This document shows, in pieces, positions 1 through 64,000 of a stretch of DNA of 64,000 nucleotides. The translations under genes were made by a program, and so were the position numbers. Location: the NCBI GenBank assembly GCA_050251055.1, contig JBFWNL010000001.1, positions 267,825 to 331,824 on the forward strand, written 5' to 3'. How positions within the stretch are numbered: the first letter of the stretch is position 1; each line of letters starts with the position of its first letter. This DNA is from Bacteriovoracia bacterium (GTDB lineage Bacteria > Bdellovibrionota > UBA1018 > JBFWNL01). Below the pieces are notes generated by a model. It did not search any database, was not told the origin of the DNA, and saw nothing but the letters and a program-made list of their open reading frames with translations.

Positions 1-621
1 GGCCAGCCGAATGGGGCTGTGGTGAGGTGGTTCCCCAGTTCGGCGGAAGCGAAAGAGTGGAAAGCCTTGATCGAGCACGAGAGCTTCCGACCCAACTATA
101 GTCTCAACTTGGCCTACCGGCCCTATGGCTACAAGGGAGAGCCGGTCTTGATCGACTGGTTCACGATCCGCGACGTCAACTCTCTCCAGTCTGATTGTTT
201 ACAGAAGCAGTGGAATGAGATCAATTCGGCGTTAAGCGATCCCCAGACCTTCGGAGACCTAATCAGGTTGAGGCAGACGAATCTGCGTCGAAGTTTGTCT
301 CCTGATGGAAAGTCGGCCATTCGTACTTCGAGGTCACTCTATTTCGAGGTTTTAGTAAAAGACCACTTTACTCGTCACGCCAATTGGGAACTGGTTGAGA
401 AAACCTCGAACAGCGCGGAGGAGCCGTCCACCGCCCTCGTGAAGTTAGGCTTTCCAAACTCCGACAGTCCCGACTTATCTAATGACGACCCTACGGGATA
501 CGCGCCCCGGAGTGTCGTGGTTTCCGTAAGGGCACGCATCGATCATGAAGGGAATTGCGTGGTTGCGGACCAAAAAAGCGTGAGCAGCGCATTTTTTGAA
601 CGCCTTTGGGCACACCTATAG
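1..621 (+). CDS. hypothetical protein, 5'-truncated by window edge
   Basis: Frame 1 is open from base 1 to TAG at 621; no recognisable motif. Confidence 0.5.
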   Translation, partial: GQPNGAVVRWFPSSAEAKEWKALIEHESFRPNYSLNLAYRPYGYKGEPVLIDWFTIRDVNSLQSDCLQKQWNEINSALSDPQTFGDLIRLRQTNLRRSLSPDGKSAIRTSRSLYFEVLVKDHFTRHANWELVEKTSNSAEEPSTALVKLGFPNSDSPDLSNDDPTGYAPRSVVVSVRARIDHEGNCVVADQKSVSSAFFERLWAHL

Positions 622-649
622 GCTTCGTGGAAATAGACCCCTAGGCAGG

Positions 650-1765
650 CTAAGCAACTTTGCGCGGTGGCGCGAGGCTTAAGGTAGGAATCGCCGCCTC
701 GACCGCCGAAGTGAGACTCATCGTCGAAATGAGGACAAGTGCCCCGCGACAGGCCGTGGCGCTTCCCACCCGCACGAGCGTGAGGTATTCGGCGTCTCGC
801 GCGCCAAAGGCCGCGCGCACGACGTTGCGGGTACTGATAGTGACCGTGCTCGGCCCCGGGGGCGCCAGTTCTACGTAGCCCGTTTTCACGAGCGTGTTCC
901 AAAGATCCGGCACCAAAGCCGGATCCCAAGTTAAGCCCTGCCAAAAAGTGAATTTATCCGCCACGCCGACGGCGGCGGTGGCCACGAAAACCGGCGCCTT
1001 CGCGCCCGGTGGGGGCGGCGCGATCGCCAGAAAGGCCGCGCTCTCGACACCTTGTTGAAGCAATCCCACCAAGGCCGCGCCCATCGGATCGGCGCTCGCG
1101 CGCAGGGTATTGATCTCCCATTTGACGAGCGCCTTCGCGCCTCCTCCGGGATGCTCTTCCCGGCGTCTCGCGCGCTGAACCTTCAAAGCTGGCAGCGCGG
1201 GCTGGGGCTGGGCCGCGACCGCTTCAATGCCGTGACTCAGCTCGCCCAACGAGGGTTCCGAAACTTCTTCGCTCGGATTGAAAAGAATTCCGGAAGAGGT
1301 CTTCGGCTCACGAATTTCCTCCTCGTTCGTCAGCGGAGTGACTTCCACTTGGGGCTCGTTACGCGTTTCGAATTTGATGTCTTCGCCCACGTCCATGACG
1401 ATGGAAATTTCTTGCGGCTCGCGTGTTTTCTTCTCGGGATCGCTGTTTCCCTTCGCCGCCGGTTTTTCCGCTTCGGTTTCAAAGAGCGGCCGATCTTCGG
1501 AGTGGGAAGGCGTGGACGAACGAGAAAAAGTCGGCCCGCCGGTGGGGGGAGGAGGAGGACTTTTTGACGGTGACCGTCCAGGCGGGGGTGGAGGGGCCGC
1601 TGGCTTGTCTTGTTTGAATAGAGGTGGCTCAGAACTATTTGATATTGCTAATTTTTTTCGAGCCATGAGCGTGGTAATGCTGGGCATTTCACGGATGTCG
1701 GAGGTCTCCGAGTCATGTAAAAATGCCGCGCTAGAGTCCGGTTTTTTGGGTTTCTGATCGCTCAT
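650..1765 (-). CDS. hypothetical protein: long Pro/Ser/Glu-rich disordered N-terminus plus compact (possibly GAF-like) C-terminal domain
   Basis: 371-aa ORF with poly-Pro tracts (PPPPPG, SPPPPPT) followed by a ~150-aa alpha/beta segment; candidate sigma28-type promoter upstream. Confidence 0.65.
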   Translation of the reverse strand: MSDQKPKKPDSSAAFLHDSETSDIREMPSITTLMARKKLAISNSSEPPLFKQDKPAAPPPPPGRSPSKSPPPPPTGGPTFSRSSTPSHSEDRPLFETEAEKPAAKGNSDPEKKTREPQEISIVMDVGEDIKFETRNEPQVEVTPLTNEEEIREPKTSSGILFNPSEEVSEPSLGELSHGIEAVAAQPQPALPALKVQRARRREEHPGGGAKALVKWEINTLRASADPMGAALVGLLQQGVESAAFLAIAPPPPGAKAPVFVATAAVGVADKFTFWQGLTWDPALVPDLWNTLVKTGYVELAPPGPSTVTISTRNVVRAAFGARDAEYLTLVRVGSATACRGALVLISTMSLTSAVEAAIPTLSLAPPRKVA

Positions 1766-1797
1766 AAATGTAAAAAGTACACACTCACCTAAGAGTC

Positions 1798-1825
1798 GTA
1801 TCGGTGAATTCTACCGGGTACTAGA
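1798..1825 (-). promoter_or_regulatory. putative sigma28 (FliA)-type promoter
   Basis: Minus strand TCTAG-N15-ACCGATAC, 32 nt upstream of ATG 1765; resembles TAAA-N15-GCCGATAA and has the same architecture as 35057-35084. Confidence 0.4.
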
Positions 1826-1874
1826 GGGCATTCCGTTGACCCGGGCCAGCCGGAAAAAATCCGGATCTCATTAG

Positions 1875-1903
1875 TTGACTCGTCCTATACAGCATGCTAC
1901 GAC
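1875..1903 (+). promoter_or_regulatory. putative sigma70 promoter of the Rrf2-iscS-mnmA operon
   Basis: TTGACT-N17-TACGAC with TG just upstream of the -10. Confidence 0.4.
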
Positions 1904-2033
1904 TCTAAATGTGTTTCACTTCGTGCGTCGGGAGTTTTTCCCTGCGTGCGAACCGACTTAACTTTGACGGAATGTCTGTGAAAGGAAGTCGCATTTCCCC
2001 AAAACAGTGTGAGAGGGGAAAGGGAGGAATTAG

Positions 2034-2549
2034 ATGCGTCTGACATCAAAAGGAAGATACGCCGTAAGAGCGATTTTGGATTTAACGTTCAACTCCAACG
2101 GACGTCCCGTACGTCTGCAGGAGATTTCCGAGCGTCAAAACATTTCGCTGCATTACCTCGAGCAACTTTTCCGCCGCCTGCGCAAAGGCTCGGTGGTGAA
2201 GAGCGTTCGTGGTCCGGGCGGTGGTTATGTTTTGGCTCGCTCGATGGATGAGATCTCGATTCGCGATGTTCTCGTCAGCGTGGGCGAAAACATCAATCCA
2301 GCCCGCGATCTGATCGGATCCGGTGATTTGAAGAGCGACACGGTTGAGTTCGTGCTCACCAAGACCTACTTCGAAAATCTCGGCACGATCATGCAGGAGT
2401 ATCTCACCACCACGTCGGTGGGCGATTTGATCCGCAAGGCTCGTGGCACCCAGGAGCTCCCGAAGGGCGTCGAAAAGATGCTCGACCAAACGGGATTGCA
2501 AGCTCCCGCCGCAGGCCCCAATGCTGGCCGGGAAAAAGATCTATCTTGA
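2034..2549 (+). CDS. Rrf2-family transcriptional regulator (IscR-like DNA-binding domain, no cysteines)
   Basis: MRLTSKGRYAV...YLEQLFRRLRK...SVRGPGGGY; GGAGG RBS; first gene of the desulfurase operon. Confidence 0.92.
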   Translation: MRLTSKGRYAVRAILDLTFNSNGRPVRLQEISERQNISLHYLEQLFRRLRKGSVVKSVRGPGGGYVLARSMDEISIRDVLVSVGENINPARDLIGSGDLKSDTVEFVLTKTYFENLGTIMQEYLTTTSVGDLIRKARGTQELPKGVEKMLDQTGLQAPAAGPNAGREKDLS

Positions 2550-3720
2550 TGCAAACGCAGGAGCGCCCCTCCACCCTCGGGTGAGAGAGGCGCTTCGCGA
2601 TTTGCTCGCGACTGATCTCTTCGCCAATCCGTCCAGCATTCATGCTCACGGTCGAATCTCTAAGCGCCATATCGCCGAAGCGCGTGAAGGCGTAGCTGCG
2701 TCTTTTGGCGCCGGCACTGACCCCGAACAAGTCCTCTTTACCTCTTCCGGCACCGAAGCCAATCAACTCATCATTAAAACCGTTTTAGAAAAGGCCCTGC
2801 GGGCGACTCCATCACCCCGCTGGATCACCACGCCGGTCGAGCACGACTCCGTCCTGCAGATGCAAAAGTGGTTTGAGGCGGAGGGCGGAAAAGTGGATCT
2901 ACTGCCCGTCGATAGGGCGGGCGGGCCCCAGGGCGCCGCTCTGAGCGCATTGGTGCGTCCCGAGACCGCCCTGCTCAGCACGGTGTGGGTAAATAACGAA
3001 ACGGGTGTCATCTCTGATCTCTCCTCACTGAATCGCTCCCTGCGGACCGCGCGTGAACAGATAGCCCCGCGGTTACGCTGGCATCTCGATGCCGCCCAAG
3101 CCTGGGGAAAGCTCGGCTTTAACGCCGCCGAAACCGGGGCTGACTATTTATCGGTGTCAGCCCACAAGATTGGCGGTCTCGCTGGCGCCGGCGCCATCTG
3201 GATGCGGCCCGGAAATGGAATCGACCCCGTTATCCATGGTCACCAAGAAAAAGGGCGGCGCGGGGGCACGGAAAATCTGCTGGGAATCATTTCTATGGGA
3301 ATCGCGGCCCGCCAGATCCAACCCATGGTTTGGGCAGAGACGGTCGCTCCGTTGCGGGCGCGCCTGGAAAGTGCTATCTGTGACGCTATCCCGCAAACGA
3401 TCGTCAATGGTCAAGGCGCACCTCGGGTGGCCAACACCTTGAACGTATCCTTCCACGGGGTAGGTGGAGACAGTCTGGTCATGGCCCTGGATCTCGCCGG
3501 CTATTCTGTAAGTGCGGGCTCCGCCTGTGCCAGCGGGGTGGTGGAGCCTTCCCACGTGCTGCTGGCTCTGGGAAGGAGCCGGGCGGAGGCCATGTCGGCC
3601 ATCCGCGTGTCGCTCTCGGAACGCGATACGTGGGAAAGCCTGGAAGGCTTTGTGGCCGCCACGGCGAAAGCCGTGGAGAGAGTACGGCAACGGGCGAAGT
3701 CGTCCGAAGTCGGCATTTAA
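2521..3720 (+). CDS. iscS: cysteine desulfurase (IscS/NifS group I)
   Basis: IYLDANA, FANPSSIH, FTSSGTEA, VNNETG, HLDAAQ, SAHKIGG (PLP Lys), SAGSACASG; start taken at ATG 2521. Confidence 0.93.
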   Translation: MLAGKKIYLDANAGAPLHPRVREALRDLLATDLFANPSSIHAHGRISKRHIAEAREGVAASFGAGTDPEQVLFTSSGTEANQLIIKTVLEKALRATPSPRWITTPVEHDSVLQMQKWFEAEGGKVDLLPVDRAGGPQGAALSALVRPETALLSTVWVNNETGVISDLSSLNRSLRTAREQIAPRLRWHLDAAQAWGKLGFNAAETGADYLSVSAHKIGGLAGAGAIWMRPGNGIDPVIHGHQEKGRRGGTENLLGIISMGIAARQIQPMVWAETVAPLRARLESAICDAIPQTIVNGQGAPRVANTLNVSFHGVGGDSLVMALDLAGYSVSAGSACASGVVEPSHVLLALGRSRAEAMSAIRVSLSERDTWESLEGFVAATAKAVERVRQRAKSSEVGI

Positions 3721-3738
3721 CGTTTTTATTAAAAGAGC

Positions 3739-4893
3739 ATGAACGCAACCGAAACCCCAATGCCCGCCACTGGCGGGGCCAAAAAGAGAGTCCTGGTCGC
3801 CATGAGTGGCGGTGTGGATAGCTCCGTCACGGCCGCGCTGCTCAAGACCCAAGGCTTCGATGTTATCGGCGTACACATGCAGCTGTGGAATCAGGCGGGC
3901 AAGAACACTGAGCGTTTCGGTGGGCGCTGCTGCTCGCTCGTGGATTCCAATGACGCCCGCCGGGTCTGCGACAAGCTCGACATTCCCTATTACGTGATCA
4001 ACGCCCAAGACGTCTTCCAGGAAGATGTCGTGGATTACTTCGTGCACGAGTATCTACAGAACCGGACGCCGAATCCATGCGTGCAATGCAACACCAAGAT
4101 CAAGTTCAGCTATCTCTTCCAGAAGGCGGACGATTTGGAATGCGAGCTGGTGGCGACCGGCCACTATGCTCAGGTCGTAACCGACCATCAGACCGGCATG
4201 GCCTCGTTACGTAAAGGCCTCGATCCTCGTAAAGACCAAAGCTATTTTCTTTTTGGTCTCACCCAAAAGGCGCTCCGTCGAACCCTGATGCCGCTCGGCG
4301 ACCTCCCCAAGCAAGGCGTGCGTAAGCTCGCGGCGGAGTTTGGGCTCGATTCGGTTTCCGAGAAGCCGGATAGCCAGGAGATCTGCTTCATCGGCGACGA
4401 AGGGTACAAGCAGTTCATTGAGGCCCGCACCGCGCCCGAGCTTCGCGCGCCCGGCAACATGACGAACCTCGACGGGTCAGTGATCGGCCAGCACCAGGGC
4501 CTCCATCGCTATACCATCGGTCAGCGTAAGGGACTGGATCTTGGCAAGAACGACAACCCCAAGGATCCTTACTTCGTGGTGGGCTTCGACGCACCTCAGA
4601 ACGTGGTGATCCTAGGCCCCGAAAAACAACTCTTTCAGCAAGACTTCATGGCGTCCAAAGTGAATTGGATTCGTCCGCTCGAGGGATTGGGCCTTCACTC
4701 CTTGAAGTGCAAAGCTCGTATTCGTTCTCACCAAACGGAAGCTGACTGCACGGTGAATGTTTTCGAAAATCAAACTGTGCAAGTTTCTTTCGATGCTCCC
4801 CAGCGCGCGATCACGCCCGGGCAAGCCGTGGTTTTTTACCAAGGCGACGATGTGCTGGGCGGGGGATTCATCGATCATGTCGGGAACGCTTAA
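3739..4893 (+). CDS. mnmA: tRNA-specific 2-thiouridylase MnmA
   Basis: AMSGGVDSS, TPNPCVQCN, ATGHYA, KDQSYFL, DSQEICF, TIGQRKGL, ITPGQAVVFY. Confidence 0.97.
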   Translation: MNATETPMPATGGAKKRVLVAMSGGVDSSVTAALLKTQGFDVIGVHMQLWNQAGKNTERFGGRCCSLVDSNDARRVCDKLDIPYYVINAQDVFQEDVVDYFVHEYLQNRTPNPCVQCNTKIKFSYLFQKADDLECELVATGHYAQVVTDHQTGMASLRKGLDPRKDQSYFLFGLTQKALRRTLMPLGDLPKQGVRKLAAEFGLDSVSEKPDSQEICFIGDEGYKQFIEARTAPELRAPGNMTNLDGSVIGQHQGLHRYTIGQRKGLDLGKNDNPKDPYFVVGFDAPQNVVILGPEKQLFQQDFMASKVNWIRPLEGLGLHSLKCKARIRSHQTEADCTVNVFENQTVQVSFDAPQRAITPGQAVVFYQGDDVLGGGFIDHVGNA

Positions 4894-6394
4894 GCGCTAC
4901 GCGCTTCGCACCCTCGGGTGCAAGGCTAATACCTACGACAGTCAGCTGTTGGAAGCCGAACTCCAAGCCCGCGGCTGGGTGCCCGCCCGGGAAGGAGAGA
5001 GCGCCGATCTTTGTCTCGTGAACAGCTGCACGGTGACGAACGAAGCCGATAAACTTTCACGCAAAACCGCCACCCGCTTGGCGCGGCTAAACGCGGGCGC
5101 CCCCGTGGTAATTACCGGCTGCGGAGCCGAGGTCGACCCCCGGGGGATGGCGTCCACCCCAGGCCTCACTCACGTGGTGAGCAATCGGGACAAACCCAAA
5201 CTGCTGGCCATGCTGGATGAGCTAGCAACCGCTGCACGTCTCTCCCAGCCCCGAGAGACCAATGGAGGGGCCGAAGTTCTTGGCTCCGCGCTTGGATATG
5301 ACGAGCTTCGATCCCGTCATCCCTTGGACCGCGAGTGGCCACTACCGGATAGCCTAAGCATTTCCCCGCAAAGCCTGAAGGCGCTGCGCGCCCCCGGGGC
5401 GGAGAGAAATTCCGCGGGCCGCACCCGGGCTTTTTTGAAAATTCAGGAAGGCTGCAATTCTTTCTGCACTTTTTGCATTATTCCTTACGGCCGCGGCCCT
5501 AGCCGCAGCCTACGTCCCCGCGCTATCCTTGAGCAGATTCAAGCCTTGGTAGAAGACGGCGCCCGGGAAGTCGTATTGACCGGCACGAACGTGGGCGACT
5601 ACGGAATGGAGTGGGCACCCAAAGGGACGGCGCTCGAGGAGCTGCTCACGATGATTTTTCAAGAGACCGCCATTGAACGCGTGCGCGTGAGCTCGCTCGA
5701 TCCGACGGAAATCACCCCGGGACTACTGCTGCTCGTGGAGACAGAGCCCCGAATGTGCCCGCATTTTCATGTCTCGCTGCAAAGCCCGCATACCGGGATT
5801 CTAAGACTGATGAAACGAGGATATGGGTTTGACGAAGTGGAGCGATGCTTGCGCGCTTTAGCCGGGCTGAAGCCCGCGGCGGGAACTCCCAACGGGGTCT
5901 ACGTCGGGATGGATTTGATCACGGGCTTTCCTGGCGAGACGGACGAAATTTTCGCGTGGACGCGTGACGCGCTCGGCGCGCTCCCGTGGACCCGTCTGCA
6001 CGTCTTTCCGTACAGCGAGCGCGCGTCCACGCCGGCAACTCGCCTGCCGGGATCGGTTCCGGTCGCGATACGTAAGCGCCGCGCCCGAGAGCTGCAAGCA
6101 TTGAATCTGCGGCGAGTGGAAGCGCACTATCACGCCGCCCGCGCCCGTCACGGGAACTCGATCGAAGACGTTCTCATCGAATCTCCGCATGCCGGACCGA
6201 ACGGGGCAGAGGGATGGTGGATGGGGCACACCCGCGATTACTTGCGAGTACTAGTGGAGCATCCTGGAGGAGTACCCGCGACATTCGAAAACACGGTCGT
6301 GACCGGAAGTTTGCGGGGGTTACTGCGCTTAAAGGACGCCGGCGAAGCGGCCTTGCTGGCTTCCTTTACGTCTCCACTTCCCACCCGAAGCTAG
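4877..6394 (+). CDS. mtaB: MtaB/MiaB-like radical SAM tRNA methylthiotransferase
   Basis: TLGCKAN..DS, NSCTVT, ITGC, KIQEGCNSFCTFCIIPYGRG, DLITGFPGET, HVFPYSER; start ATG 4877 overlaps mnmA. Confidence 0.85.
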   Translation: MSGTLKRYALRTLGCKANTYDSQLLEAELQARGWVPAREGESADLCLVNSCTVTNEADKLSRKTATRLARLNAGAPVVITGCGAEVDPRGMASTPGLTHVVSNRDKPKLLAMLDELATAARLSQPRETNGGAEVLGSALGYDELRSRHPLDREWPLPDSLSISPQSLKALRAPGAERNSAGRTRAFLKIQEGCNSFCTFCIIPYGRGPSRSLRPRAILEQIQALVEDGAREVVLTGTNVGDYGMEWAPKGTALEELLTMIFQETAIERVRVSSLDPTEITPGLLLLVETEPRMCPHFHVSLQSPHTGILRLMKRGYGFDEVERCLRALAGLKPAAGTPNGVYVGMDLITGFPGETDEIFAWTRDALGALPWTRLHVFPYSERASTPATRLPGSVPVAIRKRRARELQALNLRRVEAHYHAARARHGNSIEDVLIESPHAGPNGAEGWWMGHTRDYLRVLVEHPGGVPATFENTVVTGSLRGLLRLKDAGEAALLASFTSPLPTRS

Positions 6395-6403
6395 CTCGAC
6401 CCG

Positions 6404-6688
6404 CTAGCAACCGTCGGGGTAATATACAATATAGAAATCACTCCAAGCTTGTCCGCAGAAATTTGTGCCAGCAACACAAAGGCGGCAAGTTCTTTCGCAA
6501 GTGTAACCGTCTTCCTCGGGACCGAAAGCAAAGATTTCGCCCGCCGAACAGCGTAATGTTACCTGAGGAAACCCGACCGCAGCGCTTTTAGAAGTATCCG
6601 GATCTATCTTATCTGAAGCCTCGACAGGCCCTAGACCGATAAAAATCGAACAAGCAAGCGCTAAGCTAAAGCTCATTATTCTTCGCAT
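6404..6688 (-). CDS. small secreted cysteine-rich hypothetical protein
   Basis: Signal peptide MRRIMSFSLALACSIFIGLGPVEA, six Cys in the mature part, G-rich RBS. Confidence 0.6.
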   Translation of the reverse strand: MRRIMSFSLALACSIFIGLGPVEASDKIDPDTSKSAAVGFPQVTLRCSAGEIFAFGPEEDGYTCERTCRLCVAGTNFCGQAWSDFYIVYYPDGC

Positions 6689-6866
6689 GGAATTCCCCCC
6701 GTCTACAGAATGGTAACGCAAGCAGTCAGGATGTAAAGGGACCGAAGGTTAGTCCTTTCTATTTAGTTAAGCGAAATACCTGTAAAATACGTGTAATTCC
6801 AGAGCTCTGAACGGGGTCGTAAGCTGAAACAATTTTTGTTTCGTTAATCGCAAAACTCTTGAGGAC

Positions 6867-8930
6867 TCACTCCACCGGATAACGAAACCAGCGCGTCGCC
6901 TCGTCGTTCGTGTGGTTGATTTCATCAACCCCGCCCGTGATCCGAGCCGTTAGCGGGTAAAGGCCGAACTCCGAGTCTCCAGGCAAGACTACGTCGAGCG
7001 CAACTTCGGTCGACGCGCCCGGTGCAATCGAAGGCAACGGGATTTGGCCCGAGAGGGCGACGAACTGCGTTTCCACGGCGAGATTCCCGCCCGTTAGACT
7101 ACCCAGAATCTCAAGCTCACGCCCCGACCGCGCGCTGGCCTCAAGCCCAAAGTTGAACACCTTGATTCTCAGGGATGCGCGCACGCCAATCTGGTTCCAA
7201 GTCGTCGCCTGGGGGCCGTGGGGCTGCCATTCGATATCGTTCACCGTCACCGCCAAATCGGGCTGTTCGCTACGTACGCGCTTCCCGACGGCCAGGTTGT
7301 CACGAGTCACGCGCTGAGATTTCTGAAGATGCTGGCGCAACACGCGCCATGCCTCCATGTCCGTATCCACCAGGCCGGCGGTGGGAACCAACGACGGAAC
7401 GACGGAATTCACGAAGTTGATTGCTTCAAAAATATTCTGGCTAGCGGCCAAGGTGTAGACTCGCGAGTGCTTGATGGGTCGGCCGCCGACGCGGACATCG
7501 GTGAGGTGCGTGGCGGTCGGGAGCGCCGCCTTCGGATCGTGATTGATGGTGGTAATGGGGTCGAGCGCCCCGAATATCAGCGCGAGGGTAGGGCTTAAAT
7601 TTCCGGGGTACTTCCCCTGGCTGTAGCGCACCTCAATGCCCGACATGCTGACCTGACCACTCGTAGCGGAAAAACTTGACGCGAACAGGACATTCAGAAG
7701 CGATTGAAGTAGATCTCCCCGTATCGGCAAGGTCTTTACCGTCCAAGTGCGCTCCGTCTTGGCGTGAAAGACCGTGGGTAGCATGTTGATGGTGTCCGCG
7801 GTGGTCACGCTCCCGCGGGGGAGCGGCGCATGGATGAAGTTCGCTTGATCGAGCGCCACGTCGGCGCCCGTAAAGGCGCGGTAGGCGTCCGTGGTCAGGT
7901 TCCCCGCGAGGCTTTCGGCGCCCTGGACGTATCCGTACAGCTCGGAGTCCGCGACGTGGTCATGGAAAATCGGGCCGAACTTGCCCTCGAGCCGAGCCTC
8001 CACTTCCTCCACCACGCCCGCAATTTCGTCGCTTTCGGGAATTCGCGCGTCGATCTGGTAGAGGCCGTGACTCACGTAGGCGGGACGCTGACCCGGAGTG
8101 ACGTGAAAATCAATCCGCCCCAGATATTCACCGTGCTTGCCGGCTTCCACCACGTAACCGGGCGTGGTGCCGTCACGCTCGACCTTGATCGGCGCGAGCA
8201 GCTTCACGTGGTCGTGGCCCCCGATGATGAGATCGAGCGCCGGGGCGGCCCGCAGGAGCTTGTGGTTCGTCCCTAAGCTATTGTGAGAAACCGCCACCAC
8301 CATATCCACTTCATGGCTCAGGCGCTCCGCTAAGTCCCTGATGATAGTGAAGGGGGATTCGATGCGTACCGGCCGAAAATATTTATCGTAAATCAGCTCG
8401 TAGGTGAGAACCCCAATAAAGGCGACTTTGATACCGTCCTTCTCCTGGATCACGTAGGGGAGGAAATTTTCCCGAAATCGCTCCGCCTGATCGAACTTTG
8501 CCAGCGAAAGGTTTGCGCCCAGAAATTTCGTCTTGGGTTTAAGAATCCCGGCCAAGTCGAGTAACCAGTCCGGGCCATTCAGCCAGTCGTGGTTTCCGAT
8601 GACGGCGGCGTCGTACCCCAAACGGTCGAGCATGCGCATGCTCTCCAGCCCCGCGCCGAAATTGTAATAGATATAGCCCTCGGACCAATCGCCGCCATCG
8701 ACGAGGAAACTACGAGGAGCCTCCGCGCGCAGGCGGTCGATCTGCGTTTTTAAGCGGGCAACCCCGCCCAGCATGAGCACGTCGCCGTGGGGCCGGAAGT
8801 GGGAATGAAGGTCGTTCGTGTGAAGAAAGGTGATTACCTTGCCGTCCTCGGCAGGAATATCCGCGAAAGCGGTGGCGGCCCCCGCGACGAGAGCCAGCCC
8901 GATGAAATGGAAGCCTTTCGACGTCTTCAT
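6867..8930 (-). CDS. secreted bifunctional metallophosphatase/5'-nucleotidase with C-terminal CARDB-like Ig domain
   Basis: LHTNDLHS, VDGGD, IGNHD, SH, IGGHDH metallophosphoesterase motifs; signal peptide; C-terminal PDLAV...VFNFG...DEINHTND. Confidence 0.88.
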   Translation of the reverse strand: MKTSKGFHFIGLALVAGAATAFADIPAEDGKVITFLHTNDLHSHFRPHGDVLMLGGVARLKTQIDRLRAEAPRSFLVDGGDWSEGYIYYNFGAGLESMRMLDRLGYDAAVIGNHDWLNGPDWLLDLAGILKPKTKFLGANLSLAKFDQAERFRENFLPYVIQEKDGIKVAFIGVLTYELIYDKYFRPVRIESPFTIIRDLAERLSHEVDMVVAVSHNSLGTNHKLLRAAPALDLIIGGHDHVKLLAPIKVERDGTTPGYVVEAGKHGEYLGRIDFHVTPGQRPAYVSHGLYQIDARIPESDEIAGVVEEVEARLEGKFGPIFHDHVADSELYGYVQGAESLAGNLTTDAYRAFTGADVALDQANFIHAPLPRGSVTTADTINMLPTVFHAKTERTWTVKTLPIRGDLLQSLLNVLFASSFSATSGQVSMSGIEVRYSQGKYPGNLSPTLALIFGALDPITTINHDPKAALPTATHLTDVRVGGRPIKHSRVYTLAASQNIFEAINFVNSVVPSLVPTAGLVDTDMEAWRVLRQHLQKSQRVTRDNLAVGKRVRSEQPDLAVTVNDIEWQPHGPQATTWNQIGVRASLRIKVFNFGLEASARSGRELEILGSLTGGNLAVETQFVALSGQIPLPSIAPGASTEVALDVVLPGDSEFGLYPLTARITGGVDEINHTNDEATRWFRYPVE

Positions 8931-9101
8931 GCTACCCAATTCCCCCAAGACTGCGAAATCGCAGACGATCTCATGACGCAGTCCTCTATAACGAATGTAA
9001 CGGGTGAGCGCAACCCTTATGACGGCCCCCCTCCGCCAGTTAACTGCTAGTAAACATTAATTTATTTCTTTAAAGTCCGCCTCCCCATCGAATCCTTAAA
9101 T

Positions 9102-9130
9102 TTGACAAGGCATGTCACGTATTGTAAATC
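9102..9130 (+). promoter_or_regulatory. putative sigma70 promoter of rnc-era-der
   Basis: TTGACA-N17-TAAATC. Confidence 0.55.
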
Positions 9131-9166
9131 AAGGTGGTTGGTTCGGCCGGATGGTCCCGGAGTGTT

Positions 9167-9862
9167 ATGCATTTTGAGAAGCTTCAAGAAAGACTGGGTT
9201 ATCAGTTTGGTGATCGGGGTATCCTTTTACAGTCCCTGACCCACACCTCCTATGGCCATGAGTTTCTCTCCGATAAGCCGGTGGCTTTGCGCGATAACGA
9301 GCGCCTCGAATTCCTAGGCGATGCGATCCTCGATGTCGTCGTTTCCGACCTCCTACTCGAATCCTTTCCCAACGCGAACGAAGGTCGCCTTTCGAAAATG
9401 CGTGCCTCCGTCGTGAACGAAAAAACTCTTTCCGAAATCGCCAATTCCATCAAGCTGCAAGATTGTATTCGTCTCGGCAAAGGCGAGCTGCAAACCGGCG
9501 GAAATCAAAAGCCTTCGATTCTCTCGAGCGCCTTCGAAGCCTTGATCGCCGCAATCTACCTCGACGGCGGATTCAATGCGGTGTTTCCCGTGGTGCGCCG
9601 GCTATTCAGCGACTTCTTCGTCGAAGAACGGCACTTGATGGCGTTCTACGACCATAAAACGCAACTGCAGGAACTCTTGCAAGCGCGGTGGAAAGTCACG
9701 CCGACCTACCATCTGCGTGGATCAAGCGGGCCGGACCACGCTAAGACCTTTGAGGTGGAAGTTCGCCTGAAAAATGAAATGCTCGCGCACGCCACCGGTC
9801 CTTCCAAAAAAGAAGCCGAGCAAAACGCAGCGCGCGCGGCCATCCAAGCCGTGACGGTGTAA
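9167..9862 (+). CDS. rnc: ribonuclease III
   Basis: NERLEFLGDAIL, EALIAAIYLD, dsRBD KTQLQE...GPDHAKTF...SKKEAEQNAA. Confidence 0.97.
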   Translation: MHFEKLQERLGYQFGDRGILLQSLTHTSYGHEFLSDKPVALRDNERLEFLGDAILDVVVSDLLLESFPNANEGRLSKMRASVVNEKTLSEIANSIKLQDCIRLGKGELQTGGNQKPSILSSAFEALIAAIYLDGGFNAVFPVVRRLFSDFFVEERHLMAFYDHKTQLQELLQARWKVTPTYHLRGSSGPDHAKTFEVEVRLKNEMLAHATGPSKKEAEQNAARAAIQAVTV

Positions 9863-9864
9863 TC

Positions 9865-10767
9865 ATGAAGAGTGGATGGATCGCGATCGCCGGACGCCCC
9901 AACGCCGGGAAATCGAGCCTGCTGAACGCCATGTTGGGCAGCCCCTTGAGCGCCGTGACGCCCAAGGCGCAAACCACGCGTGACCAAATCTTCGGCATCT
10001 ATAACGACGAAAAGAAGGGCCAGATCGTGTTCGTCGATACCCCCGGCATTCACAACGCAAAGCCCGGTGGCATCAACGAGTTCATGGTTGGGCAAGCCCG
10101 CGAAGCGCTCACCGAACCAAACCTGGTTTGGTACCTGGTCGATCCGCGCTCTGCGCTAAAACCAGAAACTGCCGTTCTGGATTTATTGCCTAAAGAAGTG
10201 CCGATCTTCCTCATTTTCACGAAGTCGGACCTGGGATGGCCGGCGGTCCAGAGCAAGGCCCAGTTCGAAAGCTTGCTGGTTACCGCCGCCCATGAGCGCG
10301 GGCTACAATTCGCGCAGACGTTTTCGATCTCGTCCCTGATCGAAAAAGGCACGCGCGAGCTACTGTCCGCGAGCTGGCCTAAAATGCCCGAAGGACCGCT
10401 ATATTTCCCCCAAAACGACGACCTCTCGAACCGGCCCCTGCGGTTTTTCGTTTCGGAGCTCATTCGTAAGCAGATTTTTCTGAAGCTGGGCGAAGAAGTG
10501 CCGTACTCCTGCGGCGTGGAGATCGCAAGCTTCGACGAGAGCGCCACCCCCCCGCGCATCGAAGCCACCATCTTCGTGGAGCGGGATTCCCAAAAGGGTA
10601 TCGTCGTCGGCAAGGGGGGGGCCAAGATCAAGGAGATCGGCCAAGCCGCACGCGAGGAAATCGAAGCCCTAATTGGGGGCCACGCCTTCCTAGGCTTGCA
10701 CGTGAAGGTGCTGCGCGAATGGACGAAAGACCAGCAGGCCCTCAAACGATTGGGGTACGAGTCATGA
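9865..10767 (+). CDS. era: GTPase Era
   Basis: GRPNAGKSSL, KAQTTR, DTPG, TKSD, KH domain EEVPY...SQKGIVVGKGG. Confidence 0.96.
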   Translation: MKSGWIAIAGRPNAGKSSLLNAMLGSPLSAVTPKAQTTRDQIFGIYNDEKKGQIVFVDTPGIHNAKPGGINEFMVGQAREALTEPNLVWYLVDPRSALKPETAVLDLLPKEVPIFLIFTKSDLGWPAVQSKAQFESLLVTAAHERGLQFAQTFSISSLIEKGTRELLSASWPKMPEGPLYFPQNDDLSNRPLRFFVSELIRKQIFLKLGEEVPYSCGVEIASFDESATPPRIEATIFVERDSQKGIVVGKGGAKIKEIGQAAREEIEALIGGHAFLGLHVKVLREWTKDQQALKRLGYES

Positions 10768-12098
10768 TGCGCCTCGTGATCGCCGGACGCCCCAACGTTG
10801 GCAAGAGCACCCTGTTTAACCGCCTCATCGGCAAGCGTCGCGCGCTCGTGCACGACGAACCCGGCGTCACGCGCGATCGCATCGAGGAAAAGACCACGTG
10901 GCTGTGGGGCGGCCGGCAGCTCGATCTGCTTGTGACCGATACGGGCGGCATGCTCGGAGAGAAATTCGACGCTGAAATCTCGCGTCAGGTGCAGATGGCC
11001 GCCGACCACGCCAATCTCATCCTGTTCGTGGTGAACGGCCAGGAGGGCTTGGTCGACGTGGACCGGGACGTGGCGTTGCGCCTGCGCCGGCTGGGCAAGG
11101 ACAAGACGATCTGGCTTTTGGTGAACAAGGTCGATACCCACGGGCACGAAGACCGCGCCGCCGACTTCTACGAGCTGGGCTTCGATCGGCTGTTTACGGT
11201 CTCCGCTGAGCATGATCGCGGAATCGACGATCTGAAAGACGCCATCTTCGAGGACTTCGAGGAGTACTGTGAACCACTCGAAGGAGAGCCCGAAAAGGAT
11301 CGTACACCGCAAATCGCGATCGTCGGCCGCCCCAACGCGGGCAAGAGCACCTTCACGAACGCGCTTTTGAAAGAAGAACGCATGATCACGAGCCCCATGG
11401 CGGGAACGACGATCGATGCCGTCGACAGCTACACCGAGCTTAACGGCCATCCCTTCATCTTGATCGATACGGCGGGGATCCGCCGCAAGAGCAAGACCGA
11501 GAAGGGCGTAGAGGTGCTTTCCGTCGTGCAAGCGCGCAAGGCGCTGGAGCGTGCGGATCTGGCAATTCTAATGATCGACGGGGAAGAAGGCCCCAGTGAC
11601 CAGGACGAAAAAATCGGCAGTCTGATCGAGGAGGCCGGCTGCAGTATTATCGTCGCCGTCAACAAGTGGGACACGCAGAAATCCAACCCCGGCTTCACGA
11701 AGAAAATCGCCGTGGAGTGGATTCAAACGCGGATGACTTACCTGAATTACGCGCCCCTGATTTTTATTAGCGCGAAGAACGGCACCGGCTTCAAGGATCT
11801 AGGCGATCTCATGCATGACATTCTCGAGCAGCGCCGCGTGAAGATCGATACGCGCGAGTACACCGAATGGGTGCGCAAGGAGTCCGAGATTCACAATCCG
11901 CACGGAGCGAAGTTTTACATGTGCCATCAGTCCGGCAGCCACCCGCCGAGCTTTGTCGGCCACGTCAATGATCCCAAGAAGATCGACTTCAGCCTCAAGC
12001 GGCACCTCGTGAACGCCATGCGCAGCCGCTGGGGCTTCATGGGTAGCCCCGTCCGCTTGCATTTCGTGAAGTCACGCAACCGCAGCGAACAGGATTAA
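10764..12098 (+). CDS. der: ribosome biogenesis GTPase Der (EngA)
   Basis: Two G domains (GRPNVGKST/DTGG/NKVD and GRPNAGKST/DTAG/NKWD); ATGA overlap with era. Confidence 0.96.
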   Translation: MMRLVIAGRPNVGKSTLFNRLIGKRRALVHDEPGVTRDRIEEKTTWLWGGRQLDLLVTDTGGMLGEKFDAEISRQVQMAADHANLILFVVNGQEGLVDVDRDVALRLRRLGKDKTIWLLVNKVDTHGHEDRAADFYELGFDRLFTVSAEHDRGIDDLKDAIFEDFEEYCEPLEGEPEKDRTPQIAIVGRPNAGKSTFTNALLKEERMITSPMAGTTIDAVDSYTELNGHPFILIDTAGIRRKSKTEKGVEVLSVVQARKALERADLAILMIDGEEGPSDQDEKIGSLIEEAGCSIIVAVNKWDTQKSNPGFTKKIAVEWIQTRMTYLNYAPLIFISAKNGTGFKDLGDLMHDILEQRRVKIDTREYTEWVRKESEIHNPHGAKFYMCHQSGSHPPSFVGHVNDPKKIDFSLKRHLVNAMRSRWGFMGSPVRLHFVKSRNRSEQD

Positions 12099-12878
12099 TC
12101 ACCAGGTGAAAAGCAGGCTTCCGACGAGGGTGTAATAAGCGCCCGTCAGGTCTTCGATGCCTTGGGTCTGGTAGAGCGGGCTTCCGCGATCTTCGTAGGG
12201 CACGAAGTGCAGCTTAGCCTCGAGCTCGAAGTAGGACTTTTTCCGGGAGATGAGGAAGTCAAAACCAAACCCCGCGCTGAACCCGAAGGCGTTCATCTGC
12301 GAAACCGACTGGGTGGCTTGATCCACCTCGCCCTTGGAGTAGTTCCCCGCGCCAGCCACCACGTAAGGATTGGAAAAGGTGAGGGCGGAAGACAAATTGC
12401 GGGTATCAAAATAATACTTCAGATCGAGGCCGATGTGATTGACGTTCACGTCGGTGATGCTTCCGCCTCCGGAGGCGTCGAAAAAGTGGGAAACCGTGGA
12501 ATACTCCATCTGCATGGCGAAGTTGAAGTCGAACCAGTAGTGGATGCGGATACTCACCATCGGAAAGCCGCCCGCCCAAAGGATGCCCCGATTACCGGTG
12601 GCGCCCTCGAAGCCAACGCCCAGGCTCACGCCGAAAAATCTGCCGTGCTGGAAAAAATTAGCCGCTTCGGCCTCGTCTTCGTCTTCGTTCGTTTCGCCGT
12701 ATTGGGTGTAGGGGGTTTCGCTGTAATCTTCCACCTCTTGGGGATTGCCTTGCGGATTCGGCACGGGATCGAGATCGTCAGCGTACGCGGAGGAAACGGC
12801 CAGGACCAAAAGGCAGAGCGGCCATCCCCACGCACCCCGGGCGAAGATTGCCTTAGAAGTAGAAGTGGATGCCCGCAT
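12099..12878 (-). CDS. outer-membrane beta-barrel protein with acidic N-terminal extension
   Basis: Signal peptide, alternating aromatic beta-strands (LDLKYYF, FGFSAGFGFDF), C-terminal LLFTW. Confidence 0.75.
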   Translation of the reverse strand: MRASTSTSKAIFARGAWGWPLCLLVLAVSSAYADDLDPVPNPQGNPQEVEDYSETPYTQYGETNEDEDEAEAANFFQHGRFFGVSLGVGFEGATGNRGILWAGGFPMVSIRIHYWFDFNFAMQMEYSTVSHFFDASGGGSITDVNVNHIGLDLKYYFDTRNLSSALTFSNPYVVAGAGNYSKGEVDQATQSVSQMNAFGFSAGFGFDFLISRKKSYFELEAKLHFVPYEDRGSPLYQTQGIEDLTGAYYTLVGSLLFTW

Positions 12879-13344
12879 GGAGGAAGCTCACCCCGATGGT
12901 TTTCAGCTGGAAGGATCCGGTGGCATTGCTGAACGAGACGCCCGTCTCCACGGAGAAGCCCAAGCTTTCCACGCCGGGAATGAAAAACTCCGCGCCCATG
13001 CCGCCCAAGAATTCCGCGGACGCGCCGCTGCCCGCGGAAACGATGCCGCCGGCAAGCATGAAATAAAAGTTCAGATTCGTTTCGAAGAAAAGATTCTTGA
13101 AGAACTTGATCGCCGTGACCGAGTTCAAGGGGTTGGAGGTCTTTCCGCCGACGATCAGAGCCGCCGCGATGTCACGCGTGAGCCCGTACTTCAAGCTGAT
13201 CCCCGGTACGCCGCCATCCACCAGCGAATTTGAAAACTGCGAGTTGTAGCCGAGGCCCAAGCGCCCGTGCATGTCGCGCGCTTCGCTTCGCGTAGGAGCA
13301 AGCCCGAGGACCGCGCAGAAAAGAGCGGGAAGAAGGAACTTCAT
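12853..13344 (-). CDS. small outer-membrane beta-barrel protein
   Basis: Signal peptide MKFLLPALFCAVLGLAPTRSEA, amphipathic strands, C-terminal AGIHFYF BAM signal. Confidence 0.75.
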   Translation of the reverse strand: MKFLLPALFCAVLGLAPTRSEARDMHGRLGLGYNSQFSNSLVDGGVPGISLKYGLTRDIAAALIVGGKTSNPLNSVTAIKFFKNLFFETNLNFYFMLAGGIVSAGSGASAEFLGGMGAEFFIPGVESLGFSVETGVSFSNATGSFQLKTIGVSFLHAGIHFYF

Positions 13345-13430
13345 GGTACGTCGAACTTCTTGATGCAGGCCGTTAAATTTGGCCGAGTTCTTTTCCATGT
13401 CTTTAATCAGAGTAACCGGGGGCTTTCCTT

Positions 13431-13459
13431 TTGACAACCCCTGAAGAGTCCTCTAAACA
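13431..13459 (+). promoter_or_regulatory. putative sigma70 promoter (leaderless transcript of the YfgM-like gene)
   Basis: TTGACA-N17-TAAACA, 7 nt before ATG 13467. Confidence 0.5.
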
Positions 13460-13466
13460 AGTACTT

Positions 13467-14255
13467 ATGTCGATTACTCCCGCTTCAAGTACCACTTCAA
13501 CTAACAAGCGTAAGCTGCTCAAGCGCCCCGATGAGTTCGAGAGTTCGGTAGGGGGGTTCTTTAACTGGGTGGAAAAAAACGCCCGCCTGTTTATTGTTGG
13601 CATAGGCGTCGCCTTGGTCCTCTTAGTTGCCGTAACGGTCTTTATCCAGCTGCGGGAGAGCAAAGAAGAAGGGGCCCGGGTCGCCCTATTTACTGTCCGC
13701 CAGACTTTCGAGAATGAAGAAAAACCATTTCAACCGATGCCGGCACCTCCGGCCCCCGAAACGAAGGGCGCAAAGGCCAAACCGGCCGCGCCGACTCCGG
13801 GCAAGCCCCATGTGAACGCGGAGACCGATTATCCAGCCACCATCAAGGGTCTACAGGAAGTGGTGGGTAAGCACGGCGGCACTCAGGCCGCTTTCGAAGC
13901 CCAGATGATGCTCGCCCAGCTCTACGTCGAGGGGAAACAAAACGAGCTCGCGCTCAAAGCGTACGAAACCGCGAGCACGATGGCGAAGTCGGGATTCGAT
14001 CGCGCATCCGCCTATTCGTCCTGGGGATACGCCTTGGAGAACGCGGGCCAGCTCCCCACCGCTCTCGAGAAATTTCAAAAGGCGCTTGATCAGGGGGAGG
14101 CTCTCCTTAAGGGCGACTTGCTGATGTCGGTGGCGCGTATCCACGAAAGTCAAAAGGATGTCGAAAAAGCCAAGGCGGCATATCAACGGATTACCTCAGA
14201 ACTTCCGGAGACGAGCTATGCCCGCACGGCCACCCAAAAACAATCTCAGCTCTAA
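13467..14255 (+). CDS. YfgM-like membrane-anchored TPR protein
   Basis: LKRPDEF...WVEKN, single TM helix, then TPR-like helices; upstream of a BamB-like gene. Confidence 0.8.
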   Translation: MSITPASSTTSTNKRKLLKRPDEFESSVGGFFNWVEKNARLFIVGIGVALVLLVAVTVFIQLRESKEEGARVALFTVRQTFENEEKPFQPMPAPPAPETKGAKAKPAAPTPGKPHVNAETDYPATIKGLQEVVGKHGGTQAAFEAQMMLAQLYVEGKQNELALKAYETASTMAKSGFDRASAYSSWGYALENAGQLPTALEKFQKALDQGEALLKGDLLMSVARIHESQKDVEKAKAAYQRITSELPETSYARTATQKQSQL

Positions 14256-15429
14256 TTTGCTCTATCTCGCGCTCTTGCTCGGGGTCGCAGCGAGCGCTTG
14301 CGGGGGCAAGAACATCCATCGGGATCTCGATGCCGACACCGACGTGCTGGTCCGCCAATGGACGCGCCAAACCCGCAGCAAGTGGCTGGCCGGGGAGCGG
14401 CCAACCGAATATTCGAATCCCGCTCTCCACGAAAACACGCTGCTTTTTGGCAACCAAAGCCGCGGGCTGATGTCGATTTACCCGATCTCCAATCAAGTTC
14501 GCTGGGAAATCGCCATCCCGAACGGGGTGGTAAGCGAGCTACGGGTGGACGGCGAATCGGTCTACTTCGGCGGGGGCGACGGATTCCTCTATTCGGTCCA
14601 TGCAGATACGGGTCGCGTGAATTGGAAATACAACGTTCGCACTCCCTTGATTTCCCGACCAACCGTCAGCGGCGGACGGCTATTCGTTACGACCGCGGAC
14701 GACACGGTCTTCGCATTTGATGCCAGCACCGGCCAGTGGCTCTGGCACTACCGCCGGCGCTCTTCCCCGGCGGCAACCATCCATGGCGCCAGCACCCCTT
14801 TGATCGACGGTAACGAAGCCTTGGTCGGATTGAGCGACGGCTTCTTGGTTGGCTTGGCTGTGGCGGACGGCAAGCTCATCTGGGAGAAAAAGATACACGA
14901 GGGCCGGAAGTTTACCGACGTGGACGCCACGCCCGTGCTCGTGGACCGGACGATCTACATCGCGTCTTACGACGGCGCGCTGTATGCGCTGGACCGCTCG
15001 ACCCGTAACGTCCACTGGCGCGTGGACGCCGGCGGCAGCAAGCGGGTGGAAATCGAAGGCAACCGCATCTATCTGCCCTCGAGCGATGGAAACATTTACG
15101 CCATTGCCCGTGATAGCGGCAAACAGCTTTGGAAGTTCGAGCTAGACGGCGGGGCCCCCACTCAGGTCATCGTCACCGATAAACAAATTATCGTAGGATC
15201 CTCTTATCAGTATCTTTACGTCCTCGATAAGGCGAATGGGACCGGGCTTTACCGGTTTAACGCGGGCTACGGCAGCGGGTTCTCGGGCTCGCCGCTGTAC
15301 GAGGCTAAAAATCATCGCCTCTATTTGCTATCCGGAGGCGGCAATCTGATGGCGTTCACCGTGCGTCAGCCCCGAACAAAGACATACAAGCTGGGCGCCA
15401 GCGATCCGTATCGATTCTACGAGTTTTAG
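14218..15429 (+). CDS. BamB-like PQQ beta-propeller lipoprotein
   Basis: Lipobox ASAC; repeated (Y/F)AxD..TG...W blades. Confidence 0.85.
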   Translation: MPARPPKNNLSSNLLYLALLLGVAASACGGKNIHRDLDADTDVLVRQWTRQTRSKWLAGERPTEYSNPALHENTLLFGNQSRGLMSIYPISNQVRWEIAIPNGVVSELRVDGESVYFGGGDGFLYSVHADTGRVNWKYNVRTPLISRPTVSGGRLFVTTADDTVFAFDASTGQWLWHYRRRSSPAATIHGASTPLIDGNEALVGLSDGFLVGLAVADGKLIWEKKIHEGRKFTDVDATPVLVDRTIYIASYDGALYALDRSTRNVHWRVDAGGSKRVEIEGNRIYLPSSDGNIYAIARDSGKQLWKFELDGGAPTQVIVTDKQIIVGSSYQYLYVLDKANGTGLYRFNAGYGSGFSGSPLYEAKNHRLYLLSGGGNLMAFTVRQPRTKTYKLGASDPYRFYEF

Positions 15430-16125
15430 TTGAAACTTGTCCTCTTCGACATCGATGGCACGCTGCTTCTCATTCCGGGAGCGGGCCGCAAGGCGTTTTC
15501 ACGCGCTTTCCAAACGGTATACGGTGTCGACGATGACCTGGCGCAGATCCAGTTCGCCGGCGCCACGGACTTCGACGTACTCGACCGACTCATTGTTTCA
15601 CACGGGCTGACCGATACGGCTGTACAGCGCAAAAAATTTATGGAGCTTCTACCCACCGAACTCACCGCCGCCGCGCAGACCGTCATCCCTCAAGTGTACC
15701 CAGGGGTGCGGGAAATATTGAGCGAACTCCACGCCCAGCCAGAAACGTTTGCCCTGGGCCTCGTCACCGGGAATATTGAAAGCTGCGCACGCATCAAGCT
15801 CCTGCACGCGGGCCTATCGGAATTCTTCGTGCAAAATGACTTCGCAGGTGGCTTCGGTTGCGATCACGCACATCGTAGCGAAATCGCGGCCACGGCGCTG
15901 CGTCGCCTCTGTGTGCGCTACCCCCATGGGTTTAGCCAGGTCTACCTAGTAGGGGACACTCCTTCAGATATCGAGGCGGCCCATGCCATCGGGGCCCGGT
16001 CGGTGGCCGTGGCGACTGGCGGAAAGTATTCATTCGCGGATCTTCAGATGCGGGAGCCCCATTGTTGCGTCTCCACGCTGGAAGACACACGCCAGGTATT
16101 GAACTTCTTGGAGGCCACGCCTTGA
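15430..16125 (+). CDS. HAD-family hydrolase (phosphoglycolate phosphatase-like)
   Basis: LFDIDGTL, LVTGN, VGDTPSD motifs. Confidence 0.9.
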   Translation: MKLVLFDIDGTLLLIPGAGRKAFSRAFQTVYGVDDDLAQIQFAGATDFDVLDRLIVSHGLTDTAVQRKKFMELLPTELTAAAQTVIPQVYPGVREILSELHAQPETFALGLVTGNIESCARIKLLHAGLSEFFVQNDFAGGFGCDHAHRSEIAATALRRLCVRYPHGFSQVYLVGDTPSDIEAAHAIGARSVAVATGGKYSFADLQMREPHCCVSTLEDTRQVLNFLEATP

Positions 16126-17348
16126 AACACCGGTGTCGCTCTTACCTCCTGGCATTCCTGACGCTATCCCTGCCTATCGCGGGTGGGTCCACCTCGGGCC
16201 TAGCCGACGACTCCCACGCCAGTATCGCCGAACGCCTCCGGACCGCCCGTGCAGAACCGAACGAGGCGGCGCTTTTTCGATTCAGCGCAAACGGTGATCG
16301 TGAAGTGGTGGAGTACCTGCTGCAACGAGGGGTGTCCGTCCACGCCGAAGCCGAAGGCAAGAACAGCGCCCTCAATATTGCCGCCGAGCACGGTCATACC
16401 GAGGCCGCGCGGGTACTGCTCGATTTCGGCGCCAGCATCGACCATCAAAACGGATTCGGCCTCACGCCACTGATGTCGGCCGCACGGCTGGGCCACACGC
16501 AAACCGTGAAGCTGCTGCTTGAACGCCGGGCCCGTCTAGATGTAGCGGACCGAAAAGGCAACAACGCCCTCATCTACAGCTTGAACTCCGCCAGCACACG
16601 CGCCGAAGTGGCCTTACTGCTCGCGAAAAATGGCGACAAAGCCAGCGCCAATAGTGTCGACGGAAAGTTCCAGAATCGCAGCGCCCTCATCTGGTCGGCG
16701 GAGCTGGGCTACGCGGCGGTCGTTCAGGAGCTGCTCGTTAAGGGCGCGCAGATCGACTATCGGGCGGACGATGGGCTAAGCGCTTTGGAAGTAGCCGTGG
16801 AGAAAAATCGGCAGGATGTGGTCGCCTTGCTCTTGAAGAAAGGCGCTTCTCCCTTGCAAAAAGACCGACGCGGGCAGCCGTTGCTTTTACGCGTGGCGCG
16901 CCTGGGCAATCCCGCTTTGCTAACGCTGTTTCTGGACAGTAAGCCCAGCCTGATTCACACCACGGATAAAAACGGAAACACCCTGCTGATGCTCGCGGCC
17001 TTGGCGGGGGACGCCGACGGCTCGCAGTTTCTCCTAGGTAAAGGCGCGCGCGCGAAAGACCGGAATACGATGGGGGATACGGCTTTGTCACTGGCCGCGA
17101 TCCAGGGACATCCGGAAGTAGTGAAGGTCTTGCTGCAACGTGGAGCAGATGCGAACGCCGTCAATAAAGGCGGCCGGACCCCACTCATGTGGGCCTCCGC
17201 GAACGGCCACGTCGACGTTGTTTTCGCACTGCTCAAGGGCGGCGCCAAAACGGGAATCCGCGATAAATCGGGGGTCACGGCCCTGAACCTAGCGCGCGAG
17301 GGTGGCCATCAGGAAGCCGTAAAGCTCTTAGAACGCTCCCGCCAGTAA
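16122..17348 (+). CDS. exported ankyrin-repeat protein (~11 repeats)
   Basis: Repeated GxTxLxxAAxxGHxxxVxxLLxxGA units; N-terminal hydrophobic signal; TTGA overlap with the HAD gene. Confidence 0.9.
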   Translation: MKHRCRSYLLAFLTLSLPIAGGSTSGLADDSHASIAERLRTARAEPNEAALFRFSANGDREVVEYLLQRGVSVHAEAEGKNSALNIAAEHGHTEAARVLLDFGASIDHQNGFGLTPLMSAARLGHTQTVKLLLERRARLDVADRKGNNALIYSLNSASTRAEVALLLAKNGDKASANSVDGKFQNRSALIWSAELGYAAVVQELLVKGAQIDYRADDGLSALEVAVEKNRQDVVALLLKKGASPLQKDRRGQPLLLRVARLGNPALLTLFLDSKPSLIHTTDKNGNTLLMLAALAGDADGSQFLLGKGARAKDRNTMGDTALSLAAIQGHPEVVKVLLQRGADANAVNKGGRTPLMWASANGHVDVVFALLKGGAKTGIRDKSGVTALNLAREGGHQEAVKLLERSRQ

Positions 17349-17559
17349 CCCCCGCACTCAACTATTTGTTTTGACTGCTTTTTTAGCCTTCATTTTCGGG
17401 CGCTCGGCGCCGATAGGCTCTATGACAGTCGCAAGACAGCCCATGACCCCATTCGGATGGAAGGCGCATTGAGGTGGTGTTTGGCAAGATCTCCAAGCAC
17501 GAATACGCCGCCGGAAGAATGGGGTTTTTTCTTTCCAAGGCTCCCGATATAAATCCCAG

Positions 17560-18573
17560 ATGAATAACCAATCGATCACTTACGACGACGTCTTGCTCGT
17601 CCCTTCCTACAATCACCACGAGTCTCGTCGCGTCGTGGATATCTCGATGCTCGATAAGACGGGCAAACTCAAACTGGGATTGCCGCTCATGACGGCTAAC
17701 ATGGACACCATCACGGAAAGCGCGATGGCCAATTTCATTGGGGGAAAAGGCGGGATCGGCGTACTCCACCGCTTTATGACGATCGACAAGAACGTGGAAG
17801 AGTTCAAGAAGTGCAAGCACTCGACCTTCGTATCCGTGGGCTGCTCGGAGAAGGATCTTGAGCGCGCGGCGACTTTGCGCGATGCGGGCGCGAACTACTT
17901 TTGCCTGGATGTCGCCCATGCCCACGCGAAGTATGTTGGCAAAACCTTGAAGCAGCTGCGGGACCTGCTGCCCGAAGCCTGCATCATGGCAGGCAATGTC
18001 GCCACTTACGCGGGCGCCGACTACCTGGCCTCTTGTGGAGCGGACATTATCAAGGTTGGCATTGGCGGCGGATCGGTTTGCAGCACGCGAATCAAGACAG
18101 GTTTTGGCGTTCCCATGGTTACCTCACTTCTACAATGCGCCAAGGTGGACCGTTCCATCGTCGCCGACGGGGGCATTCGCACCTCCGGCGACATCGTGAA
18201 GGCCCTGGCCTTCGGCGCCGATTTCGTGATGGTCGGCGGCATCTTTGCCGGCACCCGTCCAACGCCAGGGGAAACCGTGACGGATCCAAAAACGGGTAAG
18301 CTTGCCAAACAATACCGCGGCATGGCGAGCCGGGAAGCCCAGGAAGACTTCATGGGCGGAATGCCCGAATGGAAAACGGCGGAAGGCGTAGCAACCCACG
18401 TGCCCTATCGTGAAGACGAAGAGGTGATCGTGGCGGATATTATCGGCGGACTCCGCTCGGGGCTGACTTATGGCGGCTCGAACACCATTCGCGAGCTTCA
18501 GCGCAAATTGGATTACGTCGTGGTCACCCCGGCGGGTCGAGTCGAAAGCCTGCCTCATAAACTGATGACTTGA
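17560..18573 (+). CDS. IMP dehydrogenase/GMP reductase family protein lacking CBS domains (GuaC-like)
   Basis: TYDDVLLVP, ANMDT, DVAHAH, AGNVAT, KVGIGGGSVCSTR, ADGGIR, YRGMAS. Confidence 0.88.
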   Translation: MNNQSITYDDVLLVPSYNHHESRRVVDISMLDKTGKLKLGLPLMTANMDTITESAMANFIGGKGGIGVLHRFMTIDKNVEEFKKCKHSTFVSVGCSEKDLERAATLRDAGANYFCLDVAHAHAKYVGKTLKQLRDLLPEACIMAGNVATYAGADYLASCGADIIKVGIGGGSVCSTRIKTGFGVPMVTSLLQCAKVDRSIVADGGIRTSGDIVKALAFGADFVMVGGIFAGTRPTPGETVTDPKTGKLAKQYRGMASREAQEDFMGGMPEWKTAEGVATHVPYREDEEVIVADIIGGLRSGLTYGGSNTIRELQRKLDYVVVTPAGRVESLPHKLMT

Positions 18574-18647
18574 CTTCAGCGGCGAAGCTACCGAAGATTC
18601 CCCCAATTAGTAAAACTTGCAGTATTTCTAAGGAAGAGGGAATGCGT

Positions 18648-19025
18648 ATGTCTCAGTTCATGCTAACGATCGCGCTTGCGCTCGGCTTGGGTCTCGGCTC
18701 GGTGAGTTCCGCCTATAGCGCGTGCCCCGTAGTGGATGCCAAGGCGAACGACTCCACGTTCGGCGTAGCCGGCGCTAAACAGGACGCCATCGACCAGGCC
18801 TCGAAAGTGGCGATCGAAGGCGCGCAAGAAATTTGCGGCACGATGATTGCCGAAAAGTGCAAAAGCGCATCGCGCGGCAAGTGCATGGTCGACGCGGACA
18901 ACACGGAATACATGGGTGAAGCTTACTCGGTCCGCTACTGCGACCTGGATAAGGTAGCCAAGGAGTGGACCTGCGTCGTGCGCGCCGACGTAAAGTGCTC
19001 CAACCAGTGCGTCGATAAAAAGTAA
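18648..19025 (+). CDS. secreted cysteine-rich hypothetical protein
   Basis: Signal peptide ending SSAYS/A, eight Cys in the mature part, AGGAAGAGGG RBS. Confidence 0.7.
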   Translation: MSQFMLTIALALGLGLGSVSSAYSACPVVDAKANDSTFGVAGAKQDAIDQASKVAIEGAQEICGTMIAEKCKSASRGKCMVDADNTEYMGEAYSVRYCDLDKVAKEWTCVVRADVKCSNQCVDKK

Positions 19026-19035
19026 GCGCTCGACG

Positions 19036-19929
19036 CTAGTCTTCTAGAATATACGAAAGGGGATCCACCGGGATCTTATTCACGCGCACTTCGTAGTGCA
19101 CGTGAGGCCCGGTGGATTGTCCCGAGCTTCCCATGAGCGCGATCGGTTGACCGCGCTTGACCGTCTGGTCGCGTTTTATCAAAATTTTTCGCAAGTGCCC
19201 GTACCATGTCTCAAGTCCATAGCCATGGTCTAAGACCACTATATTGCCATAACCGCCTTTGATCCCCGAAAAAGACACGAGTCCGTCCGCCGTGGCGCGA
19301 ATCGTGGTGCCGGAGTGGTTGGCGATATCCACGCCTTCGTGCATCTTCGTCGTACCGCCGATCGGAGCGTCGCGTACGCCAAACCCAGAAGTAAAATACC
19401 CGATGGCTGGTTTGCGGGTGGGGAGCGCGGCGAAGTAGGCCTTCTGCTCGATCAATAGCTCATACAGCTCGTGCAGGGTTTCTTCAGATCGCAACATTTG
19501 CCGGTAGGTCTCATCCAGCTCGGGCTCTAAGCGATCCCAAGCCAGCGCGCGTGGAGCCGGCCGAGCATTCGAGGACAGATCCCCCACGGGAACCGCCGGT
19601 GCCGAGCCCTTGTCTTTCAAATCGGCGATTACGCGCAAACGTTGGGCGAAGAGGTCCAGCTGATCGAGCTCAAACCGGGCGTGATCGATACGGGAGCGGT
19701 ATTCCTGAATTTGCTGCCGCAAATGCCGGTTTTCGATGCGAATATCGCGCGTTTTTTCCACCTGACTGACGGAGCTCCAGTAGTCGAGCGAAAGAATCAA
19801 CGCGAGCACTAGGCCCACGGCACCGAGCCACATCGCCCGGCGCAACCACCGCATAGGGATGGAGAAGCGCCGATAGCGAGGGCTTTTCTCGGGAATGAGA
19901 ACCACGGTGAGGGAGTTTTCTGGAAACAT
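19036..19929 (-). CDS. M23-family peptidoglycan endopeptidase with TM anchor and coiled coil
   Basis: TSGFGVR, HEGVD (HxxxD), YGHL, STGPHVHYEV (HxH). Confidence 0.92.
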   Translation of the reverse strand: MFPENSLTVVLIPEKSPRYRRFSIPMRWLRRAMWLGAVGLVLALILSLDYWSSVSQVEKTRDIRIENRHLRQQIQEYRSRIDHARFELDQLDLFAQRLRVIADLKDKGSAPAVPVGDLSSNARPAPRALAWDRLEPELDETYRQMLRSEETLHELYELLIEQKAYFAALPTRKPAIGYFTSGFGVRDAPIGGTTKMHEGVDIANHSGTTIRATADGLVSFSGIKGGYGNIVVLDHGYGLETWYGHLRKILIKRDQTVKRGQPIALMGSSGQSTGPHVHYEVRVNKIPVDPLSYILED

Positions 19930-19970
19930 CCATTGCCTAGGCTAACATAGATCCGGTAAATTGAAGGCAT

Positions 19971-20405
19971 ATGAAAACCCAGGCTCAAACCATGACCAGC
20001 TGGATCGGATATGCGCTCCTGCTGGCCGCCATCTCCGGCGGCTGTAAGGAAAAGTCAGCGGGGAGCGCCGCCAAAGAGGTGCAAGCGATGAACGCGATGG
20101 AAGCTTTCGGGATGATTCAAAACGACTTCGGAGTGCTCGTCGACGTACGCGAAGAATCCGAAGTGAAAGAGGGCATGGCCGCACCCGCGCTTTGGTTTCC
20201 CACCAGCCAAATGAAGGACGACTCCGCCGAATGGAAGGCCTTCTTGGAAAAGCTCCCCAAGAACAAAAAGATCATCTTCTACTGCGCCGCCGGTGGCCGC
20301 GCCGGCAAGGTGGCCACGAAGCTATCCACCATGGGGTACCAAACGGCCAATGCCGGCGGATTTAGCGACTGGGTCGCCGCCAAGCTCCCCGTAAAAAAGC
20401 CTTAA
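19971..20405 (+). CDS. rhodanese-domain lipoprotein
   Basis: Lipobox SGGC; LVDVRE, active-site loop FYCAAGGRA, GGFSDW. Confidence 0.88.
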   Translation: MKTQAQTMTSWIGYALLLAAISGGCKEKSAGSAAKEVQAMNAMEAFGMIQNDFGVLVDVREESEVKEGMAAPALWFPTSQMKDDSAEWKAFLEKLPKNKKIIFYCAAGGRAGKVATKLSTMGYQTANAGGFSDWVAAKLPVKKP

Positions 20406-20406
20406 A

Positions 20407-21549
20407 TTAGATTTTTAACTTAACGACGATGGGCAAATGATCCGAGAAGCCTAGCTCCGCCTCTTTGGTGGTAGAGAAGTTGTAATCCATGGGGATGTAA
20501 CCCGCCTTCGCGTCCTGCTTGCACATGAAGCGCGCCACGAAGATCTGAAAAGTATCGAGCATCACCGAGGGGCCACGCTTAGCATCGATCAGATTCTTAC
20601 TCACGACGAAGCGATCCAGTTTCTGCCAGCCCCCCGAACGATAAAAATACGAAAACGGCGGCATGAAATCCCGGTTGGGGTTGCCACGCGTCATCGATAG
20701 GTTCTGTACGTCCACCAGCGCATTTTCCCACTTCGCGCTCTGGATCAAATCGTCAAACGCATTCGGCTTTTCGTTCGGGAGCGTATTAAAATCGCCCATT
20801 ACGAAAACGAGGTACTTATCCTTGCCAAACTTCTGAGTGTACTTGTCGATGGCGTCCTTCAGGTACTGGGCGGAAGCTACGCGCTTGGTGGGGCCAGCGG
20901 CCTGAGATGGCCAGTGGTTGGCATAGATCGCGAAAACCTTGCCCTCGTTCGCCTTGCCCGGCAAACGGAAGTGCACGCGCAGGATATTGCGCGTAGGTTT
21001 CGTTTCAAATTCCGAGCCCGAGAATTGAATTTCTTCGTGATCAATGTACGTAAGCTTGTCTTGATTGTAGAGCAAGGCCACGTCAATGCCACGCTCGTCC
21101 GGGCTATTGGTAATCAAATAGCGATCGTAGCCGAGGACTTGAGCGAGATTTTTGGCGACATTCTCGTTCTCGATTTCCTCGATGGCGAGCGCATCCGGGA
21201 GGGGCCCCTGGGCGGTCAAAACTTTCTTGATTTGACGAAGCTTCAGTTGAAACTTCGCTTCCGTCCAGTCGGTCTCCATGCACTGTTTCTTGTAGTAGCC
21301 TTCGCTCATTTGGGCGCAGTACTCCGCCTTGCCCGGAGTGCCCAAGGGGAGAAAGGAATAGTCCTCTTTGCCCTGATCATGCTGAGCATCGAAGAGATTG
21401 AGCATGTTATAGGCAGCAATCTTGATTTCGTTGCTCGCCACCGGGATCGGTTCGCCCTTCGGCTCCCAAGCCTGTGCGTTCGCGGCCAACAAAACGCCGC
21501 ACAGCGTTGAAATAGTGGAGAAAATACAAACAGTACGAGCTTTGTGCAT
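20407..21549 (-). CDS. secreted endonuclease/exonuclease/phosphatase (EEP) family nuclease
   Basis: Signal peptide; AYNMLNLFD, EIEN, RGIDVALLY, NHWPS, MGDFN, LDRF, SDHLP. Confidence 0.9.
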   Translation of the reverse strand: MHKARTVCIFSTISTLCGVLLAANAQAWEPKGEPIPVASNEIKIAAYNMLNLFDAQHDQGKEDYSFLPLGTPGKAEYCAQMSEGYYKKQCMETDWTEAKFQLKLRQIKKVLTAQGPLPDALAIEEIENENVAKNLAQVLGYDRYLITNSPDERGIDVALLYNQDKLTYIDHEEIQFSGSEFETKPTRNILRVHFRLPGKANEGKVFAIYANHWPSQAAGPTKRVASAQYLKDAIDKYTQKFGKDKYLVFVMGDFNTLPNEKPNAFDDLIQSAKWENALVDVQNLSMTRGNPNRDFMPPFSYFYRSGGWQKLDRFVVSKNLIDAKRGPSVMLDTFQIFVARFMCKQDAKAGYIPMDYNFSTTKEAELGFSDHLPIVVKLKI

Positions 21550-21657
21550 GAATGCCCCCCGAGAGCATGGTTAAGTTTTCGCGGAAAAGATAAGGGTGGG
21601 CTCCCGAGAAAGCAAATAGTCCTCTTATTTTTTTTCTGTTATGAGCTGCATTAGAAA

Positions 21658-22350
21658 ATGCGGCTAAACTTCACGAACGATTACATATTTTTTACGCGAC
21701 AGGGCGAAGGAAAGTACACGGGGGTCCCCTCTGTCTTCGTGCGTCTTTCGGGATGTAATTTGCGCTGCACTTGGTGTGACACGCCGTATTCAAGTCATGC
21801 TCCGGAGCGCCTTTCGCACACGGTGGAAGAAACACTCGAGCGCCTCTTGGCTTTTGATTGTGAGCACGTCGTGGTCACCGGCGGCGAACCTTTCTTACAG
21901 CCGGGCGTGAAGGCCCTCATCGATGGATTAGTGGATGCCGGCAGATTCGTGACGGTCGAGACCAACGGCACGATTGCGCTCGAAACGAAGGCGCAGTTTC
22001 TCAGCATTAGTCCGAAGCTGGGTAATTCAACTGGGCCCCAGACCGTTGGAAATCACGAAAAACTCCGACTGGACCTCGACACTTTGGTGAAGCTCGTGCA
22101 AGTCCCACATCAGTTGAAGTTTGTCGTTTCAAGCGAAGAGGACGTGCGCGAAGTGCAGTCGATCACAAAAGAGCTTCGGACACGGCTAGGGGAGTATGAC
22201 GAATCGAACGTCATGCTCATGCCCCAAGGGGTTTCGGTCCCGGCCCTCGATGCCGGTCTCGCCTGGATCCGACCGCGTGCCGAGAAGTTAGGCTGGGCGG
22301 TCAGCGATCGCTTTCACGTAAGGCACTACGGCAATCGGAGGGGCGTGTGA
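21658..22350 (+). CDS. queE: 7-carboxy-7-deazaguanine synthase QueE
   Basis: QGEG, FVRLSGCNLRCTWCDT, VTGGEP, ETNG, SISPK. Confidence 0.93.
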   Translation: MRLNFTNDYIFFTRQGEGKYTGVPSVFVRLSGCNLRCTWCDTPYSSHAPERLSHTVEETLERLLAFDCEHVVVTGGEPFLQPGVKALIDGLVDAGRFVTVETNGTIALETKAQFLSISPKLGNSTGPQTVGNHEKLRLDLDTLVKLVQVPHQLKFVVSSEEDVREVQSITKELRTRLGEYDESNVMLMPQGVSVPALDAGLAWIRPRAEKLGWAVSDRFHVRHYGNRRGV

Positions 22351-23009
22351 GCACGGCTTTGGTGTTGCTATCGGGTGGCCAAGACAGTGCGACTTGCGCC
22401 GCGTGGGCGGCGGCGCGTTTCGAACGCATCGAATGCTTGAGTTTTTTTTATGGCCAGAAACACCGCCGTGAGCTCGAGGCGGCCGAACGAATCGCGGCGC
22501 TCTTTCGTGCACCATGGCGGACGGTGGATATCCCGGCCCTTTACGCGCACCCGTCTTCCAGCCTGACGAATTCCAAGCTGGCGCATGCCGCTACGGCGCA
22601 AGGAGAGCTTCCTGTTTCTTTCGTGCCAGGGCGCAACCTGATTTTCTTAACGACCGCGGCCTCGCTCGCGCTGGGTCGAGGAATCGCCGATATCGTGACC
22701 GGAGTATGCCAGACCGATTACTCGGGGTATCCCGATTGCCGAGCCGACACGATTTCCGCGCTCGAGCGCGCATTGAAACTCGGCAATGCTGGCTTCGGCC
22801 GCGCGGCGGACCTGCGCATCCACACCCCACTCATGGAACTCACCAAGGCCCAGACCGTGAAAATGGCACGCGAACTTCCTAAAGGCTGGGAAGCGCTCGC
22901 CATGTCGTGGACCTGCTACGAAGGTGGCGCCAAGCCCTGTGGCGAATGCCCCGCTTGCGAGTTACGCAAGAAAGGCTTTGCCGAAGCCGGCGAAACGGAC
23001 CCCGCATGA
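22347..23009 (+). CDS. queC: 7-cyano-7-deazaguanine synthase QueC
   Basis: SGGQDS, YGQKH, VPGRNLIF, DYSGYPDCR, SWTCY...CGECPAC. Confidence 0.96.
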   Translation: MSTALVLLSGGQDSATCAAWAAARFERIECLSFFYGQKHRRELEAAERIAALFRAPWRTVDIPALYAHPSSSLTNSKLAHAATAQGELPVSFVPGRNLIFLTTAASLALGRGIADIVTGVCQTDYSGYPDCRADTISALERALKLGNAGFGRAADLRIHTPLMELTKAQTVKMARELPKGWEALAMSWTCYEGGAKPCGECPACELRKKGFAEAGETDPA

Positions 23010-23347
23010 CGAAGCTTTCCCGGCCCGTGCTGGCGCTCGCCGTTGCCCACCTTTTCGCGTGCGCCACCGGTGTGCGCCCCTGCTCCCAAGGAGGGGACGC
23101 CACCTGGATCCCGGAAATCGACAAGAAGATCCGAGGCGACCAGATCTGCTACCAACGCACGTTTGATGGAGTGGAGCTCAACGACGGCGTCTTTCTTCAG
23201 AAGTACAAAAGCGGGAAGACCGCCGTCGAAGGCCAGTTCGTGCGCGGCAAACGCCACGGTACTTGGGTGCAGTACGACGAAAAAGGGAATCGCATCCTCG
23301 AAAAATACTACGAAATGGGTGTCGAGAAGGCTCCCCCCGGCCGCTAG
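23006..23347 (+). CDS. small lipoprotein with MORN/YwqK-like repeat
   Basis: Lipobox LFAC; EGQFVRGKRHGTWVQYDEKG repeat; ATGA overlap with queC. Confidence 0.7.
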   Translation: MTKLSRPVLALAVAHLFACATGVRPCSQGGDATWIPEIDKKIRGDQICYQRTFDGVELNDGVFLQKYKSGKTAVEGQFVRGKRHGTWVQYDEKGNRILEKYYEMGVEKAPPGR

Positions 23348-23476
23348 CCCGGCCCACAGGTCCGGCCCGACCCAGCCTGGGTAAACAGCCGGAAACAGGA
23401 ACCGGGAAGAACAGGGGCGATTCCTGTCCCTCCCACCCGAGTCAGACTTAAACTAAGAGGCGAGGGGGAATGGGGC

Positions 23477-26431
23477 GTGGGCCAACTTTTCCGAGTCGCT
23501 GGGTACGCATTTTCAATTTCAGTGGCTATGGCCGCCCACGGTACGGGTGGCGCCTGGGCAAGCGACGCCTGGGAGCTGCTCGCGGGCGGAGCCCTAACGC
23601 CAGTTTTAAACGGAGGAGAGGCGCCCCCGTCCGCCGAGTCCTGGCTAGGCTTGCCCGGGCATGGCCACACTTATCGTTTCACCAATCGAGGCACGGTAGG
23701 TCTCCGTATCCAACAGATCACGCCGGCCGAAAACCACCCGCTTGAGCTGTATGCCCAGCTCCCCGTGACGATCGCGCCGGGAGCCAGCTTGAACCTGTTT
23801 CGAATGTCCGTACACACGAAGCAGGTCGGCGTTTTCAAAGGCTCGGCCGTGATCCGCTGGGCGAGCGTCGCGGGGGCATCGGTAAAGGCGGGCAAAGATT
23901 TCATTTTTCGAGTCCGCTCGGTCGTGGCCGCGGGCCCCGTACCGGTCATCTACCGCGCGGGTGCCCCTGCCGCCCTTGGCGGCGACCGATTCGAGCTACC
24001 CCCCGTCGGGTGGGGCGGGGGCGAAGCAAATCATTCCCTAGAAATTCGAAACCTCGGCGATCGCGCCTTCACGGGGCGCTTCCTCGCGCCGTCAGACGTC
24101 TCGATTCCAGGTTGCGTGCGAATCACGCCCGTTAACCAACCCCGTGCCGTGACGGCCGGAACCCCGTTCGCGGCCCAGCTGCTCGTGAACCGGGCCGTTC
24201 CTGGACTGTGCACGTTCAAGCTGAAAGTAACGACGGACTCCGCGCTTTACCCAGAGCTGACGCTCAAGGGCAGCGCGACGATACTGCCGCAAACAGGCAC
24301 GGCGTGGCGCCCACTGGTTCCGCTTTACTTGCAGCACTATTTTGAAAACGCGGTGGAATTTCCGGCGGCGCGTACGCGTCCTGGTTTTTTCGATCTCTTT
24401 ACCGACGCGACCTTCCAATACCAGGGGCCCGCGCCCAGCACCCTACAGACGGGAAAGAAAGTGCACTACTTGCACACGAATATCGCACCTCGCTCTGGCT
24501 ATTTCGCAGAGTACCCATTTCAAATCGCGCAATTGGATCACGATGAAACCGCGTTCCTGCATGCCGACGATCCGGCTCAGCTCACCTTGAAAGAGGAGGG
24601 GACGTGCATGCACCTCTTCTGGAAGACCGATGCTCGCGCACTCGGGACCAATCGTTTTTACCGAATCGAGCGATTGATCGTAGGGCCACAGACCCCCGAC
24701 CGTCGCGAGGTGAACTGGTGGCGTCCGCAGGTGTGGCAGTGGCAGGCCAACGTAATGGAAACCCCAGGACAGGTATCCACGTACGTTGATTGGCTCGACA
24801 TGAACCTGGGGAGCGTGTCCGCAGGCCAGGAGATTTGCTACCGGATCGTTACGAGCCGCATCGGCGACGCCACCCACTACGACTACTCGCTTCCCGTATG
24901 CCAACGCTTGGCCCAGAGCTGGATTCAAGAGCCATACTTCATGATCGCCAAAGTGGCGAAGGGGACGGAAACGTCGCAGGTCATCACGCCGATTAGCTAC
25001 GCGCCGGGGCAAGCCCTCGATCGCGCATCAACCTACGACTTTCGAGTGATCATTAAAGAATTCAGCGCCAACCAGGTATCGGAAGTCACCGTGACCAACT
25101 ACGACCATCTCAACGAGTACGGTAACTTTAAGCCGAGGGGCGCGCCCATGCCGCTCACTTTGACGCGAGAAGGTTCGCACGTCGTCGCCAGCGGCCGCTA
25201 TACGATTCCCATGCGGCGTATGTTCTCGGACTATCCGCATACGACGGAAGGAGTTTTCAAGTTCAGCCTGCGTTGGCGGCGCGCGAACGGGCAATTCGTC
25301 GACGTGATTTATCCAAACCGGGAAGGGAAGTACTGGGACGGGGGAAGTTATGAAGGGAAGGGGTACCTCACCCCGTTTCCGAACAATCGCGTGCAGGATT
25401 ATATGTGGGCGCAGATGTATCTGCAGATCGCCAACCCGAACTATCAGAACGCCTTCCTGAGCGAGCTCGAGCGCCTGCGCGCTCGTGGATACGAAGGCGT
25501 CTTCATTGACGAGTGGCGTCCGGAGCGCACGGCGGATGATCGCTACACGATGGGTTGGCAGCAGGAAGCGCCATTCTATGAGTATCCGTATCGCACGCAC
25601 GCGGAAGGGGTGGTCACGAACCCGGCGGTAAACGTGCGATTGAATTCCACCGGTCCCGTAGTCACTGACCCGTGGATCCGCGAACAGGATCGCTTCGGGG
25701 CCCGTATGCGAGAGCACATGGGCCCGAACTGGCTGATGTTCGGCAACACCCTACGAGGTTTCGATGCCCCCTATACCGAACGCGCAGTGGCGTCACTGGA
25801 CGGAGGCATGATGGAAGGATGTCTCTACCGCCCCCCCGCGAACCCAGGTTTCGAAGAAAGCCACTTGCAGATCTGGCGGGATACTTTGGGAGTGATAGAA
25901 CGCGCGTCTAGCAATCATCGAGTCATGGTTTGCCTGCAGGGGGAGTCCTTATACTCATGGTATGACCCCGCCTCCCGCTTCTTCTCCCTCGCTTCGTTCC
26001 TGCTGAAATGGACCCCCGGCAGTCTTGTATATTTCGGCCCGCCGATTCAGGAACCCCGCTGGAACAACAACACCCAGTACTTTGGCGAGGACCTGATGCA
26101 TTTTCCGGAGTACCACCTCACCTTGGGCCGCCCCCTGGGCGCCGCTACCGTCAGCCCGGATGGCCAGCTTTACAAACGCGAATTCGAAGCCGGCTGGGTC
26201 GTCGTGGCCTTGGGCGCCATCGGGCTTCCGGCGTCGACTCAATGGAGCGTGACCTTTCCGCAACCCGTGCGTCGGGTGCAAATCGACGGTGTCGTGCGCA
26301 CGAATATTCAAGGTGATTCATACCGGTACGACAGCGTCTTGAATCCCGGTGTACTCAGATTGGATCCTGGCGCCGTCACGCACACGTTGCAGGCCAAGCA
26401 GGGCGCGATCTTTCTCAAAGTTCCGCAGTAG
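23477..26431 (+). CDS. large secreted multidomain protein: two Ig-like domains plus a putative glycoside hydrolase (GHL15-like) barrel interrupted by an insertion
   Basis: Signal-like N-terminus; FTNRG/IRNLG Ig-fold motifs; ETAFLH, YEGVFID, LDGGMMEG, LGRPLG, YKREFEAGWVVV. Confidence 0.7.
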   Translation: MGQLFRVAGYAFSISVAMAAHGTGGAWASDAWELLAGGALTPVLNGGEAPPSAESWLGLPGHGHTYRFTNRGTVGLRIQQITPAENHPLELYAQLPVTIAPGASLNLFRMSVHTKQVGVFKGSAVIRWASVAGASVKAGKDFIFRVRSVVAAGPVPVIYRAGAPAALGGDRFELPPVGWGGGEANHSLEIRNLGDRAFTGRFLAPSDVSIPGCVRITPVNQPRAVTAGTPFAAQLLVNRAVPGLCTFKLKVTTDSALYPELTLKGSATILPQTGTAWRPLVPLYLQHYFENAVEFPAARTRPGFFDLFTDATFQYQGPAPSTLQTGKKVHYLHTNIAPRSGYFAEYPFQIAQLDHDETAFLHADDPAQLTLKEEGTCMHLFWKTDARALGTNRFYRIERLIVGPQTPDRREVNWWRPQVWQWQANVMETPGQVSTYVDWLDMNLGSVSAGQEICYRIVTSRIGDATHYDYSLPVCQRLAQSWIQEPYFMIAKVAKGTETSQVITPISYAPGQALDRASTYDFRVIIKEFSANQVSEVTVTNYDHLNEYGNFKPRGAPMPLTLTREGSHVVASGRYTIPMRRMFSDYPHTTEGVFKFSLRWRRANGQFVDVIYPNREGKYWDGGSYEGKGYLTPFPNNRVQDYMWAQMYLQIANPNYQNAFLSELERLRARGYEGVFIDEWRPERTADDRYTMGWQQEAPFYEYPYRTHAEGVVTNPAVNVRLNSTGPVVTDPWIREQDRFGARMREHMGPNWLMFGNTLRGFDAPYTERAVASLDGGMMEGCLYRPPANPGFEESHLQIWRDTLGVIERASSNHRVMVCLQGESLYSWYDPASRFFSLASFLLKWTPGSLVYFGPPIQEPRWNNNTQYFGEDLMHFPEYHLTLGRPLGAATVSPDGQLYKREFEAGWVVVALGAIGLPASTQWSVTFPQPVRRVQIDGVVRTNIQGDSYRYDSVLNPGVLRLDPGAVTHTLQAKQGAIFLKVPQ

Positions 26432-26483
26432 CGGGCGTAAAGAAAACGCGATCAACCCCTGCCTAAAGCAGCCTCGGACATCT

Positions 26484-26511
26484 GGTTAACATAATATTTC
26501 TTATCAGACAT
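26484..26511 (-). other. dif: dif-like Xer site-specific recombination site
   Basis: Minus strand ATGTCTGATAA-GAAATA-TTATGTTAACC (11-6-11) versus E. coli dif GGTGCGCATAA-TGTATA-TTATGTTAAAT; AT-rich island between convergent genes. Confidence 0.75.
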
Positions 26512-26536
26512 TAAGGCGGGCTCTTTAGGCTTCCCT

Positions 26537-27265
26537 TTAAACTTCCTTAATGAATAGCTCCCGCTCAAAACGGACTTGGGGGCCGTACACCCCTTTGGCG
26601 GAGCGTCTGCCAGCGCCGACGACCATGGCAACCTCCGCGTCTCGAGGCAGATTCAATAAGCGCTTCACCCGGCACTCGTCGAAGCCCTCCATTGGGCAGG
26701 TGTCAAAGCCATGGGCCCGAAACGCGAGCATAAGATTTTCGCACGCGAGCGCGCAGGATTTCATCGCCCACACGCGCATGTCGGAATGACTTACGGGGCT
26801 GCGCGGGGTTGGGCGCATGAATCCGCGAAACATGAGGAAGATCTTTTTCATTATTCCCCAAGTATTGAAAATACCTTGGGCAAGCATCAAGGGCACGAGC
26901 TTCGCGTAATATTGGTGTGCCCACTTGGGCACCACGCCCTTGGCCTGCTGAGACAAAAGGTCCAGCATCCGCTGGCTATTGCGAGACCAAGTCCCCCTCC
27001 TCGCCACACAGACAATCAGCTCGGCCGCCGTCTTAGCGGCCGGCTGCGACAGGCAGGCCTCCACTAGTCTCGCTTTCACCTCGGGTGTACGCGCCCAGTA
27101 AAACTCCCAGGGCTGAAGATTAGAAGAATTCGGCGCCAAGAGCGCCATATCCAAACAGGATTGTACGACTTCCGGCGGAACCAAACTGCCATCGAATACG
27201 CGTACGCTGCGGCGCGACTCGACCACCTTCTTAAACTCTTCAAGCATGCTTGAATTACCGGACAT
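26537..27265 (-). CDS. nitroreductase family protein
   Basis: RRSVRVF, APNSSNLQPWEF, DTCPMEGFD; start ATG 27265 with GGAG RBS. Confidence 0.9.
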   Translation of the reverse strand: MSGNSSMLEEFKKVVESRRSVRVFDGSLVPPEVVQSCLDMALLAPNSSNLQPWEFYWARTPEVKARLVEACLSQPAAKTAAELIVCVARRGTWSRNSQRMLDLLSQQAKGVVPKWAHQYYAKLVPLMLAQGIFNTWGIMKKIFLMFRGFMRPTPRSPVSHSDMRVWAMKSCALACENLMLAFRAHGFDTCPMEGFDECRVKRLLNLPRDAEVAMVVGAGRRSAKGVYGPQVRFERELFIKEV

Positions 27266-27364
27266 ACCGACTCCGGGATTACCACGAAAGTATTTTAATC
27301 TCCAAAGAATATCGGGTACCCTGATAATCAAGTACTCGCCTAGATACCCGCACGGAGGAGATTC

Positions 27365-27973
27365 ATGAAGAAGCTTTTCGGCGTAGTTCTCGTCGTCGCC
27401 ATCCCTATGTTTAGCGCCCCCTGGCAAAATGTCCTCGCAGCGGAATCGCCCAGGGCCGCCCCTCACAAGGCGGGGACTAAAGCGGCTACTGCCGCACGTA
27501 GCCAGATCCTCGAAGAAGAGGAAGTAACCTATTTTCAGCACGAGATCACGGCCGATGCGTCTTCCGTCGCTCGCCTTTATGATAGCAGCCTCTCTTTCGA
27601 ACTCGGCACCGGGTACAACTACGCCTTCGACAGTAACTGGCAGCTCGCGACGAGCTTCCTCTTCGGCTATAACGCCTATCGCACGGATCTACGGCTATCT
27701 ATCGGCCCCCGCTACAATTTTGGCACGAGTGATTTGCGCGAGGCCCTTTACGTTTCGATCATGATTGGCGGGACGACCACGAGTTTCTCCGAGACGACCT
27801 CTTATGCGGCATTTAAGCGAAGCTATGGCACCTTCACGGCTCTGGTCGGCAAGCGCTTCCTGCTGGTCGGGGAGCACGTCGTTTACAACCCCTATCTGCT
27901 CATCACCAAAAACACCAATGACTCGCTCTACGACTATCGGCTGGTGATCTTCAGCTTGTCGTTTATATTCTAA
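27365..27973 (+). CDS. outer-membrane beta-barrel protein
   Basis: GGAGG RBS, signal peptide, aromatic strands, C-terminal LSFIF. Confidence 0.7.
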   Translation: MKKLFGVVLVVAIPMFSAPWQNVLAAESPRAAPHKAGTKAATAARSQILEEEEVTYFQHEITADASSVARLYDSSLSFELGTGYNYAFDSNWQLATSFLFGYNAYRTDLRLSIGPRYNFGTSDLREALYVSIMIGGTTTSFSETTSYAAFKRSYGTFTALVGKRFLLVGEHVVYNPYLLITKNTNDSLYDYRLVIFSLSFIF

Positions 27974-27981
27974 GGCCCCCA

Positions 27982-28554
27982 TTGAGCGTATCAAGATCCA
28001 GGAAGCTCCTTCCCTCACGGATCCTGCTGATCCTGCTGACGGCCGCCGCTTTTCCAGTCACCGTCAACGCCGACGGTAAAGGTTTTTTAGCGATGCAAGG
28101 CGGGGTGGCGATGCCGAGCAACGCCAGCGCGACTTTCGCATACGGCGTCGTGTTCGTTTACAAGCCCGGCGCCAATTTCGGGGTCGGTGCTTTCCTGAAT
28201 AAATACGGCAACGGACTCGATACCGAGTCAGACACCAGTACGATCTCCACTTCTTCATCGAATTTCTGGTGGGGCTTCGAAGGTGACTACTTTTTCAAGG
28301 GAAGTCTGAACAACTTCCACGGTGGCGTTCGCATGGGCTTTCTCTCCGTCAGCACCGAAGGAACCGCGACCGACACGACCAGCGGCGCGAGTTTCAGTAT
28401 CTCCGAGGCCTCCACCCGCTTTTTCGTGGGTCCCAAGCTCGCTTACGATTATATGATGGGCAGATGGTCCGTGGGCGCGGAGCTAAGCTGGATGATTTCT
28501 TTCGGCGGCCCCAAGACCATCTACTTCTTCCCCTCCGTAAAGTTCTGGTTTTAA
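27982..28554 (+). CDS. outer-membrane beta-barrel protein (OmpA-like transmembrane domain)
   Basis: Signal peptide, ~8 amphipathic strands, C-terminal VKFWF. Confidence 0.72.
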   Translation: MSVSRSRKLLPSRILLILLTAAAFPVTVNADGKGFLAMQGGVAMPSNASATFAYGVVFVYKPGANFGVGAFLNKYGNGLDTESDTSTISTSSSNFWWGFEGDYFFKGSLNNFHGGVRMGFLSVSTEGTATDTTSGASFSISEASTRFFVGPKLAYDYMMGRWSVGAELSWMISFGGPKTIYFFPSVKFWF

Positions 28555-28563
28555 ACCCACCCC

Positions 28564-29526
28564 TCAAGCCAAGTGTAAGTCGTGTTGTCGCACCCGGCGC
28601 AGGAGCGTGGTCTTATTCATGCCGATCTGCCGAGCCGTCAAATTGATTCGGCCACGGAATCGCTCCAGCATCGTCGCCAGGTATTGTTTTTCGAATCGCG
28701 CGATCGTTTCGTAGTAGTCCATCGTCATCGGCACCTCCATCCAGCATACGGCGGCGGGCGCTTCCGCGGCGGTTCGCCCCCCTGAAACGGCTCCGGAGCC
28801 CCCAAGAAAGAACCACGGCGGCAAATGCTCAATCCCAATTTCCTCGCCCTCGGCCGCGCTCACCGCAAACTCCAGAACATTGCGAAGCTCCCGAACGTTG
28901 CCCGGCCAGCCGTGGCGCTCAAGGGATCCCGCAAGCTCTTCTGTAATTCGGCGGATGGCCTTTCCCTGCTCCCGGCTGATCTCGGACAGGCAGGCGTGCA
29001 CAATCGCGTCGAACTCGTCCGGTCGGGCCGCTAGAGACTTTAGTTCCAGCGTTATCACGCGCAATCGGTGAAAAAGATCCTCGCGAAAGTTCCCCCGACG
29101 GGCTTCCGTCGCCAAATCCCGATGGGTGGCGGCGATCACCCGCACGTCCAACTTTAATTCACGGTTCGAACCTAGCGGCATCACGACCCTCGACTGCAGG
29201 AAATCCAGTAACCGCGCCTGCAGTCGAGGGGTGAGCTCCCCTATCTCATCCAAAAAGACCGTCCCCCCATTTGCCATTTCCAAACGGCCCGTGCGCCGCT
29301 GGTCCGCACCGGTAAATGCCCCCCGCTCGTGGCCGAATAACTCCGACTCGAGCGTCCCCTCGTGCATCGTCGCTAAATTCACCGTCACGAATGGCTTCGC
29401 CTTGCGTGGCCCCTGCTCATGAATCTTCCTCGCTAAACGAGTTTTCCCGCTCCCCGTCGGTCCCGTGATCAGGACCGTCCCACTCGTACGCGCGGCCAGA
29501 GCCACTAAATCAACGCTTGCTCTCAT
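28564..29526 (-). CDS. sigma54-dependent activator (bEBP) without N-terminal regulatory domain
   Basis: [47 protein letters not shown]-terminal Fis HTH; start ATG 29526 after a purine-rich RBS. Confidence 0.88.
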   Translation of the reverse strand: MRASVDLVALAARTSGTVLITGPTGSGKTRLARKIHEQGPRKAKPFVTVNLATMHEGTLESELFGHERGAFTGADQRRTGRLEMANGGTVFLDEIGELTPRLQARLLDFLQSRVVMPLGSNRELKLDVRVIAATHRDLATEARRGNFREDLFHRLRVITLELKSLAARPDEFDAIVHACLSEISREQGKAIRRITEELAGSLERHGWPGNVRELRNVLEFAVSAAEGEEIGIEHLPPWFFLGGSGAVSGGRTAAEAPAAVCWMEVPMTMDYYETIARFEKQYLATMLERFRGRINLTARQIGMNKTTLLRRVRQHDLHLA

Positions 29527-29557
29527 CTCTCTCTCCCCTTTTTGGATTTGTTCAAAC

Positions 29558-29603
29558 CATGCCCGCCAACTCCCCCCTAGGTCCCCTACCGCTGGCGGGC
29601 ATG
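29558..29603. repeat. 11-bp perfect inverted repeat in the 5' leader of the bEBP gene
   Basis: CATGCCCGCCA (29558-29568) ... TGGCGGGCATG (29593-29603). Confidence 0.6.
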
Positions 29604-29615
29604 TGCCCTCCCTAG

Positions 29616-29631
29616 AGCAAGTGGCGTTCCA
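29616..29631 (-). promoter_or_regulatory. sigma54 (-24/-12) promoter
   Basis: Minus strand TGGAAC-GCCAC-TTGCT (GG-N10-GC). Confidence 0.65.
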
Positions 29632-29755
29632 ACCATGAACCGCAATCTGGCGTCGCATGAACCAGTTTTCAGGCCGAATGTAGGGAACTGCCCCGAGGAG
29701 GGAGTCCCGAGTTGTGGGATTTCCCCTACAGCTAAAACGGAATGTGGTTAAGCAG

Positions 29756-29784
29756 TTGACGGGTTTTGCCCGAAAGCTTAAATC
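29756..29784 (+). promoter_or_regulatory. putative sigma70 promoter (leaderless)
   Basis: TTGACG-N17-TAAATC, 6 nt before ATG 29791. Confidence 0.5.
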
Positions 29785-29790
29785 TTCCGC

Positions 29791-31206
29791 ATGAATTCAA
29801 AACCCGCCGTACTGATCTGCGATGACGACGCGCTCTTTCAGGCGACGCTGAAGCACGTGCTGGCGGATCGATTCGATATTCATTCGACCACGAATCCGGA
29901 CGAAGCCCGTGCCGCTTTGAAGTCCCGGCCCTTTCAGGTGATGTTGCTGGATATCCAGATGCGCACCCCCGACGATGGGTTACGGGCTCTGCCCAAGATT
30001 CGTGAACTCGAGCCCGATCTTCCCATCATCATGATCAGCGGTCGAAGTGACTTCCACACCGTCAAGGAAGCCATGCGACTGGGCGCGACCGATTACATCC
30101 CGAAAAACTTCGAACCGGACGACCTGCTGATTGCCATCGAACGTGCGCTGACGCATGCACGCACCGTACGCCAAGCAAGGCATCAGGACTTCGAGCGGCG
30201 TAAGGAGCACGGAAAGCATCAGTTCATCGGTAACTCGCCGGCCATCCTGAAGCTGAGGGCCGATTTAGAGAAGATACGCCGACGACCCGTGAATGTCCTC
30301 ATCACGGGCGAAACCGGTACGGGAAAGGAAGTCATCGCCCGGCAACTGCGGGGAAGCCTGGCGGACGGGACTCTGGAGCCTTTCGTCGCGCTGGACTCCT
30401 CAACTATCCAAGGGACCATGGCCGAGAGCGTGCTGTTCGGACATGAACGGGGGGCATTTACCGGCGCGGACCAGCTCCATAAAGGCGTCTTCGAATGCGC
30501 GGACGGGGGCATCGTTTACTTCGATGAAATCGCGAACATGCCGCTCCCAATCCAGGTGAAACTCCTGCGCGTGCTTGAGGAGAAAGAGATCACCCGCGTC
30601 GGGGGGACCCGCGCCATTCCGCTAGAGTTTCGGGTAATCGCGGCCAGCAATCAAGACTTGGCCGCGATGGTACGCAAAGGAGAGTTCAAGGCTGATCTTT
30701 TGAATCGCCTGGACGTAATTCAACTCCAACTGCCTCCCCTCCGCGATCGGCGCGAAGACATTCCTAAGTTAGCGGCTTATTTTTGCGAGCCCCGGACATC
30801 TCACTTCACCGAGGCTGCGCTCATGGCACTGCAAGCGTACGATTGGCCGGGAAACCTGCGCGAGCTTCGCAATGTCATGAACTACGTACTCACTTTGGCC
30901 GACGGCGAAGAGATCGACTTGGGAGATCTCCCGCCAAAGGTACGCGACCCCCTCCCGCGCGCATCGACTCAACTCAAAGCGGTAGATGCGATCCCGGAAA
31001 ACGCCACCCAACTCCTCGCCCAAGGCGTGGGATTTTATGATTTGGTGGCTGGATTCGAAAAGACCGTGCTCGCCGCCGCTTACCGGGAGAGCGATCAAAA
31101 CGTGAGCCAGCTGGCAATCAAACTCGGCATGGACCGTTCGCATTTACACGGAAAGCTCAAGGCTTATGGGATTCACGAAGCCAAGCCCAAGCCTCCCGGC
31201 CGTTGA
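29791..31206 (+). CDS. NtrC-family sigma54-dependent response regulator
   Basis: Receiver (CDDD, LLDIQM, ISG, PK), AAA+ [25 protein letters not shown]. Confidence 0.93.
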
Positions 31207-31231
31207 CCGGGCGGCGCCCTTTTGTTAGCGT
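31203..31231 (+). promoter_or_regulatory. putative sigma70 promoter (leaderless)
   Basis: TTGACC-N17-TAGCGT, 7 nt before ATG 31239. Confidence 0.5.
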
Positions 31232-31238
31232 TCACGCC

Positions 31239-32279
31239 ATGCCAAACTCTTCGCGAGTTTCTGATTTCCGCAGCGATACCGTTACGCGCCCTACTCCTGA
31301 AATGATGGAGGCGATGACCTGCGCGCCCCTGGGCGACGACGTGCTGGGCGACGACCCCACGGTAAAAAGGCTCGAGGAAATCTCCGCGGCGCTCTTCGGC
31401 AAGGAACGAGGGCTATTCTTCCCCACCGGTACGATGGCTAACCAGGCCGCCATTAAGTGTTGGACCCAGCCAGGCGACGAAATCATTGTAGAAGAACGCA
31501 GTCATACTTTTCTCTTTGAATGCGGCGGAATCGGCGTCATTTCCTCCGTACAGACCAGGACGCTGCCCTCGCAGCGCGGGACTTTCGATATCCCAACGCT
31601 GAAGTCCGCGTTCAAACGGGAAAACGACCACTCGCCAAAAACGGCGCTCGTTTGCTTAGAAAACTCGCATAACTTCCACGGCGGTGCGGTGGTGTCGCCG
31701 GAAGCGAGCGAAGCGATTTATGGAGCGTGCCGGGAATGGGGCGTGCCCTTGCACGTAGACGGAGCCCGAATATTCAACGCGGCGATCGCTTCCAACACGC
31801 CGCTCGCCACTTACGGGAAAGCCTGTGATTCGCTACAATTCTGCGTATCGAAGGGACTGGGCACCCCAGCCGGCAGCTTGCTCGTCGGTCCGGCGGACTG
31901 GATCGCCAAGGCCCGACGCGTTCGTAAACTCTTGGGCGGCGGCATGCGACAAACGGGCATCCTCGCCGCTTGCGGTATCGTTGCGCTCGAAAAGATGGTG
32001 CCGCGGCTCGCGCAGGACCACGCCTTGGCACAGGCGATCGCCCACGGCGTGCGTAAAATGAAACGCTTTCAACTCGCGATCGACACGGTGGAGACCAACA
32101 TCGTATTCGTGAAAGTTTCCGGGGGAAAGGCCGCCGACGTCACGGCCGCCTTGGCGCGCGAAGGACTCCTCGCCATCGACACGGCGGCTGACCAGTTCCG
32201 TATCGTCACGCACAAAGATGTAGGACCCGCCGACGGAGAGCGTCTCCTCGCCGTACTTACGAGTCTCGACCAAGCTTAG
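31239..32279 (+). CDS. ltaE: low-specificity L-threonine aldolase
   Basis: [37 protein letters not shown]. Confidence 0.92.
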
Positions 32280-33756
32280 GACGAACCCCCTTGGCGGCCT
32301 TCTGGCTGTGGGACTCGAGCGCTAACCCATTGAGCGCGAACTGAATAAGCCCGCTGATACCGCCGCGGAATAGCCCCACCATCATCTTCGTGAAGAGTTC
32401 GTATTTGCGGCGGGAAAAGGGATACCAGTTCGCCTCGATCTTGCGGCTATCGGCGTCGATGAGCACCGATTTGATATTGGAGAACGAATAGAATCCAAAC
32501 TCCCCTTTGTAGCGCCCAATCCCGCTCTGTTTGACGCCCCCGAATGGAAGCGCGTGGTTGCCTTCCGAGAGCATCACGTTATTGATCGACACGTTGCCCG
32601 TCTCCAAAGCCCGGGCAACGCGGGTGGCGCGCTTTAAATCCTTGCTCCAGACGCTGGCCGACAGCCCGTAATCAGAATCGTTGGCGGCGGCAATCACTTC
32701 TGCCTCTGTCTTAAAGGGAATGATGGGAAGAATCGGCCCAAAGGATTCCTCGCGAACGACGTCTTGCTCGGGGCCTGCCGCCTCGATCAGGATGGGCGGG
32801 ACCCGCCGGGACTGCCGGTCCCAGTTCTTTCCCGTGAGCACGCGCGCTCCGGCTTTTTCGGCGCGCTCCAGCTGGCGGGCCAGGATTTCCGTCTGAAAGG
32901 GTACCGTCATCTCCCCGAATTCCGCCTCGCCCTCCTGATCCACGCCCAATCGACAGGCTGACCAGATTCGCGTTAACTCGGCCTTAAATGGTGCGTAAAT
33001 CGATTCGTGCACGTATAGGCGCTCAACTGAAGTGCACGATTGGCCCGAGTTCGTAAGCTTGCCCCAGGCCGCGCCGGCGGCGGCGCGCTCGATATTCACG
33101 TCTTCAAATACGATCATAGGATCTTTCCCACCTAGCTCTAGCTCAACGGGAATGAGATGCTCCGATGCCTGCGCCAGGATTCGTTTGCCGGTTTTCACGC
33201 TGCCGGTGAAGAAAATCTTCTGGGGTTTCTCCGCGATCAGCGCCGAGCCCGTGGCGCCGTCCCCATAGACGACCTGAATCCAGTTTTCGTCAAATCCTGC
33301 GCGTTTGAGCAAACCCTCTACCAATCCCTTCAGCGGCGTATGCTCGGAGGGCTTATAGATCGTAGCATTCCCGCATATAAAGGAGAGGGTGCAGGGAACG
33401 ACGGCCTGATAGAAAGGATAGTTCCAGGGAGAAATCACGAGCACGGTCCCCAGCGGCTCGAAATATACCCAAGACTTTTTACCCATCAGCGCGAGCGGCG
33501 TGGACGCTTTACGATCCTTGAGTATCTGAGTGGCACGGGTTTCTAAGTAATGAAGGTGCTCGAGTACGGGAAAAATTTCGGACATGAGCGCATCGGTTCG
33601 GCATTTTTGGGTATCGGCCTGGATGCGATCCATGATCGCTTCGCGCTCTTCCAAGACCAGCTCGCGCAAGCGACGAATATAGGCCAGCCGCTCTGCGACG
33701 GGCATGGACTTCAAGCGCAGGCGCGCCGTCTGGGCGTGGGAAAATACGGTTTTCAC
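32257..33756 (-). CDS. aldehyde dehydrogenase family protein
   Basis: [37 protein letters not shown]; GGAGG RBS with GTG start. Confidence 0.93.
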
Positions 33757-33889
33757 GCGGGCCTCCTCCTCAGTTAAAACTCTTCACCTGTCAAAAGACT
33801 AGACACGATTCTAAGGAGATCTCCCCTTTAATTCCAGGAAAACCCCTGGTTATACGAATATGTACGACCATGGCCAAGCGTGTCAGTTA

Positions 33890-33905
33890 TGGCACCTCTC
33901 TTGCT
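33890..33905 (+). promoter_or_regulatory. sigma54 (-24/-12) promoter
   Basis: TGGCAC-CTCTC-TTGCT, perfect consensus, 30 nt before ATG 33936. Confidence 0.75.
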
Positions 33906-33935
33906 TTATGTCGCTTCAGTAGGAGTCTATTTTTT

Positions 33936-34997
33936 ATGCTGCGTAATCTTGCTGTACTTGCGGTTTCCCTGAGCTTGGCCAACCCTCTCGCATTCGCGGG
34001 GGATAAGGCGCCCGTTTTCACGATCAAGGGCGTAGGTGCACGAGACCAAGTACGCGGAACCCTCCCTGCTCAGGATTTGCGCGATCTCATGGGCAAGGAA
34101 GAGCAAGTGATGGGACTCCAGAAAGACTACCTGAAAAAGCGCGAATGCAAGATCGACTCGAAGTACACGACGTTGATTCCTTACTGGGATGCCAAAGAGC
34201 AAGCCAAGCGAGACTGGGAGGCGACCATCGATCCTGAACTCGCCGACTTACTTGCCCAGTACTCCGGAAATCTGACTCGCATTGCTTCGGAACTCAAGGG
34301 ACCGAACAATCCTTCCGCGGCTCTCACCGTATTCACGCGGGATTTCGCCGCGTACGCTAAGACGGTGCGTGAGCTGGAAAATTTTGAAAAGTCCGATGAA
34401 GCCGAAGGCAACTGGTTCGACCATTCCCACAAGCGCAAGCGTAAGGGGCATACGGAAAAAGCCGATATCGAGCTCCAAACGCTGGTGAACAATAACCGAG
34501 CGAACCTGGCTAACCTCATCACGATCCACACGGCCGCGAAGACAGCGATCGAAAACGACGGCCGTAATCCTGACTTGCTGGATAAGGTGGAAGAACTTTA
34601 CTACCACAGCCGCGTGCTAGCGGTGCTGAACTACGCGCTGAAGAAACTCGATCACGCGGAAGCGCAAAACGCCTATCGCATGCAGGTGCTTCGTAACTTC
34701 AACGGCGACCTGATCAACACCGCCGGTTTTGACGACGCCTGCGCGGTGGTCAGAAAAGTCGGCCAGATCGACGCCTTGCTCACCGCCCTGAGCGGTGGGA
34801 TCAACGATCTAGACAACGCCATCGCCGCCGCTGACGGTAGCTCGCGACGCCCCACCTTGAACAACGTGGTGGGAGACGAGCCTACCCGCGAATCCATCAC
34901 CGACGCCTACCTAAAGGCCCGTACGTTTATCTTGAACACTACCTTGCCCGACACCGTGCTCGAGAACGAAAATCTTCGCTCTTGGGTGGGCAAGTAA
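33936..34997 (+). CDS. secreted, largely alpha-helical hypothetical protein
   Basis: AGGAG RBS; signal peptide MLRNLAVLAVSLSLANPLAFA; no recognised motif. Confidence 0.75.
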   Translation: MLRNLAVLAVSLSLANPLAFAGDKAPVFTIKGVGARDQVRGTLPAQDLRDLMGKEEQVMGLQKDYLKKRECKIDSKYTTLIPYWDAKEQAKRDWEATIDPELADLLAQYSGNLTRIASELKGPNNPSAALTVFTRDFAAYAKTVRELENFEKSDEAEGNWFDHSHKRKRKGHTEKADIELQTLVNNNRANLANLITIHTAAKTAIENDGRNPDLLDKVEELYYHSRVLAVLNYALKKLDHAEAQNAYRMQVLRNFNGDLINTAGFDDACAVVRKVGQIDALLTALSGGINDLDNAIAAADGSSRRPTLNNVVGDEPTRESITDAYLKARTFILNTTLPDTVLENENLRSWVGK

Positions 34998-35056
34998 GCC
35001 CGCACGGTTTAGTCACCCTGCTTAGTCCGTCATGGATTTGACATCCCGCTTTGACC

Positions 35057-35084
35057 TCCAGCTGGGGCGTGTCTTCGCCGATAC
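35057..35084 (+). promoter_or_regulatory. putative sigma28 (FliA)-type promoter
   Basis: TCCAG-N15-GCCGATAC, 9 nt before ATG 35094. Confidence 0.4.
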
Positions 35085-35093
35085 GCCTGGTAT

Positions 35094-35696
35094 ATGTGGG
35101 ACTTCATATCGCATAGCGCGCGCGCTAAACGTAATCGAGCCATTGAACAAAAGAAGAAGGAAGCAGCCGCCAAGCTGATCTCCAGCTTCCACTTGAAGCG
35201 AGTCCCCGCCCAGATTCGCATCTCCGGAGGCTTAGGTGGAGTCACGCAGGTCGTGCAGGCCCGGATCGTGTCGACGGATCTTGCCGAAAAGCGCGTCCGC
35301 ATCTTCACGCCGGTCGAGCTCCCCGAAGGCTTGGAAGTATCGATCACTTTCGCCGACCCCCAGCAGTTTTACATCAAAGGCAAGGTCCGCTGGAGCCGCG
35401 AGCACAACTTGCATCGCACGGTCATGTCGTCGGTGAATTACCCTTATCGATCTGAAATTTCGTTCGTGATGGAAACGGAAGCCGAGCGCGAGCGCGTGCG
35501 GGAATTCGCCCATAACTTCGCTCGCCGCTTTATCGCCAACGAAGAGCCGACGGATGCCCCTGCCCCAGCGGCGGCGACCGCCCGGGGAATGCCGAAGCCC
35601 GCGACCACATCTCAACGCGTTGAGATGCCACAGACCGAAATCACGCCGGAAAACGTGGCCGAGCTGGCCGCGCGCCGCCCGGCGAAAATCGCCTAA
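35094..35696 (+). CDS. degenerate PilZ-like domain protein
   Basis: Beta-barrel pattern (ARIVSTDL..., FYIKGKVRWSRE, YRSEISF); RxxxR and DxSxxG motifs not conserved. Confidence 0.55.
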   Translation: MWDFISHSARAKRNRAIEQKKKEAAAKLISSFHLKRVPAQIRISGGLGGVTQVVQARIVSTDLAEKRVRIFTPVELPEGLEVSITFADPQQFYIKGKVRWSREHNLHRTVMSSVNYPYRSEISFVMETEAERERVREFAHNFARRFIANEEPTDAPAPAAATARGMPKPATTSQRVEMPQTEITPENVAELAARRPAKIA

Positions 35697-35701
35697 TTCG
35701 A

Positions 35702-37264
35702 CTAGAGGGCTTTGAGCACGGCTTTCGAAGCCAATGCGCCCGGAGCACAGGTCAGGCCTCCGCCCGGATGCGCGCCACTTCCGCATAGGAAGAGCCCCGC
35801 CACGGGCGACCCGTACTGCGCCACTTCGGGCGACGGACGGGTGAAGAACTGATCCGGCGCGTGCTCGCCGTGGTGGATGTGCCCACCGGCGATGCCGTAA
35901 CGAGCTTCGAGGTCCGGCGGCGTAAGCACTTCCACGCCGACCACGGCCTTGCCGAAACCGGGAGAGTAGCGCTCGAGTTCGCGCACGACGGTGTCCTTGA
36001 GCTTGGCGCGAGTTTCCGCCGTCCACTCCCCTTTTGCCCCACCCTCGCGACAGACATAAGGCACGAAGTTCGCGAGCACCGACACCGACGCGTGCCCTTG
36101 GGGAGCGCAAGCGGCATTCGAAACGCTCGGGACCGAGATGTCGAGCACCGGGCGCTCGGGCATGCGGTCGTACTTCACGCCGTCAAAAGCCTTCTCGACG
36201 AAATCGAGATCCGATCCCGTACGGGCGAACTCAATCTGGTCGTTACCCCACTGCTTGAGGCGGAAAGGCTGGTTGAGGGCGAAGCGCAGCTGCGCGGTCG
36301 TCCCCCGCATGCGGAAGTTCTGGACGCGGCCCGCGAAGAGCTGTGGCAGATGGCGCGGGTTAACCCACTTCAAGAACGTCGTACGCGGATCGCAGCTCGA
36401 GGCTACCGCACGGGCGCTCAGCTGCTCACCCGATGCGAGCTTCACGCCCGTAACCTTACCCTGCTCGACGCAGATCTCGGCGACTTCCGCTTCGGTGCGA
36501 ATCTGCACGCCCAGTGAGCGTGCCGCCTTCTCGAGCGCCGTGGTCAAGGCGCCCGATCCACCCTTCACAAAGGTCTGGGCGCCAGCCTCCCAGAAGAGCA
36601 CGTTCAAGTTGCTCGTCGGGGACCAGGGGCCCATGTAAGTTCCAAACAGCCCCGGACCGCAGATCGCGGCCTTGAGCGGCTGAGACTCGAACCATTCGTT
36701 CATCCAGTCCGCCGCACACATGGGGCCGATGCGCAGGAACTCGAGCATGTCACCCTTACCTAGCCGGCGCAGGGACAGTGCGGTGTTCATGAGGCTCCAG
36801 ATATTGCCCAGATTCAGGTTCACGAGGTCCGGAGGTACGTCGTTGACCAGACGGTCAATAAACGGACGCAGGCGCGTGATAAAATCCTGGTACTTCAGGT
36901 ACTGGTCGGCATCCTTGGGGGAAAGCGCGCGAATCGACTGCGCGGCTTCCTGCGGCGTTCCGCCCAATACGAAGCCCGGGCCATTTTCTTTAGGCACGTA
37001 AACATGCGGACGCGTAGAAGCCAGCTGCAGGCCGTGGCGCTCAAGCCCCAGCTCCGCCACGATGTCCTTGCGTACGCCCGAGCTATCCTGGTGCACGCCC
37101 AAGGAGCGATATCCCGGATGGAACTCTTCGGTCGAGGCCAAGCCGCCCAGCTGGGCGCGCTTTTCCAGGACGAGGACTTTCTTGCCGGCCTTCGCCAGGA
37201 AAGTCGCCGTGGTTAAGCCGTTGTGTCCCCCGCCAATGACGATCGCGTCGAATTGCGTGCTCAT
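35702..37264 (-). CDS. phytoene dehydrogenase-like FAD-dependent oxidoreductase (paralog B)
   Basis: IGGGHNGL, LEKRAQLGG, GGHIHHGE, LCGSGAHPGGG. Confidence 0.9.
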   Translation of the reverse strand: MSTQFDAIVIGGGHNGLTTATFLAKAGKKVLVLEKRAQLGGLASTEEFHPGYRSLGVHQDSSGVRKDIVAELGLERHGLQLASTRPHVYVPKENGPGFVLGGTPQEAAQSIRALSPKDADQYLKYQDFITRLRPFIDRLVNDVPPDLVNLNLGNIWSLMNTALSLRRLGKGDMLEFLRIGPMCAADWMNEWFESQPLKAAICGPGLFGTYMGPWSPTSNLNVLFWEAGAQTFVKGGSGALTTALEKAARSLGVQIRTEAEVAEICVEQGKVTGVKLASGEQLSARAVASSCDPRTTFLKWVNPRHLPQLFAGRVQNFRMRGTTAQLRFALNQPFRLKQWGNDQIEFARTGSDLDFVEKAFDGVKYDRMPERPVLDISVPSVSNAACAPQGHASVSVLANFVPYVCREGGAKGEWTAETRAKLKDTVVRELERYSPGFGKAVVGVEVLTPPDLEARYGIAGGHIHHGEHAPDQFFTRPSPEVAQYGSPVAGLFLCGSGAHPGGGLTCAPGALASKAVLKAL

Positions 37265-38880
37265 ACTTCACCTGATTTCAGAAGGGTTTTCGCCGCGAGC
37301 TCGCCCGGGGCGCCCATGAGGCCTCCGCCCGGGTGCGTGCCCGAGCCACACATCCAAAGGTTCTTGATCGGCGTTTTGTACCGAGCCCAGCCCGCGGCCG
37401 GGCGCAGGAACAGAAGCTGCTCGAGCGAGAGCTCACCGTGGAAGATATTGCCTTCCGTGAGACCGAATTCCTGCTCGAGATCCCAAGGCGTCAGCACCTG
37501 TTTGTGCAGGATGGACTCCTTGAGAGTCGGACAGTACTCCGCCAACGTGTCGATGACGGCGTTGCCAAAGGCTTCGCGCTTCTCGGGCCACTTCGAGGCG
37601 CCTTCCTTAATGTTATACGGGGCATACTGAACGAAGATTGACATCACGTGCTTGCCCGGAGGCGCGACCGAAGGATCGGTCAGCGACGGGATGACGACGT
37701 TGAGATAAGGGCGCTTGGAGAAGTCGCCATACTTAGCTTCATCATACGCCTTCTCGAGGTATTCCATGTTCGGCGCGATCGCGATATCGCCACGCACGTG
37801 CGGGCCGTCACCTGGGCGGCACGTGAACTCGGGGAAGCGATCGAGCGCGAGGTTAACCTTGCCCGAGCTGCCTCTGAGTTTGTAGCGCTTGATCTGGGTC
37901 GTGAACTCGGGATCCAGATGCTCCTCGCCTACGGCCTTGAGGAACGTACGGTTCGGATCCATGGAAGAGATGACGACCTTGGCTTCGATTTCTTCACCGG
38001 TCGTCAAAACGACGCCGCTCGTGGCGCCGTTCTTCACCAAGATACGTTCAATCGGAGCCTGAGTGCGGATCTCGGCGCCGTAGCTGCGCGCGGCGGAAGC
38101 CACAGCATTGCTCACGCCGCCCGTGCCACCTTTGGAAAGCCCCCAGGAGCGCATCGCGCCGTCGATCTCGCCCATGTAGTGATGCAGGAGCACGTAAGCC
38201 GTACCCGGCGAGCGCACGCCCAGGAAAGTCCCGATGATGCCGCTGACGGACATCGGGCCCTTGAGCACGTCGCTTTCGAACCACATGTCGAGGAAGTCGG
38301 CGGCCGACATCGTCATCAATTTAGAATTGACGTACATGAGATCGGGTTCGAAGTCCTTGAAGTAGCGGCCAAGCCTGAGCAGATTCCACAACTCTTTCGG
38401 ATTCACGGAAGCCGGATCCGGCGCCGGCGAATCAATGATGTTCTTGGCGAAGCGCGCGAGTTTGTTCATCGCGATCGCGAACTCGGGGTAGTTTTCGGCG
38501 TCCTTCTTACTGAAACGCGAGATCTCCTGACGCGACTTCGAGGAATCCCCCCAGCGCGCCAGGGAATCGCCGTTCGGCAGCGGCAGGAAGGCACAGTCAA
38601 GCGGCATGATCTCCATGCCGTGCTTGGCGAGCTCAAGCTCCCGGATAATATGAGGCCGGAACAGGCTCACGACGTACGAGCAAACCGAGAACGTGAAGCC
38701 CGGAAAGACCTGCTCGCTGACGGCCGCGCCACCTAAGACGTGCCGACGCTCGAGCACCAGCACCTTCTTGCCGGCCTTAGCGAGATACGCGGCGCTAACG
38801 AGGCCGTTATGACCGCCGCCGACGATGATGGCGTCGTACTTATTCGATTTCGTGCCTAAAGCTTTAGATGTCGCGCTCAT
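37261..38880 (-). CDS. phytoene dehydrogenase-like FAD-dependent oxidoreductase (paralog A, PYROXD2-like)
   Basis: VGGGHNGL, LERRHVLGGA, YVLLHHYMG, GNIFHGE, MCGSGTHPGGG. Confidence 0.92.
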   Translation of the reverse strand: MSATSKALGTKSNKYDAIIVGGGHNGLVSAAYLAKAGKKVLVLERRHVLGGAAVSEQVFPGFTFSVCSYVVSLFRPHIIRELELAKHGMEIMPLDCAFLPLPNGDSLARWGDSSKSRQEISRFSKKDAENYPEFAIAMNKLARFAKNIIDSPAPDPASVNPKELWNLLRLGRYFKDFEPDLMYVNSKLMTMSAADFLDMWFESDVLKGPMSVSGIIGTFLGVRSPGTAYVLLHHYMGEIDGAMRSWGLSKGGTGGVSNAVASAARSYGAEIRTQAPIERILVKNGATSGVVLTTGEEIEAKVVISSMDPNRTFLKAVGEEHLDPEFTTQIKRYKLRGSSGKVNLALDRFPEFTCRPGDGPHVRGDIAIAPNMEYLEKAYDEAKYGDFSKRPYLNVVIPSLTDPSVAPPGKHVMSIFVQYAPYNIKEGASKWPEKREAFGNAVIDTLAEYCPTLKESILHKQVLTPWDLEQEFGLTEGNIFHGELSLEQLLFLRPAAGWARYKTPIKNLWMCGSGTHPGGGLMGAPGELAAKTLLKSGEV

Positions 38881-40178
38881 ACGGAGGTCCTCTCTAAGCC
38901 GCGGTCGGCGCCTTTCGGCGATCCCATCGTCATTCCAGCGGTCGCGCCTTTAGCGGCGCCGACAAAAGCCGGAGTAAAGGTTTTTCGGGCGGGGTTGAAG
39001 AACGGTGTCTTCGTCACCGTCGCGCTCACTTGGCGGCGCTTATGCTCCACCGTGATCTCGAACTTCAGCTGCGTGCCGGGCTCCGCGTGTTCGGGTGAGA
39101 CGGTGGCTAACGCCAAATTCTTCTTGAGGGTTGGCGACCAGGCGCCACTGCTCGCGTACCCCACCTGTTCGCGGCCGTCGAAATCATAAACCGGGATCGA
39201 CGTGCGCCAAGCCGCCGTCGGCACTTCGGGCGGCAGGTGATACTCGCCGAAGAGCGCTTCTATCTCTTCCCAGCTGATATCCAAGCCCACGAAAGCCTTC
39301 TGCGAGCCTTCGCGCTTTTCTTTTTGAAGGGCGGCTTGTCCCACGAAGAGATCACGCTCGAGCTGCACGGTCCAACCCAGGTTGGCCTCAAACGGCGTCG
39401 ACATGCGGCGCTCGACCAGGCAGTGATTCGCGCTCGTGTAATCCACGCCGTTCATGATGAAGCCCGCTTCGATGCGGGTGATGTCCATGGCATCCAAGCC
39501 CGCGGCTTCAATGCCGTGGGCGCGGCCATTGACCATAAGGCTATCCCAAAGCTTTAAAGCGTCCGCGCTATCCACCCAGATTTCGTAACCCAGATCGCCC
39601 GTGTAACCCGTACGGGAGATAATCGCGGACATGGGTCCCCCCTTGCCTTCGATCTTCGTCTTGGTGAAGCGGAAGAACTTCAGCTCGTCCATGCGGGCAT
39701 CGGAAATCTTCTTTAAAATCTCGCGCGAGTTTGGACCTTGCAGCGAGAGCGCGGCGTTTTTTTGACTCACGTCTTCGATCGTGACGTTGAAGCCGCGCGC
39801 GTAGCGGGTGAACCACCCGTAAGAAGGCTCGGCGGCGGTCACGCGGAATTCGTTTTCACCCAAACGAGATACCGTGCCGTCGTCGATGAGCTTACCGCGA
39901 TCATCGCACCAGCAAGTGTAGGTCACCTGCCCGATCGCGAGTTTGGACGCGTCCTTCACCGTCAGGAACGAGAGGTAAGCCGCGGCGTCGGGGCCCTTCA
40001 CGTCATACTTAAAGAGCGGCGTAACATCGATGAGACCAGCGGCGTGGCGAAAAGCAAAGTACTCGCGATCCGGGTTCGTATCGTACGCACAGACGGTGTA
40101 ATAGCCCGCCCAGTTCTTCCAACGATGGCTCACGCAAAGCTCCGCCATGCGTGGATAAAACGGTGTTTGTATTGGCAT
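38877..40178 (-). CDS. GcvT/DmdA-family folate-dependent aminomethyltransferase
   Basis: IDVTPL, IDDGT, LQGP, SRTGYTGDLGYEIW, RIEAG, PFF. Confidence 0.92.
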   Translation of the reverse strand: MPIQTPFYPRMAELCVSHRWKNWAGYYTVCAYDTNPDREYFAFRHAAGLIDVTPLFKYDVKGPDAAAYLSFLTVKDASKLAIGQVTYTCWCDDRGKLIDDGTVSRLGENEFRVTAAEPSYGWFTRYARGFNVTIEDVSQKNAALSLQGPNSREILKKISDARMDELKFFRFTKTKIEGKGGPMSAIISRTGYTGDLGYEIWVDSADALKLWDSLMVNGRAHGIEAAGLDAMDITRIEAGFIMNGVDYTSANHCLVERRMSTPFEANLGWTVQLERDLFVGQAALQKEKREGSQKAFVGLDISWEEIEALFGEYHLPPEVPTAAWRTSIPVYDFDGREQVGYASSGAWSPTLKKNLALATVSPEHAEPGTQLKFEITVEHKRRQVSATVTKTPFFNPARKTFTPAFVGAAKGATAGMTMGSPKGADRGLERTSV

Positions 40179-40228
40179 AACCCCCAGGGGCTACCACAAT
40201 GCCGGAAAAAGGGAACGGAATACCTTTG

Positions 40229-41011
40229 CTAGAGTACTGACCGTATTGACTGGGCGCGTGAGGCATCCAACGCCGCGCCGGCGCGGCCGCCCTCGCGGAT
40301 CGCGGAACCGATGATTACGCCGTCCACAAATGCCCGCCATTCCGACACGTTCTGAGGGGTGGCGCCGCTTCCTAGATAGAGTGGGATTCTGTGCACACGG
40401 GCCACCTCGGAGGCACGCTTCAAATCAGCAGATGCTGCGCTGCGGCCCGTGGTTTCGCCCGTGACGATCACCCCGTGAGCGCCGCCCCTTAAAGCGGTTT
40501 CTTCGACCGCGAGGCCAATGTCTTTGCTCGAAAGGCTTTGGGCATGCTTCACGTGAACATCCGCCAGCACTTGAACGTCCGGGCACAAGCGCTGCTTTTC
40601 CCGCATCAATTCAGCCGCATTGCCTTCAATAATTCCCTGGTCGGTGGCGGCCACCCCCGAAAGCACGTTGACGCGAATGAATCGGGCGCCGCAGGCGGCG
40701 GCGATGCCCAGGGCGGCGCGGCCATCGTTGCGCAGGACATTGATCCCGAGCGGGAGCTTCACGGCCGAGCGGACGGCTTGAGCCACGATCGCCATGGAAG
40801 CGATCGTCTCTGCGGGGACGTTCGTTTTGTAAAAAGGGGTGTCGCCGAAGTTTTCGAGAATCAGGGAATCGAATCGGGTCTTTTCCAATACGCGAGCTTC
40901 TTCACAGATTCGTTCCACGATTCCGGACAAGCCGCCGTTATCTAGACGAAATCCCGGAGCTCCGGGAAGCGGCGGCAAATGCAATACGCCAATCAGCTGA
41001 ATCGAACTCAT
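40229..41011 (-). CDS. BtpA/SgcQ family protein
   Basis: HLPPLPG, ENFGDTPF, GINVLRND, ADVHVKH, VTGETTG. Confidence 0.92.
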   Translation of the reverse strand: MSSIQLIGVLHLPPLPGAPGFRLDNGGLSGIVERICEEARVLEKTRFDSLILENFGDTPFYKTNVPAETIASMAIVAQAVRSAVKLPLGINVLRNDGRAALGIAAACGARFIRVNVLSGVAATDQGIIEGNAAELMREKQRLCPDVQVLADVHVKHAQSLSSKDIGLAVEETALRGGAHGVIVTGETTGRSAASADLKRASEVARVHRIPLYLGSGATPQNVSEWRAFVDGVIIGSAIREGGRAGAALDASRAQSIRSVL

Positions 41012-41016
41012 GAAGT

Positions 41017-41640
41017 CTACTTACCGAAAATCTTGCCCCACAAGCCCTTCTTCTTGGCCGTGGAGTCGGAGGCTTCCGCAGGGGCCGCGCCAGGCGCGGG
41101 TGGGGCGTCGGCGCCCTTAAGCAGCTCGGCGGCTTCGGTTTGGGAGATCTTGCCGGCCTTGACCGCCTCTTCGATCGTCTTGCGGGCTTCGTCCATGCTC
41201 ATGCCTTCGGGCGCGCCCATCCCACCTTGAGCCATCTGCTGCAACATCGGGCTCATGGCGATCAAGCTTTGGAATTCCGGTGGGAGATAGCGCTCAAGCT
41301 CTTGGGCTTCCCGCGATACGTCCTTACCCGCCATCGCCTTCTGCACCAGCTGCTGGATCCGATGAACTTGGGCTTTAGGTAAGCGGCGCATGGCCTTTTG
41401 AATATTGGCCATCCAGGAAGGATCGATCTGCGAAGGATCGAAGCCGGCCATGCCTGCGCGCTCGGCTACGGCCTTGGCGGCGTCCGCGTTCTGTGCCCCA
41501 ACCTTCGGGGTCGAAAGCATCGGCTGCGCGTCCACTCCACAACAGCGCTTGTATTTCTTGCCGCTTCCGCAAGGGCAAGGCTCATTGCGACCGATCTTGG
41601 CCGTTGAAGTATTACTTGAACTTTCGGTGATGTCGGACAT
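41017..41640 (-). CDS. SEC-C motif protein
   Basis: [21 protein letters not shown] at the N-terminus; helical C-terminal region. Confidence 0.85.
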
Positions 41641-41667
41641 CGGGGTGCTCCTGGGTTTTCGGGGCGT

Positions 41668-42078
41668 CTATCGCTTGGCAGAACGAAGGCGCATGATGAC
41701 GCAATCGATGCCGCCGATGACTCCGGTTACAACAAGGCCCAGTCCGGAGTAAAGCGCGAAGCCGTAGGGATTGGGCCCCAGCATCATCGCAATGAGCCCA
41801 GCTGCGATCAAGCCTAGACTCATTCCGCAGACGGATCCGCCGCGCGAACGGTCCCAGCGCCGGGCCAGGAGCAGAATGGACGGCACCGCGAAGACGGTTC
41901 CGGCGAACTCATCGTAGAACGGAGCGGCGGCCATCACGAGGGATATGAAAACCAAAAACAAACGAGGTTTGGATTCACGAATGCGGAACGCTAGTAGCAA
42001 ATCCGCCAAGCGCGTGACGAGAATGACCCCGAACGTCAGCTGCACTGCGTGATCCACAAAGAAAAACAGCGGCCCCAT
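41668..42078 (-). CDS. hypothetical membrane protein
   Basis: Several hydrophobic segments; fills the gap in the minus-strand run. Confidence 0.5.
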   Translation of the reverse strand: MGPLFFFVDHAVQLTFGVILVTRLADLLLAFRIRESKPRLFLVFISLVMAAAPFYDEFAGTVFAVPSILLLARRWDRSRGGSVCGMSLGLIAAGLIAMMLGPNPYGFALYSGLGLVVTGVIGGIDCVIMRLRSAKR

Positions 42079-42155
42079 AAGGCTCGAGTATGACGGAACT
42101 TTTTAAAAACAACCAGTTGTTATTTCCTGAGTTGTTTGGGATCCTAATAGGGAGA

Positions 42156-43748
42156 ATGCAGCCCCTCAAAGGCGGAGCAGTTGTAATCATCCTGATGCAG
42201 TTGATCCAGCCCACCGGCTTGCAGGCGGCGGAGTCCAAGCCACGCGCCACGTCTCGACCTCGAACCTCCATTCCGCCTTCCAAGACGAACTCCGCGAGAA
42301 CCCGCCCGACGGCGCCGACCGCCAAGGCGACGCCCGCCCCTAAGGCGCCGAGTAAAAACGCGGCGAAACCTGCGGCGCCCGTGAAGCTAGAACCTTACGT
42401 GCCACCGGAAAACTTTCCGGATCTGCCGAAGTTCAACATCAAAACTGTCGACGCCAAGGGAAAGGTCGTAACCCTGCAGTGGAAACAGCGAGGCCAATGG
42501 ATTTGGGAAAAAACGCCCCAGCTCTATCTGCTACTGCAACTCCCCCTAGGCTATACGCTCTCCAAGCTCAAGCGGGCATCGACCGTGCTCAAGAAAAACC
42601 CCGTTTGGGCCAAAGGGGAAAAAGACGGTGGAGACATCGCGGCGTTTCAGATCGAGGCGCCGCTTCAGACGGCGACACTCGAGATTCTCGACGCCAAGAA
42701 ACAAGTGCAGGAAGTTAGCGTCATCGTGGAAACGAGCAGCGAAGGGGGCATCGTGCAGATGGACCCCACCTGCGCGGAAGCGGGTATGGTCATGAGCCCG
42801 ATCGGCAAGCCCAAGGAGGACGAGCATCCCCTCTTCCTCGTCGGCACCTGCCAGATGATCAACGATACGCAGGCGGAGTTGACGCTTCATTTTCCTAAAA
42901 CCCAGGAGATCCCCAAGCACACTTTTCGCAGCCCGCGGGAAAAGGGTACCGGCTTTCACAAGTTCTTTGTGAACAAAGAAACGGATATCAGCAAGAACGA
43001 GAAGCTGCCGCACTATAAGTTCATCCTCCGCGACACGAACACCTCGGACGCCTACCGCTACCAAATCGTCTGGGGAGCGGGCTCCTCGCGCAAACGCCTC
43101 TCCTTCAGCGCGGCCCTCTCCACGACTTATCTGCACTACACCGAGACCACCAACGTGAGCACGGTGAACCTCACCGAGTTCGCCATCACCGCGAAAGTGG
43201 GCGCCGCCTACCCGCTTTACAAAGACGCGCTCGATTTCGGGCTGAACTTCTTCATCAATGCATTGCCGGTCTACAAAAACGTTTACAACGGCACGGCCGA
43301 GCTCAGCCCCGCCGTGCGGTTTTACGGCATCAACACGCGCTTCGGATGGCGCCTACCCATCAAGTCACAGCGAATCGCCGTCCGCCTGAACGCGGGCTAC
43401 TATTTTTGGGGCATGATCATTCCTCCCGGTCCGAATGGCGAAGAGCCCACGTTCGGCATCCGCGCGCTGGGGGGACCGCAAGTGCTTCTCAGCACGAAGA
43501 TCGATCCGGGCAACGGCCATCCCTTCTGGTTCTACTTCAAGTTCGCGCCGATCTCGTCCGGGTTCGCGCTCGAGAACATCGCCAACCGCGAGATCGCCGG
43601 GGGCATGGGGTACCTCGTCAGCCCGCGCACCAGCAAATGGACCTGGTCGATCACCGCGGATATCTCCGACTTCAAATTCCAGCCGCCGGAGTTCACGAAC
43701 CAAATCAGCCTTTTCACCACGAGCCTGGGGTTAGAAGTTGGATTTTAG
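42156..43748 (+). CDS. secreted hypothetical protein with Pro/Thr/Ser/Ala-rich N-terminal linker and probable C-terminal beta-barrel
   Basis: Signal-like MQPLKGGAVVIILMQLIQPTGLQA; low-complexity tract; aromatic strands ending LGLEVGF; start uncertain (42090 or 42156). Confidence 0.7.
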   Translation: MQPLKGGAVVIILMQLIQPTGLQAAESKPRATSRPRTSIPPSKTNSARTRPTAPTAKATPAPKAPSKNAAKPAAPVKLEPYVPPENFPDLPKFNIKTVDAKGKVVTLQWKQRGQWIWEKTPQLYLLLQLPLGYTLSKLKRASTVLKKNPVWAKGEKDGGDIAAFQIEAPLQTATLEILDAKKQVQEVSVIVETSSEGGIVQMDPTCAEAGMVMSPIGKPKEDEHPLFLVGTCQMINDTQAELTLHFPKTQEIPKHTFRSPREKGTGFHKFFVNKETDISKNEKLPHYKFILRDTNTSDAYRYQIVWGAGSSRKRLSFSAALSTTYLHYTETTNVSTVNLTEFAITAKVGAAYPLYKDALDFGLNFFINALPVYKNVYNGTAELSPAVRFYGINTRFGWRLPIKSQRIAVRLNAGYYFWGMIIPPGPNGEEPTFGIRALGGPQVLLSTKIDPGNGHPFWFYFKFAPISSGFALENIANREIAGGMGYLVSPRTSKWTWSITADISDFKFQPPEFTNQISLFTTSLGLEVGF

Positions 43749-45003
43749 ACAAGTCACGCAGGCGTGCGTGATCGCACTCGTGGGTTTTTTACTTTTCATC
43801 GTCAACATCCAGTTCCCGCGGGGCCATAATTTCGACGAGTTCCACTACGTGCCCGCGGCCAAGGAGTTCTTAAAACTCGGTACGAACCGCAACTGGGAGC
43901 ATCCCCCGCTACCAAAATACTTCATCGCGGCCGGCATGGCCCTCGACGAAGACCGCCCCTTCGGCTGGCGTTGGGTGAGTTGCGTATTCGGCGCGATTAC
44001 GCTGGCCGGGATGTACTTCTGGGCGCTGGCGCTGTTCAGGCAGGAGCGCCTGGCGCTCTTCGTAACCTTCATCACGCTCTGCAACCACATGCTCTATGTC
44101 CAGTCGCGCATCGCGATGCTGGATATTTATATGATGGCGTTCCTGGTGTGGGCGCTGGCTTTCTTTACCCGGGCGGCCGATCCTGCGACGCCGGCGCGGG
44201 CGGCCAAACGTGCGCTGGCGGCAGCAGGGGTTTTGATTGGCCTCACGACGGCCTGCAAGTGGTTCGGGATGATTCCTTGGCTCGCGATCCTGGGTGTAAT
44301 CGTGGCGCTGAAGCTTCAGTTCAGTGATCGCAAGAGTTTCTGGCGCAAACTCGGCTACGGCTGGATCGCGGCGTGGTGGCTACTTATTCCGGCTGGGATC
44401 TACATGGCGACCTTCCTACCGCTACTGTTGCTCAAGGGAACGCATTACGGTTTTTGGGACCTCTTCCTACTACAAGGACAGATCTGGTCCGCGCAAAGCG
44501 CGCTGAAAAACACGCATCCCTACCTGAGTAGCTGGTACCAGTGGCCCCTGATCTCGCGGCCCATTTGGTACGCGTTCGATCACGAGCCTGGGCCAGCAGG
44601 GTGGGTGCGGGGCGTGCTCTTTCTGGGCAATCCCCTCGTCATGTGGTCAGGGCTCGTGGCCCTGGGATTCTGCGCTTGGAACTGGTTTAAGGAAGGCTCA
44701 CGGGTGGCACTGCTGATCCTTTTCTTTTACGGCGTCCTTTACCTGAGCTGGGCCGTCATCCCGCGGCACGTGAACTTCTACTACTATTACTTCCCCGCCG
44801 GTATGTCGCTGAGCCTGGCGGTCGCCTATGTATTCTCGCGCTACGACCAGGAATCCAGCCGTCGCCGAACCCTCTCCCCTTACCTGTTGGGCTACGCGGC
44901 GCTTTGCCTCGGGATCTTCGTCTACTTTTTTCCGGTGCTCGCGGCCCTAAGGATCCCGACGGAACACTTCAAGCGGTTCATGTGGTTTTCGAGCTGGGTT
45001 TAA
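43738..45003 (+). CDS. PMT/GT39-family lipid-carrier-dependent glycosyltransferase (protein O-mannosyltransferase-like)
   Basis: FDEFHYV, EHPPL, GWR, SRIAMLD, KW, HPYLSSWYQWP, LGNP, YYY; multiple TM helices. Confidence 0.87.
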   Translation: MDFRQVTQACVIALVGFLLFIVNIQFPRGHNFDEFHYVPAAKEFLKLGTNRNWEHPPLPKYFIAAGMALDEDRPFGWRWVSCVFGAITLAGMYFWALALFRQERLALFVTFITLCNHMLYVQSRIAMLDIYMMAFLVWALAFFTRAADPATPARAAKRALAAAGVLIGLTTACKWFGMIPWLAILGVIVALKLQFSDRKSFWRKLGYGWIAAWWLLIPAGIYMATFLPLLLLKGTHYGFWDLFLLQGQIWSAQSALKNTHPYLSSWYQWPLISRPIWYAFDHEPGPAGWVRGVLFLGNPLVMWSGLVALGFCAWNWFKEGSRVALLILFFYGVLYLSWAVIPRHVNFYYYYFPAGMSLSLAVAYVFSRYDQESSRRRTLSPYLLGYAALCLGIFVYFFPVLAALRIPTEHFKRFMWFSSWV

Positions 45004-45892
45004 GCGCGGCGTTGGCCGCGAAAAGCACTTCGTAGGTACGGAACGCGTAACGTGTCTTCAGCCCCAGCCGGCGCTGGATCTCGTCCAAATCCACGCCTTG
45101 TTGCTGCCAGTGACAAACCACCGAATGCCGAATGATCCGCGGCGTGAGTTTGGCGAACCCCAACCGTCGAGCCATGGCTTTGACCAGCAGCTCGACACCT
45201 CTTGGACTCATCGGTCCCGAAAGCGGCCCGTGCCGCGTGTGCCCAGAAAATAACCACTTTCCCACTAGCCCCCGCTTACGGGCGAAAGCCTGCAGATCCG
45301 CGTGGGCCCGGGGGGAAAGCGGCACCTCGCGGGGGGACTTGCCACCGAAGGAAAGGCGATTAGGGGCGCTGCCTACCCCTTGTTCTGTCGTCAACTGCCC
45401 CAGCTCACTCACCAAGCAGCCGGTTTCCAGCAGCAAGGTCAGCACGAGACGATTCCGCTCGTCTAGCTCCGTCGCCACAGGAAGGCGCGCCACCTGATCC
45501 GCGAGCGGCATCACCGCAACCGTAAACGGGACCTTCTCTAGCTTGCCCGGCGCGGGCACTTTCAAAGCCGGATCCACTTCGAGTTTGCCCCGGCGGTTGA
45601 GGTAGCGAAAAAGCCGGCGGACGGTGAGCACCTTACGGCGCCGGGTATTGACCTTTAGCCCTTGGACCTTAAGAAACGCGTTGTAAGCTTCCAGGTCCTT
45701 CTGGCCGACTTTTTCCAAGACGATGGGACGTCCCCGGAAGCGATGCTCGAGGTAACGCTGGAAGCTGAGGAGATCGGAACGGTAGCTGTTAACCGTATGC
45801 AGGGCTTTTTCCGTGCCCTGTAAATACCCTACGAAGCTTTTCATGACATAGGCATAAGTCAGCGGGTTGGGCGCGGATTTCGTAGCCTTCAT
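44978..45892 (-). CDS. XerC/XerD-like tyrosine recombinase family protein with degenerate active site
   Basis: N-terminal SAM-like domain ([24 protein letters not shown]); C-terminal [25 protein letters not shown]. Confidence 0.85.
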
Positions 45893-45920
45893 TGACCTGG
45901 ATCCTACCATAGATTACAAG
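45892..45920 (+). promoter_or_regulatory. putative sigma70 promoter (leaderless) for fsa
   Basis: TTGACC-N17-TACAAG, 6 nt before ATG 45927. Confidence 0.45.
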
Positions 45921-45926
45921 CATCCC

Positions 45927-46571
45927 ATGAAGATCTTTATTGATTCAGCGGAATTGAAAGAAATTGAGGCGGCCGCTAAGACTGGGCTGATCGACGGCGT
46001 GACCACGAACCCCTCCCTCGTCGCCAAGTCCGGGATGAAGTTTGAAGACTTGCTGCGGAGGATATGCGAACTAGTGGATGGGCCCATCAGCGCCGAAGTC
46101 ACCGCGCTCGACGCCCCCGGGATGATTGAACAGGGCCGCAAGCTCGCCGCCATGAACCGCAACATTGTCGTGAAGATCCCCCTCACCTTCGAAGGTCTGA
46201 AGGCCGCAAAGATTTTCGCGAAGGAAGGCATCCGCACGAACGTCACGCTTTGCTTCTCCCCCGTCCAAGCCATGCTTGCCGCCAAGGCGGGCGCGACTTA
46301 CATCTCCCCTTTCGTGGGACGCTTGGACGACATCGGGCACGTCGGGATGGACCTCATCCGCGATATCAAGACTTGTTACGACCACTACGGGTACTCCACG
46401 CAGATCCTCGTCGCCAGCGTTCGGCACGTGGAGCACATGGTGGAATCCATCCGCATCGGCGCCCACGTCGCCACCATCCCCTACAAGGTATTCAGCCAAC
46501 TCCTCGACCACCCGCTCACCGAAATCGGGCTCGCCAAGTTCATGAAGGACTGGGAAACCGCTAAGAAATAG
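45927..46571 (+). CDS. fsa: fructose-6-phosphate aldolase / short-type transaldolase
   Basis: [39 protein letters not shown]. Confidence 0.92.
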
Positions 46572-46749
46572 CGAATTCCCCATTACCCGAGCCGTCAAAG
46601 TTTCGACGCTCTAGCCGTTTTGTTAAGGCATTTTTTCGACCACTAGTTCTTTTTTGCCTACCTACGGTTTATGATTTCGACATTGGTTTCAGTAGTAGTG
46701 AAATAACCGTGCTCCAAGGAAAGAGCACCCATTGCCAAAGGAAGGCCTA

Positions 46750-47643
46750 ATGTTGATGTCGAAAAAGCACCTGCTGCCGTTAGTGGCTCTACTCGTCGCC
46801 GTGACCCCGGCGTCCGCGTCGATTCTCCCGGAAAACAGCCTGCATCTCTACGACGATCCCGGAAAAGTCGCCGAAATTACCGAAGAACAGTTCAACCAGA
46901 TCATCGATCGCGTGATCGACCTTTATAAGCCGGTCGTCGCTTTGCACGGCGGCGAACTCTCCTGCGAGAAGAAGTGGAAGGACGGCACCGTGAACGCCTA
47001 CGCCTCCCGCGACGGCAAGGTATGGACGGTCTCGATGTTCGGCGGGCTAGCTCGCCGTAAGGAAGTCACTCCAGACGGCTTCGCGCTCGTCGTTTGCCAC
47101 GAGTTGGGGCATCACCTGGGCGGGTTCCCCTTCTATCCGGATGAAGACTGGGCCGCTTCCGAAGGCCAGTCCGACTACTACGCTACGCAAGTTTGCGGCC
47201 GTAAGCTCTGGCAGACCGACTACGTGGAAAACGCCAAGGCCGCCGAAACCGTAGACAAGACGGCGAAAGCCCAGTGCGATAAGAACTGGCTCTCGACCGA
47301 GTCCCGCAATCTTTGCTACCGCATCGCCAACGGTTCGCTTTCGCTCGCCACGCTCCTGGGCGTGCTCGGCGGCACCGGCGCGCCGAAGTTCGATACGCCG
47401 GATATGAAGACCGTGAAGCAAACGAACCCGAACCATCCCGCCGCCCAATGCCGCCTGGACACTTACATGGCCGGCGCCCGCTGCGGAGTCCGCATGGACA
47501 CCGTCATGATCCCGGGCGTGGCGCACGCCAAGGGCCAAGACAGCATGGAAGCCGAGAAGGTTTCGACCTTTCAAGCTTGCGTCGCGACCGAAGGCTTTGC
47601 CGACGGCGTCCGCCCGGCTTGCTGGTTCAAGACTCGCTACTAG
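46750..47643 (+). CDS. secreted Cys-containing zinc metalloprotease-like protein
   Basis: Signal peptide; TVNAYA, CHELGHHLGG (HExxH), EGQSDY, HP..CR. Confidence 0.8.
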   Translation: MLMSKKHLLPLVALLVAVTPASASILPENSLHLYDDPGKVAEITEEQFNQIIDRVIDLYKPVVALHGGELSCEKKWKDGTVNAYASRDGKVWTVSMFGGLARRKEVTPDGFALVVCHELGHHLGGFPFYPDEDWAASEGQSDYYATQVCGRKLWQTDYVENAKAAETVDKTAKAQCDKNWLSTESRNLCYRIANGSLSLATLLGVLGGTGAPKFDTPDMKTVKQTNPNHPAAQCRLDTYMAGARCGVRMDTVMIPGVAHAKGQDSMEAEKVSTFQACVATEGFADGVRPACWFKTRY

Positions 47644-47664
47644 TTAGATTCCGTCAAAAGTGAG

Positions 47665-47701
47665 AACGCCCGGTAAGCCATGCTTATCGGGCGTTTTTTT
47701 T
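47665..47701 (+). terminator. Rho-independent terminator
   Basis: AACGCCCGGTAAGC-CAT-GCTTATCGGGCGTT followed by a T run. Confidence 0.85.
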
Positions 47702-47787
47702 CCTAAAAGCGTGGGTCGACCACCAGGGTAAGGTAGAATTTCGGGGACGCCCGGCACCTCTCGCGGCCGCCGGGCGTCTCCCTTTGC

Positions 47788-48099
47788 CTAGAACTCGCAG
47801 TTGAGCCCGTTTTCTTGCGCGAGCGCCCCGCACTTTTCCGGGCTAATGCCGTACTCGCCGCAAATACGGGCGACCGTGCCGCAACAATCCGTAGAGGGGT
47901 TAGAGCCCCCATTATTCCATATATCTAAGGGATTATAGGGACCGCCGGAGGGATCCAACGTCGGCGTGCATGCCAGCGTCAACTCCAGCTTAACCGCTTT
48001 CGGCATCGTTTTACACCCGGTTGCCGTGCCCAAGGTAAGTGCGCAAAGAACTCCCAGTACGATTGCCCGACTTAGACTCAAACGCATGATTTGCCCCAT
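47788..48099 (-). CDS. small cysteine-rich lipoprotein
   Basis: Lipobox ATGC after a hydrophobic stretch; six further Cys. Confidence 0.6.
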   Translation of the reverse strand: MGQIMRLSLSRAIVLGVLCALTLGTATGCKTMPKAVKLELTLACTPTLDPSGGPYNPLDIWNNGGSNPSTDCCGTVARICGEYGISPEKCGALAQENGLNCEF

Positions 48100-48372
48100 T
48101 TCTCTCAGTAGTTGTTCCCGGTTCTCCCTCTTAGATTCTCAGATCCGAAGCGACCGCGCAGCAGAAGGCGCGCAAGCAGGGGGGCTTTGCGAAGACCCTT
48201 GTAAACAAAAGGCGGTGGGCGCGTGCTTCAAGGGTACCCCGAACCCCAGCAAAAGGGGGGCTATATCCTTGAATCAACACGGCCTTTTTGTTCACAGAGT
48301 TACACGGAACTTGACTTCGCAGAGGGTTTCGTACATTTACGACGGTATACCCTCACAAATCCTATTCCGTAT

Positions 48373-48457
<85 letters not shown>

Positions 48458-48603
48458 CTTTTCCTTTTCTCTTTTAAAAAATAAAAACCCAACTGGGGGA
48501 CGCGCTTCCTGCGCTCGGCCCCTCAGCGCCTTCCTGGCCCGCGGACACCCCCTACCCAGTCTTTGAAGTGTAACTTTTCGGCTCGGAAGCCGTATTAGCC
48601 CGC

Positions 48604-48981
48604 ATGTTAGTCCCTAATCCTTTGGAATTCGACAGCTACCGTGCGTTTATCATCGCCTGCGTGGAGCGGAATAAACAGATGAACCGGAAATACAGCTACG
48701 GCTTCCTGGCCCGCCGATTAGGCTGGTCCCGGACCTATATTTCGGATGTCCTGGGGCAGCGCAAGCAACTATCCATCAAAAAGGCCTTCGAGCTCGCCAA
48801 GGCGCTCGAGATGACCCTCGAAGCCACCAAAGATTTAATTTTGCTCGTGGCCAAGGACCTCGGAGGTCCGGAAGGGCTCGAGTTTTTTCGACGGCAGACG
48901 GCCGCCGCTTCGACCACCTCAACGCCCCCCGAAGGGGGCGACCGCGGCCCCCTAAAAGCGTCCCCGGCACTTTGGCCGTAG
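48604..48981 (+). CDS. HTH protein resembling the N-terminal domain of TIGR02147-family proteins
   Basis: YRAFI...KQMNRKYSYGFLARRLGWSRTYISDVLGQRKQLS. Confidence 0.65.
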   Translation: MLVPNPLEFDSYRAFIIACVERNKQMNRKYSYGFLARRLGWSRTYISDVLGQRKQLSIKKAFELAKALEMTLEATKDLILLVAKDLGGPEGLEFFRRQTAAASTTSTPPEGGDRGPLKASPALWP

Positions 48982-49016
48982 GGTTTGTCTCGCGCGCATG
49001 CTAGGCTCGAAAGCTC

Positions 49017-50093
49017 ATGAACTTCTTAGCGCGCGCACTCGAGCCCCCTCGATACGGTTATTCCCGGGAGGGGAAGCTGTATGTTCCCAGTCGGCCCGAA
49101 CTCTTCCGCGAGTTCTTTCGCGGCCTGAACGTATTTGGATCCCGAAAGCGATGGCTCCCCTTCCTTTCCTGGCTCACGACCTTATCGCTCGCATTTCCGC
49201 TCGCAACTTTCCTCGAGCGCTACTTCAGCTGGACGTTCATGCTCGTGGGCTTCTTGTTCGCGATGGTAGTGCTCGGTAGCCACGGTACGTTTTGGTTGCA
49301 TCGTTATTGCACTCACCGCGCATACAAATTCCGCAACCTTTTTTGGCTCCAGGTTTGCCGAAACTTGGTGCCGAAGATCATTCCTGAGGAAACTTACGTG
49401 GTCTCGCACTACGTGCACCATCAGTTTTCCGAGCAGCCGGGCGACCCCTACAATGTCCACGGTGGCGGATGGTACTGCTTTCTCGCCGACGTCAACCACC
49501 AGGGTATTCGCAAGGATTTGACCGAAGCGGAATACACGCAAGTCTCCCGGCTTTTGAAAAACTCCGGAGTACGCCTGAACTCTTACCGGCAATATCAACG
49601 CTGGGGAACGCTATGCCATCCCGCCTGGACGATCGCCCACTTCGCCTTGAGTTGGGCGTTTTGGTACGGGGCGTACTATGCCGTCGGCGGACACGCGCTG
49701 GCCACGTGCCTATTCGGGTGGACCGGCGTTTGGTCCATTGGCGTACGCACTTACAATTTCGACGGTCACGGCCGCGGGAAAGACCGTCGCCGGGATGGGG
49801 TCGACTTCAACCGCGAAGATCTCTCGGTGAACCAAATTTGGCCGGGCTATGTTTCCGGCGAGTGGCATAACAACCATCACCTGTACCCTTATGGCGCCCG
49901 CAGCGGTTTTCTACCCCACCAGCTCGACCTACCGTGGCTCCTGATTCGGGGATTAGCGAAACTAGGCGTGATCACGTCCTACCATGACTTCCGAGACGAG
50001 TTTCTCCGCGATCACTACCTCCCTTGGCTGGAAAAACAAAAGACGGAGAAGGGCGCGATCGCTCTGCCGGAACTCGCACCGACCGAGAGCTGA
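49017..50093 (+). CDS. membrane fatty acid desaturase (delta-9-like)
   Basis: His boxes HRYCTH, HYVHH, HNNHH; TM segments. Confidence 0.9.
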   Translation: MNFLARALEPPRYGYSREGKLYVPSRPELFREFFRGLNVFGSRKRWLPFLSWLTTLSLAFPLATFLERYFSWTFMLVGFLFAMVVLGSHGTFWLHRYCTHRAYKFRNLFWLQVCRNLVPKIIPEETYVVSHYVHHQFSEQPGDPYNVHGGGWYCFLADVNHQGIRKDLTEAEYTQVSRLLKNSGVRLNSYRQYQRWGTLCHPAWTIAHFALSWAFWYGAYYAVGGHALATCLFGWTGVWSIGVRTYNFDGHGRGKDRRRDGVDFNREDLSVNQIWPGYVSGEWHNNHHLYPYGARSGFLPHQLDLPWLLIRGLAKLGVITSYHDFRDEFLRDHYLPWLEKQKTEKGAIALPELAPTES

Positions 50094-50244
50094 TTCGACC
50101 CCAGGAGGCCGGTTTTTTTGGCCCCAATTTCTCGCTTTTCTACCGGAGTCCAACGGACACCTCGCCTGCTGTTTCTTTCCCAATTCAAAAAAATCCCCCA
50201 GAGTTCTCTCATCATCCACGCACAGCTCTTTGCGTCAAAAGCTC

Positions 50245-50260
50245 CGGTATGGAACTTGCT
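50245..50260 (+). promoter_or_regulatory. sigma54 (-24/-12) promoter
   Basis: CGGTAT-GGAAC-TTGCT (GG-N10-GC), 32 nt before ATG 50293 with AGGAGG RBS. Confidence 0.55.
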
Positions 50261-50292
50261 GAATTGCCCGGCAAATTCTCTAGGAGGGGACC

Positions 50293-51636
50293 ATGTTTCA
50301 AAAATCCAAACTGTTGGCAGGCATCGGTGCGTGTATCAGCGCATCGCTCATGATTATAAATTCCGGAAGCGCGGTGCGCGCGAGCGCCGATCGCAACTCA
50401 GAAACGATTGTCTTTGACGGAAGCACGCTGAATCTCACGCGTGACCTGCAAGACACGCTCTCGCATACCGTCTATGAAGACCGGCAGGTGCCGGATACCT
50501 GCTACGAACGAGTCGTAGTGGGTTACGAAACGCAGTGCCATACGGAATACGATCGGGTTTGCCACACGGAGACTCGCCCCGTTTGTCGCACGGAAACCCG
50601 ACGTGAATGTGACAACACCACCCGTCGCGAATGCTATCCAGAAACGCGCCGCGAGTGCGATCGCACCACTCGACGCGAATGCAGCCAGGAAACCAAATGC
50701 CACGACGTTCCCGATCAGATCTGCCATACGACGCCCAAAGGTGAACGCGAATGCCGGGACATCTCGCGCCGCGAGTGCAACTCGGAGACCGTATGCCGGG
50801 ACGTACCGGATGAGATCTGCCGTACCTATACCGAAAACGTCTGCCGCGACGTCCCTGACCAGATTTGCCGCACCTACGACGAACAGGTGTGCCGCGATGA
50901 AAGCGAGCAGGTTTGCGAAACCTATCCGCGCGAAGCCTGCGAAGAAGTCCCCGTCTACGAAGATCGTGCCTATGCCTGCACGCGTACCGAACGAGTGCCG
51001 GTAGGAACAGAGATCGATCTCGAGACCACCGCAAGCGTGCAAATCACTTTCAGCGGCGTCCCTACGGGCACAACCCCGAACGAGACGATGGCTCTGAGCC
51101 TTCGGGGGGATCAGCTAACGCTCGCGCAACTGAGCGGTAGCGGGCAATTGTTGCTACTCGTGGATAAGCGCATTGAAGTTCGCGATACGGGCACGAAACG
51201 CAAGCACATCGACGCCGTCTTTACGATCACAGTAATGAAGGTGGTGGATGTCACCGCTCCCCTCACCCGCGTCATCGAGGGACTGAACGCAAAGAAAGGG
51301 GTCATCAGCGCGACCCTGGGCGCGGTAAACCATCCCGAGACCTTGAGCCTGCAGCTCAAGATCACCAAGGGGCGCGATATCCTTATCGCTCGTGAGTTAA
51401 AAGACATCGAGTTCACGTTGACGGGCCTTAGCCCGTCGAAGCCGGGCTCCCCCGCCCTGACCCAGCTCACGATCGACGTAAGCCGGCTTGAATTGGCCAT
51501 GCCGGTCACCTCGGGCAAGCATGAGGTCACGTTAACGGCGGGGCTCAAGCCCGCGACGCGCGCACGCGCCCTCAACGCGAAGGTGCTGCCCGCGAAGCTC
51601 GAGCAATCTGCGAGCAAGAAGCTGTCGCTTAAATAG
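50293..51636 (+). CDS. secreted protein with Cys-x7 repeat region (20 Cys) and C-terminal beta-rich domain(s)
   Basis: Signal peptide; tandem 8-aa repeats (C..TRRE, CRDVPDQI); AGGAGG RBS. Confidence 0.85.
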   Translation: MFQKSKLLAGIGACISASLMIINSGSAVRASADRNSETIVFDGSTLNLTRDLQDTLSHTVYEDRQVPDTCYERVVVGYETQCHTEYDRVCHTETRPVCRTETRRECDNTTRRECYPETRRECDRTTRRECSQETKCHDVPDQICHTTPKGERECRDISRRECNSETVCRDVPDEICRTYTENVCRDVPDQICRTYDEQVCRDESEQVCETYPREACEEVPVYEDRAYACTRTERVPVGTEIDLETTASVQITFSGVPTGTTPNETMALSLRGDQLTLAQLSGSGQLLLLVDKRIEVRDTGTKRKHIDAVFTITVMKVVDVTAPLTRVIEGLNAKKGVISATLGAVNHPETLSLQLKITKGRDILIARELKDIEFTLTGLSPSKPGSPALTQLTIDVSRLELAMPVTSGKHEVTLTAGLKPATRARALNAKVLPAKLEQSASKKLSLK

Positions 51637-52720
51637 AATAGTCATCCGCTCCGCCCGGGTTAGATCCATGCGGATTTTGAATCAGGCCGAGCTGCTCTTC
51701 GAGGTCGGAGAGCAGCTCGCGCCAATAGCGGGGATCCCCATACTGGGGAAACGCGCGCGGAAACGCCGGGTCTTCCCAACGCTTGGAGATCCAAGCCGCG
51801 AAGTGAACGAAGCGCAAGGCGCGCAATGGTTCCACCAGGCGAAGGCTCGCCGGATCGAAAGCCCGTAGCTGCGAGTAGGCTTCGAGCAGGATCGAGAACT
51901 GAGCCCGCGCCTCGGCATCGCGGCCCGGCACCACCATCCAAAGATCCTGGACCGGCGGGCCGTTCACCATATCGTCAAAGTCTAGGAAGAACGGCCCTTG
52001 GTCATTCCACAGCAAATTACCAAAATGACAGTCCCCGTGAATGCGCTGGATGACCGCATCTTCAAACCAAGCCTGGGAGACCCGGCAAATCTCGCGGACG
52101 ACTTGAGTGAATGGGGCTTCATACTCCGCCGGAATTTTTTTCTGGGCGAGCAGGAAATCGAGCGCATTTAGGGCATAGGCCTGAGGTCCGATGCGCACCC
52201 GGTTTGGCGCCGTACGCGTGGCTCCCACGGCATGGATACGCGCCAGCAGCCGCCCGATGCGCTCCAGCTGCTCGGTAGAAAGCTCGTCCGGCGAACGCCC
52301 ACCCACCTTGGGAAACAGGCAGTAATGGATTCCGCTCTCCGTGTCCGTCCGCAAAGTTTCGCCGTCCGGGAACCTCAGTGGCGCGATCGCGGGAATCTCG
52401 GCGGCCTGCAGATCGAGCAAGAATTGGTGTTCTTCTAGGATCTGCTCCGCGCTCCAGCGACCCGGCCGATAGAATTTCGCCACGCGAAAGCGCTCGCTCG
52501 GCGTGCGCGCCACCACCCCTTCCGGCAGCTCCAGCTCCACCTCGTAAACCCGGTTCTCCATGCTATTTAAGGAGAGGCACCGGCCAGTGCACACAAGCCC
52601 GGCGGATTCCACCGCACTCAAAACCCGCTCGGGCGTGAGTTCGAAGAAAAAGCGAGTGGCGGCCGAGCCCCAAGCGCTTGCGGTCTGTCCTGGTCCTCCC
52701 TTTGGAGGGGCTTTAAACAT
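51629..52720 (-). CDS. srkA: stress response serine/threonine kinase SrkA (RdoA/YihE)
   Basis: LNSMENRVY, AKFYRPGRWS, EEHQF, IHGDCHFGN, DFDD, QDLWM, RWEDPAFP. Confidence 0.92.
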   Translation of the reverse strand: MFKAPPKGGPGQTASAWGSAATRFFFELTPERVLSAVESAGLVCTGRCLSLNSMENRVYEVELELPEGVVARTPSERFRVAKFYRPGRWSAEQILEEHQFLLDLQAAEIPAIAPLRFPDGETLRTDTESGIHYCLFPKVGGRSPDELSTEQLERIGRLLARIHAVGATRTAPNRVRIGPQAYALNALDFLLAQKKIPAEYEAPFTQVVREICRVSQAWFEDAVIQRIHGDCHFGNLLWNDQGPFFLDFDDMVNGPPVQDLWMVVPGRDAEARAQFSILLEAYSQLRAFDPASLRLVEPLRALRFVHFAAWISKRWEDPAFPRAFPQYGDPRYWRELLSDLEEQLGLIQNPHGSNPGGADDYSI

Positions 52721-52914
52721 GGGGTCAGTCTAACGCATCCACCGGGCAGGGTCGCGTCAAAGTTATAGGAAAATGGCTCAGAATTGTAATTTTTACTCCG
52801 CTTCGATGGAGAGAAAGCGGTGTCATTTAAGTGGGTGGTGCGGAATAGCCCCAAAAGTTTTAGAATTTGTTCAGTTTTTCTCAATTATTTCCTTAGGTGA
52901 TCCGCGTCACATTA

Positions 52915-52930
52915 TGGCATAGGTCCTGCT
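52915..52930 (+). promoter_or_regulatory. sigma54 (-24/-12) promoter
   Basis: TGGCAT-AGGTC-CTGCT (GG-N10-GC) downstream of an AT-rich tract. Confidence 0.6.
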
Positions 52931-52986
52931 CTACGGCACAGCGCGGCTTGCCTTGGGTTAGGGCGAGCCGGCGAAGTGTGTGAGGT

Positions 52987-53847
52987 GTGATTGTGGGGAT
53001 AGCAAAAATCCGCGACTTGGGCCGGGGGCCTGGGTTGTCGGTATTCGTATTACTTTTGTGTTTGAGCGTCATAAACGCGGAAGCCGCGACGGAAGCGACC
53101 GCGCAGCCTTCCATGTTCTCGCTCGATGCTTTGCTCTCCGCTAGCACGAGCCTGCATACGGGTGAGCAAGCCGCGAGAGCCTCTGAAATGCAACTCTGGC
53201 TCACGCCGGGCATACGGATTTCAGAGAACTGGAAGCTCACCGCGCTCGGGATCATCACGCAAAATCTTGAAAACGAGATGGGCGTCACGATGAGCGACGT
53301 GGAAATCGGCGCTCGCCGCAAAGGCTGGGAGCTCAACCCCTTCTTAAAATTCTCGCCGGGAATCGGCATGAAGGTTCCGGGCAGCAAGACCTCCGTCGTG
53401 GGCCGCGGCTTCCGTACCTCGATCGCGGTTAAGCCCCGCTTGATGTACGATCTTTCCGCCCTCAAGATCTGGGGTCTGCGCGCGATCTCGGGCTACTACC
53501 AGGCTTCGGGTACGCGTAACTTCCACGAGTTTAATACTTCCATCACCGGCGTCTCCAACTCGCAGTACTCCTTCGTGAACACGCTGCGCGTGAATGTCGC
53601 CTTCACGGAGAAGCTCAGCCTCACCCTCGATCAGCTCTTCACCGCGGCCTGGACCTACGAAGGCACGCCCAAGAGCACCTTCGAGATGGGGCAAGAGCTT
53701 AGCTACGAATTTACGGAAAGTTTTGCGTTAGGGGTCGGACATAATAACTCCGGCAATATGTACAAAGAAAACGGCCTGGATTCGAACCTCCAGTTCTTCA
53801 ACCAGGACCACTCGACCGTGTATATGAGCGCGGCGTTTAAGCTTTAA
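52987..53847 (+). CDS. probable outer-membrane beta-barrel protein
   Basis: Signal peptide ending INAEA; many amphipathic strands; ends AAFKL. Confidence 0.65.
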   Translation: MIVGIAKIRDLGRGPGLSVFVLLLCLSVINAEAATEATAQPSMFSLDALLSASTSLHTGEQAARASEMQLWLTPGIRISENWKLTALGIITQNLENEMGVTMSDVEIGARRKGWELNPFLKFSPGIGMKVPGSKTSVVGRGFRTSIAVKPRLMYDLSALKIWGLRAISGYYQASGTRNFHEFNTSITGVSNSQYSFVNTLRVNVAFTEKLSLTLDQLFTAAWTYEGTPKSTFEMGQELSYEFTESFALGVGHNNSGNMYKENGLDSNLQFFNQDHSTVYMSAAFKL

Positions 53848-53861
53848 AAGGGGATAGAGAC

Positions 53862-56800
53862 ATGAAAACGAACCAGCTTTTTTTCGCTTCGGCCACGGTA
53901 TTGGCGCTAGCCATCTCGGGCTGCACTAAGCCACGTCCATATAAAGAGGTCTATAAGGAAGAGGTGCTCGATCGAGGGCTCTTCGACACGAAGTCCCTCT
54001 ACCTCTACGCGCCGTCGGTCGTGGATTCCGCACGGACGTCGACCGCTTCTCGTCCTTACTGGATGGGAGAGCAGAAGCTCGTAAAGCTGAAGTTCGCCGA
54101 AGACGGGCTGAAGCTCGTGGAAGTCGAAGGCGACGCACGCTTTACGGACAATCCGACCAACGAAAAACCGGTGCTAACAATTCCCGGGGAGTACCTAGAA
54201 TACCGCTGCGCCAAGAACGAAGTGGACGAGTGTTCCAACAAGGAAGAAGTAAACAACGATCTGCCTTGGAGCGCTCGGTCGAAATTCAAGCCCAAGCTGG
54301 CGAAGCTCGAGGTTCAGGAAACCAACCTCATGCCCACCCAGCTCGCGAACCTGGTCATCGGCTGCTATAAAGACCAGGGTTTCGAAGTCGTAAGCGCCAA
54401 GTGGGAAAACGACGCCATCAACTTTGAACTCGAACACTCGTACGGCGTGAATGTGATGTGCGCGGACTTCGATCAAGCCGCCACCGAGCACGAGCTCTTC
54501 TCAGGCCTGACCGTGAAGGTACGCGAACACTTCTCGATCGTGAAACGCGACTCGCTCGTCACGAAGGGCTACGAGCCGGTGAAGTATCCGGAAGCCGATA
54601 GTAATACGTTCGGCTTCTTCGAGACCGAGCAGCATAAGCTCGACGTCGATAACCGGGACCAAGAAAAAGGCATGACCAAGCTCATGAACCGCTGGAACCC
54701 GCAGGCTAAGGAAGTCGTGTACTACTTGAGCGCGGCCTACCGAAAACCCGAGCTAGCTCACATTCGGGAAGCGACGCTCCAGTCGGTGAAGATCATCAAT
54801 GACGGCTTAGCGCAATCGGGCGCGAACCTTCGTTTGGTGGCCAAGGACATGACCGAATCCACGCGCATCGGCGATCTACGCACGAACGCGCTCGTGCTGG
54901 TGGAAGATCCGATCGCGGGCGGGCTCTTGGGCTACGGCCCGACGATCGCCGACCCCCTCACGGGCGAGATCATCCATGGCCGCGTGGTAATGTACTACGG
55001 CAACCTCGTCAAATACATCAAGCTGACCTACGACGACATTGTCGCTGAACGTCGTCGTGAAGCGGGAGCGCCGCCGGCCCAGCCTCCGGTGGACGCGCCT
55101 AAGGAAGAGCCGAAAGAAGAACCCAAGGACGACGCCGGTTTGCTGATGGCGCTGAAGGCCACCCCCGCCGCGAGCGGCTTGGACGCGGAAGTCCGCAAGC
55201 TCACGCTCGAATCCGCGACCGACCTGAGGGACAAACCGCGCCAGAAGATGAATCTCGGCCAAATGCGCGAGCTCGTCCGTGCCCAAGGGTACGACATGAC
55301 CCGGATCCAGGAGCGCTATCGAATTGCCCAAGCCAAGGCAAATGACGCCGGCAAGGCTGAAGATCTGCTGCCGATATCCGAGGTCAACGAAAAAGCCGAT
55401 CGCCTCTCCACGCTTTCGGAACACTGCGGTTACCCGGGTGAAATGGCTAATTTCCAGGGCGCCGTGGGATCCGCGATCGACGACGTATTGCCCAAGGGTG
55501 AGTTAAAGCCTTGGGAAGAGCTGACGGACGCCGAAAAGGTCCAGATCACGCGTCTCATTCTGCCGACGACCTGGGTCCCGACGCTCATCCACGAACTCGG
55601 TCACAACCTGGGCCTGCGCCATAACTTCGCCGGCAGCATGGATAAGGCGAATCATTATACCGCCAAGGAAACGGAAAAATTGGGCCTGAAGCGAATCATG
55701 CCCTACTCCTCGATGATGGAATACCCCAATAAGGAGATCAATGCGCTCCAGGTGATGGGTAAGTACGACATCGCAGCCCTACGCTTCGGTTACACCCGCA
55801 CGGTGGAGCAACTCGATATCGAGCGCGACGCCGACGGCAAGCCGAAAGTTGACGACGAGGGCGAATACGTGATCAAAACGGCGAAAAACGACGCCGGCGA
55901 AGAAGTACCCGTGACGGTCTCCGTAGCCGTGCCCGGCACATTAGCGGAGCTGAAAGCCAAAACCGATCCAAAACTCACGTTCACAAACTACGAGTATTGC
56001 ACGGACGAAGGCGTGGGCGCGAACCCCACCTGTAACCGTTTCGACGAAGGCACGACTATGGCCGAAGTCGCGCAAAATCTCATCGACAGCTACGACGAGA
56101 TGTATACGCGGCGTAACTTCCGCTCCGGTCGCCGCGATTTCAGCCTGATGAATGATGGCGATTACGCGATTTCCATCAACCGCACCTTCCGCGGCCTGCG
56201 CCTGTTCTTCGAAATGTACGAAACGCTGGTCACGCGCTTCAACATTCCGGCGGAAGCCTGGGAGGAAGAGCCGTTCCTGGCCGATCTGAACTCGGCCGTG
56301 GAAAAAGCCGGCGACTTCTACTTGAGGGTGATGCGCACGCCGGACGTCTTCTGCTCGCTCGCCTCAATTGACGAGCCGAACGAACCGGTCGGTCTGCAGA
56401 TGCTCTATGCGATCAACAAGCGATCGGTGAGCTGCTTCGAGCCGGCCATCATCGCGCTCGCGGCGCAGAACGGACTTGTGGTTCACGGGCAAGGCGGACG
56501 GTCTTTCCGTTCGCTGAAGGCCCCCGGTAGCGAGAACCCATACGCTGACCAAATCGACGTACGCGGGATCTGGATCGATAAGCTCCTGGCCGAACAGAGC
56601 CTGCTCGCCCGGCGCATCGGCAGCCCGCTGTTCGACGGCGAAACCCTGAACTTCCTGCAGAAGCCAGGATTCGCCGATAAGGCGCTTAAGGCGTTCGAGG
56701 AGATCCTGGACGATCGCCTCACCGGCGAGCTCGTGGTGACGACTGCCCAAGGCAAACAGGTTTCGCTGGGAGCAGGCGGTTGGCCGCTCTCGGTCACGCA

Positions 56801-57671
56801 CAAGATTGTACGGCCGATGGATCCGTTCATTCGCCGGGCGTTCTCGCTCCCGCAAGGCGACAACACGACCTTCGTCAACGAGCTCGTCTTCAACGTGAAT
56901 GCGTGGATGCCGAGCCGCGAGCACGACTGGGCGGCTCGGCCGTTCATCCGGCTGTTTGACGTCTGGGAAGTGTCGCTCACGGACAGCCAAGACTACGACA
57001 AGAGCCTGCGCGTGCTCGACCTGGGAACCCGCCGTTTCTTGGCGGGCCCGCAGCAGGCGTTCGCGCGCAAAATCATGAACGAGATGGATCAAGTCCGCCT
57101 CATGACTCAGGTCAAGCCAGCGGATCTGGCGAAGATTCTCGCGGACCTGAAGAAACCGCAGCCCCCGGGCCCGGCTCCGGAGCCAAAGCCGGATCCCAAA
57201 CAGAATGAGGATCGCGCGGCGAAGCAACAGCGCATCGCCATCGCGGGCCTGAGCTTGGAGACGTTCCGTAAACGCGTGGCGGACGCGAAAGACTGGACGA
57301 TCGAGCAGCTGCTGGAGATTCTCAAGCAGGCCGGCGCCGAAGGCGAAATCAAGGAGCGGGAACTCGCCCGCGCCGTGATCGCCGTTAGCGACGCGCTCGA
57401 GATCGCGCGGGCCGCGAAGCCAGGCGAGGAACAAGACGCCAAAATCCTGGAAGTCGTGAAAGCTTCCAAGAAAGAAGCCGTGGTCAAGCTCGTGATCGAG
57501 AAGGTCATTAGCGAAGCCATCGTGCCGGCCGAACCCGTGCCGACCGAAACGATCGAAGCCAAGGTCCGCAAGCTCGGCCCGGCCCCGATCGAGAAGTTCC
57601 TCAAGAATGGATTCAAGTCGGAGCGCGTTTACTCTGACTTATTGATGGTTCTCACTAAATCCGGCCGCTAG
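53862..57671 (+). CDS. large zinc-dependent metalloprotease lipoprotein (EcxA-like)
   Basis: Lipobox ISGC; LLGYGP...DPLTGEI, HELGHNLGLRHNFAGS (HExxHxxGxxH), Met-turn SSMMEY, YDIAAL, CTD. Confidence 0.9.
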   Translation: MKTNQLFFASATVLALAISGCTKPRPYKEVYKEEVLDRGLFDTKSLYLYAPSVVDSARTSTASRPYWMGEQKLVKLKFAEDGLKLVEVEGDARFTDNPTNEKPVLTIPGEYLEYRCAKNEVDECSNKEEVNNDLPWSARSKFKPKLAKLEVQETNLMPTQLANLVIGCYKDQGFEVVSAKWENDAINFELEHSYGVNVMCADFDQAATEHELFSGLTVKVREHFSIVKRDSLVTKGYEPVKYPEADSNTFGFFETEQHKLDVDNRDQEKGMTKLMNRWNPQAKEVVYYLSAAYRKPELAHIREATLQSVKIINDGLAQSGANLRLVAKDMTESTRIGDLRTNALVLVEDPIAGGLLGYGPTIADPLTGEIIHGRVVMYYGNLVKYIKLTYDDIVAERRREAGAPPAQPPVDAPKEEPKEEPKDDAGLLMALKATPAASGLDAEVRKLTLESATDLRDKPRQKMNLGQMRELVRAQGYDMTRIQERYRIAQAKANDAGKAEDLLPISEVNEKADRLSTLSEHCGYPGEMANFQGAVGSAIDDVLPKGELKPWEELTDAEKVQITRLILPTTWVPTLIHELGHNLGLRHNFAGSMDKANHYTAKETEKLGLKRIMPYSSMMEYPNKEINALQVMGKYDIAALRFGYTRTVEQLDIERDADGKPKVDDEGEYVIKTAKNDAGEEVPVTVSVAVPGTLAELKAKTDPKLTFTNYEYCTDEGVGANPTCNRFDEGTTMAEVAQNLIDSYDEMYTRRNFRSGRRDFSLMNDGDYAISINRTFRGLRLFFEMYETLVTRFNIPAEAWEEEPFLADLNSAVEKAGDFYLRVMRTPDVFCSLASIDEPNEPVGLQMLYAINKRSVSCFEPAIIALAAQNGLVVHGQGGRSFRSLKAPGSENPYADQIDVRGIWIDKLLAEQSLLARRIGSPLFDGETLNFLQKPGFADKALKAFEEILDDRLTGELVVTTAQGKQVSLGAGGWPLSVTHKIVRPMDPFIRRAFSLPQGDNTTFVNELVFNVNAWMPSREHDWAARPFIRLFDVWEVSLTDSQDYDKSLRVLDLGTRRFLAGPQQAFARKIMNEMDQVRLMTQVKPADLAKILADLKKPQPPGPAPEPKPDPKQNEDRAAKQQRIAIAGLSLETFRKRVADAKDWTIEQLLEILKQAGAEGEIKERELARAVIAVSDALEIARAAKPGEEQDAKILEVVKASKKEAVVKLVIEKVISEAIVPAEPVPTETIEAKVRKLGPAPIEKFLKNGFKSERVYSDLLMVLTKSGR

Positions 57672-57696
57672 TTTCCGGCCGGATTCACACTCGCAA

Positions 57697-57724
57697 CGAG
57701 GGACCCGCACTCGCGGGTCCCTCG
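57697..57724 (+). terminator. GC-rich stem-loop after the metalloprotease gene (terminator or stabiliser; no U tract)
   Basis: CGAGGGACCCGC-ACTC-GCGGGTCCCTCG, perfect 12-bp stem. Confidence 0.6.
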
Positions 57725-57784
57725 GAAGCGAACGGCCGCGAAATTTCACGTGGCGAAGATGGGGATTCGTGAGAAGAACACCCC

Positions 57785-58393
57785 ATGCCCCGAATTCGTT
57801 GGCTGCCCGCTCTGCTGCTCGTCGGTTTCGTCCTCGCTCCCCCTACTTCCGCCCACGCTGCCCTGGGTTTTTCTCTCTTCGGTGACTTGAACTTCGCCAA
57901 TCTGAACGCCAAGGACGCGGTCACCGGGGCGGATCTCAACAATCACGCCAAGCTCGGTTTCGGGGGCGGGCTCGGAATCGACTTGCCGTTGGGTTCGCGC
58001 GTCGCCATCGGCATCGGGCTTCAATACGACCGCCTCACCTATCACGACCCTCGCCGCGCCCTGGATTTCACGTTCACGCGCTTCAATGTCCCGGTGCTGC
58101 TAAGAGTTTTCCTGGCACGTCCGGTGTTCATCAGCGTGGGGGGTTACTATAATGTGGGCTTGGGCGGCATCCGGGACAGCCAGGGCGATACCTATACTTA
58201 CGCTCCCCTCAACCGTATCTACGATTACGGCCTGGTTACCGGCGTAGGCTTCCACCTGGGCCGGATCCTCCTCGAAGGGCGATACTACCTGGGCCTGGCG
58301 GAAAACAGCGCCAACCTCAACATCGCGGCCAGCCAGAAGTGGACGAATATTCAGATCCTTTTCGGCATCCTCCTAGGCGCGCAGTCCAAGTAA
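57785..58393 (+). CDS. porin-family outer-membrane beta-barrel protein
   Basis: Signal peptide; GFGGGLG, NVPVLLR, DYGLVTGVG, EGRYYLGL. Confidence 0.78.
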   Translation: MPRIRWLPALLLVGFVLAPPTSAHAALGFSLFGDLNFANLNAKDAVTGADLNNHAKLGFGGGLGIDLPLGSRVAIGIGLQYDRLTYHDPRRALDFTFTRFNVPVLLRVFLARPVFISVGGYYNVGLGGIRDSQGDTYTYAPLNRIYDYGLVTGVGFHLGRILLEGRYYLGLAENSANLNIAASQKWTNIQILFGILLGAQSK

Positions 58394-58440
58394 TTCCCTT
58401 TTGCCATATCCTCAAAATTACGCTAAAAGTCTGCGTATTT

Positions 58441-59463
58441 ATGTCAGATATTTTATCGCCCTGGAGCCCCTTGATGAAGACCGCGCTCGAAGCCGCGGCT
58501 GCATTCGAAGGCGCCACTTCGCCGAACCCACCCGTAGGCGCCGTCGGCGTGGACGCGTCCGGTAATGTCTTGTCCGTCGGTGCCCACGTGCGCGCCGGGG
58601 AGCCCCACGCGGAGCAAGTGGTCATCGCGGATTGCCGAGCCCGGGGTATCGATGGTCAACTACACACGCTGGTCGTCACGCTCGAACCCTGTAACCACGT
58701 CGGCCGCACTCCCGCCTGCAGCGAAATCATCTTGTCGATTCCTTCCCTCCGTCGGGTCGTCTACGGCGCCGGCGATCCCAATCCACGCGTAGCCGGTGGT
58801 GGCGGCGAACGGTTGCGCGCGCAGGGTCTGGAAGTCATCGAAGGTGTCGAGCGCGCAGGCTGCGAAAAACTCATCCGTGCGTTCTCCCATCATACGCGGA
58901 CGGGCTTGCCTTGGATCACGATGAAGGTCGCGCTCGATCCCCACGGATCGATGATCCCACCCACGGGACAGAAAACCTTTACGAGCGAGGCTTCGCTTAA
59001 GCTCGCGCACGAACTTCGACGCCGAGCCGACGCGATTCTCACCGGCAGCGGCACGGTGCTCGCCGATTCGCCCGAGTTCACCGTCCGCCACGTGCCTGAT
59101 TTCACCCATAAACGCCGGCGGCTGATCGTGATGGATCGCCGCGGCCAGGTGACGGAAAAAAGTGACTGGTTCGTGCTGGCTCGGGAACGAGGGTTTGACG
59201 TGCAATGCGAAGCACGCCCTCTTCCCATCATTCTCACGGAACTAGGCCGGTCCGGAGTAATGGAACTGCTCGTGGAGGCCGGCCCCACGCTCTCCCGCGC
59301 CCTGCAGCGCGCGGGACTCTGGAACGAGCGCGTGACGATTCAAAGCACGGAAGGCAAAGATGATGTCGTGCAGATACAGTACAATCCGGCTGCGCCGCTC
59401 ACGATTGCCGAAGGGAACGCCACGCCGAACGCCACGGAGGACGAATGTTTACCGGCATCGTAG
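58441..59463 (+). CDS. ribD: bifunctional riboflavin deaminase/reductase RibD
   Basis: SPNPPVGA, HAE, TLEPCNHVGRTPAC, DPNP, LVEAG. Confidence 0.94.
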   Translation: MSDILSPWSPLMKTALEAAAAFEGATSPNPPVGAVGVDASGNVLSVGAHVRAGEPHAEQVVIADCRARGIDGQLHTLVVTLEPCNHVGRTPACSEIILSIPSLRRVVYGAGDPNPRVAGGGGERLRAQGLEVIEGVERAGCEKLIRAFSHHTRTGLPWITMKVALDPHGSMIPPTGQKTFTSEASLKLAHELRRRADAILTGSGTVLADSPEFTVRHVPDFTHKRRRLIVMDRRGQVTEKSDWFVLARERGFDVQCEARPLPIILTELGRSGVMELLVEAGPTLSRALQRAGLWNERVTIQSTEGKDDVVQIQYNPAAPLTIAEGNATPNATEDECLPAS

Positions 59464-60056
59464 AGGCCTTGGGCACCGTCACGCAGGTGGAGCGCGGCGC
59501 GGACTTTACCCGGGTTACCCTGAGCACCGGCTGGGAAGACCTTGCCTTGGGCGAGAGCGTTGCTCTCAATGGCGTCTGCCTCACCGTCGCGGCGGGCTCT
59601 AGCCCCAGCCACACGCTCTTTTTCGTGAGCCCCGAAACGTTGGCTAAAACGAATCTGGGCGAACTGACGAGCGGGACCCGCGTGAACTTAGAGAGGGCGT
59701 TGGCCTTGGGCGCCCGCCTTTCGGGACACTGGGTGCAGGGCCATGTGGACGGGGTTGCCCATTTTCAAGGCGCAGATAAAGACGCGGAAAGTTATCGAAT
59801 CACCGTCGAGTTGCCAGCCGAACTCTCCCGTTATTGTGTCGAAAAAGGCTCGATTTGCCTCGACGGAGTAAGCTTGACCCTCAACCAAGTCGCCCCCCCT
59901 CGGGGAAACGCATTTTCCGTCGGCATCACCCTCATCCCCCACACCTGGGAACACACCCGTTTTCATGCTATGAAGCCGGGCGACCCCATCAACGTGGAGG
60001 TGGATGTGCTGGCCAAGTACGTGGCCAAGAACATGGAGATCCTATGTCGCAACTAA
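59445..60056 (+). CDS. ribE: riboflavin synthase (alpha chain)
   Basis: MFTGIVE, NGVCLTV, VNLERA, GHVD, DGVSLT, IPHT, INVEVD. Confidence 0.96.
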   Translation: MFTGIVEALGTVTQVERGADFTRVTLSTGWEDLALGESVALNGVCLTVAAGSSPSHTLFFVSPETLAKTNLGELTSGTRVNLERALALGARLSGHWVQGHVDGVAHFQGADKDAESYRITVELPAELSRYCVEKGSICLDGVSLTLNQVAPPRGNAFSVGITLIPHTWEHTRFHAMKPGDPINVEVDVLAKYVAKNMEILCRN

Positions 60057-61303
60057 AACTGGCGCTCGAACACCTGCAGCAAGGAAAAATGGTCATTCTC
60101 GTCGACGACGAGGACCGTGAAAACGAAGGAGACCTGGTGTTGCCCGCGCAGCATGTGACGCCCGAGGCGATCAACTTCCTCGCCAAGCACGCCCGCGGCT
60201 TAATCTGCTTGTCGCTCGAAGCAAGCCGCGTGGAAGAGCTACAGATCCCCATGATGACCACGCGCAACCAGTCTCAGCGCCAAACCGCCTTCACCGTCTC
60301 GATCGAGGCGCGCGATGGGATCAGCACCGGCATTTCGGCCGCCGACCGTGCTCACACGGTCAAAGTCGCGATCAACCCTCGCTCCACCGCCAGCGACATC
60401 ATCACTCCCGGCCATGTATTCCCACTGCGCGCGGTGGAAGGCGGCGTGCTCGTGCGCGCTGGGCACACCGAGGGCTCCCTAGATCTCATGCGCATGGCCG
60501 GCCTGCAGCCGGCGGCCGTGATCTGCGAAATCATGAACGAGGACGGCACCATGGCGCGCATGCGCGACCTGCGCGAATTTGCGGCCCGGCACGGGGAAAT
60601 CCCGATCGTGGCAATCAAGGAGCTCATCTCCCACCGCATGGAGAATGAATCGCTCGTCAAGGAAGTCGCATCCTCCAAGCTACCCACCGCTTTCGGTGAA
60701 TTCACGATGCATGCGTTCGTCAGCTTAATCGACGGGGCCGAACACCTGGCGCTCGTACGCACGAAAACAGCAGGGTCGGATCTCAAGCCGGGCCAGGAGA
60801 AATTCCAGGGTCCCGCGCTCGTGCGGGTGCACTCGGAGTGTCTCACGGGCGATGCACTCCTTTCCGCGCGCTGTGATTGCGGCGAGCAGCTGAAATCGGC
60901 GTTGAAGCAGATAGCCGAAAGTGAAAACGGCGTGCTCGTCTACATGCGCCGCCACGAGGGTCGCGGCATAGGACTGCTCAATAAAATCAAAGCCTACGCC
61001 CTGCAAGATCAAGGCATGGATACGGTCGAGGCGAACCGCCATCTGGGTTTTCAGCCCGATTTGCGTCATTACGGAATCGGCGCCCAGATCCTGCGTACCC
61101 TCGGAGTGAAAGAACTGAAGCTGCTTACAAATAACCCGAAGAAGGTCGTCGGGCTCGATGGTTACGGCTTGAAAATCGTCGATCGCGTAGCGATCGAGGC
61201 CTCGCCAAATCCCCATAACTCGCAGTATCTGACGACGAAGCGCGAGAAGCTGGGCCACCAGCTTTCGCTCGTGAACGAAGTAAAACCCGGGAGTTCTAAG
61301 TGA
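60044..61303 (+). CDS. ribBA: DHBP synthase / GTP cyclohydrolase II
   Basis: DDEDRENEGDL, PGHVFPL, RAGHTE, RVHSECLTGD, RCDCG, EGRGIGL, LTNNP. Confidence 0.97.
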   Translation: MSQLKLALEHLQQGKMVILVDDEDRENEGDLVLPAQHVTPEAINFLAKHARGLICLSLEASRVEELQIPMMTTRNQSQRQTAFTVSIEARDGISTGISAADRAHTVKVAINPRSTASDIITPGHVFPLRAVEGGVLVRAGHTEGSLDLMRMAGLQPAAVICEIMNEDGTMARMRDLREFAARHGEIPIVAIKELISHRMENESLVKEVASSKLPTAFGEFTMHAFVSLIDGAEHLALVRTKTAGSDLKPGQEKFQGPALVRVHSECLTGDALLSARCDCGEQLKSALKQIAESENGVLVYMRRHEGRGIGLLNKIKAYALQDQGMDTVEANRHLGFQPDLRHYGIGAQILRTLGVKELKLLTNNPKKVVGLDGYGLKIVDRVAIEASPNPHNSQYLTTKREKLGHQLSLVNEVKPGSSK

Positions 61304-61728
61304 AGTTCGCGATCGTGATCAGCCGCTTCAACGAGGAAGTGACCCGTGGGCTGCTCGCCGGCGCGAAGGCCTACCTGGCGGAAAAGGGCGTCGAGCTCGC
61401 CGACAGCGACGTTACCTGGGCGCCGGGCGCGTTCGAAGCACCCCTTTTGGCTCAGCGCCTTGCGCGCACGGGACGCTTTGACGGCGTGATCTGCCTCGGG
61501 TGCGTGATCAAAGGCGATACTGCCCATTTCGAGTTCATCAGCCTAGGCGCGACCATCGGCATCCAACAGGCGATGCTCACCACCGGCGTGCCGATCAGTT
61601 TTGGCATCCTCACCACCTACACGGACGAGCAGGCCGAAAAGCGCGCCCAGCCCGGCGCCGAAAACAAGGGACGCGAGGCCGCCGCCGCTTGCTTCGAGAC
61701 CGCGCTCACCCTGAAATCGATTTTGTAA
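61300..61728 (+). CDS. ribH: 6,7-dimethyl-8-ribityllumazine synthase
   Basis: SRFN, PGAFE, GCVIKGDTAHF, FGILT, NKG. Confidence 0.96.
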   Translation: MKFAIVISRFNEEVTRGLLAGAKAYLAEKGVELADSDVTWAPGAFEAPLLAQRLARTGRFDGVICLGCVIKGDTAHFEFISLGATIGIQQAMLTTGVPISFGILTTYTDEQAEKRAQPGAENKGREAAAACFETALTLKSIL

Positions 61729-61735
61729 GAGCCGC

Positions 61736-62332
61736 TCACTGACCGAAGCGCCAGCCCAGGGAGATCAGCGGCAGGATCGTACTTTGCCCGTAGCTCACGT
61801 TAGACTGTACGTTCGCCGTGTTGGTCGAAGTGCTGTAGCTCGCCCGATCGTATATAAGTTTGATCCCGACATACATGTGCTTTCCCACCTGAGGCGTGTA
61901 GCCCAGCTCAACCTGGATGCTGTAGCCGCTCCACTTTTCCTCACTCCCTCCGGCCGGAGTCACCGTAGCGCGAGCCAAGGGATTAAATGCGAGCGCCAGC
62001 GAAAAAGCCTGGGCTTTGCCGATATAAACCCCGAACTTCGGGCCGGTAACGAGCGTACTCATACTGCTCGTGCCGGCCGACGTGGTATTGCCCCGCGACT
62101 GCAGTCCTAGATTCCAACCGATGAAGTAAACCTTCGGAATGGAGGCGCCCACGAAGAGGCTTTCGTAGAGCCGGTTGACCTTGTCCTCGCTCGAGCTAGA
62201 AAGAGTGTTGGTGTAATAGAGGAGGTCATTCGTGAAGACGAGCCCCGCTTGCGCCGAAGGCACGGTGAGCAAGCAGGCCACCGTGCCTAAGCTAAGCCCA
62301 CGGGCGAGATTTCTGATTTTCGGGAAATTCAT
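61736..62332 (-). CDS. probable outer-membrane beta-barrel protein
   Basis: Signal peptide ending SAQA; amphipathic strands; ends ISLGWRF. Confidence 0.7.
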   Translation of the reverse strand: MNFPKIRNLARGLSLGTVACLLTVPSAQAGLVFTNDLLYYTNTLSSSSEDKVNRLYESLFVGASIPKVYFIGWNLGLQSRGNTTSAGTSSMSTLVTGPKFGVYIGKAQAFSLALAFNPLARATVTPAGGSEEKWSGYSIQVELGYTPQVGKHMYVGIKLIYDRASYSTSTNTANVQSNVSYGQSTILPLISLGWRFGQ

Positions 62333-62456
62333 TTCCAACCGCACTTTCTCCACCATCTCTATAACTCAATTAGAACATACAGTTACGGGGATGAACAAGC
62401 CTCGACATAATTTGGCATTGCCGTGCGTCGTGGGGCTGTTTTATGACTGGCAGACT

Positions 62457-63170
62457 TTGAAAACCCTGACGCCCATCCAAATCATCCAACTGCTCGACCC
62501 TTATTTAAGTTCGGAGCGTAAACGACGGATTTCAGAGGTAATTCAAGGGCGCACGCGAACTGTGGTACCCGTACTGGATCGAGTTTGCGACCTCGGTAAC
62601 ATAAACGCGGTCTTAAGAAGTGCCGAAGCCCTGGGTTTCGACCAAATCGAGATTATCGAATCCGGCGACGGTTACAAGACCTCCAATCGCGCCAGCCAAG
62701 GCACCGATAAGTGGCTAACCATGCGTAAGTGGCAAGATCCCGCGCGCTGCCTAGAGCAGTTGAAGCAGGACGGGTATCGCATCTACGCGACTCACCTTTC
62801 ACCGACGGCGGTGCCTATCCATGAACTCGATTTTACGCAAAAGTGCGCCGTGGTGCTCGGCAATGAAAAAGAAGGAGTAGGCGCCGAGGTCCTGCAACGT
62901 GCGGATGCCACTTTCATGATCCCCATGTATGGCTTCGCCCAAAGTTTCAATATCTCGGTGGCGGCGGCGCTTTGCTTTAATCACATCGCGTCCGATCGCA
63001 TGCGGCGGCAAGGACGGCACGGAGACCTGAGCCCGGAAGCCCGAGAAGAGTTGCAAGCAAGATACTTCGAACTCTCCGTTCCTTCGGCAGAGCCGATTCT
63101 TGAGCGTCTTGTCCGCGACGGCGCAGCGCCCAGGAGACAAGACACGGCGGAATCTCCGAACTCCCGATAA
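62457..63170 (+). CDS. trmH: TrmH/SpoU-family RNA methyltransferase
   Basis: GNINAVLRSAEALG, LGNEKEG, IPMYGFAQSFNISVAAA; start (TTG 62457) uncertain. Confidence 0.85.
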   Translation: MKTLTPIQIIQLLDPYLSSERKRRISEVIQGRTRTVVPVLDRVCDLGNINAVLRSAEALGFDQIEIIESGDGYKTSNRASQGTDKWLTMRKWQDPARCLEQLKQDGYRIYATHLSPTAVPIHELDFTQKCAVVLGNEKEGVGAEVLQRADATFMIPMYGFAQSFNISVAAALCFNHIASDRMRRQGRHGDLSPEAREELQARYFELSVPSAEPILERLVRDGAAPRRQDTAESPNSR

Positions 63171-63181
63171 AATAATCTTCC

Positions 63182-64000
63182 ATGCATCCCGAGACCATTA
63201 GCACGCCGATTTCGAACCTGCTCGCAGGCCTGGGCGCTTCCATCACCTTCGCCGCAGCCGCAATTTTGTTTCGAGAATACGCGCTCCGTGTCTCCACCAT
63301 CTGGATGAACGCCTTCAAGGCCACCGTCGCGCTGACTGCGTTCATCGTTGTTTCGATTTTCGTTTCCGATTGGCGGGCGTTCATCACCCACCCACAAGCG
63401 CCCACCGTAGTCGGGGCTTTTCTTCTAAGCGGACTGGCCGGCTTGAATATTGGCGACTTTTTTCTGGTGCAGGCGTTCACGCGCCTAGGGTCCTCGCGTA
63501 CGCTGATGATTTTCAGTTTCCAGCCGCTACTACTGGCATTGGGCGGGGCGGTGCTGCTCTCTCAAGCCTTAACGGGTCACCAGCTCGCCGCGATCCTCTG
63601 TCTGATCGGGTGCGTACTTATCCTGAGCTACGAACGCTACCGGATCGCCGGCCGCTGGGAAATCCGCGGGCTATGCGAAGCCTTTGCTGGCGTAACGCTC
63701 GACGGCGTGGGCGTTTTGATCTCGCGCTGGGCCTTTGAGCAAGGTACGGGCGTCGACGTACTGCAAGGCAGCCTCTTTCGCTGCGTAGGCGCCTGCTTGG
63801 GTTTCGCGGGTCTTGGCTTTTTCCGTCGAAGCACCTTTCGCGCTAAACCTTTTCTGAAAAGTTTTGTGAATCTCAGCACGCGTGACCGCGGGATCGTCCT
63901 CATCGCTAGTTTTATGGGCACGTTCATGAGCCTTTGGCTCTGGACCTACGCCATTAGCTCGGGACATTTGGCGAGCGTCGTGGCTCTGGGGGGAACGGGT
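63182..64000 (+). CDS. EamA/DMT-family transporter, 3'-truncated by window edge
   Basis: Open frame from ATG 63182 (MHPETISTPISNLLAGLGASITFA...LSGLAGLNIGDFFL...RLGSSRTLMIF..QP), multi-TM; absent from the ORF track because it has no stop. Confidence 0.8.
   Translation, partial: MHPETISTPISNLLAGLGASITFAAAAILFREYALRVSTIWMNAFKATVALTAFIVVSIFVSDWRAFITHPQAPTVVGAFLLSGLAGLNIGDFFLVQAFTRLGSSRTLMIFSFQPLLLALGGAVLLSQALTGHQLAAILCLIGCVLILSYERYRIAGRWEIRGLCEAFAGVTLDGVGVLISRWAFEQGTGVDVLQGSLFRCVGACLGFAGLGFFRRSTFRAKPFLKSFVNLSTRDRGIVLIASFMGTFMSLWLWTYAISSGHLASVVALGGTG

Follow-up and report, generated by a model that had tools for sequence, protein, structure and literature searches.

The window, by which we mean the whole stretch of 64,000 nucleotides analysed here, carries a gene for a Xer-like protein (family A) that is flanked by a convergent glycosyltransferase gene and a divergent gene of the fsa/transaldolase family (Table 1). 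In the initial annotation, this gene was described as a full-length, two-domain ORF of about 304 codons without stops, situated between a glycosyltransferase and fsa, with no mobile genes nearby and about 18.5 kb from a dif-like site near the apparent terminus. This description is borne out in all of these points: translation of window 44978-45892 yields zero stops and both Pfam domains, the two neighbours are recovered from their ORFs and Pfam matches, and no integrase or transposase is present among the ORFs of the window between 40 and 50 kb. The dif-like site, at a distance of 18.5 kb from the Xer-like gene, coincides with the switch of the cumulative GC skew from rising to falling on contig C1 (approximately C1:260-295 kb). 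An alternative start codon, the ATG at 45910, would give a protein of 310 amino acids. The glycosyltransferase adjoins the Xer-like ortholog in 13 of 19 loci and is considered as context at the locus, with no demonstrated part in the system. Inverted and direct repeats in window 36000-48500 occur at chance level only and provide no candidate invertible segment.

Table 1. Features of the Xer-like locus and of the neighbouring terminus region; positions are those of the window unless given as residues.
Feature	Position	Strand	Basis and remarks
dif-like XerCD site, 28-mer	26484..26511	(-)	GC-skew switch (replication terminus); gap between convergent ORFs
PMT-family (GT39-like) membrane glycosyltransferase	43738..45003	(+)	convergent neighbour, 26-nt overlap; Pfam PMT, PMT_2, PMT_4TMC
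Xer-like pseudo-recombinase gene (family A)	44978..45892	(-)	304 aa; ORF and translation, Pfam
Core-binding domain of the Xer-like protein	~residues 13-100
Catalytic-fold domain of the Xer-like protein	~residues 127-297
Codons L278 to Y287	45032..45061	(-)	L278 = XerD H270 position; Y287 (+9) = nucleophile position
Codons R252-I-I-R255	45128..45139	(-)	R252 = XerD H244 position; R255 = second Arg, kept
Codon L160	45413..45415	(-)	XerD R148 = first catalytic Arg position; alignment to 1a0p
fsa/transaldolase-family gene	45927..46571	(+)	divergent neighbour; Pfam TAL_FSA, E 2e-61; contains motif copy
Polar motif copy	46054..46074	(+)	core AGGATATGCGAA at 46059-46070; inside fsa; k-mer enrichment

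The N-terminal part of the Xer-like protein matches Phage_int_SAM_1 (PF02899, residues 18-102, E 3e-11, 43.9 bits with a cut-off of 22.3), and the C-terminal part matches Phage_integrase (PF00589, residues 134-279, E 6.4e-11, 42.8 bits with a cut-off of 27.1). The AF2 model has a mean pLDDT of 93.1 and a pTM of 0.81, and its best Foldseek matches are XerA, XerH, IntI, Cre, XerD and lambda Int, with E values of 7e-12 for XerA and 8e-9 for XerD and a probability of 1.00 for XerA, XerH, Cre and XerD. By its fold, which consists of a SAM-like core-binding domain and a Phage_integrase domain, the protein belongs to the tyrosine recombinase superfamily. The family alignment shows that the basic helix KTNTRRRKLLTVRRF of the N-terminal domain is almost unvarying and that the C-terminal tail beyond the helix varies.

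The phmmer alignment with E. coli XerD (1a0p) revealed that the active site is largely dismantled. The first Arg is replaced by L160 (ETGCLVSEL versus ATGLRVSEL), the His of the second motif by R252 with retention of R255 (TPRIIRH versus SPHVLRH), and the His of the third motif by L278 (LGLK versus LGHS), while Y287 follows L278 at +9 with the same spacing as in XerD. As to the beta-hairpin Lys, on which the initial annotation is silent, K185 is found opposite the first Lys of the XerD GKGxK motif, which corresponds to K172 by count. The R to L, H to R and H to L exchanges that had been read from the sequence initially are confirmed by this alignment. The accompanying statement that the second Arg and the nucleophilic Tyr are kept is correct for this protein, but the Tyr is not kept across the family. 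In a sample of 120 relatives with 42-50% identity, taken from Bdellovibrionota-labelled records, the nucleophile position 287 contains Tyr in 92, Phe in 23 and Leu in 5 proteins, so that Tyr is absent in 28/120. The first-Arg position is occupied by Leu (97), Gln (15), Arg (4), Ala (2), Gly (1) or a gap (1), and thus lacks Arg in 116/120; position 252 contains Arg in 117 and Lys in three proteins. Arg at 255, Leu at 278 and Tyr at 282 (+4 from L278) are each present in 120/120, Lys at 185 is present in 107/120, and R285 is also conserved near the former active site. The three exchanges are in this sense fixed across the family, and the catalytic-type residues left in the Xer-like protein are K185, R255, the Arg at 252 and the invariant Y282. 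As judged from its sequence, the protein probably does not qualify as an enzyme of this superfamily, for which the R-K-H-R-H/W-Y set and above all both Arg and the Tyr are decisive. In the account of Cre given in PMC2943603, no Tyr substitution was active and the two Arg residues belonged to the next most essential class.

The genome encodes canonical Xer proteins at other positions. The xerD gene (L001) adjoins scpA and trpS, the xerC gene (L002) adjoins a trmFO-like gene, and both products contain the full R-K-H-R-H-Y set. L001 reaches 327.8 bits on the XerD model and 336.2 bits on NF001399 (cut-off 279), and L002 reaches 298.2 bits on the XerC model. For the Xer-like protein, the scores are 105.8 bits on the XerD equivalog TIGR02225 (cut-off 329.6) and 100.8 bits on the XerC equivalog TIGR02224 (cut-off 335.15). 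The Xer-like protein is a third paralog, and by sequence the role of the pair acting at dif is filled by the two canonical paralogs. Its gene is under purifying selection: the NG86 dN/dS ratio is well below 1 (0.078-0.195) in 9 of 12 closer ortholog pairs, with three pairs saturated under NG86 and YN00 giving no values in 10 of the 12. Of 92 loci, 69 have an intact ORF, and contig ends cut many of the remainder. The fixed exchanges, the purifying selection and the presence of canonical xerC and xerD support the original proposal of a retained Xer-like protein that is probably no longer a recombinase.

The 21-nt core of the dif-like site (up to 3 mismatches) was detected in 24 of 41 related genomes and is single-copy in each of them; the reversed control gave 1 hit. 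In all nine genomes in which both are located on one contig, the Xer-like gene lies 6.6-120 kb from dif, in a sample that is biased towards short distances. Half-sites resembling the dif arms were considered as analogues of the XDS sites and ruled out, because the terminus region shows no enrichment for them: at distances of up to 100 kb from dif, XerD-arm-like and XerC-arm-like 12-mers (up to 2 mismatches) were each observed 3 times versus 3.2 expected.

Unbiased k-mer enrichment identified a 12-mer, AGGATATGCGAA and also AGGATATCCGAA, which extends to about 21 bp with its flanks. The consensus, CGMTR-AGGATAT(G/C)CGAA-NYTA, is asymmetric, and its flanks were derived with the copies of G041 and G044 left out. 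The motif is rare, with 2-7 copies per genome, and a total of 59 matches over 41 genomes compares with 10 for the reversed control. AGGATATGCG has 5 copies in 3.77 Mb, all of them at most 57 kb from dif, and the binomial p value of 3.3e-8 is borderline once it is corrected for approximately 5e5 words and 12 parameter settings. Only the 12-mer core is the informative part of the motif. The 18-mer CGCATAGGATATGCGAAC (up to 2 mismatches) gave 8 matches in 41 genomes versus about 5 expected by calculation and was discarded as not informative. A second enriched 12-mer, CGGGCGGAGGCC, is GC-rich and has two copies inside tandem paralogs at window 35702-38880. Published descriptions of the Xer-like family or of the motif were not found in the literature, with subscription journals and supplementary files outside the search; the motif 12-mer occurs in two papers, both of them unrelated animal studies.

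The orientation of the motif follows a mirror rule. On the dif-bearing contigs of 10 genomes, all 34 copies (26/26 for the G-variant and 8/8 for the C-variant) occupy the minus strand if they lie left of dif and the plus strand if they lie right of it. The 34 cases are not independent of one another, since orthologous sites (the tilS copy, for example) are passed on by inheritance and the polarity survives any inversion that is symmetric about the terminus. In 8 of 8 genomes examined, dif is found between the innermost opposed copies. Eight genomes have dif on a large contig, and this contig carries 24 of their 26 G-variant copies; C-variant copies are scattered widely over other contigs. A few asymmetric sites, arranged as two groups of opposite orientation, flank the terminus, as is characteristic of a replication-fork trap. 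As a practical consequence, the point at which the orientation switches predicts the location of dif in fragmented assemblies, e.g. in G013, which contains the C-variant only and where the switch occurs between C11:55.5 kb and 90.3 kb.

The motif copy in fsa lies upstream of the Xer-like gene, at a distance of 167 nt from its start, and its sequence along this gene is TTCGCATATCCT. The 12-mer is also found upstream of Xer-like orthologs in related genomes, including G044, where it lies about 110 nt upstream of the ortholog start codon. A survey of 58 distinct ortholog loci (309 kb) revealed 14 motif copies, all of which are co-oriented with the gene, and 0 control matches; in nine of the 14 cases, the copy precedes the conserved N-terminal motif by 113-223 nt. 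The adjacency of the protein gene to one of the sites, a further property of fork traps, is observed in G000, in G044 and at nine further loci; in G009, G034 and G037, no motif copy is present within 20 kb of the Xer-like gene. About 10 copies per 309 kb are expected from location alone, because the motif reaches its highest density around the terminus, where the gene is situated, and the signal above expectation is limited to the clustering near the promoter in about three independent clades.

The motif is under selection at the DNA level, and this comes at a cost in codon choice. In G000, the fsa copy is encoded as AGG ATA TGC GAA, and in this genome AGG accounts for 3.0% of the Arg codons and ATA for 4.6% of the Ile codons. 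In tilS, the arrangement xxT TCG CAT ATC CTx is maintained in 9 of 9 parsable motif-bearing genomes, even when the preceding amino acid differs, and tilS of genomes without the Xer-like protein encodes other residues at the motif site.

The distribution of the motif was compared with that of the protein. Among 13 genomes with at least two motif copies, 12 contain the Xer-like protein and the thirteenth is only 64% complete. Exact motif copies are absent from four of the five f11 genomes without the Xer-like protein, and the fifth has a single copy; on the dif contigs, which are known for three of these five genomes, there is no motif match with one mismatch allowed. G000 and G009 have the motif and lack the neighbouring active recombinase B, and G020 has B and lacks both the Xer-like protein and the motif. 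The exact G-variant is absent despite the presence of the protein in G002, G006, G008, G013 and G017, and it is also absent in all 12 f2/f8 genomes with divergent homologs. Co-occurrence, proximity and analogy suggest that the Xer-like protein is the probable motif binder. Another lineage-specific protein could also take this role, because the co-occurrence is confounded by phylogeny and the tested genomes that lack both protein and motif all come from f11, f2 and f5.

Our preferred explanation, for which we estimate a probability of about 0.5, is that a non-catalytic Xer derivative binds polar terminus sites and serves as a fork-trap or SMC-unloading barrier. The family, which appears to be specific for Bdellovibrionota, would be derived from XerC/D-type tyrosine recombinases and would have given up strand cleavage while keeping the whole DNA-clamping fold. 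Site-specific binding to the rare, asymmetric motif of about 21 bp would then generate polar protein–DNA barriers or landmarks around the replication terminus, and the machine that encounters them could be the replication fork, SMC or FtsK. The motif copy upstream of the Xer-like gene possibly indicates self-regulation, as exerted by terB on tus. A narrower proposal, which we consider tentative and rather doubtful, is that a replication-fork trap evolved independently for a third time in this Bdellovibrionota clade. Its terminator protein would be a tyrosine recombinase devoid of chemistry and would act as a monomeric clamp on polar, Ter-like AGGATATSCGAA sites flanking dif, with its own gene beside an inner site and probably regulated by it. 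If true, a Xer scaffold would have been the starting point for convergent evolution towards Tus and RTP.

In relatives, a neighbouring gene encodes recombinase B, a protein of 400 amino acids that retains R, K, H-x-x-R, W and Y and is apparently active. In some Xer reactions, cutting is needed from one partner only, and the Xer-like protein could be a non-catalytic partner or regulator of B, or of XerC/XerD at dif. The genes A and B are at most 6 kb apart in 16 of the 21 related genomes with both, in gene arrangements that differ across families f2, f4, f6-f9 and f12, both genes are located near dif, and a motif copy is present 36-60 nt upstream of B in G005 and G014. Nonetheless, A and B are separable, because A is found without B in G000, G002, G009 (4 contigs, 96% complete), G013, G019 and G031, and B without A in G020, G023 and G032. 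The lack of enrichment of dif-arm-like half-sites near the terminus also speaks against a partner role, and we rate this explanation as fairly unlikely.

IntDOT is active although its first Arg is not at the usual position, and it is conceivable that the Xer-like protein is likewise a recombinase with a rewired active site, in which R252 replaces the first Arg and Y282 (or Y287) acts as nucleophile on the motif or on another site. Such a role would account for the conservation of K185, R255, Arg or Lys at 252 (together 120/120), Y282 and R285, and the positions of Cre His289 and Trp315 are described as tolerating many substitutions (PMC2943603). However, neither the first Arg nor the canonical nucleophile is maintained in the family, and Y282 is offset from the canonical Tyr by five residues or about 1.4 turns of the helix. 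In Xer proteins, the C-terminal tail mediates partner contacts, and this tail is unconserved here. A conserved pair of inverted or direct repeats that could serve as recombination substrate is also missing around the locus. The motif occurs as single, asymmetric copies separated by tens of kb, so that any recombination event involving two copies would lead to inversion or loss of large terminus segments. A rewired enzyme is therefore unlikely.

The genomic context of the orthologs could also point to a more local function. In 8 of 15 extended loci, the gene is divergent from an ABC operon of the branched-chain amino-acid type, from which it is separated by about 80 bp in those loci whose ORF calls are free of overlap, and in one clade the motif is located exactly in this gap. 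Moreover, families that lack the protein likewise have tilS and the whole neighbourhood close to the terminus, and thus terminus position alone proves little. The protein could accordingly be an ordinary transcription factor for the LivK-type ABC operon of the relatives, for fsa or for the glycosyltransferase, with inherited gene order as the reason for its position. This would leave unexplained why copies at distances of 10-150 kb obey the mirror rule strictly on either side of dif, and why distant copies are located inside unrelated genes against codon preference. In addition, the ABC operon has been lost from this position in G000, yet its gene is intact, and we consider such a local role improbable. 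A decaying pseudogene or a sequencing artefact, for which nothing speaks beyond the loss of the catalytic residues, is ruled out for practical purposes by identical substitutions fixed in 120 proteins from many assemblies, by purifying selection and by a predicted fold of high confidence.

Among known systems, the XerC/XerD resolvases (TIGR02224, TIGR02225) have the same domain architecture as the Xer-like protein. It has 24-26% identity (approximately) to the genome's own XerD and XerC, and shares the HT..Y..DL, xSE and R-H-S motifs and the RR of the N-domain helix. In contrast to the resolvases, it remains far under the equivalog cut-offs, its first Arg and both His are replaced, and neither nucleophile nor C-terminal tail is conserved in its family. 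Recruitment of an inactivated tyrosine recombinase for site selection is described for TnsF of Tn6022-like Tn7 transposons (PMC10293859), and a similar use of such a domain as site-specific DNA recogniser is proposed here. According to the same source, TnsF is encoded by a transposon, carries additional zinc fingers at its N-terminus and is devoid of a catalytic chamber, whereas the Xer-like protein is chromosomal, is vertically inherited within a housekeeping neighbourhood and has preserved the fold in full. If the proposal is correct, the family would be an example of an enzyme fold turned into a pure DNA-recognition module.

In the overview given in PMC10331603, the known fork traps depend on just two protein families, which are unrelated to each other and narrowly distributed, and many bacteria apparently lack any. 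Tus-Ter of E. coli and RTP-Ter of B. subtilis share several features with the array described here: the sites are few, asymmetric and about 21-23 bp long, they form two groups of opposite orientation on either side of the terminus, some of them are located inside ORFs, and the protein gene is adjacent to one of them. The same overview notes that tus is under the control of terB, that rtp regulates its own expression and that outer ter sites are located within ORFs. The folds are unrelated, as the Xer-like protein has the tyrosine recombinase fold, and fork arrest is putative here. Neither Tus (PF05472) nor RTP (PF02334) was detected in G000 (93.5% complete), with positive controls in E. coli and B. 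subtilis, respectively.

Work of Xer proteins outside recombination is already known from B. subtilis, where XerD acts at dif-like XDS sites of the terminus to unload Smc-ScpAB (Karaboja et al. 2021, as summarised in PMC11840125). Both cases involve the same gene family and two-domain fold, and in both a Xer protein would act without recombination at several terminus sites, for which the protein described here is a candidate. B. subtilis uses active XerD itself, whereas here a separate paralog without the catalytic residues is present and canonical XerD is kept. Furthermore, XDS sites resemble dif, while the candidate sites are unlike dif and strictly polar about it. A dedicated, catalytically dead Xer paralog with rare, strictly polar sites around dif would, if true, represent a new mode of marking or insulating the terminus.

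The Xer-like gene A most probably (roughly 75%) encodes a non-catalytic DNA-binding protein derived from Xer recombinases, as judged from its sequence and its family. Both a SAM-like core-binding domain and a Phage_integrase domain are recognized by Pfam, and the best curated matches are XerD (~105 bits, cut-off ~330) and XerC (~101 bits, cut-off ~335). Residue-by-residue alignment to E. coli XerD (1a0p) bore out the three catalytic substitutions proposed in the initial annotation (first Arg to L160, H244 to R252 and H270 to L278) and the retention of the second Arg as R255. The nucleophilic Tyr, also described as kept, is present in A nine residues past the last His position but is not kept throughout the family. 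The β-hairpin Lys is apparently retained as K185 in alignments with Xer proteins. Both expected neighbours are in place: a convergent glycosyltransferase gene of the PMT-family membrane type, which overlaps A by 26 nt, and the divergent fsa/transaldolase gene. The source assembly (G000; 3.77 Mb, 21 contigs, 93.5% complete) contains eight Phage_integrase matches; a check for canonical xerC and xerD located both elsewhere in the genome (L002 and L001), while the remaining five resemble ordinary integrases. At the sequence level, A is thus a third paralog and not the genome's own Xer.

Coordinates of gene A, the dif-like site and associated features (kb distances are from dif)
Feature	Location	Strand	Remarks
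Xer-like gene A	window 44978-45892	minus	open frame, 304 aa
dif-like 28-mer	window 26484-26511	minus	in gap between convergent genes, at skew switch of contig C1
+19.6 kb copy of AGGATATGCGAA	window 46059-46070		167 nt upstream of A start
552-aa ORF	window 42090-43748	plus	Ala/Pro/Lys-rich N-terminus, β-rich-looking C-terminal part
136-aa membrane ORF	window 41668-42078	minus	
Tandem paralog pair	window 35702-38880	minus	520 and 539 aa
Tandem paralog pair	window 28564-31206	divergent	364 and 471 aa
XerD-type gene	L001		adjoins scpA and trpS; complete catalytic set
XerC-type gene	L002		adjoins trmFO-like gene; complete catalytic set
Recombinase B	L032:11324-12565 (G028)		equivalents in L029-L035, L038, L043
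12-mer, G009	-52, +23 kb		2/2 genome copies on dif contig
12-mer, G041	-59, +16, +32 kb		3/3 genome copies on dif contig
12-mer, G034	-78, -30, +21, +23 kb		4/4 genome copies on dif contig
12-mer, G044	-26, -11, +12, +24 kb		4/4 genome copies on dif contig
12-mer, G037	-26, +116, +159 kb		3/5 genome copies on dif contig

A search of 5.8 billion proteins with A returned 145 matches, the best 120 of which form a tight group (41-50% identity, E 1e-59 to 1e-85) well apart from ordinary Xer proteins. Named records are nearly all labelled as Bdellovibrionota (Bacteriovoracaceae, Oligoflexia, Bdellovibrionia or Bdellovibrionales), two of the 73 surveyed loci being merely ordinary Xer proteins with 26-29% identity. 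A match at E 1e-29 or better occurs in 25 of 40 same-order genomes and in none of the nine genomes of family f11. An AlphaFold2 model of A from 55 family sequences reached a mean pLDDT of 93.1 and is grouped by Foldseek with XerA, XerH, IntI, Cre, XerD and lambda Int. Throughout the family, the N-domain helix KTNTRRRKLLTVRRF is near-invariant, and it is more basic than its XerC/D counterpart. The tail past the last helix, which contacts the partner in Xer proteins, is not conserved in family A.

The convergent glycosyltransferase gene adjoins A in 13 of 19 loci, and the order B - BtpA - SEC-C protein - glycosyltransferase - A - LivK-type ABC operon - fsa recurs in extended loci. The B gene encodes another conserved chromosomal tyrosine recombinase, ~400 aa long (range about 390-520 aa), with a basic, low-complexity N-terminal extension and an intact catalytic set (R / GKG / SPHSCR / GW...TRY; R, K, HxxR, W, Y) in which, as in Cre, a Trp takes the place of the third His. 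Of 40 relatives, 24 carry B, usually less than 6 kb from A and near dif; the source genome lacks it. A distance of at most 6 kb in 16 of the 21 genomes carrying both would suit A as an accessory subunit of B or of XerCD. The two are not an obligate pair, since A occurs alone in six genomes (including the source genome) and B alone in four. We regard an accessory role as quite improbable.

In G040 (L035, G040:C43), the block glycosyltransferase-BtpA-B is inverted relative to A when compared with other f4 genomes (L029/L030/L033), and one breakpoint is at the 3' end of A. In the window, the SEC-C and glycosyltransferase genes, which adjoin each other in relatives, are separated by the 136-aa ORF and the 552-aa ORF, the latter having no Pfam match. 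Two tandem paralog pairs are also present; the enriched 12-mer CGGGCGGAGGCC has four copies in the genome, two of them in the minus-strand pair.

The altered residues of A proved to be shared by its relatives. Among the best 120 family proteins, the second His position reads Arg in 117 and Lys in three, the third His position is Leu in all 120, and the first Arg position is mostly Leu (97; Gln 15, Arg four, Ala two, Gly one, one gap), while the second Arg is kept in all 120. The canonical nucleophile position (+9) reads Tyr in 92, Phe in 23 and Leu in five, so the canonical nucleophile is dispensable in this family. Another Tyr, at +4 (Y282), is present in all 120; a rewired enzyme using R252 and Y282 is conceivable but quite improbable. 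According to a paper on Cre (PMC2943603), the Tyr tolerates no substitution and the two Arg residues form the next most essential class, while the His and Trp positions tolerate change. The proposed dN/dS check gave NG86 values of 0.078-0.195 in nine of 12 closer ortholog pairs, clearly far below 1, although rough in view of the uniformly high dS (0.9-3.4); the other three pairs are saturated. The fixed residue changes, dN/dS, model, helix and tail together show that A is an intact DNA clamp under selection from which the canonical chemistry is missing.

Two further homologs deserve mention. At G024:C119:18971-19992, the match to a homolog is split, residues 17-196 lying in one frame and 213-294 in another, possibly a frameshift or pseudogene in one lineage. 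In PDB 9i5v, 260 residues of chain 14 (401 residues), deposited as 'Ribosome-associated translation inhibitor RaiA', align to A; its motifs are those of a canonical Xer-type recombinase (LYEVGLRRSE, SPHVLRHS, LLGH), and the label probably reflects a fused chain or an oddity of naming in the entry.

GC skew of contig C1 changes from positive to negative at ~260-295 kb, and the dif-like site at this switch lies 18.5 kb from A, as first noted. Of 41 related genomes, 24 have its 21-nt core (at most three mismatches), each of them once, with one match for the reversed control, i.e., the pattern reversed as chance background. In the nine genomes where A and dif share a contig, they are 6.6, 6.7, 10, 16.8, 18.2, 18.5, 53, 85 and 120 kb apart, a sample that favours short distances because far-apart pairs fall on separate contigs. 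The divergent homolog of G001 (31% identity) lies on a contig other than that of dif, more than 600 kb from both ends. Given this bias, and since families lacking A also have tilS and other neighbours close to the terminus, the position of A alone could reflect inherited gene order.

All 9- to 12-mers within 30, 60 and 100 kb of dif were counted against the whole source genome. The top enriched word, AGGATATGCG, has five copies, all less than 57 kb from dif: three minus-strand copies to its left and two plus-strand copies to its right. Four copies of the 12-mer AGGATATGCGAA are present, at -56.5, -35.9, +19.6 and +40.6 kb. Since the corrected significance in this genome alone was borderline, the motif was tested in further genomes. 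In five of them (G009, G041, G034, G044 and G037; table), all dif-contig copies obey one strand rule, minus to the left of dif and plus to the right, against one reversed-control match in total; six further G-variant copies in G028, G042, G043 and G045 do likewise. The C-variant AGGATATCCGAA, differing by one letter, is over-represented (17 matches against one control match, five genomes) and more widely spread, and its eight dif-contig copies conform as well. In total, 34 of 34 copies on dif contigs in ten genomes follow the strand rule, though orthologous sites are not independent events, and the innermost opposed copies enclose dif in each of the eight genomes with copies on both sides. Forks heading to dif meet 5'-TTCGCATATCCT-3' on the strand running in their travel direction. 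Alignment of 37 copies extends the motif to ~21 bp (CGMTR-AGGATATGCGAA-N-YTA).

Identical 21-mers CGCATAGGATATGCGAACTTA, containing the imperfect palindrome CGCATA-GGA-TATGCG, lie outside the window in opposite orientation at G000:C1:258425-258445 (-35.9 kb, antisense within tilS) and C1:334889-334909 (+40.6 kb, intergenic). In G013, where dif was not found with the 21-nt pattern, motif orientation flips between C11:55503 (minus) and C11:90317 (plus), which places the predicted terminus and dif between 55.5 and 90.3 kb of C11; A of this genome (C11:84803-85645) is inside this interval.

One motif copy always runs antisense through the N-terminal part of the tilS coding sequence, spelled xxT TCG CAT ATC CTx in all nine parsable motif-bearing genomes; the preceding codon retains its T whichever amino acid it encodes (S, N, A, T, D). 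Other residues occupy this site in genomes without A, and several A-bearing genomes have one-letter variants. The fsa copy beside A in the source genome spells R-I-C-E as AGG ATA TGC GAA, where AGG makes up 3.0% of Arg codons and ATA 4.6% of Ile codons; the chance of this spelling under the genome's codon use is ~5e-4. Judged by these spellings, the motif is selected at the DNA level.

Across 41 genomes, 59 exact motif matches were found against 10 control matches. At least two copies occur in 13 genomes, 12 of which carry A, the exception being only 64% complete; this co-occurrence is confounded by phylogeny. The exact motif is absent from all 12 f2/f8 genomes, in which A is divergent or missing, from eight of nine f11 genomes, and from some A-bearing genomes. 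With at most one mismatch, matches in five f11 genomes equal control counts, with none on the dif contig in the three where it is known. The 58 distinct ortholog loci (309 kb, window excluded) hold 14 copies of TTCG[CG]ATATCCT against no control match, where about ten are expected from location alone, since A lies in the region of highest motif density. Each of the 14 has the same orientation as A, and nine are 113-223 nt upstream of a conserved KSFxGYL motif. One clade has a copy in the gap between A and a divergent transporter gene, G044 has one ~110 nt upstream of A, and G005 and G014 have one 36-60 nt upstream of B. Promoter-proximal placement stands out in about three independent clades, including the source genome. 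Such placement would also fit A as a local transcription factor, a quite improbable alternative given the mirror orientation of the dif-contig copies about dif. That A binds the candidate polar motif has, in our estimation, an even chance.

Most A orthologs have a near-consensus TTGACA-N17-TAnnAT promoter with the -10 box ending 6-9 nt ahead of the start codon (e.g., L015, L013, L053, L066), a spacing that suggests leaderless mRNAs. The source genome differs: only 34 bp separate A from fsa, and a TAGGAT box stands 9-14 nt ahead of the ATG.

As a non-catalytic Xer derivative, A would recognize an asymmetric site, for which the polar array around dif is the best candidate. Polarity about the terminus points to a directional process, which may be replication forks (a fork trap) or origin-derived Smc-ScpAB (XerD-XDS-like unloading); FtsK is less likely, given the low motif copy number. 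A fork trap specifically appears unlikely. The motif upstream of A recalls the gene-by-site arrangement of tus beside terB and of autoregulated rtp, as described in PMC10331603; no Tus or RTP homologs were found in the source genome (93.5% complete). The available text of a review of B. bacteriovorus chromosome biology names only dif, xerC and xerD, with no match to the words Tus or MatP. Searches of openly accessible main texts found neither family A nor the motif described, nor any catalytically dead Xer paralog from Bdellovibrionota. Among known systems, XerD-XDS, Tus/RTP-Ter and TnsF come nearest, and the A system differs from each of them in at least one defining respect.

Follow-up and report, generated by a model that had tools for sequence, protein, structure and literature searches.

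Mirror-symmetric cysteine arrays suggest a length-variable, disulfide-laddered stalk in a family of putatively exported Bdellovibrionota proteins

Introduction

What structure would be adopted by a protein in which 20 cysteines are spaced as a mirror image about a central turn? The question is raised by a single gene in a stretch of 64,000 nt (the window, meaning the whole of the DNA analysed) from Bacteriovoracia bacterium (GCA_050251055.1, contig JBFWNL010000001.1, positions 267,825-331,824 of the forward strand). An earlier note on this DNA had proposed that nested disulfides zip two antiparallel arms of about 75 residues into a ribbon that projects from a base formed by the flanking segments. 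Here, the layout of this query gene and its product, the Cys spacing and residue patterns of the relatives, the predicted structure and the upstream region were analysed, and the possible explanations weighed.

Results

Layout of the gene and its product

The features of the locus were assigned from the sequence and from an AlphaFold2 (AF2) model as follows.

50245..50260, + strand: candidate sigma54-type -24/-12 promoter CGGTATGGAACTTGCT (GG-N10-GC), a motif conserved before relatives
50282..50287, + strand: AGGAGG as ribosome-binding site, separated from the ATG by 5 nt, read from the sequence
50293..51636, + strand: coding sequence with ATG start, 447 aa plus stop
50293..50388, + strand: putative signal peptide, residues 1-32, MFQKSK / hydrophobic LLAGIGACISASLMII / ..RASA|D, read by eye
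50389..50499, + strand: predicted N-terminal base strands, residues 33-69, with the family motif VPDTC at the end (AF2)
50500..50724, + strand: outgoing arm with 10 Cys from C70 to C144, most units of the form ..T(T/E)xRRE-C, within the AF2 strand 47-146
50725..50751, + strand: tip turn HTTPKGERE, residues 145-153 (AF2 non-strand 147-151)
50752..50979, + strand: returning arm, C154 to C229, 10 Cys, RDVPDxI-C and RTYxExV-C units, within the AF2 strand 152-254
50790..50897, + strand: 48-nt tandem duplication in the returning arm, 2.2 copies, 76% matches
50980..51267, + strand: remainder of the predicted base domain D1 (residues 230-325), beta strands in the AF2 model at pLDDT mostly >90
51268..51633, + strand: predicted C-terminal Ig/FnIII-like beta-sandwich D2, approximately residues 326-447, from correspondence with the relative P0121

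Based on the putative signal peptide, the query protein is judged to be exported. Residues 1-32 had pLDDT <50 in the model, and C14 lies inside the hydrophobic core of the predicted signal. The IGAC at residues 11-14 bears a weak resemblance to a lipobox; the hydrophobic residues continue beyond it and are followed by the ASA|D site. Among 154 members of the family, 13 had a lipobox-like motif, and it was clear in P0009, P0012 and P0059, each with Gly at +2. The N-terminal base strands were predicted at residues 36-41 and 47-69 (block-mean pLDDT about 80-94), and T69 and C70 were near-invariant across the family. The gene is single copy in its own genome. Two DSBA-family genes are present in that genome (93.5% complete), in which no DsbC_N domain was found by search with the PF10411 profile.

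Cysteine spacing of the query protein

Cysteines were located at positions 14, 70, 82, 90, 98, 106, 114, 122, 130, 136, 144, 154, 162, 168, 176, 184, 192, 200, 208, 216 and 229, of which 20 form the array 70-229. The gaps along the array are 11,7,7,7,7,7,7,5,7,9,7,5,7,7,7,7,7,7,12, centred on C144-HTTPKGERE-C154. The translated open reading frame thus gave the same mirror-symmetric gap list that the earlier note had reported. Of the 2040 possible orderings of the inner 17 gaps (14 x 7, 2 x 5, 1 x 9), eight (0.4%) are palindromic; the comparison across the family described below is far stronger evidence for a mirror rule than this chance figure. Since the list lacks a gap of 2, CXXC and CXXCH motifs are absent, and a heme or CXXC site was ruled out. 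The 48-nt duplication corresponds to a period of two units, and on the outgoing arm the unit subtypes alternate correspondingly, a-b-a-b, in register with it as a mirror image.

The mirror rule across relatives

Homologues of the query protein reached E values of 1.5e-82. The set used for the mirror rule (n=164) consisted of the query protein, 23 homologues and further ones found among the best 150 of 295 cluster representatives. Statistics were computed on the 150 of the 164 proteins in which both end gaps, and so the array ends, were recognisable. In these, the number of Cys per array spanned 4 to 36 and was even in 149, the sole odd array having an additional Cys outside the array. Exact palindromes were found in 124 of the 150, in 91 distinct architectures. 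Twenty-five of the 149 even arrays were inexact. One unequal gap pair was present in 21 of the 150 (in 19 of these by one residue), and three or more in 4, two of which (P0075 and P0103) were artefacts of the anchoring rule. Overall, 802 of 844 mirrored gap pairs were equal, compared to a mean of 450 and a maximum of 482 in 1000 shuffles. When only those pairs having a member other than 7 were counted, 295 of 337 were equal.

Matched gain or loss on both arms had been set beforehand as the decisive point, and it is what the family exhibits: within the 150 arrays, no relative with an expansion of one arm only was found. On a FastTree tree of the post-stalk region (136 proteins), the number of Cys changed at least 68 times, and tandem paralogues of one genome had unequal numbers of rungs. 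The 25 family genes read directly from genomes all had even arrays, 23 of them exact and two deviating by a single residue in one gap or in two. Lost Cys were also mirrored. P0008 is without both second-rung Cys, leaving gaps of 19 (11+1+7) and 20 (7+1+12), and the non-central gaps of 15 (7+1+7) seen in three proteins were mirrored in all three. The central gaps of the relatives were rich in the turn-forming residues G, N, P and D.

One subfamily has gaps of 10,9,8,7,9,8.., and such odd periods would need bulges in a regular ribbon. In the gap-8 units, a P-G bulge is added to a 7-unit, and the two arms carry it in mirrored positions. In P0011, P0122, P0126 and P0143, stalk modules are set in other contexts.

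Proline and charge patterns

The positions between consecutive Cys were examined in 1046 C-x7-C units. Pro was present at offsets 2, 4 and 6 in 11.4, 21.9 and 12.2% of N-arm units and in 6.0, 44.4 and 1.9% of C-arm units, and at odd offsets in only 0-0.8%. Pro is thus limited to the positions that share the parity of the Cys. A helical hairpin was excluded by this Pro pattern together with the beta prediction. His occupied offset 1 after Cys in 21% of units on both arms, and some relatives, such as P0016, are very His-rich.

For charge, the earlier note had described an Arg-rich outgoing arm and an acidic returning arm. In the query protein this holds as a tendency: C70-C144 contains R13 K1 D5 E11 and C154-C229 contains R10 K0 D8 E12, so that both arms are net acidic (-2 and -10, respectively). 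As a family trait, charge complementarity between whole arms was rejected, the mean net charges in 118 proteins being -0.16 vs -0.75. The complementarity was instead found per unit. With returning units permuted among rungs as the null, opposite-charge cross-strand pairs numbered 482 vs 400.6 +/- 11.3 (maximum 432 of 500 permutations), and like-charge pairs 174 vs 234.5 +/- 9.4 (minimum 210 on permutation). On these counts, the putative cross-strand compensation works rung by rung, not arm by arm. The tip C136-C162 (HDVPDQI / HTTPKGERE / RDISRRE) is charged throughout and has no alternating hydrophobic stretch.

Predicted structure and fold searches

The AF2 model of the query protein is a single hairpin with strands 47-146 and 152-254 and a turn at 147-151, rather than a set of compact local modules, in line with the structure that had been proposed. 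Confidence was intermediate (mean pLDDT 80.3, pTM 0.55), with stalk blocks at pLDDT 64-84 only. The position of the turn would place each mirrored Cys opposite its partner (i+j = 298). For the minimal relative P0121, which has four Cys, AF2 gave an identical but short hairpin at pLDDT 94.3. The model from the ESM Atlas itself was poor (pTM 0.38, pLDDT 0.65); by features, the Atlas yielded one Bdellovibrionota cluster (0.76), and its structure rows reached TM values of up to 0.36 by query.

Residues 181-300 of P0121, the counterpart of D2, matched many Ig/FnIII domains in VIA-align (Z 8-9.1, rmsd 2.8-3.4 A over 85-99 residues), and the wide and second-look searches gave matches to the last 120 residues only. 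The Ig/FnIII resemblance of the modelled D2 is generic and would imply no function. The top Foldseek matches of both models were the anthrax PA pore 6psn (E 6e-5 and 1.4e-4), iota Ib, CDTb, lysenin and aerolysin. Across these pore-state toxins the E values were 6e-5 to 1e-2 with TM of only about 0.05-0.21, so the likeness is mainly that of the long hairpin. Fold searches of the whole model against the PDB and the viral BFVD gave low-TM matches only. In sequence searches, Pfam returned nothing but GP41 at E 1.5, NCBIfam no family at E up to 10, and the PDB, searched with the family profile, a designed protein as the best match (E 0.17).

Taken together, the AF2 model, the mirror rule, the Pro parity and the charges agree with two antiparallel arms of about 75 residues on a base of flanking segments.

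A candidate sigma54 promoter

The earlier note had also placed a sigma54 promoter ahead of the gene. In the query site, GG and GC are canonically spaced and TTGC occupies -12; the three mismatches lie in the -24 box. Matches to TGGCAC-N5-TTGCW at the three-mismatch level are chance-like in the window (218 found, 230 expected). An exact TGG-N9-TGC was not found upstream of the query gene, since the site has CGG. Support for the promoter came through the relatives and from the presence of rpoN. A sigma54 motif was present at the same position before 16 of 25 family genes vs 9 of 223 neighbouring ORFs (Fisher p = 5e-13, related genes not being independent). A 17th family gene with the motif is L020, leaving 8 of the 25 without. 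The motif was also found before five further MAG loci, one of which, L038, carries the GGTAT variant of the query site. The query genome encodes rpoN (219.5 bits) and has 24 matches to Sigma54_activat, 19 of them above 160 bits. No inverted repeat that could represent an enhancer was found in 50090-50295. The gene is therefore regarded as preceded by a candidate sigma54 promoter, a placement supported by the conserved motif.

Distribution and gene neighbourhood

The family comprises at least 295 cluster representatives, was present in 52 of the 301 Bdellovibrionota genomes searched and, as judged from these searches, is unannotated and mainly found in this phylum. Several complete-looking genomes of family f22 are among those that encode a homologue. 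A wider genome scan identified eight loci with alignment A3, and no loci with the single query protein. The proteins flanking the query had no counterpart adjoining 11 relatives, and 20 loci of approximately 13 kb had no common neighbour beyond a subset of 5-6 loci; in L021, which belongs to this subset, the neighbours in question were gyrA, ATP synthase a/c and riboflavin genes. In the literature searched, which left most subscription journals outside, neither the family nor a long disulfide-laddered hairpin was found described; the accessible part of PMC12750041 describes neither of the two.

Discussion

The preferred reading, to which a probability of about 0.7 is assigned, is an exported two-stranded beta-ribbon with nested disulfide rungs, seated on an Ig-ended beta-sandwich base and transcribed with sigma54. 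Residues 70-229 would fold back as one long two-stranded antiparallel ribbon in which the outgoing Cys face their mirror partners (C144-C154, C136-C162 ... C82-C216, C70-C229). The oxidising periplasm would then turn the ten pairs into nested disulfide rungs, spaced by 8 residues, or by 6 near the tip. Such rungs would staple the ribbon covalently into a polar stalk of about 24-26 nm whose edges are free. The N-terminal strand, the post-stalk strands and the C-terminal Ig-like sandwich would together form the base from which it projects. Stalk length would evolve only by matched changes of the two arms, from 2 rungs (~4 nm) to 18 (roughly 45 nm, an estimate). Transcription would be driven by the sigma54 promoter, which would call for an enhancer-binding activator and a signal. 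What has been computed is the mirror rule with its many independent changes in Cys number, a beta periodicity, a hairpin prediction and the conservation of the promoter motif. From the mirrored spacing, the mirrored loss of rungs and the Pro parity we infer that the Cys pairs are oxidised as nested disulfides, and the ribbon is probably monomeric.

The alternatives differ in how the Cys are paired or in how the hairpins are assembled. If the disulfides were local, forming loops or small modules from consecutive C-x7-C units, repeat duplication would have produced the symmetry as a side effect. Consecutive Cys are oxidised by DsbA while the chain emerges, runs of 7,7,7.. are trivially palindromic, and tandem duplication of a symmetric tip module, as in P0004 with its three tip modules, preserves a palindrome automatically. 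Local loops, however, need no equal numbers of units around the 5,7,x,7,5 tip, and these numbers were equal in all arrays with recognisable ends. The heterogeneous patterns were mirrored as well (the 295 of 337 pairs above), Cys were lost with the mirror partner and not with the neighbour, charges were compensated in mirror register and AF2 predicts a hairpin, leaving local pairing very improbable. Still slighter is the chance that the Cys remain reduced and, with neighbouring His, bind metal or buffer redox, the array being a metal or redox store. The frequency of His directly after Cys (21% at offset 1) and the very His-rich P0016 would fit such a store. The protein is nevertheless predicted to be exported into a compartment with DSBA-family oxidases, each rung would offer two thiols only, the offset-1 His would lie on the opposite strand face according to the period-2 pattern, and with no gap of 2 there is neither a CXXC nor a CXXCH. 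A further possibility accepts the hairpin and joins those of two or several subunits along their edges, like the stems of beta-pore-forming toxins, to give a sheet, a tube or a beta-barrel; an oligomeric tube or fibre would then be the functional unit. The best Foldseek matches were indeed pore-state proteins with very long hairpins, and we know of no solved precedent for an isolated two-stranded ribbon with 75 residues per arm. Against this, the matches reached a TM of about 0.05-0.21 only, the tip is charged and has no alternating hydrophobic stretch, and Pro occupies the positions whose NH would face a bonding partner outside the hairpin (22-44% for offset 4). Edge strands use such Pro to prevent pairing. 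An oligomer is accordingly rated as unlikely.

The last alternative concerns location. The same structure could instead act within the periplasm, either as a strut across the envelope or as a ruler of its dimensions, comparable to Lpp in enterobacteria. Periplasmic width is close to the stalk length of about 25 nm, and the few relatives that are lipoproteins with Gly at +2 (P0009, P0012, P0059) would also suit a strut. The length, however, ranges from ~4 to ~45 nm (estimates), changed at least 68 times and differs among tandem paralogues of one genome, which would be surprising in a ruler if the distance to be measured is conserved. The finding of the family in only 52 of the 301 genomes searched and the 141 of 154 members without a lipobox also argue against a strut, which is considered rather unlikely and ranked below a projection on the cell exterior. 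As for the stapled ribbon preferred here, its role is proposed only tentatively: it may be a projection or spacer on the outside of the cell, adjustable in length, that holds its tip at a set distance from the base so as to touch another surface, for example that of prey. That no neighbour is conserved, that most members have no anchor and that most tips are bare turns are observations that weigh against this role. For the full proposal, an undescribed, genetically length-tunable cystine-ladder stalk of Bdellovibrionota (up to 18 rungs, ~4-45 nm) that serves as a sigma54-controlled exterior stand-off projection, the odds are put at about even.

Should the rungs prove real, no cystine ladder known so far would come near this one in length, and few other two-stranded beta-ribbons would be stable in isolation. 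The stalk would amount to a natural rod of nanometre width, its length set by the number of 8-residue units (each rung adding about 2.7 nm), which makes it interesting both for protein design and as a spacer on the molecular scale. It would also present a folding puzzle, with 10-18 nested disulfides to be formed and the first arm leaving the Sec channel ahead of its partner. The isomerisation that ten nested disulfides would call for after Sec export is a point against a ladder. The mirror rule illustrates cleanly how a change in repeat number can be compensated, and a family that combines a fast-changing stalk length with a shared sigma54 motif is a concrete candidate for a part in surface contact, or in the architecture of the envelope, of predatory bacteria.

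Comparison with known systems

In the literature searched, we could not find a family with a length-varying cystine-ladder stalk described; the closest known kind is the short cystine-ladder hairpin. Theta-defensins and the beta-hairpin antimicrobial peptides are cationic, amphipathic and membrane-active molecules of roughly 17-25 residues with 2-3 rungs. Like the query protein, this class (theta-defensins, tachyplesin, protegrin) has two antiparallel strands and a turn, with nested rungs joining directly opposed Cys, which are a given in the peptides and are inferred here. The two differ in that the query protein has 10 predicted rungs (2-18 in relatives), 8 residues apart, in a net acidic module of ~160 residues inside a 447-aa protein, and there is no sequence relation between them. 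The peptide class appears in PMC13001179 and PMC10096437.

A solvent-exposed two-stranded ribbon that projects a tip from a beta-sandwich is also seen in the bovine ultralong CDR H3. There the stalk is short and the disulfides are in the knob rather than along the stalk, whereas rungs are predicted along the stalk here and most tips are bare turns. These antibodies, with their stalk and knob, appear in PMC10523490. The stems of beta-pore-forming toxins (6psn, lysenin 5ec5, aerolysin) likewise are very long hairpins extending from a beta-rich body, but these occur only as parts of an oligomeric barrel, their membrane tip is amphipathic and they lack a disulfide ladder; in the query protein, the charge of the tip and the prolines of the edges speak against a barrel. 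Finally, the central sheet of OspA and the E-G5 repeats of SasG are extended polar beta structures that act as rigid spacers without a hydrophobic core. The predicted stalk would resemble these rods as an extended polar beta spacer; unlike it, they are three-stranded and have no disulfides, and SasG is built of tandem domains.

The proposed stalk gene and its Cys array

The stalk gene and the signals ahead of it are as follows.

50245-50260, forward strand: σ54-type promoter candidate, with GG and GC at canonical spacing and three mismatches
50282-50287, forward strand: AGGAGG ribosome site preceding the ATG of the stalk gene
50293-51636, forward strand: coding sequence, ATG start, 447 residues

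The Cys residues of this protein (the query) were recounted. One, C14, falls in the signal peptide; the other 20 lie within residues 70-229, with successive gaps of 11,7,7,7,7,7,7,5,7,9,7,5,7,7,7,7,7,7,12. This is the list claimed in the earlier note, and it is palindromic about the centre, C144-HTTPKGERE-C154. For the query alone, 8 of the 2040 orderings of its 17 inner gaps are palindromes. The outgoing arm (C70-C144) had also been described as Arg-rich and the returning arm (C154-C229) as acidic; this held as a tendency only, with counts of R13 K1 D5 E11 and R10 D8 E12, respectively.

The gene is single-copy in its own genome; its neighbours are a His-box membrane protein on one side and a convergent APH-family kinase on the other. 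Comparison of these flanks with the relatives' loci revealed no conserved gene neighbours of the family. The membrane protein (49017-50093, forward strand; 358 aa) has three His boxes, looks fatty-acid desaturase-like by eye and gave no Pfam match at E 1e-3. A secreted Met-zincin of 1269 aa, lipoprotein-like by eye, is encoded at 53862-57671 on the forward strand (DUF4953, E 2.7e-10; Reprolysin_5), directly preceded by a 286-aa ORF (52987-53847) with no Pfam match.

Family extent and distribution

Searches of Pfam and NCBIfam with the query gave no family match. A word-seeded search found 23 relatives. When 1.84 billion cluster representatives were searched exhaustively with HMMER, 295 scored E ≤ 1e-3, of which 143 reached ≤ 1e-10 and 26 reached ≤ 1e-30; the 150 highest-ranking of the 295 entered the analysis. 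Source names, the ESM Atlas and record titles indicate Bdellovibrionota as the origin of the relatives (labelled Bdellovibrionales, Bdellovibrio sp., Bacteriovorax sp. and Oligoflexia), all of them MAG-derived. Two titles probably belong to mis-binned MAGs, and one weak, stalk-only match lies in a Thermoguttaceae MAG (locus L043). Among 301 Bdellovibrionota genomes searched, 52 had a match at E ≤ 1e-5, with up to five matches per genome, and the positive genomes were concentrated in three families (32/67, 10/12 and 6/35).

The mirror rule across relatives

Cys gaps were tabulated for 163 relatives and the query. Under a strict rule (longest exact palindrome bounded by a left end gap of 10-12 and a right end gap of 12 or 14), 112 of the 164 proteins passed, with 6 to 36 Cys. 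Under a looser rule, in which the array opens at the first gap measuring 10-12 or 19-20 and closes at the last one measuring 12, 14 or 19-20, both ends were present in 150. Of the remaining 14, eight were fragments and six ended in different gaps; most of these six were internally palindromic (P0122, P0143 and P0160). The Cys number was even in 149 of the 150 delimited arrays, the sole odd one (P0163) having an extra Cys 19 residues beyond the array. Exact palindromes accounted for 124 arrays; 21 had one unequal gap pair, off by a single residue in 19, and four had three or more, among them P0075 and P0103, which are artefacts of a signal-peptide Cys. Mirrored gap pairs were equal in 802 of 844 cases, whereas 1000 shuffles averaged 450 and never exceeded 482; of the 337 pairs with a non-7 member, 295 were equal.

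Distinct architectures numbered 115, and 91 of these are exactly palindromic. On a FastTree tree built from the post-stalk regions of 136 proteins, which omits those with a post-stalk tail <150 residues and three mis-anchored ones, the Cys number changed at least 68 times. The mirror rule was also followed by 25 family genes taken straight from genomes. Tandem paralogues differ in rung number (22 and 18 Cys at locus L025; 10, 14 and 14 at L033; both copies at L034 have 4). Repeat expansion on one arm only, which according to the earlier note would refute the hairpin, was sought in the relatives and found in no delimitable array. Relative P0004 (470 aa) carries three tandem tip modules, each consisting of a 5-residue unit, a DVxD unit, a turn, an xRRE unit and a further 5-residue unit; its gap list is still palindromic over the full length, and it could be a single long hairpin or a four-stranded meander ending a stalk.

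Mirrored C-x7-C arrays were also seen outside the usual protein context, in P0011, P0122, P0126, P0143 and P0023 and at L043. In P0011 the array is fused to a Cu_amine_oxidN1 domain (E 2.8e-25), and in P0122 (1009 aa) it is followed by a pair of helical repeats, about 270 aa in size. Some flanks in this group were non-bacterial-looking by eye.

Probable in-register pairing of the arms

A missing Cys was accompanied by the absence of its mirror partner. In relative P0008, the end gaps of 19 and 20 equal 11+1+7 and 7+1+12, and a non-central gap of 15, present in three proteins, was mirrored in all three. Across 1046 C-x7-C units, Pro occurred only at offsets 2, 4 and 6 after the Cys (up to 44%, at offset 4), with 0-0.8% at offsets 1, 3, 5 and 7, and the 5- and 9-residue units showed the same parity. 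This parity, shared by Pro and Cys, is a period-2 strand signature. Cross-strand disulfides favour non-hydrogen-bonded pairs, with the backbone NH facing outward, and in a free-edge strand Pro is tolerated at precisely these positions. Units of 8 residues are the 7-residue kind enlarged by a P-G bulge: offset 4 is P in 77% of them and offset 5 is G in 58%, and the bulges of the two arms mirror each other.

Directly opposed residues were counted in 758 matched units from 103 proteins, giving 482 opposite-charge and 174 like-charge pairs. With returning units permuted among the rungs of the same protein, the corresponding values were 400.6 ± 11.3 (maximum 432) and 234.5 ± 9.4 (minimum 210). In the query, unit subtypes are themselves mirrored, with outgoing RTETRRE, DNTTRRE, YPETRRE and DRTTRRE opposite RTYDEQV, RDVPDQI, RTYTENV and RDVPDEI, in agreement with a 48-nt, two-unit DNA period at 50790-50897.

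Gly, Asn, Pro and Asp are frequent in the family's central gaps (e.g. CNSHGC, CRTDxxGxxxC). In some relatives (P0054, P0047, P0080 and P0013/P0017/P0022), low-complexity inserts of 52-122 residues occupy precisely the hairpin centre; their repeats, rich in Gly, Pro or His, include (DRRPDRPGNGGG)n as well as Gly/His-rich and Pro-rich types. P0143 has a charged, His-rich insert of 266 residues at its tip. Tolerance of such long inserts would fit a solvent-exposed tip.

Predicted structure and length

The antiparallel hairpin proposed in the earlier note was recovered by AlphaFold2. The query model, built from a 23-row alignment (mean pLDDT 80.3, pTM 0.55), contains one hairpin, with strands 47-146 and 152-254 joined by a turn at 147-151; block pLDDT was 64-84 in the stalk and >90 in the base. 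The predicted turn sets residue i against 298-i. Nine of the ten Cys pairs obey this relation, and the remaining one, C70/C229, sums to 299. A natural four-Cys relative, P0121 (50-row alignment), was modelled with pLDDT 94.3 and pTM 0.79 as a shortened hairpin of the same type (35-71/80-117). Its last 120 residues matched many Ig/FnIII domains (Z 8-9.1), a generic likeness. Whole-model Foldseek returned pore-state toxins with long hairpins (TM about 0.05-0.21), a likeness confined to the hairpin.

From first rung to tip the query spans 79 residues, or 24-26 nm when computed at a rise of 3.0-3.3 Å per residue. In the minimal form this distance is 13 residues (about 4 nm), and 36-Cys arrays are estimated at about 45 nm.

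Collectively, these data suggest, with a probability of roughly 0.7-0.8, a polar ribbon of two strands with free edges, stapled covalently and seated on a β-sandwich base. Disulfides formed locally, metal binding by the Cys and an oligomeric assembly of hairpins are weaker explanations.

Predicted export and putative σ54 regulation

Judged by eye, the query begins with an apparent Sec signal peptide with a probable ASA|D site after residue 32 (pLDDT <50 for 1-32). Since a lipobox-like motif was present in only 13 of 154 Met-initiated members, and clear in three only, most members would be soluble exported proteins. The query genome (93.5% complete) has two DSBA-family genes, and no DsbC_N domain was found in it.

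The σ54 promoter claimed ahead of the gene is carried by comparison, the query's own site being at chance level taken alone. The motif GG-N8-TTGC, scored between -200 and +30 of ORFs in 20 relatives' loci and the window, preceded 16 of 25 family genes versus 9 of 223 other ORFs (Fisher p = 5e-13, related genes not being independent). A 17th gene had it after allowing for an over-called start, as did five further MAG loci, one with the query's GGTAT variant. The usual form is TGGCA(C/T)-N5-TTGC, 30-60 nt ahead of the ribosome site. The eight motif-less genes include six short-stalk copies, five of them in tandem arrays. The query genome (3.8 Mb) encodes rpoN and has 24 Sigma54_activat matches, 19 of them >160 bits.

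Elsewhere in the window, TGGCACCTCTCTTGCT (33890-33905, forward strand; ORF 33870-34997) is a perfect σ54 consensus. It directly precedes what is likely the true start (MLRNLAVLAV...) of a protein of 375 aa whose N-terminus resembles a signal peptide. Divergent genes for σ54 enhancer-binding activators (PF00158, 206.5 and 188.1 bits) lie at about 29047-29535 (reverse) and 30226-30726 (forward), with a one-mismatch σ54 site between them (29616-29631, reverse).

Possible role and comparison with known systems

In a comparative paper, σ54 was proposed to control the exterior of bacteria (PMC3162934). Tentatively, the stalk may project from the cell exterior at an adjustable length and serve in contact, a role we regard as possible rather than probable. 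A ruler holding a fixed distance fits less well than a contact projection, because stalk length changes fast and repeatedly, paralogues of one genome differ in length, some members have disordered, possibly sticky tip inserts, the base is Ig-like and the promoter is σ54-type.

No description of the stalk family was found in the literature searched. The nearest known systems are the cystine ladders of small peptides, which have two or three rungs, and the ribbon stalk of bovine antibodies, which is short.
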